A stretch of DNA of 57,538 bases, taken from assembly GCA_032718475.1 (NCBI GenBank), contig JAUCBJ010005502.1:1-57538 (forward strand). Direction: 5' to 3'. The notes beneath the pieces are model-generated. The model saw only the letters and a program-made list of their open reading frames with translations, did no database searches and was not told where the DNA came from. Origin of the DNA: Nemertoderma westbladi. Lineage: Eukaryota > Animalia > Xenacoelomorpha. The position numbers were made by a program, and so were the translations under genes. Shown piece after piece: positions 1 through 57,538 of the stretch; positions within the stretch are counted from its first letter, which is position 1, and the number at the start of each line of letters is the position of its first letter.

Positions 1-215
1 ACTTTATTATTTAAATAGACCATGTTCGTAGGCGGTGTCGCCGCAACGAGCCGGGCGCGGTTAAATTATTATTATTATTTTGTGGTGGTAAATTATTTGT
101 TGGTATAATGAATTATCGATTGAAATAAATATTATATAAATTTATTTATAGTATTATACATTATTATACACATATTTATATATTTATTACATTATTTTAT
201 TTATTATACGCGGAT

Positions 216-659
216 ATGTTGGGGGAAAATGAACTTGTGGTGGATGAAGTAGATATGGATGCGGAGGAAGAGGTGGAAGAGGAGGAAGATGAGGATGTGG
301 CGGCTGAAATAGCGAAGGAGAATGAAGCAATATTGGTGGCTATGTATGCGAGGGAGAAAGAAGAAGCGCGGTTGGAGAGGTTGTTAAATCCGAGAAACAA
401 GTGGGAGGAGATAGAGAAGAACCATTATTTGGAGGAAGAGGCGAGAAAGAACAGCGCGTGGGGTGAAGATTGGGAGTTGGAGATGGAGGCTGAGGGGGTT
501 AGGAGAGCGAGGGAAGCTGAGAGGTGTGCGCAGGAGAAGGTGATGAAAGAAAGGATTGAGATGTTAGAAGGAATGATGGAGGTGTTGGGTGATGGTGGTG
601 GTGGTAATGGTAATAATGCGGTGGATGTAGATAGCGAGGATAGTGGGATAAATGGGTGA
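216..659 (+). CDS. Glu-rich low-complexity ORF (147 aa), function unknown; may not be a real gene
   Basis: Purine-rich ORF embedded in AT-rich DNA; acidic, coiled-coil-like composition; no recognisable domain. Confidence 0.2.
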   Translation: MLGENELVVDEVDMDAEEEVEEEEDEDVAAEIAKENEAILVAMYAREKEEARLERLLNPRNKWEEIEKNHYLEEEARKNSAWGEDWELEMEAEGVRRAREAERCAQEKVMKERIEMLEGMMEVLGDGGGGNGNNAVDVDSEDSGING

Positions 660-740
660 GTTGGTGGAAGAAATTTTAAAATAGTAATGGTGATGGATTT
701 AAGTGTAATAATCAAATTTGTTGGTATAATGATAATATTA

Positions 741-1342
741 TAAATACAATAACCTTACTTCGCCGTAGCTCGCCCCACAACTCATTAATGGCGCCCATAT
801 GCTAAGGCTTCACTCGCTTCATGGCTCGCCCCATTTTTTCAATGTTGGAAAGGAATGAAGGGGATGTCGGGTGATGGTGGTAGTGGTAATGATGTTGTGG
901 ATGCGGAAGAAGATTGGGCAGATGGTGATAGCGGGATAAGCGGGTGGGGTGGTGGGAGAAATTTTTAAATAAAGCGGCGTCGGATTTAAGTAAATGATCA
1001 AATTAAAATAACCTTACTTCGATGCTATCACTCACTTCATGGCTCGCCCCATAGGTAGAATAATCAAATTAAAATAATATTATAAATACTATAACCTTAT
1101 ACTCACTTTGTGGCTCGCCCCACAACTTGTTGCGTAGTGATAAGTATAAATACAATAACCTTACTTCGATGCTATCACTCACTTCATGGCTCGCCCCATA
1201 GGTTGTTGCGTAGTGATAAGTATAAATACAATAACCTTACTTCGATGCTATCACTCACTTCATGGCTCGCCCCCCATAGGTAGAATAATCAAATTAAAAT
1301 AATATTATAAATACCTTATTCTCACTTCGCGGCTCGCCCCCA
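741..1342. repeat. Irregular tandem repeat, about 6 copies of aaatacaataaccttacttcgatgctatcactcacttcatggctcgcccc and variants
   Basis: Copies near 741, 1007, 1084, 1148, 1225 and 1310. Confidence 0.85.
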
Positions 1343-2139
1343 CAACTTATTGCTTGACAATATTGGTAGCCGCCGTTAGTCTGTATTTATTCACCTTTTT
1401 TTAGTTGTTGCGTCTGTAATAGTCTATCATGTTAAAGACTTTATTAAATAAATTGGAGATGAGCTGTTGCAACTGTAATTAAAGGTGTAATATTATGGGT
1501 TTGTTCACTTTATAAAACAAACATCTGCAACCCACTTACTATATCGGGTTTTACCTATTGCGGTTCAAGGTCAAACGCCGACCGGTAGACACGAATTAAT
1601 TAAATTACTTCCGTCTGTGGACTGGCCTTATACCGCGTATGTCACATATACACAGTGGTGACATATGTTACATATGCACAATGGTAACCATAGTAACCAT
1701 AGTAAGTGGGTGGGGCAACAATAGTAATCATAGTAAGTAGGCGGGGCAAGAGCCGTTCGGCAAATTCTTTAACATGGTAGACTATGGCAGACACTGTCAC
1801 AATCCCGGTGTTTAGCATACTACTCGTACTACATGTCCACCGTCGCCACCAATCCCGGTTAGTTTAACATGTGGACCTACTTTGTCATTTGATATTTTGT
1901 TTCAAAAACCCCTGGATTGTACATTTTCATTGAAAAATTATAATCTCTATTAATTCATTAAATATTACATATTAGTTACATTTGTCTTCTATTTTTACTC
2001 TTCTATCTATTATTTTTAAATTATTTAGGTCGCCAATTCAACAAGTTGGTTCTGCAAGGTGGTAGATGATCTCGATTGCAATGTGGTGGAGATTCCAAAG
2101 CATCCGCTGGTGCAGTTCTCTGCGGATGCCACTGCTGAA

Positions 2140-2312
2140 GGCTGAGGGTAGATGAGGCTGAGGCTGAGGCTGAGGCTGAAGGTGAGGGTGAGGGTGGGTG
2201 AGGTTGAGGGTGATGGTGAGGTGAGGGTGATGGTGAGGTTGAGGGTGAGGTAGATGGTGAGGGTGATGGTGAGGGTGAGGTGGAGGGTGAGGGTGATGGT
2301 GGGGTGAGGGTG
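2140..2312. repeat. Low-complexity (gagggt/gatggt/gaggct)n tract
   Basis: Directly visible hexamer repeats. Confidence 0.85.
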
Positions 2313-2773
2313 ATTTTGTAAAGTATTGAGGTTTAACAGTACAGGCTAAATGTAAAAATTTTAAATTTTAATAATATTTTAATAATTTTAAAATTTAAAA
2401 ATTGGATAACTTGATTAGGGAGTATATCTACATTTGGGAGATAGTGTGTTGACTTATGAGTAAAAGCTACTGTAAGAGACTAGTCCTTGCGTTCGCTCTT
2501 CTTAACTTTACAATATAACTTAACCCTCATTTAAAGTTTTAAAAAATATTTCTTAGTTGAGTAATTTTCTGAAATATATTATAGAAATTTCATGAATAAA
2601 TAGACCTAATAGTAATAATTATTGTGGATAAATAGTCCTAATACTAATATAAAAGGAAGTCAAACAACAAATAAATTTCAACCGCATCGTTCCAGTTAAT
2701 CCAGTTCACGTTCCACATAATAGGATCTCGACAATTAATAACTAACTTTTCTGACTTTGTGGTGGCTCTCCTT

Positions 2774-4007
2774 TCATAGACACTGGTAACTAGGAAGTGT
2801 TAATTGCTTTGGTAAGTAATCATTCTCATTAGTTAGTGATTGTAGTTTAGAAAGTGCTTCCAGCGCGCAATCTGTATCATCAATAGAGAATGCATAGACA
2901 TAGCATCGATCGGAAATTTCTAATGTGTCACAGTTATAGGCAGTATAAATCTTTATTCGTTCTGAAATTATTTCTTCAAAGTCAACCTCTTCGTGAGAGA
3001 TGCATGCAGGGTCTTCGTTAGATGAATCGAGCCATGAAATTTTAAGCAGTTCATTCCTTGTGAGTAAAAGTGAATCTCTCATGGAAACAATAACCTTCTT
3101 AGAATCAGCCATAACTCCGCTCGTGACTGCAATGTTTATTTTATTATTAATGTTAGCGATATAACCAAAAGTAGAATCATTGAAAGAAATATATTCATTT
3201 GATACTAAATTAGTAAGTGAAATTGGCTTGAGGCAAGATCGACAAATATTTAAATAATGTTGTAGTAGAGCAGTTGTAGTGTCTGAGATGGTTACCCAGG
3301 TCCCCTCTTCTATATCTTTGAGTTTTATTAAATCGATTGCTTTCAAGAGGTAAGTTTTCGAATAACGAGCAACCCTATAATTGAAGCTAAAATAATAAGT
3401 TTTTCTGTTGCTATAGAAACTAGTTATTTCATTTAAATGCTCAATAAAGTTACTACATCATATCCAAACATCTTGAAGAAACGACTTTCATCCTGAATGA
3501 TGTGAATCGAGGCATTTCAAATGAGAAGTAGAATTGAGTTTGAAACATTATGAAAATCAAACAGACACTCATCAGCAAAAAAGGAAGCTTAAAGAGTTGA
3601 CATACCAAGGAGCTTGTTCGCAGATTCTTGTGTTACATTGTCGTGGATATATTCAACTATCGTTGGAGGTATTACAATTGTTTCTGATGAGGTTGTTAGA
3701 TTAAAAACATTATTTTGTTCTTCAGTTTTTGAAGTTTGAAACCATGGTTGGAGGAATTATTATCATCGCTTGGCGGCTTATTAACATAGTTTGTTCTTTG
3801 GTAGTGTCCATTGTGAAGATTGTAGCAGGCATGGAATATAAAGTGAGCGAAGTTTGCTGGAATTAGAACGGGTTGGTTTAAAGTTGTATTTATCGTTAAC
3901 GGAAAGAGTTTGTTTGACGAATCGAAATAGAAGCCAAACAAGTTGTCTAGTAGCATAAACTGATTCTCGCTGCAAACCATCTCATTGATTGAATAGCTGA
4001 TCTCCAT
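2774..4007 (-). pseudogene. Decayed intronless coding region of unknown family (~400 codons)
   Basis: ORFs 4007-3696 and 3346-2774 are collinear, and the gap reads as protein-like sequence broken by stops and frameshifts. Confidence 0.4.
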
Positions 4008-4599
4008 TTGTGGTACTGTGAATAGGTAACTCGTTTTAAGAAATAAATAAATACTTTTAAGAAAAATAATTCAAACTTTTTAACAATACAACTTAAAATA
4101 TTCCCCAATGGGACAATCTAAGTTAATAATGCACTGCTTCTTTGCTAAAATTTTAGGAATATAACCACAACCACGTCCTTTGAAATAGGGATTGCGACGT
4201 GCTATTGGATTGAGGGAATAATAAACACATTTCATTGGGTTAATTAAATGTAAATCAATAGATACAATTGGAAATGGGGTGATTTGAAAAGCAGTGAGTG
4301 TGCCGGAGAAAAGTGCATATAGTAATGGGCATTAGTTTGGGTATGTTAATTAATGTTAAACTACAGTATCTGAAGAAATATTTTATGCAAGGCATGGCAT
4401 GGGCTTTTCCTGTGAGGGTAAATTATGTTTTGGGCCCCGCTACGTCGTTTTATTTCATTCTATCATTACCTACTACTGTATGACAAAAATAATACAAATG
4501 TACTGTATATTGTACTGTATGAATTGTTCCACTGGATGGATTGCTCCACCAGTAGAGGAGGGCCATTCAATTACGCGGCTCCAAGTATAGACAGCCTGG

Positions 4600-6236
4600 G
4601 GGGGCCATGGGTCGCGATATGGTTGAGCTGTTGACGTCGGAAGCCACAGCTTTTGTGGCTGGTTTGAGACATAATGTTGCGAATGCGCATTCCGAGCGGA
4701 TCCTCCTCGCAGACTCGCTGCTCCTTCACCGGGACCCCAGGGTCATCAAAGCTGCGGATATCCGATGCCTCCTCATCCGCCGACTCAAAATGTGGAGGTC
4801 AGGGCGGCTTGAGGCGCTGCTTCAGGAGGCAGAGCGCTGCTCCAGTAAAGTTGGATCTGGAAGGCAGACCAAAGCCAAGACCCCGGAGGAGGACAAAGAC
4901 CACATAGTTCGAGTTTTTACTCACCTGATGTTGGAGGGCAAAGTGAGGAGCGCTGTTCGGTGGGTCACAAATCGTGAGGGTGGGGGGGGGGGGGGGGGGG
5001 GGGCTGTTAGACCCAGATGATGACGCCATTGATGCTGAGGGAAGAAAGGTTAAGGTCATCGACCTTCTTTGTGCCAAGCATCCCCTTGCGTCCCCACCTC
5101 CACCTGAGGTCCTTATCCAACTCGATGAGGACCTCCCAGTCTGGGTCGACGTCGACGTTACTGCCTCCCACATAGAATCCTCCGCGCATCGACTCCATGG
5201 AGGTGCTGGACCTGCCGGCTCCGATTCAACCCGCTGGGGCGATTACCTCCTTTGTTATGGCGCTCACAGCGAATGCCTCCGGGACGCGGTTGCTGAGATA
5301 CCACGTTCCCTTTTCAATGCTGTCGTACCCTGGGAGTCAGTGCGCGCCCTGATGTCCTGTAGTCTGATCGCCCTGGATAAGTGCCCGGGGGTCCGCCCAA
5401 TCGGCATCGGGGAGTGTTTACGGCGGATTCTTGGCCGATCCTTGGCCGAAGCACCGGGGGATGACGTAACCGCGACCTGTGGCGCCGAGCAGCTCTCCAC
5501 CGGAACGTCAGCCAGCGTCGAGGCCGCCGTCCACACGATGGAGGAGTTGTTTGAGGACCACAAGGAGGATGGCTGGGGAGTTCTCCTCATCGACACGTCC
5601 AACGCGTTCAACTCAATGAACCGGACAGCCGCGTTGTGAAACGCTCATCAGCTGTGGCCCAGGTGCTCCCTGTTTTTGTTTAACTGCTACAGGGGGCACA
5701 GTATGGTAATTATTAGAGGGACCAACATGGTTTTATTTAGTGAGGAGGGAACCACCCAGGGCAATCCCCTTGCGATGCTGGAGTACTCGACCGGTATACT
5801 CCCCCTCATCCACCACCTGAGAAAGCCCCCCTCATTCAGAACTGGTTTTCCGACGACACAGTGGCAGCTGGCAGACTCCTCCTGATCCTGGAATGGTTCA
5901 GGGAACTGAAACGTCACGGCCCCACCCTCGACTACTATCCAGAACCCTCCAAGAGTTACCGCGTCGTAGCTCCACAGTACGAGGAGGAGGCTCATAGAGT
6001 TTTCGCTGGCCAGGAGATAAACATAGTATCGGGTCACCGTTTCCTGGTGGGTATCTTGGTGGGACTGCAGAGCAATTGGGTTACATTCAGGCCAAAGTTG
6101 CTGCGTGGGTCGCATCGGTTGATTGTCTCTCCGAGATGGCCGAGGCCCAACCTCAAGCCGCATTCGCTGCCATGGCCGGCTCCCTCCAACAGGAGTGGGC
6201 CTACCTCCAGCGCGTAAGCCCAGACTGTGACAACGA
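4600..6236 (+). mobile_element. CRE-clade-like (RLE-type) non-LTR retrotransposon, reverse transcriptase region, frameshifted and 3'-truncated
   Basis: Motifs ALDKCPGVRPIGIGECLRRI, LLIDTSNAFNSMNR, SEEGTTQGNPLAM, WFSDD (YADD-like) and YYPEPSKS; abrupt GC-rich block. Confidence 0.85.
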
Positions 6237-6871
6237 GACATCAAAGCAGTATTATTAAAAGCGAGAAATTGAATGGTTATTCTTAGAAAGACATCCTGAC
6301 AGTTGTATCGGCATTGAATGGGCACAAGGAAGTGCGACACTTTCCTTCTATCAGTTGATGGGTGATCCTACGAAATCATCAGATGACTTGCTGGTTCCCC
6401 AGCACAATAAGCTTTCGAGGAGTGGAACTATTCTGCCTACATCGCTTCTTGGAATGTTTGGTGTGGCAAACTCAATTGTAAAGCAAACTGTTACACCTAA
6501 TTTATCTACTACATCCCAGTGTCAAGAAGCTGATAAAGAACATCATCCAATTTTGCATCTGGAAAAAGGTTGGGCCTGGAATTTTATCATTATGGTCCCA
6601 TTTATTACTGCACTATCGAAGAAGTCGGCAGCTTACGCTGGCTGTTCACTGGTTCTTTATGGATATGGCAACGTGTGACTCCGTCTAGGTCGCAATGCCA
6701 AAACGGGGCTGCCAATGCCAGCACTCAAAGCGAGATGGTAGAAGTTGCAGCAGGATCTCGAGGTGTAAGTGTCAGCGTCGAGGGCGGCCTTGCAACAACT
6801 GCATCAGGAAGGTGTGACAATCCATGGAATCCGGACAGCAGCTGGGCTTCCAAACGAATAATGTCGTCCCT

Positions 6872-7080
6872 ATTAGTTTCGTTCGGGTTTAGTTATTAGT
6901 TTAGTTCGGGGTTAGTTTTAAATTCGTTTTAGTTTAGTTATTAATTAGTTTTAGTTTTAGTTAGGTTTAGTTCGGGTTTAGTTACAGTATTAGTTTAGTT
7001 CGGGTTTTGTTTAAGTTAATTTTAATATAGTTTCGGTTTAGTTATTATTTTAGTACGGGTTTAGCTATTATTTAGTTTTA
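6872..7080. repeat. Degenerate (ttagtt/ttcgggt)n simple repeat
   Basis: Directly visible. Confidence 0.75.
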
Positions 7081-8411
7081 ATCTACTGTACCAATCAACG
7101 TGCTACCGTTTGTGCGTTTACATAATTCAGAAATTATACATTTTTAATTTATTGTAAAATATTGTCTTATTTTCAAACTACGTAGGCCTGTATGTATAGA
7201 CTACTATGTATACTGACAGGTTTACATATTTTTATCCATTTATGGATGCCACAATATAAACTGGGGGGGGGGGGTAGGGAGCTTTTATAAGTGGTTTGGG
7301 TTGGGCACCTACAGAATAAGTCAATGTTTTCTGAAAAATGTTTACCACCAACCAATTTATCAATGAGATAAAATTATTGGGAACAACTCTAATTTTGAGT
7401 TCAGTGGATAAAATATATAAAGTTATCTAAAAACTCAGCTGTGAACGTGAAACTCACAGGAGGCAACCAGAAGACTCATCAAACTTGGCTGTTTTCTGTA
7501 AGGCAGAGAAGGCACCACACTTACTCCCAATGTTAAATACTCATTAATAGCCAACCTCTTTCTTTACTCCCCCCATATTCCCGATATCGCTGTACTAACG
7601 TACCAGTTACGAAATTTAAACTGATTCAGTCCGTGTTCGAACTCGGGATCTCTGATATAGAAGAGAATAGAGTAACTCCTCCACAATCTAGACAGATTCC
7701 AGATATGCAGTTAAATGGAGCAATAATGTTGTGTGTGATTATCTGGCGGTGATGTGCTGCCTACGGCAAGTATTGAATCAATAAATTACGGTTGGGGTTA
7801 TTTAATACCTGGCGGCAACATACTCCACGGCAAGTTCAATTATTGTAACATTATATATAGAGTATGTAGTCGGGGTAATATGTATCGAAGTTAGATTCTA
7901 TACGGAAGTATAAGATTAATAAATATGGTATCCCTATATTCATCTAGTAAACCCTTCACCATGGAGACCAGTAATTGACACCTTTGATCTCCTGCTTGGA
8001 GGTCCCCTGTTCCATCACGGGTCAGGTCAGTTACAATTACGTAACTGAAAAGTCGAAGCAGCGACAAGGGAACCTGGGATCCTTGGGGACTGAAGAATGG
8101 GGTTGGATGGTGAGAGTATTCAACTTTGGGAGTTAGTGTGGCGACCTCTCTAATTGTCTAACTGCCAAGGGAGAGATGTCTCCAACCCTTTCATATTTTT
8201 TCGTCGTTTGTTTTCTTATTATTGCCAGTTATTGATAAAAACGCCGATATACTTTGTGAATTAATTAACTAATTTTCAGCCGGAATAAAAATTAATAATA
8301 ATGTATCAAAAATGCTAAAGAAACCAATAAATAATATTGTTGTAACTAGAAATAACAATTCGGGTTTACGTTCAGTGCTGTTGCAACTCAGTTATTATAC
8401 TACAAGTTAAT

Positions 8412-8745
8412 CTTAATGTTATATTTTGTTTATGTTTGTTTGTAAATGTAACGGATATATTTGATTAAAGTTTAATCTGAAAATGAATTGGTTTATTTTG
8501 TTTCATTTATACGAAGATAAATTATACGAAATAATTGTCATGGAGACCATAGAATCATTTTTTTTATTTATAATATCTTGTATTTCTTAATGTTATATTT
8601 TGTTTATGTTTGTTTGTAAATGTAACTGATATATTTGATTAAAGTTTAATCTGAAAATGAATTGGTTTATTTAGTTTCATTTATACGAAGATAAATTATA
8701 CGAAATAATTGTCAAGGAGACCATAGAATCGATTTTTTTTTATCT
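8412..8745. repeat. Near-perfect tandem duplication of a ~174-bp AT-rich unit
   Basis: cttaatgttatattttgtttatg...ggagaccatagaatc occurs at ~8412 and ~8586. Confidence 0.9.
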
Positions 8746-8935
8746 ATAATAGCTTTTTAACCTTTTCGGTTAAACAGCATCTGTAATGATAAGATATATA
8801 TATATACTCGCTTGAGATATGTCGTCTGCATTGATAGGTTGTTTAGTTTCTAAACTCATAGTCTACCAACAGTCATGGGCTTCAAAAAATTCAGATTATC
8901 TAAATGGGGTTCCCTAAAATCAAAATAATCAAAAT

Positions 8936-10440
8936 CATATCAGCTGATATCCGTAACTAAGGAAATAACTTCATTCTGTACTGTACTGTACAGCAGTAGG
9001 CCTACCGAACCGATACAGTTGTTATCACAGTAGGCTATTATTACTGGTGTGGAATCCGGGAATGGCAAGGATGATGTTGGTCTTTTTTTTTTTTTTTTTT
9101 TTTTTCGGGAGGTATCTCAGCATATTTATTATTAAAACTAGTAAAAACAGCTGATACACATCAGATCACATAGCAACCACCACCAACAACCAGACAAATA
9201 TACACTGTTAAATTAGTACTACAGTCAGACAGTTAGTATATGATACTGTCTGACTGTCCTCCAAACTTGGAGGGTTGTTATCCACAGCCGCCTACGCCGG
9301 GTTGCAGTCGCCATTGCTGTGGATGATCAACTCCACATCGTACTGAACCGGACGCCTCTTAGCTGATCGGCAGCCGCGAAGGCACAGGAGGGCTGACCAC
9401 AAAAGGGCGAAACTCAACCTCCTGCGAACCCACACAACACACTCTGAATAGCGGACCTCGCGTTTGTCAGCCAGTTTCAACGCGAGACGCTTGATAAACT
9501 GTGTGGCTGACGGTGAAGCTCCACCAAACACAGAGAATATAAGGGGAGTGAAGCTGGCGTGCTCCACCTCCCTCAACTGCTCTTCGTATTTGAGCCTCAT
9601 GCGAGACTCGTGGTGTAGGTGAGATGCCGGAAGGGACATTGCGGCGTTGGTGTCCACCAGCGGGTTGAAGACAGACACGTCAATGAACGTTTTCCGGAAA
9701 CGGTTTCCCCAGAATCTGCTCACCGATACATCCAGCCTCGCCTGCTGGTCCGTCAAAGTCGACCGATGGCTGAACGTCTCGCCCGATATTGGCTGCAGAA
9801 GCGGTTCCACCCCAACGATGGACGATGTTGTGTTGGTCTAGTTTAGTTTGTGGTACTGACACAAGTCAAAGCACTGAGGATTAAATTGTGACAGATGATT
9901 ATTTGGTGTTGATGTAACAGATGACACTTCTTAATATATGGCTGCGACTGTACTGGTGGCAGTCATTGGTACTGCTACAGAGGTAGGGTAGAAGAAAAGG
10001 GATCTGTACCCTCAACTGGTAATGGACAAAGTTCTTTCTGTCTTTCAGAGCGAATACATTTCCATGGGATACATTTCCATAAACTGGTATATTATCCAAG
10101 TTGACAGATGCCATTTTTCTTCTACCCTACCGGTACTGATGGCTACCACGGTACAGCAGTACGTGTACAGTCGCGGCCATACTGCCATATATTAACAGTC
10201 GTCTGTCACATCAACACCAAATAACAGCCTGTCGCAATTTAATACTCAGTGTTTTGACTTGTGTTGGTACCACAAATTAAACTAGACCAACGTTGTCCTT
10301 GCCATTCCCAGATTCCATACAGCCATACTGGTAATTATAGCCTACCAGTACCATGATAACAATAACTGTATAATAACTCGGTAGGCCTACTGCTGCATGG
10401 TACAGTACAGAACATAATTTCCTTAGTTACAGCTGATATG
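8936..10440. mobile_element. Foldback/palindromic non-autonomous element interrupted by a retrotransposon insertion
   Basis: 8936-9083 plus 9840-9998 is the diverged reverse complement of 10114-10440 (e.g. catatcagctg/cagctgatatg; gtagggtagaagaaaa/ttttcttctaccctac). Confidence 0.8.
9083..9830 (-). mobile_element. 5'-truncated CRE-like non-LTR retrotransposon: restriction-like endonuclease domain, 3'UTR and poly(A)
   Basis: ORF 9810-9292 has ARLDV..FW...FIDVSVFNP...KYE...SFTPLIFSVFGG; 23-nt T run at 9083-9105; 9-bp target-site duplication tgttggtct at 9075-9083 and 9831-9839. Confidence 0.9.
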
Positions 10441-11039
10441 ACCCATTGCGAATCGTTGGTATTCATTAAAATGAACCCAGGGGAGACCTGACCGGGTGAC
10501 AATTTCCAGATAGCTTTTCATATTATTTGTTTTTGCACTTCTAGATAGTTACCATTTTAGTTTCCAGAGCAATGGAAATTGTCTATCATTTAACAATTTT
10601 TAATACCAATTTTGCTGGTACAATATAGAGAGCTTATTTACACAACTTCTCTACTAAATGGGTAGATGTAACCTCGCCCATCGGATTAATCGACCTCAAA
10701 AACACTTATCCCCAAAAAATGTATTTGTTATAAACTGATTTGATTTTTAAACAAAAACAAATAATTAATTACACCTAAAATCAATAGAGCAATCACAAAT
10801 AATTATATTATGTGAAAAATCTTCGCTAACATTAATTGAAATTATGAAATTTTCTTGAAGTGAAATTGTATAATTTTTTTACACCAGTAACAATGCCCAT
10901 AATCCAGGAACTCAAACTGATCCTGGTGCCGGTACCGAGGACTCCTCGGTACCGGCACCGGGATCCTCGGCGAGGAGGTTGTCTTTGTTTGTTTTGGGGA
11001 CTACAACCCCTCCCCTGTATCATAAACTCATCTACTCTC

Positions 11040-11671
11040 CACACAAAGGAAACTCTACCACGATCCGGAGATTCTATCATTTACTACAAAGTCGCGGTTT
11101 CTACAGACGGGAACCACATTGCATCGGGAGTCGAGGTACCGGGAAGGGAGTTAGTGGTTGGTGGGAGGGTGGGTGAATGGAGGGAGGGAATATATATAAA
11201 TCCCTCCAACCGGGACGTCATTGCAACATGTGGGTTCAACGGGGGGGGATTTCATTAATATCAATAACTGCTAGGAACTATAAGGTTACTAACTGGGAGA
11301 ACTATAAGGTTAGTACTAACTGGGAGGGGCATTCTGGGCGTGTTTACTGTATTCGGTTCAACTCGAACTGGTCCCAGTTGGCCAGCTGTTCGAGTGATAG
11401 TACAGTGAAAGTTTGGTGGACTGGAACACGAGAGCTTTTGTACGGGGCACAGTGGCAGAGTGGGGGAGGTATACAGGCTGGGTTGGGGACCGGGTGGGGA
11501 GTCTGTGGTGTCGGTAGGTGGGGGAGGGAGGATCGATCGCTTCGTTGTTGGTACAGGGGAGACCTTGTGGAGACAGGGTCCTGAGGATCGTAGGCATATG
11601 AATGGCCTCAACGGATGGGAGCCGCATCGAAGCTGTGGATTTCTGTAAAGATAAACGGCATATTATTACAG
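11040..11671 (+). pseudogene. WD40-repeat coding fragment, frameshifted
   Basis: GHSGRVYCIRFNSNWSQLASCSSDSTVKVW is a canonical WD40 repeat; neighbouring frames give further WD-like strands (VAVSTDGNHIASG, INPSNRDVIATCG); possible splice donor ag|gtaatt near 11671. Confidence 0.65.
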
Positions 11672-11962
11672 GTAATTAATATACTAATATAATAGGCCTC
11701 CTTTATTACAACAGTTACATTAATTAATTAGGAAGAGGGCCTAATTTAGTACTGTACTATCTATCGTAAGTAATAATCAATAGGGCTTATATCACTTAAA
11801 TGAATTCATTACAATTATTTTTCTCTAAATCAATTTAATTACCGATATTATTTTTTGTTTTGTATTAAACAGTTTTGTATTAAATTTTGTATATTTTGTA
11901 AACTATTTGTATATTTTTCTGTGGTTCCAAACAGCCAACGGTTTGATTGGATGAAATTAGCT

Positions 11963-12063
11963 ATTGCCCCATGGACAAATTTCCCCCAGGACAATTGCCC
12001 CCATGACAATTGCCTCCAGAACAATTGCCCCCCGGACAATTGCCCCTGAACAATTGTCTCCCG
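11963..12063. repeat. ~15-bp tandem repeats (ggacaattgccccc), MITE-like subterminal array
   Basis: About six degenerate copies visible. Confidence 0.75.
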
Positions 12064-12659
12064 ATCACAATTTTATTTAATGAATATATTTTAAATCTTG
12101 AAATCCTTTGAATGTTATCCTATAGTTTTATGAAATTCAAGTAATATTAACCTTGAGCAACACTTCTAAACTTCAAATTTTTTTTAGAAAAATCCAAGAT
12201 TTTTTTTTAGAACAATTTGATTTGATCACAATTTCTAAACTTATTAACTTTTGTGTTTTTAAAAATATGCAAAAATTTTTTCTATAATAATTTGATTGTT
12301 TTATGCTAGCTATAGATTTATATTTACTATAATTTCATATAATCTTGAAGTTATTGAAATTGCTATTTGAAAAAGTAATTTTCATTGAAATTATTATAAT
12401 GGAAAATTTAATTTCCATTTTTTATATAGGCCTACCAGTAGCTAACAGGTTTTACTTGCCCATTTTTTATTCAATCAGGCAGGTTACAGGGTTAACTTCC
12501 CACCATCTAGACGAAATTCCAATTCACTGTATACCTGGACCATCGCTAGACAATACATACCATTATGCAAGTTTGCATTGCCCCAATATGACTCAGGTAT
12601 CCCAGGTTTAATTAATAGGCGGCTTGAGATCGCCTCCATGGCCACATACTACCTGTCCA

Positions 12660-12935
12660 CCACCACCACCAATTCCAGTTAGTTTAACATGTGGACCTAC
12701 TTTGTCATTTGATATTTTGTTCCAAAAACCCCTGGATTGAAAAATTATAATTTCTATTAATTCATTAAATATTACAAATTAGTTACAATTGTCTTCTATT
12801 TTTACTCTTAGAGTTCTATCTATTATATTTAAATTATTTAGGTCGCCAATTCAATGCCTTGGTTCTGCAATGTGGCGGATGATCTCGATCGCGATGTGGT
12901 GGAGATTCCGGATCAACCAAGGGTGCAGTTCTCTG
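12660..12935 (+). repeat. Dispersed repeat, paralogous to 1846-2125
   Basis: Shared gttagtttaacatgtggacctactttgtcatttgatattttg...aaattatttaggtcgccaattcaa. Confidence 0.85.
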
Positions 12936-14289
12936 TGGTTGCCACGGCTGCGGGCTGGGGGATTTCAGCCCAAAATCTCAAGCAGCACGAGGTGGACTAC
13001 ATGTCTCTAAGAACGGCGAAGTATTCTCGGCAGTGGCTTTTTCGTATGGGAGGGCTGCAATCATTCACAGCATATTTGCACCTCAAAGGCTCAAAATTTC
13101 AACCCCCTCGGCTGCTTGGGATCCGTCAAGATATTTTTGAAATTTATTTTGCCTTAATTTTATTTGGCAACTTCTGTGGATCAGTAGAACACTAAAATCG
13201 AAAAAGAAGTGAAAAACGCACTGCCCTATTATATAGGCCTACCATACTGCCATATTAACTTAGGGCATATAGGCCTAATACTGTAATACCGGTACTGAAT
13301 GTATTATAGTAATAGGATATATCAATATAAGTAGTACCGGTAGGCTACAGGGCTATAAAAATTATTAACTACAGTTTAAGTACGGTACTTTCCTTTCTGA
13401 CCATGATACTGTAATATGTCTAATAAGCTAAGCTTTGATTTATTATATACGGTACTGGCTTTTTATATTATTTTATCAGTTTTTTTTTTAATTTCATACA
13501 TTACAGCAGTACCAGTCTTCCAGTATCAGATATTTTTGAAGTTATTTAATTTCCCTTGAAATTATTATAGGCCTTGGGCCTAATGGAAAATTTTACTTCC
13601 ATTTTAATTTAGGCCTAACGCCACCGCGGTAGCTAACAGGTTTTAGTTGCCCATTTTTTTATTCAATCAGGTTACACTGTTACAGGCTTAACAGGTACCA
13701 GGTTTAATTAATAGGCTGCTTCATTTATTCAAATAAACTGATGATTAATAAGATTTTATTTGGAATAACATTTCGACATTTTCACAATGAATGTTGTAAT
13801 AGCAGGGACAAGTGATCGGTATTCAGATTACTTCAGTACTTAAAGGCCTATATAACAACATAGGGTTATGTATACTGCAGTACTGGTATAGGCCTACCTA
13901 TACTTACAGTACTAGGCTCCTATGCCAGTACCGGTACCTAAATTAATAAATTAAATGTTCAGATATTACTATGCATGTAGGCTATACAGCTATGTATATA
14001 ACCTGATAACTAAGTATGCCTACCTAATTCACAGTATGCCTACACTAAGTATGCCTACCACTTAATATAGGTGCCTATTTTTATTTAAATATTATATTAT
14101 TTAAAAAGATTCACAGGCATATCTAAAATTAGTAACATAAATAGGCCTACAGTATGCACGGAAAATATAAAATATTAAAACGGAGGCGAAAATATTGTTT
14201 CATTAAAAGGCCTTTCCGTCATGTACTCGATAAAACAATTATTTAATTACTACATAGATCTATTGAATTTACAATATTTTAACAGGTTT

Positions 14290-14800
14290 ACTTTAGCTTT
14301 GAAATGAAAATGTCCTTGCTGGCGGAGTTTACAATGGTAGAAGATAAATTGTTCCAAATTGAAACAACTCTATTACTAAAGCAATATTGACTGATCTGTA
14401 GTCTCGATAATTTAAAATTGTGGCCTCTTGAACCTGGACTACTGTAATTGCACCAGTGAAGAAAGAATCTGAGTCTAAGTCAACACATTTATTGATAATG
14501 CAATAAAGTAAATTTCAAATCAAAAATTAACCTACTGTATGCACTCCCAGCGGCTGCAAGTCCAAAAAATGTAAACGTTCTATATAACTACGTTTATCCA
14601 ATCCACATCGAGCAAATAACCTTCGCGGGAAATAAAGTTGCACCCTCAATAGATCCCAAATTAAAAGGCGACCAAACTGGAGTACAGTATTCTACTATAG
14701 GTCTAACATACAATTTATATGCAGTTAATAACGCCTTTAAATTATTTGTATAAAAACACCTGAATATTAAATTAACAATTTTAAAACATTTTGCAGCTTG
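14290..14800 (-). mobile_element. Decayed 3' end of a CR1/Jockey-group non-LTR retrotransposon ORF2
   Basis: Minus-strand translation AYKLYVRPIVEYCTPVWSP ... SYIERLHFLDL ... RGH ... FSNRVVSIWNNL. Confidence 0.75.
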
Positions 14801-14929
14801 TACTTTACAATGAAGGTCAAATTTTAAATTATCACAAAGATAGTCTCATTAATTTTACAAAATATGTTCAAAAGGCACTAGTGTTGAAATTTTAAGTATA
14901 ATATTCGTAATCTATGATAAAAATGGCAC

Positions 14930-15680
14930 CAGAATCGATTTGCATCAACATCATCAGCATCAATTTGCGCAGTTTCAGGAGAACCTCAATATACCCATCG
15001 CGACCTTTGTCACCATAAACCTTGAAGGCGGATTCAGTTACAAATTTTATTAAACGCTCCACAGCTTGATTGTAGCATGGAAATGGTTCAATGTTCACAA
15101 AAATATCCTCATCGGATGCTAGCCATGCTAAAATTTGAGTACTCGAAATTAGTTTAGTGATAATGGCCTCCAACCGAAGCGTTGCTTGACAATCAATCAG
15201 TTCCCCGTCGCTTTGTGCATATATTCATATTTCAGGGTTTCTGAATTGGTGATTTGGAATGTTTTCTTCACGTGCAAGGATAATTTTCTTCAAGGCAAGC
15301 CACTTTATTGGAAGACAGTTTGCTGTTTCTAGCATATAGTAGTGAGGTGCAAGGTCCCAACATTTTGAATTCTTTTTTATATCAAACCAAACAACAGCAT
15401 AAGAATTGACAATGAAAGTAACCTTTTTTAGGAGTTTCAGTCGATATATAGAGGCACAGAACGTGACTGACAAGGGTCAACCACCTTGCATGGCCCAGCC
15501 TTCCAGGAGATCTCGAATCGAAACTCTTTGGTACAGCCCCAGTCTTCACGGAATTTAAGATTTCCAAAAAGTACAATTGATCACTGCTCAACAAATTTTT
15601 TTCACAATCAATAGGTTCACCAGATATTGTTGCAAAGTTCACAATAGTAACTGGTCTTCCAGACATCCCTTTCCATTTCG
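14930..15680 (-). mobile_element. Decayed DNA transposase, hAT-superfamily (hATm-like) C-terminal half
   Basis: LSSDQLYF...PGRLGHARWLT...LYIST and FPCYNQAVERLIKFVTESAFKVYG..RDGYI in three collinear frameshifted ORFs. Confidence 0.65.
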
Positions 15681-17127
15681 TCTCTTGCTGAACTCTATAG
15701 CTTTCCCACTTTAAGGCTGCAGTAATAGCCTTCTTTATTTGTATCTTGGAGGCAGTTTGGATATTCGCAACAATGATACCTTTGAAGATATATAGAAAAT
15801 CACATGTCGATGTCAGTAAACATTGATTCTGACCAGCAGTTAATCAATAAAATCATATAAATTCTCAGGATGTATCACTAGTTTGTTAACGACTCCTTGT
15901 ATTTCGTCAGAACAGCTGCTAAGGGAAATCATCCACTAAGGAAAAGTATGTTCTAGCATTAACTGTGTGACTTTTCGCTGCAGCAGTGGAACCTGTGGTG
16001 CTAAGCACTAACGATATACCCATTAGCACTGCACTTACTTTCTTGATAAAGCACCCATCTGCGGTGAAACCATCCGACCAGTAGACATGCGATATAAACT
16101 ATGGTTACATATTATTTTATTTGTAGGTTCTTAAATACTGTATGTACCAACAACCGTTTTAATCTTCCATGACCAATTAATAAGTATGTACAACTAGATA
16201 CCAGTAACAGTCATAATCAAAATATTTTATTATTATTAAATCCATTTAGAATAAACTCTGGTATACTAACTATTGATCACATTAACGATGTTGTCTACAA
16301 ACTTTAAGCACTGGTTTGCCCCAGACCAATTCGTTTAAAAGAACTTCCGGAACAAATATGTGACGGATTGTTGTTCTTACTACATCAAACACACCATGCC
16401 CATAGCAGCGAGGTTTAAGAAATTTAAACTGAAATTTCAAAAACTGTTAAGTAATTATTGAATATTACATTACTAAGCTTATTATTTATTTATCACGATG
16501 TAATAAAGGTTTATCTTTCTTATCAGCGATTTCATATACTGTACATTACAATGTCACTTTTCACATTTAATGGTTTCCAACTGTGTAACTGGATGTCGAT
16601 TATGTTTTGATGGAAAGACTGACAAGCATTGATACAAACATGACGTAAATTGGGAAAACTGACATCAAAATTAAAATCCCGACCTAGAAATCACGTGATG
16701 GCGACTATGGTGAAGAGTCAGTCATCTTGAGAGTAAGAAGTTTTTACTGACAGTTTTAAAAATAACTGTTTTTATGTTTAGAAGTTCTGTACCTTTTTAG
16801 CTATTCATGCCAAAGTTCATTGTAGGTAGGTATAGAAACAGTGGCTGGCCATATTTCACATTTGTCTAACGACCTAGATGCTTGGATATGGTTGAACATT
16901 TTTCTCATGGTTTCATCTAGTTGGTATAAGATTTGTCGACAACCCTAGATAATATTTAATCACTCATTCAGAATAATAATTTAAATTTTAAATGATTTTT
17001 AATTTAAATGATACAAAATATTATTTAGTCATACTATAGCTTTTCATAGCGATTAAAACTGATTTAACAAACTACAAGTATGACGTATATTTTGAAACTA
17101 TGCATTGCAATTCAGTTTCGGGAGATA

Positions 17128-19273
17128 CAGTAACGCTTTCAAATAACGTCCTATTGGATCCTAATAGGATCCTAATAGGAACCTAATAGGAAATAAATAA
17201 CCTTTAGGAAATCACTTGGAATTTGCCTAATGCAAGTCTACCTAGAGCGGCTAAATATCAAAGCTTAGAAGTGTCTGTCAATCAACCTCCTGGGATAGCT
17301 GAATGTAGTAAAGAGAGCCGCTTTGTCTAGTGTTTGAGTTGTATTTCCCTTCCCCTGACTTATCTTACAACAACAATACTCCCCATAGGCTAATGTTAAA
17401 TATGCCAAGAACACACTACTGGCTTTAACTCAACATCTGGACACATTAACTACCATACAGTAAAGGTAACGCCGCTTGTGTAAAATAGGCCCGCCAACAC
17501 GTTGAGTGCGCCTCAACAAGTAGTTGGGCTGCTAAAGCGTAATCTGATTGTATTCGGACGTCAAACTTTTAATAATATTATTTAAATTATTGTGCGAACT
17601 TTTTAGATCTGGAAATTTAACCATTTCCATGGTATAATAAATATAATTTATAATTAATATTAATATCAATATGCCAAGAGGTTAACAAACCACTAAACTC
17701 ATACGGGTCTGTAAATTCCTGTAGGATGTTATGTCATTTATTTTTCGTAGTGGTAGCGATACGGATTGTGACATGTTGCGGAATCTGCTTGGAGAGTGTA
17801 ATGTGCTTTGCGGGTGTTATGTTTAAATACGAAACTTGTGTGTTTCAGTAAAATATATCATTCAATATTACAGTTTATCTTCAATATTACAGTTTATCTT
17901 CAATATTACAGTTTATCTATGTCGGGAAGGGAGGGGGGGGGGGGGTGGGTGGGGGGCAAGGTGTGGGGGGCAAGGTGTGGGGGGCTATAGTCCCTAGCCC
18001 TCCTTGGGGACTAATCAATGACTTACTATTGGCCGAAAGGATATTTAACTACACAATGAGATACAGCGTGTTAGGCAGTAAGTGGGCTGCTAATAATTAA
18101 TAGCCCATATTTATTTTTAAGACTATAATAATAATTGAACACCCAATTATCTACCCCTGTACTCCCCTTACAGCAAGCAGTGTTTGTATAGTAAGCAGAA
18201 TGTCAATGTGTAGGTCTATAGGAAATGAACATTTCCCGTGGATAACATACATTTATTTAGTCGCCCAGTTTTAGCCCCTGTCTAATTATTAATTAAACTA
18301 ATAAATGAAAATAAACTAATATTTATTCTATTAATAATTACACAAACATTGTTACTTATCTTTATTACTCAAAATATGTTCAATAGTAATAAATACAGTG
18401 TGTGTTGTGATCCTACATTTATTTGTAAGTTCAATCCGATCTTAAATTATTCCAGAGCCCACCGGCCGACGGACGTTAACTATGTGCGGATGTGTGTGGA
18501 TTTCATCTATTAGAGTTTATATTTTAAATATTATTTACGTCAGAGGCTGGTAATACAAGGTACAGTAGGAGGAGTGTAATCTTCCTATAATGGATTTTCC
18601 CCAACTGGAAGTTCCAAAATAGAAAATTGTTTTTCTTTAATATAACAACGTAAACTCTATATTCAATGTTGTGACAGTGAACTTTACAAAATGGCGCATT
18701 ACACATTATTTCTACTGAGTTCAAACAGATACATGATTTACAACTACAAAGGATACGGAATGTATATTTACTTAGGAACTAATCTAGCAATTTATTATAA
18801 CCAACTGGATAGGGCCCCAAACAAACGTATATTGGATGTCGGATATATTATTGATAGATGAATGTAGTCTCTAACTAAGTTTAACGCACTCTAATTAATT
18901 ATATAAATTTATATATGACACTTCCATCCTATGACATCGATATCCATACCTCAATGTAATGAACTGAACACTACGCAAACTTTATGCTGAGTCTAGTCCA
19001 TTCTATACAACATAATGATTGACAGGATAGAGAATAAGTGGACCAGCACAAGCATAGTCTGAGTCAGTCCACCTTCCAGATATCAAAGTAAGCGCCGATT
19101 TCCAAGTAAATTCCTAATGAAATCCAAGTCAAATCCTAAGTGCCTCCAAGTCTGGAATTTGGGCTAAATTTCATTTCCAATTAAATCCTAACTCCAATAG
19201 TAGTGAATCAGTGACTTGGATCCTAATTGGATCCTATTAGGAACCAATACGACGTTATTTGAAAGCGGTACTG
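17128..19273. mobile_element. Non-autonomous TIR DNA transposon (~2.15 kb) with TA flanks, Tc1/mariner/pogo-type ends
   Basis: TA|cagtaacgctttcaaataacgtcctattggatcctaataggatcc is the near-perfect inverse of ggatcctattaggaaccaatacgacgttatttgaaagcggtactg|TA; no transposase ORF inside. Confidence 0.85.
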
Positions 19274-20984
19274 TATGATTCCTTCCAAGATATATGACTT
19301 TCGAGATTAATATCGTTCATGATTCCTTCCAAGATATATGACTTTCGAGATTAATATCGTTCAGAGCTGTGTATGCTTTACTGGGTAAATTGTATGCTTT
19401 CTGAGATATGCCGGGCAAAGAGTCTGCAGAGATGTGCTACGCCGGTGTCAGGCGTAACCAGCGTAGCATTGGCAATGATAGCGATGCTGCACCAGCAGGC
19501 ATTGAAATATGACCGGCGTCGTGTTGAAAGAGCATTGACGTAGAAAAGGTTTGCATGTAATTTGAGCAAAATCCATTCAAACTGACAGACTGACGTACCA
19601 TATGCCAAAACAGAACTCAATATCGAACAAAATAGAGAGAGACATAACACCCAACTGCTGCAAAATTAGAAACTAAGTAAATTAGAAAGAAATAAGAAAG
19701 TGTCTTGTGGGCTGGGCTTATTTGATTTATTGTTAACTTAAGTTAAGATTGATAATTTTCTATATTTTTAGTTTTGGTGGAGTCAATTTGGTGAACCTTG
19801 TTCTTAAATCTGTAACTAGGAAGTTAAATTGATGTTAAATAGGATGTTAAATTTTTTAAAACAGCAACATGCGTTTACCTGGTCCGTCTGAAACACCCAA
19901 ATCACACAAAATCACAACAAATCACACCAAATCTCACCAAATCACAACCAAATCACACAAAATCACTCAAAAAATTAGAATTTTTATTTTTTTTAATTTT
20001 TTATAGTTTTGGTTCCTTCCGACTAACACAGTCAGACTGTAACCTGCTCCTTTACTTTGCAGTTATTTTAATTTTAGTTATTTAATTATAACCATGAGTT
20101 GTAGGTCAATATCAGCAATGATTTTCTAGTGAAAATTTTTAACTTCCAGTTATGCAAACAACCGCCGGGAATTATTGCATTAATAGTATTTCTGAAATCT
20201 TCGGTATTTTTCTTTTGACATATGAGATGTTGTCTAGACTCTCAAGACCGGCTACCCAAGCCGCGACTTGATTATCTATAGAGGTTCCAGTGCCTTTAAA
20301 CGGGGAGCTAAGGGTCAGTGATGATGCCAGTGGTTGAAGGGGTTGGAGGGTTGGTGTGGTTGATGTCTTCTTCATAGGGGAGTGGAACCCCGGTACAACC
20401 ATGGTGGTCGCCTTCACCTCCTATATTAAAACAATATCATCAAACCATTTGAAATAATATTAAAATCAGCGTAGTGTTTAAACTGGATCAGACTATATAC
20501 TTTTCGTACCGTATTAGTAACTATTGAATAAATTTAATACTTAATTTAATTACATATCTCATGCCATTATCCCATTACGTATCTCATGAGATATTAAATA
20601 ATATTATATAAATTAAAATATTAATTAATGAATAATAAAATATAAATTAATTAATTAATTTATATTAATTATAATAATATAATAATAAATTTAAAATATA
20701 TGGGGAGAAATTAAAGGCAATGAGACTAGCGATATTATATCAATTTAACTAATGATGAAATAACTAACCTTTCCCTGTGGTCCAAGCGGTGCTATTCAGG
20801 GGGTTTTTCAGGGGGAGAAACAAGGTTAACATTATCACTAATAACTTTTGAACTTTGAAAGAAGAGATGCGCCATGGCTAGTCCATTCAAATCATTCGTT
20901 GCAAAACGAAAACTGCTAAAGTTTGGTTAATCTAAATATAATTAGAGTAAATCTAATAATAATAATCGAATAAATCTAAAAAAA

Positions 20985-21113
20985 CTAAACTATAAAGCTA
21001 AAAAATCTAAACTATAAAGCTAAAAAATCTAAACTATAAAGCTAAATAATCTAAACTATAAAGCTAAAAAATCTAAACTATAAAGCTAAAAAATCTAAAC
21101 TATAAAGCTAAAA
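20985..21113. repeat. 22-bp minisatellite (ctaaactataaagctaaaaaat) x ~6
   Basis: Directly visible. Confidence 0.9.
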
Positions 21114-21301
21114 AACACAATAAACAGAAACCAGGAGAAACTCCTCGTACCACAAAACAGTAAAGTCTGTTGTCTGTTTTGTATGTCGCTCATACATAAA
21201 TCTACAAAATCTAAACTATAAATCTAAAAAACTAATCTATAAAGCTAACAAACACAATACAGAAAACATGAGTAACTCTTCGTACCACAAAACAGTTACT
21301 G

Positions 21302-21525
21302 TCACTTACTCCTCTCCTCGGTAACCAAATCCAAATACTGACAGTATTTGTTGCATTTGTGCTGCTTAAGAAAAGTTGCGAGTCCAACAACGCTGCATTT
21401 TCCAGCACAAAAATAAAACCCTTTATCCTCTTCCACCAGTACAATTGTTGAAATCTCAGGATCATATATTTCAGGATATCTGGGGATAATTGGCACCTTG
21501 GATATCAAGGACCATTAACTTCTTC
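21302..21525 (-). pseudogene. Alpha-kinase (eEF2K/TRPM7-type) C-terminal fragment
   Basis: LMVLDIQG, then after a frameshift IYDPEI...FCAG...GLATFLKQHKCNKYCQYL (H-x-C-N-x-x-C zinc site). Confidence 0.75.
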
Positions 21526-22059
21526 TTATAATGGATATATAAATAGTGGGTAAATGACTTAGCTTTTTAACCCTATTAAACCTGGGGGGGGGGGGGATCA
21601 ATATGACACCTCCGTGGTTTTTTTATTATAATTCTGAAACAAACGCAGTAAATAGCTTTAATTTAAATTTCTCCCAAATAGGTTGTTTATGTCCCATATA
21701 GGGTGTTTGTATCCCATATAGGGTGTTTGTGTCCCAAGTAGCGTGTGACTTTCTCAAAATTATTTTACATAGTTTATAAATATAATGGAATACTCAGTAG
21801 AAATTAGAATTCACTATCATAGATTTAATTTAAATTTGTCCCAAATAGGTTGTTTGTGTCCCATATAGGGTGTTTGTGTCCCATATAGGGTGTTTGTGTC
21901 CCGTATAGGGTGTGTATTGCTTATAATGATTTCAAAAGGTTTCTAAATGTAAGGGAATACTAAAAAAATACTATAGTAGCAAAGCTCAGTTTTGATAATC
22001 TTTTCCTGATTGCTTGGGCTTTTTAGACAGAATGCTGTTAAGTTCTTCTGTAGAGGTTA

Positions 22060-22596
22060 CAGGACCTTCCCAACTCTTCACTGCTCTAATAGCCGAAATG
22101 TATAGGCTTTACTTGCCTCTCCTTTCTGGAGCTTATCTTTTAGGTTATGAATGACTATGGCTTGCTGCTTCATGTCCCTCCCTTCCAAGGCTTTTACGAT
22201 TGGATTTGTTGATGTCTTTTTTACTGTGGTAGTATAGATACACCATGTAGCATGACATTATTTCTAATTCCCTTTGCCTTAAATTTGTAGTTATGATATT
22301 TAGCAACAGTAGCAAATTGGTAATTCTGTTATCTCATTTTGAGTAAGTTTAGCCAGTTGTGTTGCCCTAGTTTGACCTTCTCCAAAGTCATACTCTCGGC
22401 TGCACTGTAAGTGTATACTAACTGAGGCTTCTCTACACATTGCAATTAATAACAACCTTTCTATCTCTGAGTCTGGTTCAATAATTGTCAGATTTCTGTA
22501 AGGAACATGAAACTTTTCAAGAGTTTCTAAATTTCCAAACTTTAGATCTTCATAAAGATTGGGACAGATATCCAAAAGATATCTTTGGGCAAACAA
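22060..22596 (-). mobile_element. Decayed transposon-like coding fragment
   Basis: ORF 22596-22300 (LQCSREYDF..RATQL..ELP) continues out of frame into KFKAKGIRNNVML; family assignment is from memory and weak. Confidence 0.3.
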
Positions 22597-23052
22597 TTAA
22601 ACTTTAAACAATATACATCAATCATATGCCTTGACTACCAGTCTAGATATTGAAAATAATGTATTTTTTATCTGAAACACCAACCCAACTAAAATACGGA
22701 AAGTTTCTGCAGAAAGTTTCTGCAGAAAGAACTGCAGTGTGTGCTTAGTTTATTGGGTACCTTACAGCCTTACTGAATGATATTTCTATGACTGATTCCT
22801 TTTTTAGTTATTGTCACTGTGGCATACTGGAACTATACTGGATACTCATAATGATGCTGCCATAATCATCGCCATAGTCATCATAACCATAGTCACCATC
22901 ATCTACTATTAACAATGTGTTGGCAAGCTGTATTTTTCGAGGTGTTAGTTATTATGCATTTATTATAGGAAGGGATCTAGGGGTCTTAACCTCGAGTGAT
23001 ACATTTATTTTACCGAAAATAACTTATCACCGAATTGACAACGGAATCCGAC

Positions 23053-23095
23053 ACCACACTGAAGAGACCCAGTAAGGTCGAAACGCGTATGTGGT
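23053..23095 (+). ncRNA. Minimal type I hammerhead ribozyme, copy 1
   Basis: accaca-CTGAAGA-gacc(cagtaa)ggtc-GAAA-cgcGTA-tgtggt: intact core, 4-bp stem II, 6-bp stem I, palindromic acgcgt stem III. Confidence 0.85.
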
Positions 23096-23377
23096 TTGGA
23101 GAGATATGAGATATTAATTTCAATAAAAATTACGTGATTACTAAGTACGCATGTGATGGGATTAGTCCTACAATTGCGTCAATAAAAGATATGTTATTTT
23201 CGGTAAAATAAACGTATCACTCGAGGTTAAGACCCCTAGATCCCTTTCTATAATAAATGCATAATAACTAACACCTCGAAAAATACAGCTTGCCAACACA
23301 TTGTTACTATCAATAATAAAAATCAGGCGCTAATAAAATGGCAGCTGGCTTTGAAATTAATACTCCATATCTCAAGA

Positions 23378-23436
23378 ACCTGTGGCCTAGTGGTTGTAGT
23401 CTCGGCTTCCACCTCGAGGTCCCAGGTTCGAAACCG
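23378..23436 (+). promoter_or_regulatory. tRNA-derived internal Pol III promoter (A box 23383-23393, B box 23425-23435)
   Basis: TGGCCTAGTGG and GGTTCGAAACC at tRNA spacing; second copy at 23792-23844 (GGTTCGAATCC). Confidence 0.75.
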
Positions 23437-23438
23437 AC

Positions 23439-23481
23439 ACCACACTGAAGAGACCCAGTAAGGTCGAAACGCGTACGTGGT
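23439..23481 (+). ncRNA. Minimal type I hammerhead ribozyme, copy 2
   Basis: Same core as copy 1; one stem I mismatch next to the core. Confidence 0.8.
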
Positions 23482-23847
23482 TTGGAGAGATATGAGATAT
23501 TAATTTCAATAAAAATTACGTGATTCCTAAATTTGTAGACTACCCGGTTAAAAAGTACGCATGTGATGGGATTAGTCCTACAATTGCGTCAATAAAAGAT
23601 AAGTTATTTTCGGTAAAATAATTTATCACTCGAGGTTAAGACCACTAGATCCCTTCCTATAATAAATGCATAATAACTAACACCTCGAAAAATACAGCTT
23701 GCCAACAAATTGTTACTATCAATAATAAAAATCAGGGGCTAATAAAATGGCAGCTGGCTTTGAAATTAATACTCAATATCTCAAGAACCTGTGGCCTAGT
23801 GGTTGTAATCTCATCTTCCACCTCGAGGTCCCAGGTTCGAATCCGAC

Positions 23848-23890
23848 ACTACGCTGCAGAGGCCCAGTAAGGTCGAAACGCCTACGTGGT
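23848..23890 (+). ncRNA. Degenerate hammerhead ribozyme, copy 3 (probably inactive)
   Basis: Core mutated to CTGCAGA and stem III to acgcct; stems I and II still pair. Confidence 0.6.
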
Positions 23891-25069
23891 TTGGAGAGAT
23901 ATGAGATATTAATTTCAATAAAAATTACGCGATTCCTAAATTTGTAAACTACCCGGTTAAAAAGTATGCATGTGATGGGATTAGTCCTACAATTGCATCA
24001 ATAAAAGATAAGTTATTATCGGTAAAATAAACGTATCACTCGAAGTTAAGACCCCTAGATCCCTTCCTATATTGGGTTTAACAACCGCCGTATCGACTGA
24101 CTATATATATTGGCTAATGACAATCTCTGATTTATGAATTCTAAAACTTCTTTATTCTCAAATGATTTATTCTCAAACTGATATATACTATAAATATATA
24201 GATAGATATAGATATAGATATAGCTATAGATATATACTATAATATTACTTAATTGTGACTCTAACAATATTATTTATACATGTGTCATGAATTCAGGCCC
24301 CAGAAGTGCAGTCCCGTTAATTTTATATTTTAAGAAGGAACCAATCTCAGCCCACATGGGAACATGCTTCAGCTGGGAAAATAGTAGTATGGAAAATGTG
24401 CAGAAAAATGCAAACAAAAAAATACGCCAACAACACATTGCGGTGGATGTCGGTGGCATATTTAGTTAAACCGCGGAAAATAGAGTACAGAAAATAATGC
24501 ACTGTTAAAATAATTGGCATACATGTAGTCATACACTGATATAGGCCTAAACTGTACGTGCATAACTATACTAACATCATGTTTATTAGGGAGGGGGGGT
24601 GGGGGGAGGGCTATTGACGCTAATCCAAAATCCCACCTGGTTGAATTAACATTGTTAAATGTCAAATAAGGGAAAGGAACAGGTTATAGTAATCTTACAT
24701 ATAGTAACCTATAGTTACCTATAGTTAACCTATAGTTACCTATAGTAAATCTTACATGTTAAGATTCATTTTTGCTTGAAATCAGCCGTTGTTAACGGTT
24801 TGAATGTCAGTGATCCCCCCACCACCACCAATGTCGCCACCTCGTCCTTTGGAGGTTCTGGGGGCAGTAGTGGCTACTACTCAACTAACCAACTTCCGGC
24901 TACACCCTTGAAGAGGCTGATTGAAAGCCAGGTTGTTGCCTGGGGGGCCGAAGTTAAACGGAAGATACTGAAAGTATCAGAAATACTGTTATCAGAATAA
25001 TATTTTGCTCACCATATGCATCAATGCATGATCATAATTCCTACAGATATTATAAGTAATAATTTCCTC

Positions 25070-26220
25070 ATTATAAATATTATTTATTTTTAATGTCTGG
25101 TGATGTTGAGACAAACCCAGGACTCTTGGTTCTGTACCATAGCAATGAAAGAAGCCTACTACCAAAGTTTAATAACTATATTTATTACCCTGATATTTTG
25201 TTATTTTTCCGGTTATTTTAACCCGAGGAACAGGAACTAGTTTTCCTGTTCCGAGGGTTAAATAATTTGTATTGAAATTTGGGTTCACAAACTAAAGGTA
25301 AAGTACTAGTCGGTTGTTGTTATGTACCACAAACACTGTCGTCTATATTTGGGGAAGATCTGTCATCTAAATTACTACTAGGATCGGCATGCTGCATTGC
25401 AGCTGCATTTTTAAGAATGCTGTGCCGGCTTGTCAACAAAATTGCACCGCCACAACTCCCTGTCACCCATGACATTTGCCAGATCATCCGCATCTTTAAG
25501 GCCAGTGTCCTTTAAGATGCGTCTCAAGAAAGTCATGGGCTGTCCACCATGCTTATTCACTCCATGAGGCTGCCAAAGTACAAGGCCATTATGCACTGGC
25601 TGGTCCTCACGGCGAAAGCAATGCCCTGCAAAGCGGAGGCGATTTTGTTCTAGTGTCAAGCTTGGGGGAACCAATGAGACACCTCCAATGTTATATAGTG
25701 TCTGGTTGGAGATGTGTGCATTGTACTTGACACAATGAATCTAAATTAAATAACATACTAACAAATAATAATTATGATGGATGCTGTTTATTAGGAGATT
25801 TTAATGCCAACTGTTATTTGAATGTTGCAAACCGTTTGTTGTGTTTGTGTTTCCAAATGTGTTTCCAAATTTATGGCTTCTAGTGGCTCAGGTTTCCGTC
25901 AGTTAATAAGTGATATAACTAGGCAAGATTCTTTATCAACTCTAGATCTAATTTTTTTAGATTTGTATAAATTGATAACTGATTCTGGTTCCTTAGCAAT
26001 CCCTATTTTACCTGATGGATCCAGAATTTCCGATCACTAACCAGTTTTTATTAAGTTTAATGTTGATAGTCCGAGAACACCATTATATACTAGAAATATA
26101 TTTCATTTTAAAAAAGCTAATTGGAATGCCTTTGGAAATTATGTATCCGAAAATACAATAAGTATTATGGATTGCCCGAGTATTGATGATAAAGTTAATT
26201 TACTTACAAATACACTTAAA
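25070..26220 (+). mobile_element. Decayed CR1/L2-like non-LTR element: 2A-like motif and APE endonuclease
   Basis: MSGDVETNPG at 25093-25122; VLVGCCYVP, LGDFNA, FRQLISDITR..STLDLIF, ISDH, FHFKKANW. Confidence 0.75.
25345..25735 (-). mobile_element. 3' fragment of an RTE-like non-LTR element nested in the APE coding region
   Basis: RLRFAGHCFRREDQPV..LVLWQP...LKDTGL....LANVMGDRELWR; splits the surrounding APE motifs. Confidence 0.7.
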
Positions 26221-26539
26221 ATGGAATGTCACTTTCTAGTGTTAAGCCGTTTTCAAGTTTAGGGTCTGTGTTAATGGACTCTGGTCTACTATGCTGTGCA
26301 AGGGGATGCCGAGGCAAACCCCCACCTTAGCAATCTGCAGGCAGCAGGAGGTTTTGGTTGACATGAAGGGCATTTATAAGCGCATGGAAACCATTCTTGC
26401 CTACATGACCTCACCATCAGCCCCTGCCAACTATACAACCAGTGCCCGACTCTCGGTACGAGGAATTGCCACATTATATCTTAAGAGAGTCATTGCGTCT
26501 TAAGACTCACTATATTTCTCTCCAGGATGCCATCCAAAC

Positions 26540-27611
26540 TACATCCTACTGATATTAGTCTACGTAACCAATGTAATCCAAATAGTGGTTCACAATGCTC
26601 TTCTGCTGCCACAATCAATGGCATTGTAAGTAACTCCAGGGATATAATTTTACATTCACATATAAGACACCATTTATCTTGGATGAGCCCTGGCAATATC
26701 CACGTAACTTCGCTGGATATACATGTAGTTTCAAATCTCTTTAATATTACAATTAATGACATAGGGTATGATATGGTAATCTACATTTGTTCACTTTGTG
26801 ACCCTTTTTTCCACAACGGAAACATGTAATTTCACTCCCTTGTGAAGGTTTGAAAGATGATTTATGCATTGGAGATTGAAAACTTACCTTATTTCGCCTG
26901 TACTTATCTTTTGAAAATCCTGAACTTTATGTTTATATATAACTCAATATGGCTCAACTTCGAATTTTCATCCTGCTTGGGCTACCTTTAATGCTTGTTC
27001 ATAATTTTTCGCGGTAATAAAAGCTTCTGCAAATGTTTCATCTTTCTTGTGAATTAAATCCGCTGCTACAAGCAATTAATTGTTCCCATTGTTGTTGTCA
27101 ATGCATTTTCTAATTGCTGAAATGGTTCTTCAGAAATATCTGTAGGAAATAGTATATCTGACAGTAGATATAGGGTAGCTAGTCCACAGTTCACGATAAA
27201 CATATTCGTCTCTGCCTGAGTAATGTCTTCTGCATTCATAAATGTCCCATCAGAGTTTTTCCATGTAGTAGTCTTCAATATTGTACGAAACATTAAAAGA
27301 TATGTTTCCCATCGATCAGTTTCCACATTGAAAGGTTTACATACATTTGTATATTTAGTTCCAGTTGTGTTTGTAACACCTTGTAACGCCATTACATTAT
27401 CAAATTCAATGTAAATGAAAAAAAAAAATCTAATGTAAGTAATGTGCCGCATTGCATACTCGCAGCAAAAATGTTGTATTTAGGAGCCCGCTCGACAGGC
27501 CGGATACTTACTGTAAAAATCTGCGCGATACTTACTATAAAAATCTCAGGATATATAACACTGACTGATAATTATCAAGGTTCAGGCACTTCCTGCCTGA
27601 TTATGTTAACA
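26540..27611 (-). mobile_element. Decayed Ty3/gypsy (Mag-like) element: putative short 5' LTR (27611-27472), PBS, gag, protease remnant
   Basis: Gag PFNVETDRWETYL..F; zinc knuckle CFRCGKKGHKVNKC near 26825-26785; protease tail MPLIV...PLFGLHWL; TGTT..AACA ends followed by degenerate PBS tgctgcgag. Confidence 0.7.
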
Positions 27612-28559
27612 TTTTAAAAGTAAATTGCTTTGGTGGTTCATAATCGCATTACAAAATATCAGATCGATTCTATGTGTGGTTTTCGATATATTTCGTTTTT
27701 TGAAATTATTTTGTCGCGAAATTAAAAGCAATGGTAAAGTAACAACTCCTCCCTGAGCTGCTGCAGCAGCTAGCTGTGTAGTAATGGTTGAGTGCAGGGC
27801 TGCCTGAGATAGAATTCCATCAAGGCAGAATTTCTTGACTACACCCCTCCTGCTGCGGGCTGCCGGCTGAGTCTACACATCCTTTATCAGCTCTCAGCGA
27901 TAGACAGAAAATAGTTGAGTTGACAATAAACAAAATAAAATATACAACTGCAGTAGGATTATATTATTAATCCAAGAATCATTGGGCTGATTATTTTGTA
28001 TAATATATATGTAGAAAGTTCTTAAAAATAATATTCTTATTGTTTTTATTACATAGGATTAGCATCATTTTTTAGCTGAAGCATTAATTTTGTAAATTAA
28101 TTTAATTGTATTTTAATACCATTACTACATTAGCATACTGTAAGATAAGTTTTAACATTTCTTACAAATAGTGGTGCGAGCATAAAACTCAAATCACGCA
28201 AATTTAAAAGAACCGGGTGTGTTGTCACAGCAAAGTTTCCTATTTTTATTATGTGGGACAAGCCACAAAGCCAGCTAGCCCACGCCTTATAGTTTAGACA
28301 ATTGTTTAGTTTACTTACTGCTGACCGACCAGGTTTATTTGTAATAGTCTTGTAAATAGGATTCTTCCCCCGGGCTCCTTCCAGCCAGCTTGCTGGCTTT
28401 CTAGTGTATGTAATGAAGATAATGTCTATCTAACATAATATTCAATATTATATTCGATGATAAAGAATTGTAATATTTATTCTAAACTATACTTCAATAT
28501 ATATTTGAATCACACAGAAGTTAGTTAGTTTCATTCATTGGTAATGGAGCTGATCTTAA

Positions 28560-29800
28560 TTATTATGGATATTAATCCGGAGCTGACAGGGATTGCGATA
28601 ATGACTCGTTGGAACTGGAATCAGAGATATTGGGTCACTTTTCCCAGACTTTCAGGCAACTAAAACCAGATGAAAATCTCATGAATATCAACATTGATAA
28701 TGGTTATTTATCTGAATCAAAATTTAACTGTAATTTCTCCCACTTACAAAATTCAAACTCCCTATCAATATTTCATTTTAATTATAGAAGCCTAGCGAAA
28801 AATAAAATCTTCCCTCATTGATTTCTTCCTTACTCTTAATTTAAATTTTGACATACTAATGTTTTCTAAAACCTTTATAGCGGATGATGACAATAAACAA
28901 TTACTAAAATTCAGTGGTTATCAAGGACTGTTCCTTGATAACCAATCCATAGGTAGATTACATCAAGGAAGCACGGCCATATTTGTCCGTGACTCCCTCA
29001 ATGTATCTCAATGAGATGACCTTAAAATTTGGGGCCTCAAAAATTCTTCGATCCAAATAATGTATAAAATGGATCAACGCTTCAAAACACAAATTCTAGG
29101 TACTATTTACAGTACTGATGCTATTTCATTTGATACTTTTTCTTCTCGACTAGATACTATACTAACCAATCTAACCAACCGAAACTATGGTGTCATAATC
29201 ACAGGAGACACTAATATTGACCTACTAAAATCTAATAAACAATCTAAACAATACATTGAACTGCTGAACTCATACGGATTCATTCAACTTATAAATAACC
29301 CTACTTGCGTAACTCTCTGGTCAAAATCCATAATAGATCATATTATCACAAATATTACTAGCTACTAACTCTGGGGTCTTTGAGCTTAAAATTGGCTCCT
29401 CCGATCACTACGCTACATTTACTATTCTATGAAACTACTCCTGCTTCTTCAATAAGCCTAAAAATGAATAAATTTACGACTTCTCAAATTTTATCTCTAA
29501 TAATTTTTTAGCTGATCTATCCACAAACACCTGGTTGTACAACTCACCAACTATACCAAATAATGAAAAATTCGACCACTTCTACAACAACCTCGGGATA
29601 ACACCTAACCTTTTCAATTGCAAAAAATAAGCTCTACCATATTTATATAAAAAACCCTACTGACACCATGCATGTGCATCTAAACTTCAAAAACTACCGG
29701 AACAAACTCACAACTATTCTACGCAATACAGAAAAAGCATATTACACTTCCCAATTCGAAGTAAACTCAAAAAACACACGAAAAACGTTGATTATCATCA
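28560..29800 (+). mobile_element. Decayed CR1/L2-group non-LTR element, APE endonuclease and linker
   Basis: SIFHFNYRSL, IITGDTNIDLLK, QLINNPT.V...SIIDHII, SDHY, FKNYRNKLTTILRNTEKAYY. Confidence 0.85.
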
Positions 29801-29804
29801 ACAA

Positions 29805-31600
29805 CGCATCAACAATGTACAGACTCAGACACTTTTACTTCTATAAAGTTATCAGGCAATACCCTGTCATTATTGAGGAGCTTTTCAAAGTGGGCATTCC
29901 AACCATTGAGGTGATCGGCTGGTGATTCTACCTTAACCCTTGGTGGTTGGTTGGCTTTTCCACCCAATAAGCAAGTTGATCAATTTCCATCCCTGAGATG
30001 ATTGCCTGCTGTTGTCCGCATCATTGATGGCATCAACCTGTTGGTTTATTAGCTCCTGCAGATTAACAGAGTACTGCCTGTTCAGGGACCTAGATACAGC
30101 ATTAACTGCATTCTTTGCCGCTGTAGTCTGTTAGAGTCGGGACTCTTTCTGCACCTTATAGAGGTCCAGGGGGCCCTTTTCCTGTTACAATGGTATACAG
30201 GAACTGTTGCTGCAGCTGCTAACTTAACTGCTTCTGTGAAGGCAGTATAGCCCTCTCAGTGATCTGCAGCCTCAGAGGCAAGAACCTCATACCTGTTGCT
30301 CAGCTGTAGTGTGAATGAAGCTGGATCTCACACTTGGCTGTTGCTACAGAGAGGACCAGTCATACCATGGCAAGGTAGATTTCGTTGTTCTGCTAGCACG
30401 CAGACTAAGTCTTACCTTGGCCACAATAAGGCTGGAGAAGGGTCGAAATGTAAAAGCATTACAGTCTTGTATAGAGCTCTGTATTTCCTATCTGGGACTA
30501 TCTGTAGTCTATCTGGGACTTGTGACCACTGGGTCCACTATGAGTCCATAGCTTTCCAGTTCACTTCTTGAACTGGGTTCCAGCTGAAAACAATCCATTT
30601 GAAGAGATAAAATCCTGAAGATGGACGGAATTTCGGTTAACACTATCGCTATAGACCCAGGGCAATGTAGGTGATTGATGCAGACTTGCATTAAAGTCTC
30701 CCAGGAATGTTAAGAATGCATGCTGATCCACTCCATCAGTAGCTGCATGTAGATTGTGGTAGAAATTTTCCACCTCCTCTACAGGGGCAAAACTAGTTGG
30801 AAGGTAGCACACAATCAGAATCACCTTAGGAAACTTCTTAGACAGTCTTCCAGAACATGAGAAGTGGCAACGGATGATCCAGTTAGAGATTTGGTCTATT
30901 TTGTCCAATGCTGCATGTGCAGTTTGATTCATCAATAGACCAATTCCACCATTGCCACTATCATCTGCTGATGCAAGGGCGAGTCACCAACCACCCCCAT
31001 GTCCTTAATCAGAACGTCATCAGTCTGTCCAGTATGCATTCGGTGCTCTTGAATTCCCACTGCTCTAAGAGAAAGCTTATCTGCCAAGGCAGTCAGCTCA
31101 CCTTGTCGCATTGGGGACCTGAGTGTTAGGGTGTTAACTGAGGCTAGTCTAGTGACTTGCCTTAGATTCACCAATGGCTTAGTTGGTCGGGGTGGAACAT
31201 GAGAGTAGCCTCCAACTCCAGAATACCTCTCCCCTCACAATCTGGCCTCCCTGGTGACCCAGGGTTTGGGCCAGAAAGGTCATCAGGAAGAGGAATCACA
31301 TAATTGTTGGCTGCTCTCTCTCCAGTAGGGGGTGAGACAGGCCGGTCAGGAGATAACTGACGCCTGTGAGGCCAATTGTGGCCTGGTTTACACCCTGGTT
31401 TGCCATTCCACAGGGTGGGTGTCGCAGTGGAGTCAGATATGAGGCCCATCACCCATACCTACTCTGACGCACATGAACCACCATTGGTTGTGCAGCTCAT
31501 CTGCTGGGCCATGCCTTATACCCTTGCAGTCGCAGTGAAGTGCACTCAGAGTGGACATGAAAACACTCTACTCCTGACCAGTCATTGGTAGATTACCATC
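29805..31600 (-). mobile_element. Decayed RTE-like non-LTR element, 5' region with APE endonuclease
   Basis: ASVNTLTL, VGIQEHR, LIVCYLPTS, FLGDFNA in ORFs 31174-30932 and 30935-30561; GC-richer block. Confidence 0.8.
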
Positions 31601-31699
31601 TGCCTGGCCAGGCCATATACCCCTGCAGCCAAGTATATGGGTCCTTAATCCAGGAGTCCTTAATCCCTACCCACAGATTTCTCAACAATTCATTGTAAA

Positions 31700-32380
31700 A
31701 TTGACGCTGCCCATTTGCAAGAGTCAGATGTTCTAGCAGCTATTCTGATCTTTTCGGCTCGAACTTACTCGGTATGGGCAGGACTACCGAGAACAGCGCT
31801 ATTCCATTGTTCTTGCATGTTTCACATAAATCTGACATTCGTTTCATTGTACAAATCTGTTGGCAGTACAATTTCCAAATCATGGAGAAAGTTGAACGTG
31901 CAACAGCTGGAGGTTTGCTTCTTCGCAGTTAACCATGTAATGACAGTGAAGTCGTTACACACTCGGCAGTTGTACTAGTTTGAAGTCTTTAATTCCTGGC
32001 ATATGACCAGGTAATGAATGGTATTACTCAGGCATTAGCAATGTTTTCAATAAACCATGCAACATTAATACATAACTGTGCACAGGTTTTAATACCAGGT
32101 TTACCAACTAATCCATGGGTGCGTTTCTGTACACCAAACATATCATAGTGTTTAACTAAATTTTTACATTTTTTCATTCCTATGTAATGTATGAAATTTA
32201 AAGTTTCAACACAAATCCTTAAACCCTCAAATCGAAAACGCATCCACTTTCGCTCACCCACCAGTAGCATGCATCTCTGAACTTGTGTAAAGTAGCTTGG
32301 AATATTCCTGAGAAAAATCTGAATGTTGCCTAGCTGATTCTATGTGTGAAAGTACCGCAATGTCAAGTTCATCACTTGTC
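31700..32380 (-). mobile_element. Decayed DNA-transposon-like coding fragment (possibly Sola-related)
   Basis: RICVETLNFIHYIGMKKCKNLVKHY...RTHGLVGKP resembles N-terminal regions of such transposases; recalled, not searched. Confidence 0.35.
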
Positions 32381-34779
32381 ATCTCAAAATAAACGATTAT
32401 TTATATTCCTAGCCAGTCAGTGGCATCTCTCCCTGCCTGCCTGCCTGACTATTCCTATGACTACCTACCTATTAATTTATGCTCAACCTGTTTAACTAAT
32501 ATTCCTACAGAGTCTGTATTTATTGTATTATTGTGTTTATTGCTTTAGCTAAAAGACAGATTTAATAATGATTGTCAATAATATTAAATACCAGAACTGT
32601 AGGCTTATATCCGAAATAGTTTATACCACAAAATATTGGGCTGGCTATTTGTTAATGGGATTTCTGTGGAATGATCTAAAAATATTATTATTATTTTATT
32701 GAGTCCTTATAATTAGCCAAATTGAATACCAATTTGAGTAACTAAAGCTACTTCAACTAAGCCTACTAGTCCATTTTTTCCTTTTCAAAATAAGAACTTA
32801 GATCCTTGTCCAGATTATTTTTTCAGTTTGGTATAAGACACTGTCTTTTTGACACACCCAAACTTCTCTTCGTCTCTGAGTTTCATTAGACTGTTTTTTT
32901 TCTTTATTTATTGAACAATTGTTACTTCTTTTTTTTCCTCTAGGTGGATTATTATTTTTTTTTACTATATTTGCCCTTGTTTTTTGTCCAATAATTTTTT
33001 TTTACATTTTCTTTTCTCCCATCTTGTTTTCTCCCTTCTTGTTTTTTCCCTTCTTGTTTTCTCTGTTCAACACTGTTCAACCATCTTATTAACCATCCAT
33101 ATTGACCGCAAGGGATCTGGGGGGAGACAAATAACCTGGTTTGGTTAGTTCCTATGAATGGAATGGGTCTTGGAAGACAACCTCTGGGTTGTAATCGATG
33201 AGATCCAACAGGATAGTACCCATCCCAGCAGTGGTCTCACAGATATACTGTACAACCACGTCACCACATCTCCCCAACCAAATGAAATTGCTTAAATCCA
33301 AAGTGAAACGAGAAACACGAGGTAGCATTGTAAGTTCAAGCACTTTGAGAGGCAGCAATGAGTAAAAAGTCTCCAAGATTGGGTTTCCTGAGTCCCGGAT
33401 GAAGTATGGGAAGTTGACTCAATGCATTGCGGTGGATCTGGGTAATCCTTCTGGTAGGTCCGGAATAGGCATGGATTGAAATCTCCATATATATATATAC
33501 ATATATAAATCTCTATTTGAATTCTCCATATATACATGTGTAATGTATATTGGTGGTCTCAATGATGGTTAGTGTACCTTAAAACAAAATGTCAAGGTCA
33601 GGTCAGGTATTCTAGGTCATTGATCAAGAAAACTACTAGCCACACCATGACTCATAAATTATTCCATGCAAATATATAATTGAGAATTAAATTACCGGTA
33701 TATATTACATTTACTAGCTAATAAAACTAGCTAACACAAAATCAAAAGTACTAGCTACCATCTTACTGTCAGAAGGTCAAATATTTGTTCTAGATAAAAA
33801 AACCTCATAATAAAGTACATTTTTACAAGAAAAAACTTGGTAATTTTTTTTTCAATTTTTCAATTATAATTTTTTTCACTAGCTAATAAAAAGTACTAGC
33901 TAATACAAAATCAAAATTACTAGCTACCATCATACTGCCAGAAAGGTAAATATTTGTTCTAAAACATTAAACCTCATGATAAAAACCATTTTCATATGAA
34001 ACAATTTGTTTAAAAAGTAGGTACCCATAACATAGTAGTACCCACTAGCTACCATATAATATATATTAAGGTTCTAGAATATTCACCATTATATAGTACC
34101 AATTAAATTTGGTCCCGGACAATTCGGTCCCATTAATATGCATGTTTTGGGACCGAATTGTCCTAGTCAGTATCCAGACAATTCGGTCCCGGACAATTCG
34201 GTCCCGGAAAATTCGAAGCCTTACCCTTTAGAAACTTCGGCATAAATTCTAACCGCTGATTATCATCCAATTCAGGACACTCCAAATGTACACATACGCG
34301 TTTTTTGAATGCTGGAAACCTTGATGGCTCACCAGAAAATTTTATAGGATTTATGGAAATTTATTTCCATATTGTATTGTATTTTAGCAAGAACAACGTC
34401 TGGCCTTGGCTGCATATTACTGGGATCCTTTTTAACAACATTCGAACCATAGCCATTATAAAGTACATTAGATGATACAGGTTCATATACCATCTGACTT
34501 TGGTAGTTACCAGAGGTTGTATAGTTAGGTTGTACATTTTGATACTTGTATTTCACTTCAGTACTATTGCTTATATTTTTAGCTATTGTTGGTGCAACAC
34601 CAACATCACCATAACAAATTGGTTGATGTTGTTGTGATGTGGGTAAAATATTGGAGCGTTTACTGCAAGTTTGCTTGTACTGGAACTTATAATTGTAGAT
34701 TCAGTTACTTGATGTATAAACAATAATAAAATCTCCTGAAAGGAGAACTTAGACTATATGAACAAGATAACGACAACAA

Positions 34780-36855
34780 TTAAATAGTTGGAATATTATC
34801 GTTTATCTGCGGCAATAATGCCCTATTATACTGATCAGCTAAGTAGAGGACCATCGGGTTGTGGATCATCGATTCACTGCACTTGTCCTCTGAGGACTCG
34901 CCAGGTAATTGTACCACAAGTCTACCGTTTATGGTGGCGCAACCCATGATGTATATCCTACGGAAGTTTGCCAAGAACCCCTCTAATTCATTGTTATTGC
35001 ATACAGCCAGGAGAATGTTCTCGGCATGTATTATTTTCGCTATCCCCTCCAATTTAGTGAGAGTGCTCGGTAAATACTCGGACCAGTTTGTTATTCCGTC
35101 AGATTCGATGAGTTGCATCGCCAGCGAGTGTATAATACTCGCAGTTTGAATTCTTATACGCGATAGTCCTCGGTTGTGCCGTATTTTAACCGGCCACATC
35201 CCTAAATGGTAGCATATTATTGCTATATCTGCTCTAACTCCTTCGCCCGGTTCCTTATAGTAGAAGATAGTACAGTCATGATATATCTCCTTTGCTCGTG
35301 AAGCGACGGCACGATCAACCATTTGGAATACGACGAGTGGTAGTTTTGAAGAGTCACTAACCAAATGGGCGGGACCCTTTATTACAGCTCCATGTAACAT
35401 CCTGGTACTCTCAGTCCCAGTTCCCTCTGTTGTGATGATCGGTAATATGACTACCCCGTCGTTCTGATTTTACATGTACGAAGCTACAGGTCTCAACATG
35501 GCCTCATACATCGAGATATACTCGTCACCCAAACTGGGACTGAAGGTGGATAAGATCTGGTCACTGATGTTTATCGCTTCGTCATTGACTGCGTTGTAAG
35601 ACTTACGTCCCAAGGGAGGAAGAATTCCGTCAGGGGTTGGACTACCCAGGTAGGCGACGAACTCTTCAATGATCGGATCCGCTTTAGCTGATTGAATCGT
35701 AAAATTATGTAGAGACATTCCCTCATCTATAAATATTCTTTTCCTAGACTCCCTGGCGCGACCCACGCCAAATAATGTCTTCTCCGCTCCCGATATCAGA
35801 TCGTTAGATCTCCTAGGTTCCTTCATGTTATTAGCCCAGTGCGGTAGGCACTTCTGCACTGTAATTTCGAACTCTCTGCTTGTGCTTTGATCTGGCACTA
35901 GATGTAATAGAAAATTTTCACATGCCTTAACGTTTGTAGTATTATCTTTTAACGGCGCTTTTCGCATCCGTAGCGGGAACATGGTTTTCCATTTTATGCA
36001 ACAACCCTCATTAAGAGGGGTCTTGTCAGCGTGAGTAAGTACCTGGAAAGATGTTCTCGGGGTATACATGGTCTGCAATGAAATTCTAATACATTCGTTA
36101 CGGAGATCTAACCGCTTGATTTTACACCTCGATACAGCTTGAGTTGGATCAACTTCTCTCTGGTTGAAGAGGGTTAAAACCTCTTTGGGCATCTCGAGAA
36201 CTTGAGGGGCCTCATTAGTCCTGGCTGCAATCCTGATACGCTCACAGTCATAATCCGATAATTGTAATTTAATGTTAACTAGAGCGTCCTTAATATATAA
36301 TATTTGTTGAGAATTTAGCGCACTAACGTCACCACAGAGTATTTCGGGTTGGAAAAAGTCAACTGCTATTATTGTAGTGAGATTCCTCACTCCTTTGACG
36401 ATTAGGGTTTCTACCTTGCGGTCGTACGATCGTAGAGCGTTTCCAATGTAAGACACCGCTATTTCCACTAACTGCGGTTCAATGTCTGGTTTTACAGGGG
36501 CTTTGTTTTTATTGTACTCAGTACCATTCTTGATAATCCCTTTCTTGATCAGGTCCGGCATGTAGTTCTCTAACTTATCGTCCCATTCGGGTGGAGTATA
36601 CAACCAGTGCTTTGAAATGGCAGTTCCTCTGTCCAATCCTTCTAGCACGATGTACTCATCAACCATATGGTCTCTTTCTAAACTACCTTTGATTAAGAAG
36701 CAGTCGTGAACCTGAGAACAAACTATGTAGTGAATGCACCACATCCATTTGGATAATGAATGTTGCTCTTCATTTCCTCTAAACCACCCCGGGCGGGTGG
36801 TGTCGGGTATCAATGATAGGATTTCAGCGGGTATCATGCTGAGCAGTTTAGACAT
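34780..36855 (-). pseudogene. PA: Endogenous viral element: full-length orthomyxovirus-like polymerase acidic subunit (PA) with one premature stop
   Basis: Collinear PA motifs CIHYIVC, VLEGLDRGTA, YMPDL, LVEIAVS, YDRK, ILPII, LHGAVIKGPAHLVSD, ELEGFLANFRRI, ESMIHNPMVL; ORFs 36855-35470 and 35400-34780 are in the same frame, separated by a single TAA and 23 open codons. Confidence 0.93.
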
Positions 36856-36866
36856 TTTATTAAGAA

Positions 36867-36881
36867 CCTCTTGCTATTGCT
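36867..36881 (-). promoter_or_regulatory. Putative viral segment terminus AGCAATAGCAAGAGG (copy 1)
   Basis: Begins 26 nt before the PA ATG; resembles the influenza positive-sense 5' end AGCAAAAGCAGG. Confidence 0.7.
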
Positions 36882-38399
36882 GGACGAGACAATTCGACAA
36901 CTTATTCGACAACTTAGGCAGGGATATTAAAGTTTAGGAGAATAACGACTGATTTGTTAATGGGATTTCTGTGGAATGATCTAAAAATAATATTATTATT
37001 TTATTGAGTCCTTATAATTAGCCAAATTGAATACCAATTTGAGTAACTAAAGCTACTTCAACTAAGCCTACTAGTCCATTTTTTCCTTTTCAAAATAAGA
37101 ACTTAGATCCTTGTCCAGATTATTTTTTCAGTTTGGTATAAGACACTGTCTTTTTGACACACCCAAACTCCTCTTCCTCTCTGAGTTTCATTCGACTGTT
37201 TTTTTTCTTTATTTATTGAACAATTGTTACTTCTTTTTTTTCCTCTAGGTGGATTATTATTTTTTCTTTGCTATTTTTGCCCTTGTTTTTTGTCCAATAA
37301 TTTTTTTTTACATTTTCTTTTCTCCCATCTTGTTTTCTCCCTTCTTGTTTTTTCCCTTCTTGTTTTCTCTGTTCAACACTGTTCAACCATCTTATTAACC
37401 ATCCATATTGACCGCAAGGGATCTGGGGGGAGACAAATAACCTGGTTAGTTCCTATGAATGGAATGGGTCTTGGAATACGACCTCTGGGTTGTAATCGAT
37501 GAGATCCAACAGGATAGTACCCATCGCAGCAGTGGTCTCACAGATATACTGTACAACCACGTCACCACATCTCCCCAACCAAATGAAATTGCTTAAATCC
37601 AAAGTGAAACGAGAAACACGAGGTAGCATTGGAAGTTCAAGCACTTTGAGAGGCAGCAATGAGTAAAAAGTCTCCACAAGATTGGGTTTCCTGAGTCCCG
37701 GATGAAGTATGGGAAGTTGACTCAATGCATTGCAGTGGATCTGGGTAATCCTTCTGGTAGGTCCGGAATAGGCATGGATTGAAATCTCCATATATATATA
37801 CATATATAAATCTCTATTTGAATTCTCCATATATACATGTGTAATGTATATTGGTGGTCTCAATGATGGTTAGTGTACCTTAAAACAAAATGTCAAGGTC
37901 AGGTCAGGTATTCTAGGTCATTGATCAAGAAAACTACTAGCTACACCATGACTCATAAATTATTCCATGCAAATATATAATTGAGAATTAAATTACCGGT
38001 ATATATTACATTTACTAGCTAATAAAACTAGCTAACGCAAAATCAAAAGTACTAGCTACCATCTTACTGTCAGAAGGTCAAATATTTGTTCTAGATAAAA
38101 AAACCTCATAATAAAGTACATTTTTACAAGAAAAAACTTGGTAATTTTTTTTTCAATTTTTCAATTATAATTTTTTTCACTAGCTAATAAAAAGTACTAG
38201 CTAATACAAAATCAAAATTACTAGCTACCATCATACTGCCAGAAAGGTAAATATTTGTTCTAGAACATAAAACCTCATGATAAAAACCATTTTCATATGA
38301 AACAATTTGTTTAAAAAGTGGGTACCCCTAACATAGTAGTACCCACTAGCTACCATATAATATATATTAAGGTTCTAGAATATTCACCATTATATAGTA

Positions 38400-38612
38400 C
38401 CAATTAAATTTGGTCCCGGACAATTCTGTCCCATTAATATGCATGTTTTGGGACCGAATTGTCCTAGTCAGTATCCAGACAATTCGGTCCCGGACAATTC
38501 GGTCCCGGACAATTTGGTCCCGGACAATTCGGTCCCGGACAATTCGGTCCTGGAAAATTCGGTCCCAAAACACAAAATTAATGGGACCGAATTGTCAGGG
38601 ACCGAATTGTCC
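38400..38612. mobile_element. MITE-like array of 16-bp ggacaattcggtccc(n) repeats in both orientations; shorter counterpart at 34100-34215
   Basis: Direct repeats plus inverted gggaccgaattgtcc copies. Confidence 0.7.
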
Positions 38613-39094
38613 TGCTTCCATAGAATTCTTTGAACAGCATATTTTTAAAGAACGCTCCAGAACATCCAAAGCCTTACCCTTTAAAAACTTCGGCATAAAT
38701 TCTAACCGCTGATTATCATCCAATTCAGGACACTCCAAATGTACACATACTCGTTTTTTGAATGCTGGAAACCTTGATGGCTCACCAGAAATTTTATAGG
38801 ATTTATGGATGCTAGGTATTGTATTTTAGCAAGAACAACGTCTGGCCTTGGCTGCATATTACTGGGATCCTTTTTAACAACATTCGAACCATAGCCATTA
38901 TAAAGTACATTAGATGATACAGGTTCATATACCATCCGACTTTGGTAGTTACCAGAGGTTGTATAGTTAGGTTGTACATTTTGATACTTGTACTTCACTT
39001 CAGTACTATTGCTTATATTTTTAGCTATTGTTGGTGCAACACCAACATCACCATAACAAATTGGTTGATGTTGTTGTGATGTGGGTAAAATATC

Positions 39095-40492
39095 CCTACC
39101 CCATCGTTCTGATTATACATGTACGACGCTACAGGTCAACATGGCCTCATACATCGAGATATACTCGTCACCCAAACTGGGACTGAAGGTGGATAAGATC
39201 TGGTCACTGATGTTTATCGCTTCGTCATCGACTGCGTTGTAAGACTTACGTCCCAAGGGAGGAAGAATTCCGTCAGGGGTTGGACTACCCAGGTAGGCGA
39301 CGAACTCTTCAATGATCGGATCCGCTTTAGCTGATTGAATCGTAAAATTATGTAGAGACATTCCCTCATCTATAAATATTCTTTTCCTAGACTCCCTGGC
39401 GCGACCCACGCCAAATAATGTCTTCTCTGCTCCTGATATCAGATCGTTAGATCTCCTAGGTTCCTTCATGTTATTAGCCCAGTGCGGTAGGCACTTCCGC
39501 ACTGTAATTTCGAACTCTCTGCTTGTGCTTTGATCTGGCACTAGATGTAATAGGAAATTTTCACATGCCTTAACGTTTGTAGTGTTATCTTTTAACGGCG
39601 CTTTTCGCATCAGTAGCGGGAACATGGTTTTCCATTTTATGCAACAACCCTCATTAAGAGGGGTCTTGTCAGCGTGAGTAAGTACCTGGAAAGATGTTCT
39701 CGGGGTAAACATGGTCTGCAATGAAATTCTAATACATTCGTTACGGAGATCTAACCGCTTGATTTTACACCTCGATACAGCTTGAGTTGGATCAACTTCT
39801 CTCTGGTTGAAGAGGGTTAAAACCTCTTTGGTCATCTCGAGAACTTGAGGGGCCTCATTAGTCCTGGCTGCAATCCTGATACGCTCACAGTCATAATCTG
39901 ATAATTGTAATTTAATGTTAACTAGAGCGTCCTTAATATATTGTTGAGAATTTAGCGCACTAACGTCACCACAGAGTATTTCGGGTTGGAAAAAGTCAAC
40001 TGCTATTATTGTAGTGAGATTCCTCACTCCTTTGACGATTAGGGTTTCTACCTTGCGGTCGTACGATCGTAGAGCGTTTCCAACGTAAGACACCGCTATT
40101 TCCACTAACTGCGGTTCAATGTCTGGTTTTACAGGGGCTTTGTTTTTATTGTACTCAGTACCATTCTTGATAATCCCTTTCTTGATCAGGTCCGGCATGT
40201 AGTTCTCTAACTTATCGTCCCATTCGGGTGGAGTATACAACCAGCGCTTTGAAATGGCAGTTCCTCTGTCCAATCCTTCTAGCACGATGTACTCATCAAC
40301 CATATGGTCTCTTTCTAAACTACCTTTGATTAAGAAGCAGTCGTGAACCTGAGAACAAACTATGTAGTGAATGCACCACATCCATTTGGATAATGAATGT
40401 TGCTCTTCATTTCCTCTAAACCACCCCGGGCGGGTGGTGTCGGGTATCAATGATAGGATTTCAGCGGGTATCGTGCTGAGCAGTTTAGACAT
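39095..40492 (-). pseudogene. PA: Second, 3'-truncated copy of the orthomyxovirus-like PA element
   Basis: Nearly identical to copy 1 over ~460 codons; 6-nt in-frame deletion, 2-nt frameshift near 39137, then deletion of the C-terminal third. Confidence 0.93.
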
Positions 40493-40503
40493 TTTATTAA
40501 GAA

Positions 40504-40518
40504 CCTCTTGCTATTGCT
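40504..40518 (-). promoter_or_regulatory. Putative viral segment terminus AGCAATAGCAAGAGG (copy 2)
   Basis: Same motif and spacing as copy 1. Confidence 0.7.
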
Positions 40519-41968
40519 GGACGAGACAATTCGACAACTTATTCAACAACTCGAGACAACTTAGGCAGGGATATTAAAGTTTAGGAGAATAACGACTGAG
40601 ACAATATATATATACATATATTTCATGTATTAACAAATCTCGGTATATTGCCACGTCGAAACTAAAACAAACAAACGATATCAGTGTTCAGAGTTGTACT
40701 AAACTACAAGTCAAATAATTATAGCATATGATTTGTACTGTATATAAAATAACTGAAAATAAACCACGATTGAAATGTATAGGCTGAATAGATATGATGA
40801 CAAATATTTTAATACTTATATATATTTAAGGACAAATATTTTAATACTTATATATATTTATATATATATATTTATTACTTATATATAATATTTATATATT
40901 TATATATATATATATTTATTTATATTCATCTAAATATAGAACTAGTAGTACGAGTAACATTATATATAATATATATACGGATCTGCTAATAAGTTTAAAT
41001 ACATACCTTGTCTCCACATCAAATATATCGAGATATTCAAATCCAAGATAATCAATAATGATACTACATAAATCTACAATATATAACTAGAATGGCTATG
41101 TATAACTTTAAAACTAATTGACACAACGCAAAACTAAACATTTGCAGCTAATAAATACTTAACGTGTACAAGCAAATTGTACAGTAAAACAATATAACTA
41201 CAAAACTGACTGAGTAAAAAACTAATAAACGAATTTGAATGATCGTACTAATGTTACTGTAGCTTACCTATTATAGGCAAACCAATAAACTATTAATTGT
41301 AACAACAAAATCAGCCAAAATGCAAAGCTACAGCTGTATCACAGCAATCACATATGAATGCATCAAAAAACAATATTAAATTAGCTCTAATATATATATA
41401 TAGGTGCCAAGTTCAAATTCATAAGTACTGCCTAGCTGGCAGTAACATCTAGCCTGGCTAGTTTTAATATGTAATTGGTTAGAACACAAAAAAATGTTGT
41501 GTTTGGTTTGATAATTCTGAAGGTATATGGATTTTCGAGGTCGCTGATCACGATGAAACTTGTTAAAAATATTTCTGGTAAGTCAATCATTTTTTGTGCC
41601 ATTTTTCATACCTCAGGATAAAAAGTAAAAGTAGCAGTAAAAGAAGTAAATATTTGAACATGCTGATACCTATTTCTTCAAGAAGGTAACTTTTAAGAAG
41701 ATATGTAAGACATCTGGAAATATGTATGAAACTGTTGTTTCATCGGGTAAACTCTACTACTGTTGGCTTACCGTCAAAAAGGGAATGAAAGCAGTAGCCA
41801 GCTCAGTGTGAAAGCCATCTGCTAGTGGCAAATACCACTAACTTCGCTATTATAAGACTGTGATTTGAAGGAACTCAAGTTAGAATGTGAGTCTAGCCTG
41901 AATCATCTCAGTTACACAAAGGCAAATCGTCAATTTACCATCACCACAACGAATTACTGTTTTCAGAC

Positions 41969-42547
41969 TTGCCATGTTATCTCATTGATAACAACGTTAT
42001 TTATGATGGCCTTAATGTAGATTTTAATACACTCGTATCGATAAGTAAATGGGATATGGTCAACCCAAATGCTTTATTTGAGGATAATTTTCTTAACATA
42101 GCTGCTTCCATTCTTAAAATACCACCACCATCTGACTCTAATGAAGCTATTCTAATGAAGGCCCTTATAGAATACCATCTTGGTCGTGCAACAAGGTATC
42201 TGTGCACCTTCCAAAAGGTGCCCTGTGGAAGGTTGCCTTCTGTTAAGGACTATAAATACCTTGACGAACGTAATGGTGGATGACTATATAATTAAGAAGA
42301 TTCCAACCCGTTTGTTGTTTTCCTGCAGGATAGTAGGCAGGGTGTGGTCATCTACAATGAACATCGGTTTGTCCGCCCTAATGTGATTCAGGCAATAGAC
42401 TTTGCCTTTCAGCTGTTGCATGTTTGCAATCTTGAGTATCAGAAAGCGAGTATTCAGGCATGGTTGCTCCTGGAACACATTTATGGTGTGCCACCGATGC
42501 AACAATCCTCTAAAGTATCGACAATTCGCTCAGAGTTAGGCATGTAA
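41969..42547 (+). pseudogene. Decayed SAMD3-like C-terminal domain, typical of accessory ORFs of CACTA/EnSpm-group transposons
   Basis: AIDFAFQLLHVCNLEYQKASIQAWLLLEHIYGV pattern; frameshifted relative to 41969-42283. Confidence 0.45.
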
Positions 42548-42889
42548 AATAACCTTTCGATGCAAACAAAATGCATCCATCTCCAGGGGAAAATCGTTGC
42601 AAAGAACACCTGATTACTCCTAAAAATAGAACTGTAACCTGTTATATTGACTTTTGTTTATTGTTTTTGGTTGGAATAACGTGCACTTTACGTACCTGCT
42701 CCTTTTCCTAACTTGATAATTTAACATTGATACGAAATATTGATGCGCCGAGATGAGAAGTGCGTCCAGGGCTCACCCCCCCTCTCCCCTTATATCACAT
42801 TTTAGCAGTTGTGTGTCATTATCTGCACAGTATCATTACTATTATAGGGTAAATCTTTTCGACCTACGCATACGCCTACGCATAGCTAC

Positions 42890-43738
42890 GTGTAGTTTCA
42901 CGGATACAACAATCATAGTTGCGAGTTGATCCTCATAAGATAAACCGTCGAGTTCTGCTTCTGCCCCAATTGCTTTAAGTCGGACCAGGTAATCGCTAAG
43001 TCGTTCCCCTTTAGCTTGGCGACATTTTTGGAAGTTTACTCTCAGTGTCAGTACAAAATATTTCTGCTCAAAGTGTTTAGTAAGTCGATCCTAACAGTCA
43101 TTGATAGGGACTGAATCATCTGCCCCAAGGATTTGTATCAGTTCGTGTTTCATTTTCTCTGAGAGACATTTCTCCAAGTGGCCCCGGTATGCATCTAACG
43201 GGAGGCGATTCATGTTATTAGCTGTGGAATATCGAATAAACGCTTTTTTCCAGCTTTTGAATCCAATAAATGTTGTATCGGTTTCGAGGCATATCTCAGG
43301 TTTCAGAGAAGAATCTATCTTTGGATGTCTATCACTGCGTTCAGGTGTTGTAGTTCTCGCAGCCTGTAGATTTGCATGAACTGGAGTTTTTGTGTTAAAT
43401 TGTATTCTACAGCGTCTAATGTGACGGCGCAGACGTCCCAATTCATCTTCCAAACTTAAATATTCTATATATCTAGGTTCTTGTTCGGAAGTATCTTCAT
43501 CGAGTCCCTCAATCCGGTGACTTCCATTGACTGAATTCAGGAATTTCTCTATGGATCCTTTGGCCAACGTAAACTCATCCTCCGTTTCCGCCAAGTCAAT
43601 TTCATAATCTGGATCATCAGTGTCTTTGTCAACTAAACAACTAACGTAGGTCTCCAGTTTATCAATAGCCCTTTTGGCTTGTAAGGCGTACTGGCCACGG
43701 CTTCGCCGGGCTGTCGTAATATCGCCCTTCATTGACAT
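42890..43738 (-). mobile_element. Ty3/gypsy gag, one premature stop, 3'-truncated
   Basis: LKPEIC...FKSWKKAFIRY; reads past the stop into RVNFQKCRQAKGERLSDYLVRLKAIG (major-homology-like region). Confidence 0.8.
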
Positions 43739-43824
43739 TTTGTGGCGTTTACCGGTAGAGATCAGACATCCATCATTAATGAATATTAGGTAGGCTTATA
43801 ACATAGGTACATAACGCAGCGCCA

Positions 43825-44036
43825 TGTGATATCTGGCTCCCGATCAGATCACAAAATATAATAACATATTAAAATACTTAATATTAATTATTATTCGATA
43901 GTTTATAGTTTAAAATATCATAGTAAGTTCCCTATTAGCCTAGGACCCAACTTGTACTACACCGGTATAATAATACAGTAGTACGCTATTTGAAATTCCC
44001 GCCAATACGGTAATAATGTAATTTATGTATATCACA
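43825..44036 (-). mobile_element. 212-bp LTR
   Basis: Perfect 8-bp inverted ends TGTGATAT...ATATCACA; PBS TGGCGCTGCG directly downstream (43824-43815); purine tract aagggggag directly upstream. Confidence 0.85.
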
Positions 44037-44366
44037 ATAACTCCCCCTTGAAATGACTCCCCAGTCATATCAGCCTAGCCTGAGAACACTCCCCAGTTAT
44101 CTCAGCCTAGGCTGCGAACACTCCCCTTAGGCTGAGATGGCTCTCCTAATTGAGTTATAATTAATATCTGTGTTATTGTACGCAGTGTTAGCGTACCTGT
44201 GTTATTTTCGTATATTGCAAAAATAAAATCCTTTGCCGGATGCCAGATAAACCGGGAAGATTTTGACTTTTTGATCGGATGCCAGATAAACCGGGAAGAT
44301 TTTGGCTTTTTTATTGACCTTTGCCGGATGCCAGATAAACCGGGAAGATATTGAGAATGATTAGGC

Positions 44367-44582
44367 TTACTTTTTAGATGGAAAAAGGAAGTCAAATGTG
44401 GCCCTGAACTCAGAGTGGTTATGTAGAATAAACTGCATATTTCGTGAAGATGAAGTTAAGTCCCAGTCTCCATCAACGAAACAGTTCATAATACATTCCT
44501 TTGTGACCTCCTGAACATCATCGAAAGCAGGATATTTCCAACGTTTATCAGATACAGGATCTACCCGTTCCAAATGGTTCAA
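44367..44582 (-). pseudogene. C-terminal fragment of a probable transposon-associated protein
   Basis: HLERV...WKYP..DD......I..C.VDGDWD; isolated fragment, assignment from memory only. Confidence 0.3.
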
Positions 44583-45147
44583 ACATAAGTTGACTCCTTT
44601 CTTTCTTTCTTCAACTCAAACGATTTATAAATAGTAGGCCTGCCATACAACAACTAGGTCTCAATATCAGTTGGACTACTGCTCAAATAACGGTAATAAA
44701 GTAAGTTAAAGTAACCAAGTAACCCCTAAAATTCAGAATTTCAATTATTCTAAAATAATTGATATACCGGTATTTACAATAGGCTTATTATATTTATTTC
44801 TATAAATTTAGGCGGCAATTATACCGGTATTCTGTAATTAATTCTAGTCCATAATTATACTTATATATACTATAAGTGTAAGCTGTATACCGGTATTCAC
44901 GATAGGCCTATTATATATTTATATATATTTGTGCTGAAATTACATACCGGTATTCTGTGACAAACCTAGTCTGTAATAATACTTATATATATTGTAAGTG
45001 TATACCGGTATTCTAATATATTATATATATATCACGTTACACTGAGTAACAGTATCGGTAATTAATTACTAGGCTAACAGTGATACTGAATTACTAGACT
45101 TGCTTAAACTGTAATATAGCAGTAGGCATTCAACTGTACAAACAAAC

Positions 45148-48100
45148 ATGTCTGACACAAAACGGGCACTGTCAGATAGTCTTTTGAAAGGTGTTAGAAT
45201 GAGTCTTCGACTTGGACAGTGTCTTGAAAGGATAGAAGACGGAAAAGAAGCGGAAAGAAAAGTAGCAGCGGCAGAAGCGGAAAGAAAAGCGGCAGAGGCA
45301 GTGGCAGAAGCAGAACGGAAGGCGTCTGAAGCGACTACCCAACTAGAGCTTGAAAGCCTTCAGGCGAAACAAGATTACTTGAAGAAACAAACCGGAAGAC
45401 AGGGATTTGTCCCCTCCGATGAGGGTGATGTAAGAGATCCCGAAAGTGGAGGTAATAAATCTCGTTCAAGCGGACGTAGAAGAAGCCACACCGTCGGAGG
45501 TTGTCTGATTTCCCTCTTGGGGTGAGAGGGCGAATCTTGTATCATTCATTAGGTAATCTTGAACCCACAGACCAAATTATTACAGTAGAAAGACTCCCTA
45601 CTATAGTAGATGAGCCTGAAATAATTAGGCCTGTTCTCGAAGCCACCCCTTCGGTGATAGAGACACCTGTACTCCCAGAACCTACCTCTAAATTCCCTTT
45701 GCACAGCACGAAACTACCTGTGCCCAGTAGGACTGTTCCCGAGTCCGAACCCATCCCGGACGCCGAGCGAGATATCGAGAATTTATCACCCGTCGTCTCT
45801 CGCTTGCCCGCTACTACGTTGGCGACTCCCGCTTCGGCGGTCGAGTGGGTAGCTGAGGGATGACGGGAGATGGGTCTCCTGCTCGGGCAGCTGAGGGAAC
45901 ATTGTAAATGTTCCTCCCAGCAGGTCCGGGAGTTGGAAGGGACTGTTCAGCAGTTAAAGGGAGCAGTAAGAGAGGGTAGGTTAGCGTTGCAAGAAGTGCA
46001 GCAGAGTATCGCGTCAGAACGCGATAAGTTAGTAAATTTACAAAAGGGTATACCACCACCCTCTGTAACAATGTGTCAACCTGTTAGGTCTGAAGTATTT
46101 CATGCGCAAGGTGTGGAGCCTACACGCATCTATACTGCTAGTGAAGTAGAAACTCCTATAGTAAACCCTATTAAGGGTAATTATAAACCTGTTGACAGTG
46201 ATATTCCATATAGACTTGATAATAATCCGAGAAATTTATATACCGATAACTCGATATTAAATAATACGATGGCCCAAGAAAGTTTTACGCGTCAAATGGC
46301 TAGAACCGAAGCCCGTCAAGCGGTAAAGATGGGAGAGATCGTCAAGTTCAATGGAGATGAGATGAAATGGTTACCTTTTAATGAATATTACAAAGATAAC
46401 ATACAGCACTCCGTGTTATCTAACGGAGAAAAGCTTAGATTCCTCATCGAGTGCTTGGAAGGATCTCCCAAGTTAATGGCGTTAAAGTTTATTGGACATC
46501 CAGATGGATTAAGACAAGTTTGGGATACATTAAACATGAGGTATGATAATAGGAATAACATAGCTAGGTATTTGTATGCAAAATTAATGGCGCCCCGAAA
46601 GTTTCTTAGCAGCGGGATTATAGAGTTTTCCGACGAGATTCAGGAGATCTGTAGACCTGCTAGATTGGTTAGGTAAGTCTCGTGAATACCAGAATTCTAT
46701 GGTTGTAGGAGCCTTAGCATCTACTTTGCCCAAGGGTGGAGTAGGTACACGCTGGGACAAGAATGTGTTATATATGATGGAACAACAACGAAGAGACCCT
46801 ACCATGGCTGATCTCATGTCATTCTTAGATGGAGAGGTAAAATTACAGCTTCTAAAACAGTCCAGAGAGAAGACACCGGAAAATAAGGTAAGTGAGAAAC
46901 CCGTTTCTAGGAGAAAGGTAATATCAGTGTGTTATACAGACGACGGCGAAAGCCAGGCTTCTCAAGAGGAAGACAGCGGGAAAGACACTGAAAGATCTTA
47001 CTATGACAACACAACGCCTAAGGACGTAAGTAAATTCAAGTCTCGAACCAATGACAGGAGAGAACAGGTAAGAAAAACTCCTCCCACGTCTCCTAAAAGA
47101 ATTCACGGAAGAAAGCCCGAGGAAAGAACGAGCGTGCACCACACAGCACATTTTAAAGTAAGTAACATCAAGCCCAAATGTGTGTTGTGCGACGGGCCCC
47201 ACCGTTTAAATGTGTGTAATGAATTCCTAAAGAAATCATTAAAGGATAGACGTGAAGTCATGTGGGATAAGCGGTTGTGTTATAATTGTCTCAGACGAGG
47301 ACACCAACGGCGAACCTGTTACTCTGACACAAGATGTGCCAAGTGCGGTGCGAAACATCATATCTTGTTGCACACTGAATTCGAGCGAAATAGTCCGAGT
47401 CAGGTAAGTGATTCCGAACTACATGTCCAATTCAGTGATGTGAACGACACTGATCAATCTGAGATGGAAGGATTCTATACGGACGAGTTCTCCGACGAAA
47501 ACGAATCCTGTTACATGATAAATACCACAGTGTTCGAGCACTCATTTATGAAAAAGATACAGACATTGACCTCGCTCTAACTACTTCTGATCGACAACCA
47601 TCTTGGAAAGCGCCAACTTCCAATGTAGGGATTAGAGAATTTCCTGTGGTACAGGTAAGGGTCCACGGACCAAAAAGGAGTTATGTAGTGAACGCCCTCC
47701 TCGACTCCGGTAGTACAGGAACATTCATCGACAAAGAGCTAGCCGAAGACATATTCGCTGGACAACCCAAGTTCCGAACTAAGCTAAACATGTCAGGGAT
47801 TATGCAAGTTTGGAAATCCACAGTAACAGCGGACTATTATGTAGGTGCGTTGTCCACCCCCCAGGACGAACTAGGAGAACATAGCATAAGGTCAGTGAAA
47901 ATGGTGGCTATAAAGAACTTCGCTACTACTCAAGCAGACCTTTATAATTGGTGTGGGATGTGGTGTGGTGTGGGGTGTGGGCGCTATGTGATGGGACCCA
48001 TCGCTTAAATATGTGTGATGAATTTCTAAAGAAATCATTAACTGAGAGACGTGAAGTCATGTGGGACAAGCGGTTGTGCTATAATTGCCTCAGACAAGGA

Positions 48101-49452
48101 CACCAACGGCGAACCTGTTACTCTGACACAAGGTGTGCGAAGTGCGGCGCAAAACATCATATTTTGTTGCACACCGAATTCGAAAGAAACAGCCCGAGTC
48201 AGGTAAGTGAGTCCGAACTACATGTCCAATTCAGTGATGTGAACGACACTGACCAAAGTTCTGAGATGGAAGGATTCTATACGGACGAATTCTCCGACCA
48301 AAGTTCTGAAATGGAAGGATTCTATATGGACGAATTCTCAGACGAAAACGAATCCTGTTACTTAATAAATTCCGCAGTGTATCGAGCACTTACGTATGAG
48401 AAGGAAACCGACAGTGAGCTCCCCCTAACTACTTCTGATCGACAACCATCTTGGAAAGCGCCAACTTCCAATGTAGGAATCCGAGAATTTCCTGTAGTAC
48501 AGTTAAGGGTCCACGGACCTAAAAGGAGTTATATAGTGAACGCCCTCCTTGACTCCGGTAGCACAGGAACATTCATCGACAAAGAACTAGCCGAAGACAT
48601 CTTTGCTGGACAACCCAAGTTCCGAACTAAGTTAAACATGTCAGGAATTATGCAGGTTTGGAAATCTACATTAATAGCGATTATTATGTAGGTGCGTTGT
48701 CCACCCCCCAGGATGATCTAGGAGAACACAGCATAAGGTCAGTAAAAATGGTGGCGATAAAGAACTTCGCTACCAGCCAAGTAGAACCTTATAACTGGGA
48801 TGAGGACGATTCCACCCAGCAGCTTAATATACCTAGATTCAACACAGATTACCCTGGAGTGCAAATACTCATCGGCCAAAATGCGCATGGGGCGCTTGAG
48901 ACATTGGAGAAACGGCCTGCTCAACCGCAACCGCTACAAGCCTATGCGGGAAGAACTAGAGTAGGTTGGTACCTTACTGGCCCTTCCCGTAGAACTCTCA
49001 TCGAAAGGTCACCAAAATAACGGGTATACCAAGTAAGCGAATGGGAAGCGGAGAGCAGTGAGGTAGACGACCCAACTGAGGGAACACCATACTCCTCAGA
49101 TAATGACGATATTAACTCCAATGTAGATCAATGGAGACATTGCCCCGAGACGATTAAACTAGCCAGCATCGCTTACAGAGGAGCAACTCCTCAAGAACTG
49201 ACAGATACTCCAGACCGGTTAGGTGGACCCGACTTCCTAAATAAAGAAGATGAATGGCCTCCTCATCTTACCCCGGCAAAGATTAGACAGGCCAAGGGAG
49301 CAGAGAAAGTAACACAACCACTCAATCGCCCAGCTGGTCGTTTATGTTTACTGGAAAGAGACCGAAAACTGTCCGGAAACTATGGAAGGCAAGATACTCT
49401 TCCCACGACCACCTCCCTAATCCAACAAATATCTAGGGACTCCATAACTTAA
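45148..49452 (+). mobile_element. BEL/Pao LTR retrotransposon derivative: gag, triple zinc knuckle and protease (knuckle-protease block duplicated), with RT and integrase deleted
   Basis: KFNGDEMKWLPF...LSNGEKLRFL (DUF1759-like); CVLCDGPHRLNVC / LCYNCLRRGH..C / CAKCGAKHHILLH; VNALLDSGSTGTFI; remnants WRHCP...RG, GPDFL...WP and RPAGRLCLL. Confidence 0.92.
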
Positions 49453-51072
49453 CAACATACGGAGTGGGTGTGTGACTATATTATTTTATATTTATTTTTA
49501 TTATTTTATATTATGTATGTATTATTGTGTAATTTTATTATAATCGTTTTCTTTAATTTCATTTAGTAGAATGTTATTTTAGCGATTATTTAGTAGATTA
49601 GTGCAATATATTAGCGTTTATTACTTAATTACCTGTATATTATATATTTAGTGCGACGGCGAGAAATAATTATTTTTCTCTTTCCTTACTGTCCGTATTA
49701 CATTATAAATACGTGACTACAGTAAGATGAAATCTCCATACTTATTAAAGTACAATAAAGCTCCTACTATATTCAAGTATTATTGGTGGGCAGAGTATTA
49801 GGAATGCAAAGTTCAGATCCTCGTGTCTCGGCTAAACCAAGCTCTGGGTAGACCTTGGAAACGACTTGCCTCTTCTCACTGACATTGCTTCGTGCGATAT
49901 TGCTCTCATACCGTATATTAAATAATACATATAGTAGCGTGATGTCCCTTTAACAGTAGCGTACAAAGCAAATAAATCTGTTAAACCCTTTGACCAGCTG
50001 TAATTCTAGTCGATTAAGATATCGCGGCACCCACCGATATACTTGAAAGACAAAATTCTAGAATCAGTGGTTAACGTCCCCAGACTTGTTCTGGAATAAA
50101 CTGGTGCCCATCCTAAATATTAATTATTAATATTTATAAAATCTGTCAAATTTTAGATCCTTTAAAATTCTAGTCTATTAAGATATCGTAGCACTTACCG
50201 ATATTCTTAAAAAGATCAATTCCTAGAATCAAGGATCCCAGTCCCCAGACATGTTCTGGAATAAAATTGTGTCTATTTAATATTAAATAATAAAATTTAC
50301 GGGAATAAATTTAAATTCATCTTTTAATGAATTTGATAAATTGTTATTTTATACAATTTATAATATTCCCAAAATTCCATTAATTAATAGATCATGGGAG
50401 CGGAGATTCACCTATTAAGTGTATTAGTGTGCGAGAATCCCCAATATAGAGTCAATAGCCGATAAAATTCATAAAATCATATATAAAGATGATATTGACC
50501 ATTAAAGACTTACTATTAAATAGCATCCCAGATCTGTATGCATGAGAATTACCCTAATTCTACCGCTAGCTTTCCATAATGTCACCATAGCAACAACCAC
50601 GCTAGAATTAGAAGCGAGTTAACAGAACAATAAAAAAGCTTGCTCATTGAATAGCTTACGGAATAAATAGCACACCGCTAGTATCCAAGGATACATAATA
50701 ACAACGTGACATTCTGGAAGGCACTTGACTAACGGACAAATGACCCGAATGTGTGATAGAATGTGTACCATTTGTGACAGTTACGTGGAATTTGTGCGTT
50801 TGTAGGTGAATGTTACTACTAAGGTGTGTTTACAGTAGCGAGTCGCAATTGTGAAAGTAGCCCTAACTCTCCAGTAAGAACCTGAAGTATATCTAAGCCT
50901 TTGGGACGGACGGTGGAGTGACTCGTGCTGGTTGTTGTAGTCGTTGTGCAGCTACGACGTTGGCGATAGGCACATCGGCGAAAGTACACCAGCGCTGAGG
51001 ATCTCGCACTGTCCGGGGGCAGAGAGGGGTAGGCAGCGACGCCCGCTCGCCTAAATATAAACTCATTATAAT

Positions 51073-52619
51073 ATGGATAAACTTATATAGCAGATATGAT
51101 TGAGTTGATAGAAGATGATCTTGGTATCAGGGAGCGATATACTCTACCTTTACAAGCGTTTGTTGATAAGCTTGATACGCGGCGACGCTGGTCCAACTAC
51201 TACGGAGGACGATGGTCGTTATATCGAACCGCCAATGTCCCGGGAGCAACTTGCGCGTGGGTTGGACTGTAGAAAATTCACCGCTCGCTATACGCATCGT
51301 AATGGTACGTATATGGACTTCTTAACTACTGGTCATCCTATCGACCTACACGATACGAACGATATAGACACCAAAAGGGAAATGGTTTATTTAAATATCA
51401 TACCCAGCGGAAGCGGAACGATAAACTGAGACTCGAACACGAAAATTCTATTCGAAACCGACTCGAAAGTGCAGATGTTGAAGAGCCGGATAAACGCAGC
51501 GACTTCACCAAAATATCTGGAATTCTTGAGAGAAACATATCTCGATATTACCAGTCAACAGAATCTAGAAACTCGATATCCTCAAGGTATATATCATGAC
51601 CGCATGGTAGAACTCAAACGGCTCTATTCCACTATGATGTATCTTACCGCCGATCGACCGCTACCTGTTGTACCGGATAGCTTCGAACAGATGGAGGAAT
51701 ATTGTAAGCTGGAGAAAGATCACTCGCGTTTCCCCTACAAGACGTGCGTCTTTGGTATTATTGCGATGAATGCCCTAGACCCAACCAACAAACGGAAAGA
51801 CCTAAACATCCGCGGAGACGTTGCACTAAACACGGTTTTACTCGCTATACTGGCGGGAGTTTCGAGCGAAATTTGTTTGACGTATCACCTACGCTCGTTC
51901 GACTCAGACGATCCTTAAATAAACCAATGATCAGAGTTTCGGAATACTCGATCAGACCTCCTCATTCCCTAGTGAGACCTCAGACTCTTGATCCTATTAG
52001 TATGACGGATCCTCCCGAGCTGTACTCACTGTTCAAAGATCTAGTGTTACCTGAACAATTAGTCGGTGGCACCCCGGTTGTGGGCTTCCTAGATATTAGC
52101 CCATCCTACCTAGCCGGATTGGGACGCGGACATTTAATATCGCCGTTTAACCCTTACCATCGTCCCGGCTTAACACGATATAACCTGTCACCAAAGTGGC
52201 GGAGAGCGTTGTACCCAATGAGTTAGACGCTATTCTACAAAGATCAGAAAAGGAACTTACGCTTGTTCAGATAAACGTAAATTGCACTAGCAAGTCCAAG
52301 CGGTAAACAAAGTAACTTTATCTCAGTTCGATCGGGAAATCCAGAATCTCTAAGAAGTTATCGAACTTGGACGACCCTATTCTCTGCGAGAGTTTTTGGA
52401 TGAACGTATCCAGCTACGAGCGGAGGAAAATCAGCTCGAGGAGAAGCATATCGAAACGGCGGATACCCCGACCATAATCCTACACCTTCTGATGCAATCA
52501 TATTGCACCCTTCACCCAGGAGTTATGGCCCTCCTAGTAAAGTGGCTCCCCCCAAAGAGAAAAGGACTCTTGCTAGCTCTAAAAAACTGCGTAAACGCCG
52601 TCCACGCAAGACAGACTAA
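51073..52619 (+). pseudogene. Decayed intronless ~500-codon gene of unknown family with a basic C-terminus
   Basis: ORFs 51115-51429 and 51469-51918 share a frame across one TGA; further collinear frameshifted ORFs end in SSKKLRKRRPRKTD*. Confidence 0.55.
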
Positions 52620-52697
52620 CTGTTTAGAGTATTTTTATATTTTAGAAACTGTGATTTTTTATATTTTATAGAATTAAATCCCATTTTCTGGGAGCGG

Positions 52698-53301
52698 TGT
52701 AAAAGCTTTTGTGGGATATAACTGGCCCTTTTGCTTCGCAATCCAGTTTCCCTTAATGCGCTCAAATACTCTAAAGAAAAACTCCCTAACTCAAATGATG
52801 CAAGCTACCGGCTGATTGGCTGATTTGCTGTACGTATGGCCTCTTTGTTCTGTTCGATCAACCAACCAGAGCAAGGTCAACCAAGCAGAGTGATTCATCC
52901 TGTGTGTTGGCCAAGGGCTGCAAAAACCCGAATAGTTCGGCATTTAGACATTCGTGGAATCTGTGGAATATGGAGCTCTGCCAATGAGAGCTTTTCCTCT
53001 TTGTGTTGAAAGCTACCTGCAACAGCTCACAGGGTTCAGTGTGTTGGTTTTTCCAGAGCCTAGAACATCGGCTATGGAATTATTCTGAATTATTCCAACA
53101 TTAGAACGACTTTAATTATAAGAACACATAACTGTTACCGGTACGGTACGGTACCTACTGCTGTATTGCACATTATTTACTGCGATTTACTGTTTGTTAT
53201 TAATTGTATCAGTTGTTTACATATTGTTATTTGGAGAATAACGATAAACGATCAGAAACCCCGATCTTCTTGATACACTAAGGTTAGAGAGACCGGTTAC
53301 A
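52698..53301 (+). mobile_element. Putative 3' LTR (~604 bp)
   Basis: Ends TGTAA...TTACA, preceded by purine-rich gggagcgg; no partner LTR seen in the window. Confidence 0.5.
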
Positions 53302-55641
53302 TATAGCAATTGCGACTTATATTATCGTGGTTTGTAGTGAATTGAATGCTATTTTATAGGCCCTACAAATGTCGGTTGCTATTCTCTTTATATATGATTA
53401 AAATCAGTGACTATCGGCAATTCAGTGTGCAGCGGTGTGCAATAGTCTGTATGTGCTTGTCCGTGTAACAAAGCATCTCCTAAAGAATGCGCCTTATGTG
53501 TAACTTATAATCCATTCCGTTGTGTTTAGTGTAAGCCATAGCTCTGTTTATATAGATAGAGCGCCACGTCCTAAAGGAACTGCTAATATTTCCCGAAAGT
53601 GAATGATATTTGTCAGAGATTATATATTAACGATCAATCGAATAGTACGGTAGGCCTGCACCGCAATCAAATTAAAGCATCCGAATCCAGTCTCCCGGGT
53701 ATATCCAGCGGGTGAATGGTCGCGCATAGACTGGCTTCGGCTAATGTTGGATTTATTTGTGTCAAATACTTGTCATAGGCTAAAGTCGATTTATAACCTA
53801 GAAGACATATAGATTTGGCGGGTTAAACTGCCAAAGGTCTTAAAAGCGCGAACAACTATATTGTTAAGCAATCAGGTAGAGATCGTCAAATTGTCTGAGG
53901 AAATATTATGTTATGATTAATTCCCTGCTATATGATTAATTAACTTTGCCACCCTGAAGTTGTTGGCTGATGCTACAAAACATCAAAAACTTGCAAAGAT
54001 AAGTGACGAAAGGCTCTCCCTTACTATTCAATTGTCAATTCCATAGACCACGAGTCGGTTAACTTGTAGGTATTTAGTTGGAATACATATTATGATGTGG
54101 ATCATAATATGATGTAACATCTCACAGTTTAATTAAATGAGAACTGCCAATCAATCAATCAATCAATGTATATTTTAACCCATATGATAATTTATAGATA
54201 TATGCACATGTTACTTCAATATATAAATATAATACAGTATATATGCATTTACATGATAATAAGTGCACTTTTTTAAGGAGAAATTCGAATGGGTTTGGAG
54301 GGCAGCCAAATAGCGTAGCTAGTGGACGGCTGCTCGCCAGAAAAGGTACATGGCTTGAAGTAATATCGGTTGTGGGGTTGGGGGGGGGGGGGGGGGGGGG
54401 GGTAAGTGTAATAGAGTAGAATGTAGTAAGGGTAGTAAGTGTTAGAAAATAGTAAGCGGTGATAGGGTAGAGCCCATATATTAGCCCCATATATTAGCCT
54501 TTTGAATAAGATTTAGTATAAGTTGTAATGGTGTAGATGGAAGTGAGTTAAAGTAGTAGATCACTGAGATTTATTTTTTATAGTTATTAATATATATCTT
54601 GTCAATGTGTCACCAAGGTCAAGGTATCACGCGATTTGAAAGGGGTACATCTAGGGGGGTGGTGTAAATACTGGTATTGATAGGACAAACGATTACAATT
54701 AAAACACAATACAGTTCATTTCATTTATGTGGTCTAAGCCACCTTCTATATGGACCTACGAATAGATGTATGTATATATTAATATATATCCTGATTGAAC
54801 ACATATACATATCTTGATTGAATATACACATATATATATATATATATATACACAAAATGTAGCAGAACCGTCACTAATATATATTTTAAAGACATACATA
54901 TGGTTTTATATTAACATTTCTTATATTTTAATTTTATTATATAATACATTTTATTTAACTATTTTATTATTGAATAAATCAAAATGTTTAACATTAGAAA
55001 CAAATTGCTTTTTGCAAATCATCATGGTTCGGCTGCTATGGTCAATATACATATAATTTTTGTATTCTGAAACTGAATATACAAAAACCCTTCAGTTAAT
55101 GGGAAGATTTGACGGCTATGCTACTTATATATATTAAACTTTGGGAGTGGTGATGGTAGCATTTCGAGATATCTTTAAAAACACAGATTATTTCTATATA
55201 TAGAATTTGTACATATAGCGAATATACAAACCGCTATAAAATGCTACATTTTGTTATCCTTAATTATATTAAATAATACTGTAGCCCATTAGTAGCAAAG
55301 TGAAATTACTATATGGAATTTAGTAATATCTGAAAATGTAAGGAAACATATGTAAGACTGCTATTGAGAAATATATAATGTAGTAGAATAATTGGGGGTC
55401 CCTAGCTTCTGTATGTAGGACGTAGAAGGCCACTGTTATTATAGTAGTAGAGTACCGCCGTGCTATTTCAGTATTTAGTCTGTGCGATTTTGTGCTAGTT
55501 TTATTCTGCAATTTCCAATCATTACAAATTAGGCCACTTATTTTCGTATTTCGATAGAACTATGTGTATTATGCATTGATAATGACGCAAATTACGAAAT
55601 CTATCTATCGAAATCTATCTAAAATTATTCGAAATATATCC

Positions 55642-56197
55642 ATCCAACATCCATGATGGATCCGTCCAACATCCATGACGGATCCATCCAACATCCATGA
55701 CGGATCCGTCCAACATCCATGATGGATCCGTCCAACATCCGTGATGGATCCGTCTAACATCCATGATGGATCCGTCCAACATCCATGACGGATCCGTCCA
55801 ACATCCATGACGGATCCGTCCAACATCCATGATGGATCCGTCCAACATCCATGATGGATCCGTCCAACATCCATGACGGATCCGTCCAACATCCATGATG
55901 GATCCGTCCAACATCCATGATGGATCCGTCCAAAATCCATGATGGATCCGTCCAACATCCATGATGGATCCGTCCAACATCCATGATGGATCCGTCCAAC
56001 ATCCATGATGGATCCGTCCAACATCCATGACGGATCCGTCCAACATCCATGACGGATCCGTCCAACATCCATGATGGATCCGTCCAACATCCATGACGAA
56101 TCCGTCCAACATCCATGACGGATGCGTCCAACATCCATGACGGATCCGTCCAACATCCATGACGGATCCGTCCAACATCCATGATGGATCCGTCCAA
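55642..56197. repeat. 22-bp minisatellite (catccatgayggatccgtccaa) x ~25
   Basis: Directly visible; explains the three overlapping repetitive ORFs. Confidence 0.97.
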
Positions 56198-57538
56198 TAT
56201 AAATCTCTGACTTTAAGTCTTATAAATCTCAGTCTGTCTGTCTCGCGATACAATAATAGAAAGCTAACTTGAGCAACGTCACTATCTCGTCATATTTTAA
56301 GTATTTGTTTGCGTGAATCGAATGTGGTCAAAGTGGATTATTTTGCATCGTTTTAGGCCCAAAATATATTACTGGTCAGCAATAGGGACTCAGGCGACTT
56401 TGTAACTGCAGTTTCACCATTAGACTAAGACTAAGGCTGTTCTAACTGAAACTTTGCAGGTATGTATGTATGTATGTACCACAGAGATCTCACGCTGCCT
56501 GTTTGAGTGAGAGGACGCCGACCAGCCTACAGTTCTTCAATCTGCTGCTTGGGTGTGTAATCTCTGAGAGTGAAACCATTCCCATCACCAATTTTATTGT
56601 TTTTGAGCTGATACTGGGGAAAGATCTACTACAAGATTGGATTCGTGTTTGGGAGGAAGCTGAAGTTCTTCAGTCTACCGGTAGTAGGTGGAATGTCTGA
56701 AGGTGAAAAAGTCCTGTATTTTTGTTGTTTTTAATGCTTTTCGAGCTGATGCATGGCATATATAGATTACACCACAGGCGGTTGCGTGTTTAGGAGGACG
56801 TATATTATTCGGCAGTTCACCAGCCTGTCACTAAGTGTTAGCTTATTCAATCCCGCTAACACCCCATAAAGTTTAGCCAATAAGCAATATTGGGAGCCAC
56901 GAGATTGGGTAATTAACCAACTCGTGCCATCCCAATAAGAATGGGAAGGAAACACACAATGAGGGTCAGGGGCCAAACCCCTAACCCAGAGAGAACAGGT
57001 GGAGTGAACGGGAACACTCCAAAGGGCGCCAACAAGGGTATCAACCAATCAGAGGGGGGAAAGGCATCGATTAGGTAGAGTAACAAGGCCAACCGTGCAA
57101 TATAGCCACTTGGCAGTAATCATATCAATTCAGTTATCTCAGTGCAATACTGGTGCTAGTTTAGGTTGCATAGTTTAGCTAGGGAAGGACCGGGACTTTA
57201 GTTACCGTATCCCGCCTTCCGTGTACAACAACAATATTATCTCATATCTATATCTGTATCTATATCTCTATACCCAAACATTATATACGACGTATCATTC
57301 ACTCTTTACACACGGCGGGGATGCGTAAACTAACAACGGATAAACCGGGATCCCTCTTGGATCCCATCACAGTAACTAAATCCGAGCTGCTGCCCTAGTT
57401 AAACTGTAACAACTGCTGCCCTAGCTAGCTGAACTCCACCGATCACCAACCGAGATGAGTCAGTCGGGAGAGATAACACCGACGCGGACCCCGGACGAAG
57501 AGCTAACGATCCGCGAGGCCGCAACCAGGCGATACAGG

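Follow-up and report, generated by a model that had tools for sequence, protein, structure and literature searches.

The window analysed here is the whole stretch of 57,538 nucleotides of contig JAUCBJ010005502.1 (assembly GCA_032718475.1) from Nemertoderma westbladi. Its minus strand carries, from 36855 to 34783, a frame of 691 codons interrupted by a single stop, a TAA at codon 462 (35470-35472). A reading of this DNA made from its sequence only had described one frame broken once in this way, and translation of the region confirms it. The frame is an orthomyxovirus-type PA. The same reading placed the gene between 34780 and 36881; the virus-like part does start at 36881, with a terminus-like motif 26 nt ahead of the ATG that had been missed, as had a second copy of the gene outside these limits. 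The features of the locus are collected in Table 1.

Table 1. The two PA copies and their surroundings in the window.
Feature	Position	Strand	Remarks
5' untranslated leader, copy 1	36856..36881	-	26 nt; starts with the terminus-like motif AGCAATAGCAAG
Copy 1, open part	35470..36855	-	461 codons and premature TAA; endonuclease domain, linker, first part of PA-C
Predicted PA endonuclease domain, about residues 1-210	36226..36855	-	From alignment columns; H42, E72, D101, E131, K147
Copy 1, remainder after premature stop	34780..35469	-	229 codons and terminal stop; rest of PA-C
Downstream flank	34204..34779	-	Without Pfam match or recognisable viral 3' terminus
Upstream junction	36882..36952	-	Filler of about 29 nt, and 42 nt from a high-depth repeat (36911-36952)
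1.57-kb host repeat between PA copies	36953..38514		Part of the duplicated unit
PA copy 2	39096..40518	-	Same motif at 40518, ATG at 40492, about 99% like copy 1
1.57-kb host repeat, second copy	32647..34213		End of the 4.3-kb tandem unit

The identification as PA was made on the read-through protein (P0001), with an X written at the premature stop. Its score against the Pfam family Flu_PA (PF00603), 23.4 bits with E 2e-5, passes the cut-off of 23 bits, and among the sequences of solved structures it matched Thogoto virus PA (E 3.6e-15) and influenza D P3 (E 1e-5). An exhaustive phmmer search of 1.84 billion proteins gave 23 relatives, three of them full-length matches (E 1e-50 to 1e-42). These best three, Xinjiang sediment orthomyxo-like virus 1 and two metagenome proteins, are only 26-29% identical to the query, in line with the strong divergence that had been proposed for the virus. 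The profile of 15 relatives spans PA residues 6-680, and a profile of alignment A1 matched isolated influenza endonuclease domains with E 1e-15 to 1e-10; the endonuclease domain searched alone as a single sequence gave no match. Neither the read-through protein nor alignment A1 retrieved a homologue in word-index searches, which reflects the low sensitivity of such searches, since exhaustive phmmer did find homologues. Pattern searches returned 68 matches in JGI metagenome contigs, none of which was confirmed as a PA relative, and four in IMG/VR, of which one was. Eight motifs had been said to follow influenza A PA in order from end to end: all eight occur in the translation, whereas the influenza side of the claim stands only for influenza D P3 (6kuj), whose alignment pairs the VLEGL, IKG.H, EGF and NP motifs.

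The protein has the PA/P3 architecture of 600-750 residues, with an N-terminal endonuclease-like domain, a linker and the PA-C domain of Articulavirales, the last recognised both by sequence (PF00603) and by predicted fold. An AlphaFold model built from 26 sequences (mean pLDDT 80, pTM 0.60) matches known PA chains end to end, over residues 1-691, with a best E of 1e-27. In this predicted model PA-C superposes on Thogoto virus PA (8p0g) with Z 33.1 and an rmsd of 3.1 A over 396 residues, and on influenza PA-C with Z 29-30; the fold match partly depends on the sequence match, because the rows of the model's alignment are PA relatives. The high rmsd of the whole chain would fit a differently placed endonuclease domain. 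Flu_PA, Thogoto virus PA, the full-length phmmer matches and the fold thus agree with the identity first assigned to the frame.

The model of the endonuclease domain has a pLDDT mostly of 77-93, residues 52-64 excepted. H42, E72, D101, E131 and K147 stand at the conserved endonuclease columns, and we equate them by order, spacing and motifs, rather than by residue-level superposition, with the catalytic set of influenza, H41, E80, D108, E119 and K134 (PMC10709604). The same set, H-E-D-E-K, is found in the three best matches (P0002-P0004, besides P0001 itself) and also in two thogoto-type rows, and is therefore not diagnostic of the clade. Between D101 and E131 lies an insert of 19 residues that is common to the PA of copy 1, its three best matches and a protein of Owenia fusiformis, and that is absent from the 13 other rows of alignment A2 covering that part. 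The endonuclease domains of Thogoto and Dhori viruses are described as inactive (PMC10709604), whereas the PA of copy 1 retains all five residues at the matching columns. The source virus probably retained an active cap-snatching endonuclease, and the aligned residues suggest an active site common to the clade.

Which orthomyxovirus was the source? In a tree of 17 rows (LG+G4; seven rows left out, namely four fragments and three thogoto-type proteins), our PA belongs to a group of eight rows with support 94/91, apart from the thogoto-type rows, and a tree of 24 rows, a quick search only, gives the same split. Forcing it among seven thogoto-type rows of the 17-row tree is rejected (AU p = 0.0003). 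We thus rejected a thogotovirus identity, with the caveat that the row of P0001 meets long branches and that no starred small group contains it. An affiliation with influenza A as nearest relative was rejected as well: the closest proteins are unclassified orthomyxo-like PAs, followed by thogotoviruses. No influenza protein occurs among the 20 of the 23 phmmer matches that could be viral records, and the influenza folds score below that of Thogoto virus. The lineage outside known groups that had been suggested for this virus is upheld by phylogeny as far as thogotoviruses are concerned, but influenza, isavirus, Wenling and most quaranja-like PA sequences are absent from these trees. Judged by its sequence, the PA lineage is new, an unnamed orthomyxo-like clade.

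The closest relatives, Xinjiang sediment orthomyxo-like virus 1 (UMO75721.1) and two unnamed JGI proteins (P0003, P0004), resemble the PA of copy 1 over its full length, including the H-E-D-E-K set and the insert, but at the identity given above and across path lengths of 2.7-3.1 changes per column. Unlike our locus, these come from free contigs of 2.1-2.4 kb or from virus records in GenBank, for which no host is known. Thogotovirus PA (8P0B, 8Z85) and the PA or P3 of influenza A-D share the two-domain architecture and the PA-C fold, at 13-20% identity in structural alignments. In a library of viral folds, Wenling orthomyxo-like virus 1 ranked first (E 7e-44) and a whelk virus second (E 6e-31). 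The PA of the whelk virus falls in the same region of the tree (86/95, drawn open), but lacks the insert of 19 residues. We take these two viruses to be the lizardfish and whelk members of the provisional 'Metamyxovirus'. Whelk and lizardfish are listed among the hosts of this aquatic clade in PMC10636315, whose four supplements do not contain the names of the two viruses. 'Metamyxovirus' is the nearest named concept, although it is defined on PB1, and here there is only a PA, which groups loosely with that of the whelk virus.

The copies carry a trace of the segment end. The motif AGCAATAGCAAG lies 26 bases upstream of the ATG in both (36881 and 40518), begins with AGCA like the 5' termini of Thogotovirus and influenza, and matches in 10 of its 12 letters the 5' end of a complete PA segment from IMG/VR (L001), whose leader has 28 nt. 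Sites scoring as high number 16 in 115,076 positions, two of them being those of the PA copies, and the chance of such a match within 60 nt of the ATG is about 0.008. The motif thus corresponds to the conserved 5' terminus of an Articulavirales segment. The opposite end differs: near the PA stop codon there is no match to the 3' end of L001, the region 34600-34790 forms no specific duplex with the 5' motif, and no oligo(A) or A-run follows the stop codon, so that the partly complementary 3' terminus and the oligo(A) of such segments were not found. The claim of a full-length segment is therefore limited to the coding region, which is whole, and the 5' end.

Self-comparison of the window revealed a head-to-tail duplication of about 4.3 kb, each unit consisting of leader, PA, about 450 bp of flank and a repeat of 1.57 kb. 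The copies of this repeat are 98.2% identical, and the flank at 34204-34651 recurs at 38657-39093 (95%). The filler of the upstream junction contains short tandem repeats, and the junction itself is duplicated at 40519-40599. The second PA copy has an in-frame gap of 6 bp and a frameshift of 2 bp near codon 455, and is without about 800 bp that correspond to 35450-34652 of the first. No lesion is common to both copies, and the PA frame was therefore likely open when it was duplicated. The composition of the gene is foreign relative to the window (GC 0.437 and CpG o/e 0.92, against 0.386 and 0.75).

Could the locus be an artefact of assembly, or could the sequence of a live RNA virus have been fused with host DNA in silico? 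The region is rich in repeats, and the evidence consists of contigs, rather than long reads, of runs whose kind was guessed. We compared the window over 34220-37700 with the contigs, not the reads, of four runs. Three of the six listed runs (X1, X2 and X3) contain 76-84% of the sampled words; they stem from two samples (S1, S2) and two studies, one of which may be the source of the window, and their kind was guessed as DNA. In all three, contigs at 34622-35522 bridge the 3' end of PA to its flank, the premature stop is covered without difference, and the joint 34651-35493, the form of the deletion in the second copy, is present. The contigs of X1 and X3 reach 36940, 59 letters beyond the terminus motif, into a repeat of higher depth. 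Both ends of PA are thus bridged by contigs with at least 59 letters outside, in runs guessed as DNA, while no contig spans the whole PA stretch and the unique flank upstream of copy 2 lies outside the comparison. The coding region shows nine differences in the runs, seven of which are alleles of copy 2 and two private to X3. A replicating virus would not carry a fixed stop in PA, and it would not be duplicated together with 2 kb of host repeat. We rejected a live-virus contaminant on the fixed stop, the duplication with the host repeat and the agreement of three runs, and consider an artefact of either kind extremely improbable. Virus-derived sequence is joined to host sequence in DNA, and the same stop and deletion joint recur in both samples and both studies, as expected of an inherited insertion. 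The endogenous state proposed at the outset thus withstands the comparison of runs. A further run (X5), from a third sample with the same species label, extends over only some of the flanking repeat and does not reach PA, which is not proof of absence. No RNA run is among the listed runs that contain the sequence.

The depth of these contigs bears on a different question, whether PA travelled as cargo of a multicopy mobile element, the two copies being part of a larger set. From 36911 on, the depth rises about four- to six-fold, so that the flank has several times that of PA, and one joint in X2, from 34397 to 36911 at a depth of 578, skips PA altogether. Yet the short side of that joint counts only 24 letters at 90% likeness and is flagged unreliable, and the depth over the region that the copies have in common is 1.3-1.6 times that over the part found in copy 1 alone, a rough measure that fits about two copies of PA. 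The repeat of 1.57 kb has no coding match, and the copies stand head to tail, as in a local duplication. In X3, one contig departs from the window precisely at 36881, where the terminus motif begins, and continues into other sequence; this exit, which spread with an element would also produce, suggests another copy or junction in sample S2. All considered, we regard transport by such an element as very unlikely.

We consider the locus, with a probability of roughly 86%, to be a recent germline insertion of the PA gene of an unclassified orthomyxo-like virus, now broken, present in two tandem copies at host repeats and likely without function. Viruses of the Articulavirales have no DNA stage. 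The virus would have infected germline cells of the host, where an enzyme of a host retroelement would have reverse-transcribed the RNA of one segment; orthomyxoviruses replicate in the nucleus (PMC6580184). Host retroelements lie nearby (a Pao-type gag with protease, a gag and an endonuclease-reverse transcriptase piece), none of them attached to PA. The cDNA would have been copied from the exact 5' terminus through the stop codon, with loss of the 3' terminus, and attached by end-joining to the border of a host repeat, with about 29 nt of filler between them. We found neither poly(A) nor a target-site duplication at the insertion, which favours end-joining over clean, target-primed retrotransposition. 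End-joining also fits better because the filler gives way to the copy exactly where the terminus begins, and the copy ends soon after the stop. Lacking a 3' terminus, poly(A) and a target-site duplication, the route of integration is unproven. The unit of 4.3 kb would then have been duplicated while the PA frame was still open, and each copy would have broken independently later on. The copies would now be decaying, probably without function. A single stop over 691 codons and copies that differ by about 1% argue for a young insertion. The insertion is likely young and its copies near-neutral, as far as their divergence tells.

Some observations sit less easily with neutral decay. The copies differ by 13 substitutions in 454 codons, eight non-synonymous and five synonymous, and their pN/pS of 0.44 is below 1, though not distinguishable from neutrality (p = 0.17). 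In addition, their premature breaks fall within about seven codons of each other (codons 455-462), which neutral decay does not predict. These observations could be explained if the insertion had been co-opted, either with its first 455-461 codons, a complete endonuclease domain that lacks most of PA-C, serving as a nuclease or a polymerase decoy, or with antiviral piRNAs arising from the locus. In each copy about 455 codons remain open and the break arose independently, the only gap before the break is in frame, and all five catalytic columns are retained. PiRNA-like RNAs derived from endogenous viral elements (EVEs) have been reported in arthropods (PMC12810003, PMC6580184) and are suggested for a whelk (PMC6085071). 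Nevertheless, 13 substitutions give no power to separate selection from neutrality, and copies that diverge by about 1% should have an open frame and intact motifs even in the absence of selection. A single fragile site may explain both breaks, and there are three mismatches in the 42 bp before the deletion of copy 2. Finally, neither ORF product (copy 1, copy 2) is present in the protein collection searched. Co-option is in our view unlikely. Function is not needed to explain the locus, and only the near-coincident breaks leave room for a retained N-terminal product. A broader claim, that a non-arthropod animal domesticated the cap-snatching endonuclease of an unnamed influenza-like lineage and that the clade repeatedly enters invertebrate germlines, as Owenia and two long ENA contigs would suggest, we hold to be quite unlikely. 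If domestication were true, two copies of about 460 codons with five catalytic residues, having shed PA-C alike, would represent a host-encoded viral nuclease or decoy.

Returning to a decaying insertion, how does it compare with those already described? Orthomyxovirus insertions, including PA, are already known in arthropods; the clade is new and the mechanism is not. One study of mosquitoes counts 223 insertions by segment, none from PA and twelve of whole segments (PMC10956553), and a study of Chilo suppressalis gives 13, one from PA (PMC12810003). The literature on ixodid ticks describes insertions of PB1, NP and haemagglutinin (PMC10675110, PMC6580184), that on fireflies several orthomyxovirus insertions (PMC6191289), and a further study 67 RdRp-like sequences for which arthropod groups are named (10.1101/2024.09.25.614983). 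As far as these sources go, the arthropod elements resemble our locus in having one segment in host DNA, with stops or frameshifts and sometimes a whole or duplicated ORF, and are mostly quaranja-like and from NP, GP or PB1. The PA locus differs from them by its whole PA ORF with a 5' terminus and by its origin from another clade. Exogenous orthomyxo-like viruses have been described from molluscs, cnidarians, ctenophores, acoels and nematodes (PMC12277240, 10.64898/2026.08.30.748148, PMC12770441 and PMC6085071). A literature search that left most subscription papers uncovered found no orthomyxovirus insertion outside arthropods and none of this clade.

According to PMC10636315, on the aquatic origin of these viruses, the true hosts of Articulavirales are not verifiable from metagenomes. 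A germline insertion settles the host, and this one would anchor to a named animal a clade known mostly from sediment and metagenome contigs. It also contributes a complete coding region of PA, with a 5' terminus, to a branch whose PA is usually not found, as in Hydra metamyxovirus 1, whose PA is entered as 'can't find' in the supplement of PMC10636315. Among the relatives, CAH1803319.1 (P0022), an 'uncharacterized' protein of Owenia fusiformis, belongs as a PA to this clade (E 3e-6), with the insert of 19 residues and H-D-D-E-K at the catalytic columns. Two others, the PA fragments P0007 and P0021, lie on long ENA contigs (180 kb and 125 kb). On present sequence comparisons, these three are likely further unreported insertions.

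The rest of the window gave no sign of a second viral family. A Pfam scan of 259 frames (26 + 150 + 83) of the 290 listed with 55 codons or more detected no other one, which is weak evidence because PA itself barely passes. A tblastn of the 23 PA relatives against the window gave 31 matches, none outside the two copies, and Rfam gave no match. A frame of about 500 codons at 51081-52616 (+) is broken into several pieces and ends in a basic tail; its GC content is about 0.45 and its CpG o/e 1.25. It looks foreign and could be a gene of a virus or of a mobile element; as a possible second segment it had no match in Pfam, in PDB or among homologues, and its single-sequence model has a pLDDT of 45.

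Mobile elements are the other conspicuous component of the window. A BEL/Pao-type gag (DUF1759) with a zinc knuckle and a protease lies at 45864-48800 (+) and contains an internal tandem duplication of 800-850 bp at 85-90%. Retroelement debris is scattered at 42845-43795 (-), 29015-29365 (+), 30564-30983 (-), 4556-6680 (+) and 9295-9837 (-), and includes the gag and the endonuclease-reverse transcriptase piece recognised by Pfam. Some of these frames, without Pfam match, presumably resemble LINE endonuclease and CRE/SLACS-type retroelements. The palindromes TAGGCCTA and TACCGGTA occur 10 and 14 times in the window, where base frequencies predict 0.7; such enrichment occurs in genomes of marine invertebrates and is only a hint about the host. 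A fragment with a single WD40 repeat is found at 11177-11581 (+), and a minisatellite of 33/66 bp with open frames extends over 55605-56289.

What the first reader, a model, noticed from the sequence alone, without database searches (positions are those of the whole stretch)
36856..36881. Fossilised viral segment terminus upstream of PA
Seen: on the coding strand AGCAATAGCAAGAGG begins 26 nt before the ATG in both copies (also 40518-40504). Known: orthomyxovirus segments start with a short terminus shared across segments (influenza A AGCRAAAGCAGG; its PA 5'UTR is 24 nt). Inference: the authentic segment end is preserved, which gives a homology-independent tag for finding the virus's other segments, including unrecognisable ones. 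I could not find a convincing complementary 3' terminus or poly(A) after the stop codon.
Basis: partly seen in the sequence, partly recalled or inferred. Interest (0 to 1): 0.8.

Follow-up and report, generated by a model that had tools for sequence, protein, structure and literature searches.

The report
Fossil influenza-like virus segment end
A broken copy of an influenza-like virus polymerase gene (PA) sits twice in this genome and likely still begins with the virus's exact RNA-end signal, which would give the first end sequence for this distant virus branch and a short tag for finding its other segments.

Summary
Confirmed: AGCAATAGCAAGAGG starts 26 nt before the ATG of a PA gene in both copies. 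The copies are one tandem duplication, so they count once. The gene is an orthomyxovirus-like PA, 24-28% identical to its nearest relatives. Three tests support a real segment end. The motif obeys the polymerase-binding hook rule. It matches 14 of 15 letters of the published influenza C/D genome-strand 5' end, the only such site in the window. The 26 nt before it are largely re-copied local sequence, an end-joining signature that stops 3 nt short of the motif. The junction is also present in a second study's sample. No poly(A) was found. There is an unproven candidate for the far end at 34502-34518 (hook plus 7-bp duplex; about 25%), which would make a complete 2380-nt segment with a bulge-free promoter. 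Sharing across segments, the basis of the proposed tag, could not be tested; 12 letters alone are too short to be specific in a genome.

The parts
36867..36881 (-). Segment-end motif, copy A; nt 1-10 (36881-36872) fit the 5' hook
   Evidence: hook pairs as described in PMC11139864 section 8
36856..36881 (-). 26-nt 5' untranslated region of PA, copy A
   Evidence: influenza C/D equivalents are 14-29 nt (counted)
36882..36907 (-). 26-nt filler, largely re-copied from the sequence just upstream (likely end-joining scar), copy A
   Evidence: 13 of 26 nt covered by local 6-mers or longer in copy A, 17 of 26 in copy B
36908..36952 (-). Upstream leader shared by both copies, probably host
   Evidence: weak joint in run X2 links it to the downstream flank without the virus
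35470..36855 (-). PA N-terminal part, 461 aa, copy A; ends at a frame break
34780..35400 (-). PA C-terminal part, 206 aa, copy A, in another frame
   Evidence: PDB Thogoto PA E=1.3e-12 (the entry's virus name is recalled for 8p0b, and 8z85 belongs to the same match set); Pfam Flu_PA E=2.8e-4, below cut-off
34652..34779 (-). 128 nt after the stop, probably viral 3' UTR; no poly(A), folding no better than shuffles
34398..34651 (-). 254-nt piece of unsettled origin (host-like open frame and low CpG, or longer viral UTR)
34502..34518 (+). Candidate far terminus (would be the genome-strand 5' end), also at 38944-38960; unproven
40504..40518 (-). Segment-end motif, copy B
40519..40544 (-). 26-nt filler, copy B
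39113..40492 (-). PA copy B, 459 aa, 3' part deleted at an imperfect direct repeat of about 20 nt
   Evidence: joint 34651 to 35493 in X1, X2, X3 with side 30
36953..39093 (.). Downstream unit of copy B (duplicated at 32647-34651), holding high-copy host repeats

Best explanation
The motif sits 26 nt before a broken orthomyxovirus-like PA gene and is likely the true plus-strand 5' end of that RNA segment, preserved when a DNA copy was likely joined into a host chromosome break. Shown: PA identity, tandem duplication, hook-compatible sequence, 14/15 match to the influenza C/D genome-strand 5' end, locally re-copied filler ending 3 nt before the motif. Inferred for the living virus: nt 1-10 folded into the hook that binds the PA/PB1 pocket (A1.A10, G2-C9, C3-G8, A4.A7), and the complement of the motif was the genome's 3' promoter arm. 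Inferred for integration: a host reverse transcriptase copied leader-free viral RNA (genome or antigenome; about 60%), polymerase-theta-type end joining left the filler (about 60%), then the unit was duplicated and copy B lost its 3' part. In the host the motif is probably inert.
For: Gene: 3 relatives at E 2e-16 to 4e-11, one named as an orthomyxo-like PA; profile of these hits solved PA chains at E 3e-35; the model's best fold matches are influenza PA endonucleases. Boundary: 17 of 26 filler nt copy the 30 nt upstream, 0 of 20,000 shuffles reach this; 0 of 26 from the motif onward. Such insertions are a polymerase-theta hallmark (PMC12426944, passages). Records bridge leader, filler and motif in X1 (possible source) and in X3 from a second study (records 8 and 24).
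Against: No relative with intact ends to compare: L001 starts 21 nt before its ATG without the motif. Against published plus-strand 5' ends the motif ranks only 15-16 of 115,056 positions, against genome-strand ends 2-3, so its best match has the opposite polarity. Of 20,000 random window spots, 610 (3%) show as much local copying as the filler. The empty-site-like joint rests on one contig in one run, 24 letters on its short side, laid at 88% likeness, which is below the tool's own bar for bridging, and it could be a later deletion. The profiles were built from only 3-9 short ends.
Confidence: 0.8

Rival explanations
1. Add-on reading: both ends are preserved. The segment runs 36881 to 34502 (2380 nt, 278-nt 3' UTR) and the promoter is bulge-free, 5' nt 11 pairing with 3' nt 11.
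For: GGTAGTTACCAGAGGTT at 34502 has G2-C9 and U3-A8 and repeats nt 11-17 of the motif exactly; 14 of 17 positions pair in register. Hook G2-C9 plus 3-8 pair with a duplex of 5 or more arose in 28 of 10,000 dinucleotide shuffles, of 7 in 4 of 10,000. It would explain why the plus end looks like a genome-strand end. Tilapia lake virus has bulge-free ends (10.1101/2023.08.14.553164, passages). Relative P0002 has a 660-aa PA on a 2447-nt contig, leaving about 460 nt outside the frame.
Against: Found by scanning, then scored. With looser hook pairs 356 of 10,000 shuffles pass. Its duplex energy (-15.0) is matched by about a quarter of random 420-nt stretches. It has G1, U7, C10 where the Thogoto and influenza C/D ends have A. 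No U run follows it. It lies inside a frame open for at least 95 codons (41 of 5,000 shuffles; 41 of 522 comparable window stretches) with 1 CpG where 7.7 are expected, against 91 of 98.7 in the viral frames.
Confidence: 0.25
2. Same motif, other route: viral mRNA was copied by a retrotransposon that switched template from a host RNA (the 254-nt piece), and any cap-snatched leader was lost at joining.
For: The piece is exon-like and in the same sense as PA; gag-like and LINE-like remains lie in the window; PA keeps H42, E72, D101, E131, K147 in all 4 aligned sequences, which by recalled influenza numbering look like an active cap-snatching site. Firefly EVEs are explained this way (10.1101/237586, passages).
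Against: No poly(A); at most 3 unexplained nt lie before the motif, where influenza leaders are 9-13 nt; no retroelement family match at either junction among the 8 frames scanned.
Confidence: 0.3
3. The viral sequence extends further upstream: the 70-80 nt leader is viral (a longer UTR or the end of another segment) and the motif is internal.
For: The leader is shared by both copies and shares short words with the 128 nt after the stop (by eye).
Against: The duplicated unit also takes in 2 kb of host repeats. The filler is patchwork of the leader. No hook-rule site lies in the leader. X2 has a weak joint from leader to downstream flank.
Confidence: 0.07
4. The motif is host sequence or a chance look-alike.
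For: AG-start hooks occur 17 times in the window.
Against: 14/15 match to a published terminus, at the expected distance from a PA start, at the edge of the filler.
Confidence: 0.04

Closest known systems
Influenza C and D virus segment ends (PMC3567177 Table S1)
   Same: 14 of 15 letters of the genome-strand 5' end of PB2, PB1 and M; 8 of the first 10 letters of the plus-strand end (my comparison); UTR length in range
   Different: Here the sequence is at the plus-strand 5' end; no U run and no confirmed partner end; PA is far from influenza C/D (profile E about 1e-13)
Thogotovirus PA and promoter (PMC11139864)
   Same: Best solved-structure match for the PA C-terminal part; plus-strand end starts AGCAA with C9 and A10; same hook geometry; mRNA without a foreign leader
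   Different: Letters 6 and 8 differ, giving a true 3-8 pair; the N-terminal domain matched influenza endonucleases best whereas the Thogoto one is described as non-functional
Xinjiang sediment orthomyxo-like virus 1 PA (UMO75721.1) and two unnamed metagenome PAs (P0002, P0003)
   Same: Nearest relatives, 24-28% identity over the N-terminal 461 aa
   Different: Host unknown; no termini available (L001 is cut at both ends)
Orthomyxovirus EVEs of mosquitoes, ticks and fireflies (PMC10956553, 10.1101/237586; passages)
   Same: Segment copies in host DNA near transposons, often frameshifted, some full length
   Different: The passages seen do not report an exact preserved terminus or a templated junction; different virus branch
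Tilapia lake virus promoter (10.1101/2023.08.14.553164, passages)
   Same: Bulge-free ends with duplex 11-15 and no oligo-U, as the candidate far end would need
   Different: 7-nt hook and unrelated letters; applies only if the candidate is real

Membership tests
Articulavirales PA segment | Encodes a PA homologue (endonuclease plus C-terminal domain) | tested here: met
   both models are low confidence (pLDDT 42 and 55)
Articulavirales PA segment | Plus strand starts with AGC and a short UTR | tested here: met
Articulavirales PA segment | 5' nt 1-10 can form the hook (2-9 and 3-8 pairs, A1, A7, A10) | tested here: met
   against the rule; sequence rule only
Articulavirales PA segment | Far end partly complementary, with a distal duplex | tested here: inconclusive
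   candidate 34502-34518
Articulavirales PA segment | End shared across segments | not testable with these tools
   no genome held; no second segment in the 14 plus 8 frames scanned
Orthomyxoviridae in the narrow sense | Oligo-U polyadenylation signal near the genome 5' end | tested here: not met
   none after the candidate end and no poly(A) in the tail; may simply be missing from the copy
Orthomyxoviridae in the narrow sense | Placement by PB1 tree | not testable with these tools
   no PB1 in the window; no tree was built
Non-retroviral endogenous viral element | Viral sequence joined to host DNA and decayed | tested here: met
   frame break and deletion; held in runs guessed to be DNA from 2 studies, one a possible source
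Polymerase-theta end-joining junction | Short patchwork insertion templated from the flank | tested here: met
   compared
Polymerase-theta end-joining junction | Defined pre-insertion allele and dependence on the enzyme | not testable with these tools
   only a weak joint in X2

The most novel reading that the evidence does not exclude
A complete 2380-nt PA segment of an undescribed Articulavirales branch is fossilised with both ends, and shows a symmetric, bulge-free promoter that joins influenza C/D-like letters to tilapia-lake-virus-like geometry, a link between the two promoter types.
Probability: 0.2. Interest if true: 0.72.

Novelty: new member of a known kind. Interest (0 to 1): 0.5.

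Why it matters
Metagenome assemblies usually lose segment ends (L001 here; also stated in PMC6832935, passages), so promoters of deep influenza-like branches are mostly unknown. An EVE that keeps the end fills that gap, shows the hook is conserved where PA identity is about 25%, and gives a way to fish for segments with no homologues in host RNA data. The junction also records how the RNA virus copy entered the genome. Orthomyxo EVEs and terminus-guided segment searches are both already known, which limits the surprise.

Tried and rejected
Host genome search: no genome is held. Expression: no RNA holder listed, which is no evidence either way. Run X5 (same species label) had no cover on 34250-36999 but covers only 6 of 30 bins, so it is no empty-site proof. 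Depth figures were looked at as copy numbers and dropped, as the tool warns against it. Reads were laid on copy A and its downstream flank only, so the flank upstream of copy B is unexamined. Word-index protein searches found nothing new (0 hits; only P0002). PDB sequence search with the 461-aa part: 0 hits. Related loci: 0 in viral contigs, 1 in metagenome contigs, with cut ends. Motif-plus-ATG scan of viral contigs: 120 stretches, scan stopped at its limit; none within 60 nt of a locus 5' end and none encoding a PA relative, so treated as chance. Other far-end candidates rejected: 34386 (10 matches plus 1 wobble in 17, no distal duplex, 0.07 expected by chance) and the stretch near 34657 (3 plus 2 of 17). 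The 128-nt tail folds no better than shuffles (z -0.59). Rfam: 3 weak microRNA matches far below cut-off. The open frame of the 254-nt piece has no Pfam match and the protein atlas gave no answer. Earlier scan notes: nothing. Papers without usable termini: PMC6932829, PMC11346362, PMC6832935, PMC10183022, PMC10636315 (passages). PMC2772707 is not held.

Full report
Observation. The motif starts at 36881 and 40518 on the minus strand, 26 nt before ATGs at 36855 and 40492. These are the only exact matches of its first 12 letters in the window. Read on the minus strand the locus is: flank, leader, PA copy B (3' part deleted), 2-kb unit, leader, PA copy A, second 2-kb unit, flank. The halves are 95-98% alike; the PA parts differ at 13 of 1356 aligned columns plus 6 gap columns. 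So one insertion was duplicated, recently, and the two motifs are one observation.

The gene. Copy A holds two frames, 461 and 206 aa, with a break between them. The second matches solved PA chains at E 1.3e-12. The first found 3 relatives among 1.84 billion proteins, one named Xinjiang sediment orthomyxo-like virus 1 PA; all 3 match Flu_PA. A profile of the group hits thogotovirus-type PA at E 3e-35 and influenza C/D at 1e-13 (which virus each entry is comes partly from recall). A low-confidence model matches influenza PA endonucleases best. No tree was built, so genus and family stay open. The host is an AT-rich, transposon-rich eukaryote that I could not name.

Is the motif a terminus? Three lines agree. 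First, anatomy. Thogoto virus 5' ends form a 10-nt hook with 2-9 and 3-8 pairs and A1, A7, A10 (PMC11139864, section 8 and passages). The motif fits fully; 17 of 115,076 positions do. Second, letters. It differs at one of 15 positions from the genome-strand 5' end of influenza C/D PB2, PB1 and M (PMC3567177 Table S1). No other window site is within 3 mismatches. Against plus-strand ends it ranks 15-16 of 115,056, still high but not first. Third, position. The 26 nt upstream are patchwork: a 9-mer and an 8-mer copied from the previous 30 nt, 17 of 26 nt, reached by 0 of 20,000 shuffles though by 3% of random spots in this repeat-rich window. Copying stops 3 nt before the motif; 0 of the next 26 nt are locally copied. 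Such patchwork is the described mark of polymerase-theta end joining (PMC12426944, passages). That enzyme's role is inferred.

Other samples. Three runs from two studies hold 87-98% of the sampled words; X1 may be the source, X2 and X3 are one sample. Records bridge leader, filler and motif in X1 and X3, and all three runs show the copy-B deletion joint, so neither is an assembly error. X2 has one contig joining the leader (36911) to 34397 without the virus. A GTTGTT stands at both points in copy B, which would fit a target duplication or a later deletion. With 24 letters on the short side this is a hint only.

The far end. There is no poly(A). A duplex scan gave one notable site, 34502-34518, read on the opposite strand as GGTAGTTACCAGAGGTT. 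It has G2-C9, U3-A8 and an exact 7-bp partner for motif nt 11-17; 28 of 10,000 shuffles meet that hook with 5 bp and 4 with 7 bp, but 356 meet a looser hook. If real, the segment is 2380 nt and the promoter lacks the influenza bulge, as in tilapia lake virus, which would explain the odd polarity of the best match. Against it: three otherwise constant A's are changed, no U run follows, its energy is unremarkable, and it lies in a CpG-poor open frame that looks like host coding sequence. I put it at 25%.

Mechanism. Most likely a leader-free viral RNA was reverse transcribed by a host enzyme, the DNA was joined at a break, the unit was duplicated, and copy B lost 841 nt between imperfect repeats of about 20 nt. 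An intact start with no poly(A) fits copying from the genome strand better than priming on an mRNA tail (inference). Template switching from a host RNA onto viral mRNA remains a fair rival.

The tag. Untested: no genome is held, L001 has cut ends. From window base frequencies, 12 letters give about 28 chance hits per 200 Mb and 15 give 0.3, but letters past about 12 vary among segments in influenza C/D. A scan of viral contigs gave only apparent chance hits. It should work at RNA contig starts or at junctions, with a frame filter.

Literature. Orthomyxo EVEs, some full length, are known (PMC10956553 passages; PMC6191289 and 10.1101/237586 passages). My ten searches listed no paper on an exact terminus kept in such an EVE or on this motif; these are word searches, figures are not held and bioRxiv supplements are closed, so this is no proof of absence. 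PMC3003268 was seen as abstract only.

Verdict. New member of a known kind; interest 0.5, higher if the far end is confirmed.

Noticed in passing
window 34341-34658 (-) and 38705-39100 (-): Open frame of 106 and 132 codons rich in N, Q, P, Y just downstream of PA, CpG-poor, no Pfam match; host exon or viral piece unknown.
   Followed up: partly
window 34733-34747 (-): Perfect 6-bp hairpin followed by a T-rich run in the tail after the PA stop; the whole tail folds no better than shuffles.
   Followed up: partly
window 34085-34233 and 38386-38626: 15-nt tandem repeats with an inverted block, very high depth in all four runs: a high-copy host repeat.
   Followed up: no
window 45870-48691 (+) and 43091-43738 (-): Gag-like LTR retrotransposon remains (DUF1759, zinc knuckle) 3-8 kb upstream of copy B.
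   Followed up: no
window 4607-5020 (+), 9292-9837 (-), 29060-29368 (+), 30561-30932 (-): Fragments that look like non-LTR retrotransposons (one endonuclease-RT Pfam hit; the others by recalled resemblance).
   Followed up: no
window 55506-56332: 22-nt tandem array that gives long open frames in three registers.
   Followed up: no
window 11177-11584 (+): Short WD40-like stretch by eye, possibly a host exon; not searched.
   Followed up: no
P0001-P0003: The three relatives and this EVE form a small PA group nearest to thogotoviruses in the C-terminal part yet with conserved endonuclease-like residues.
   Followed up: partly
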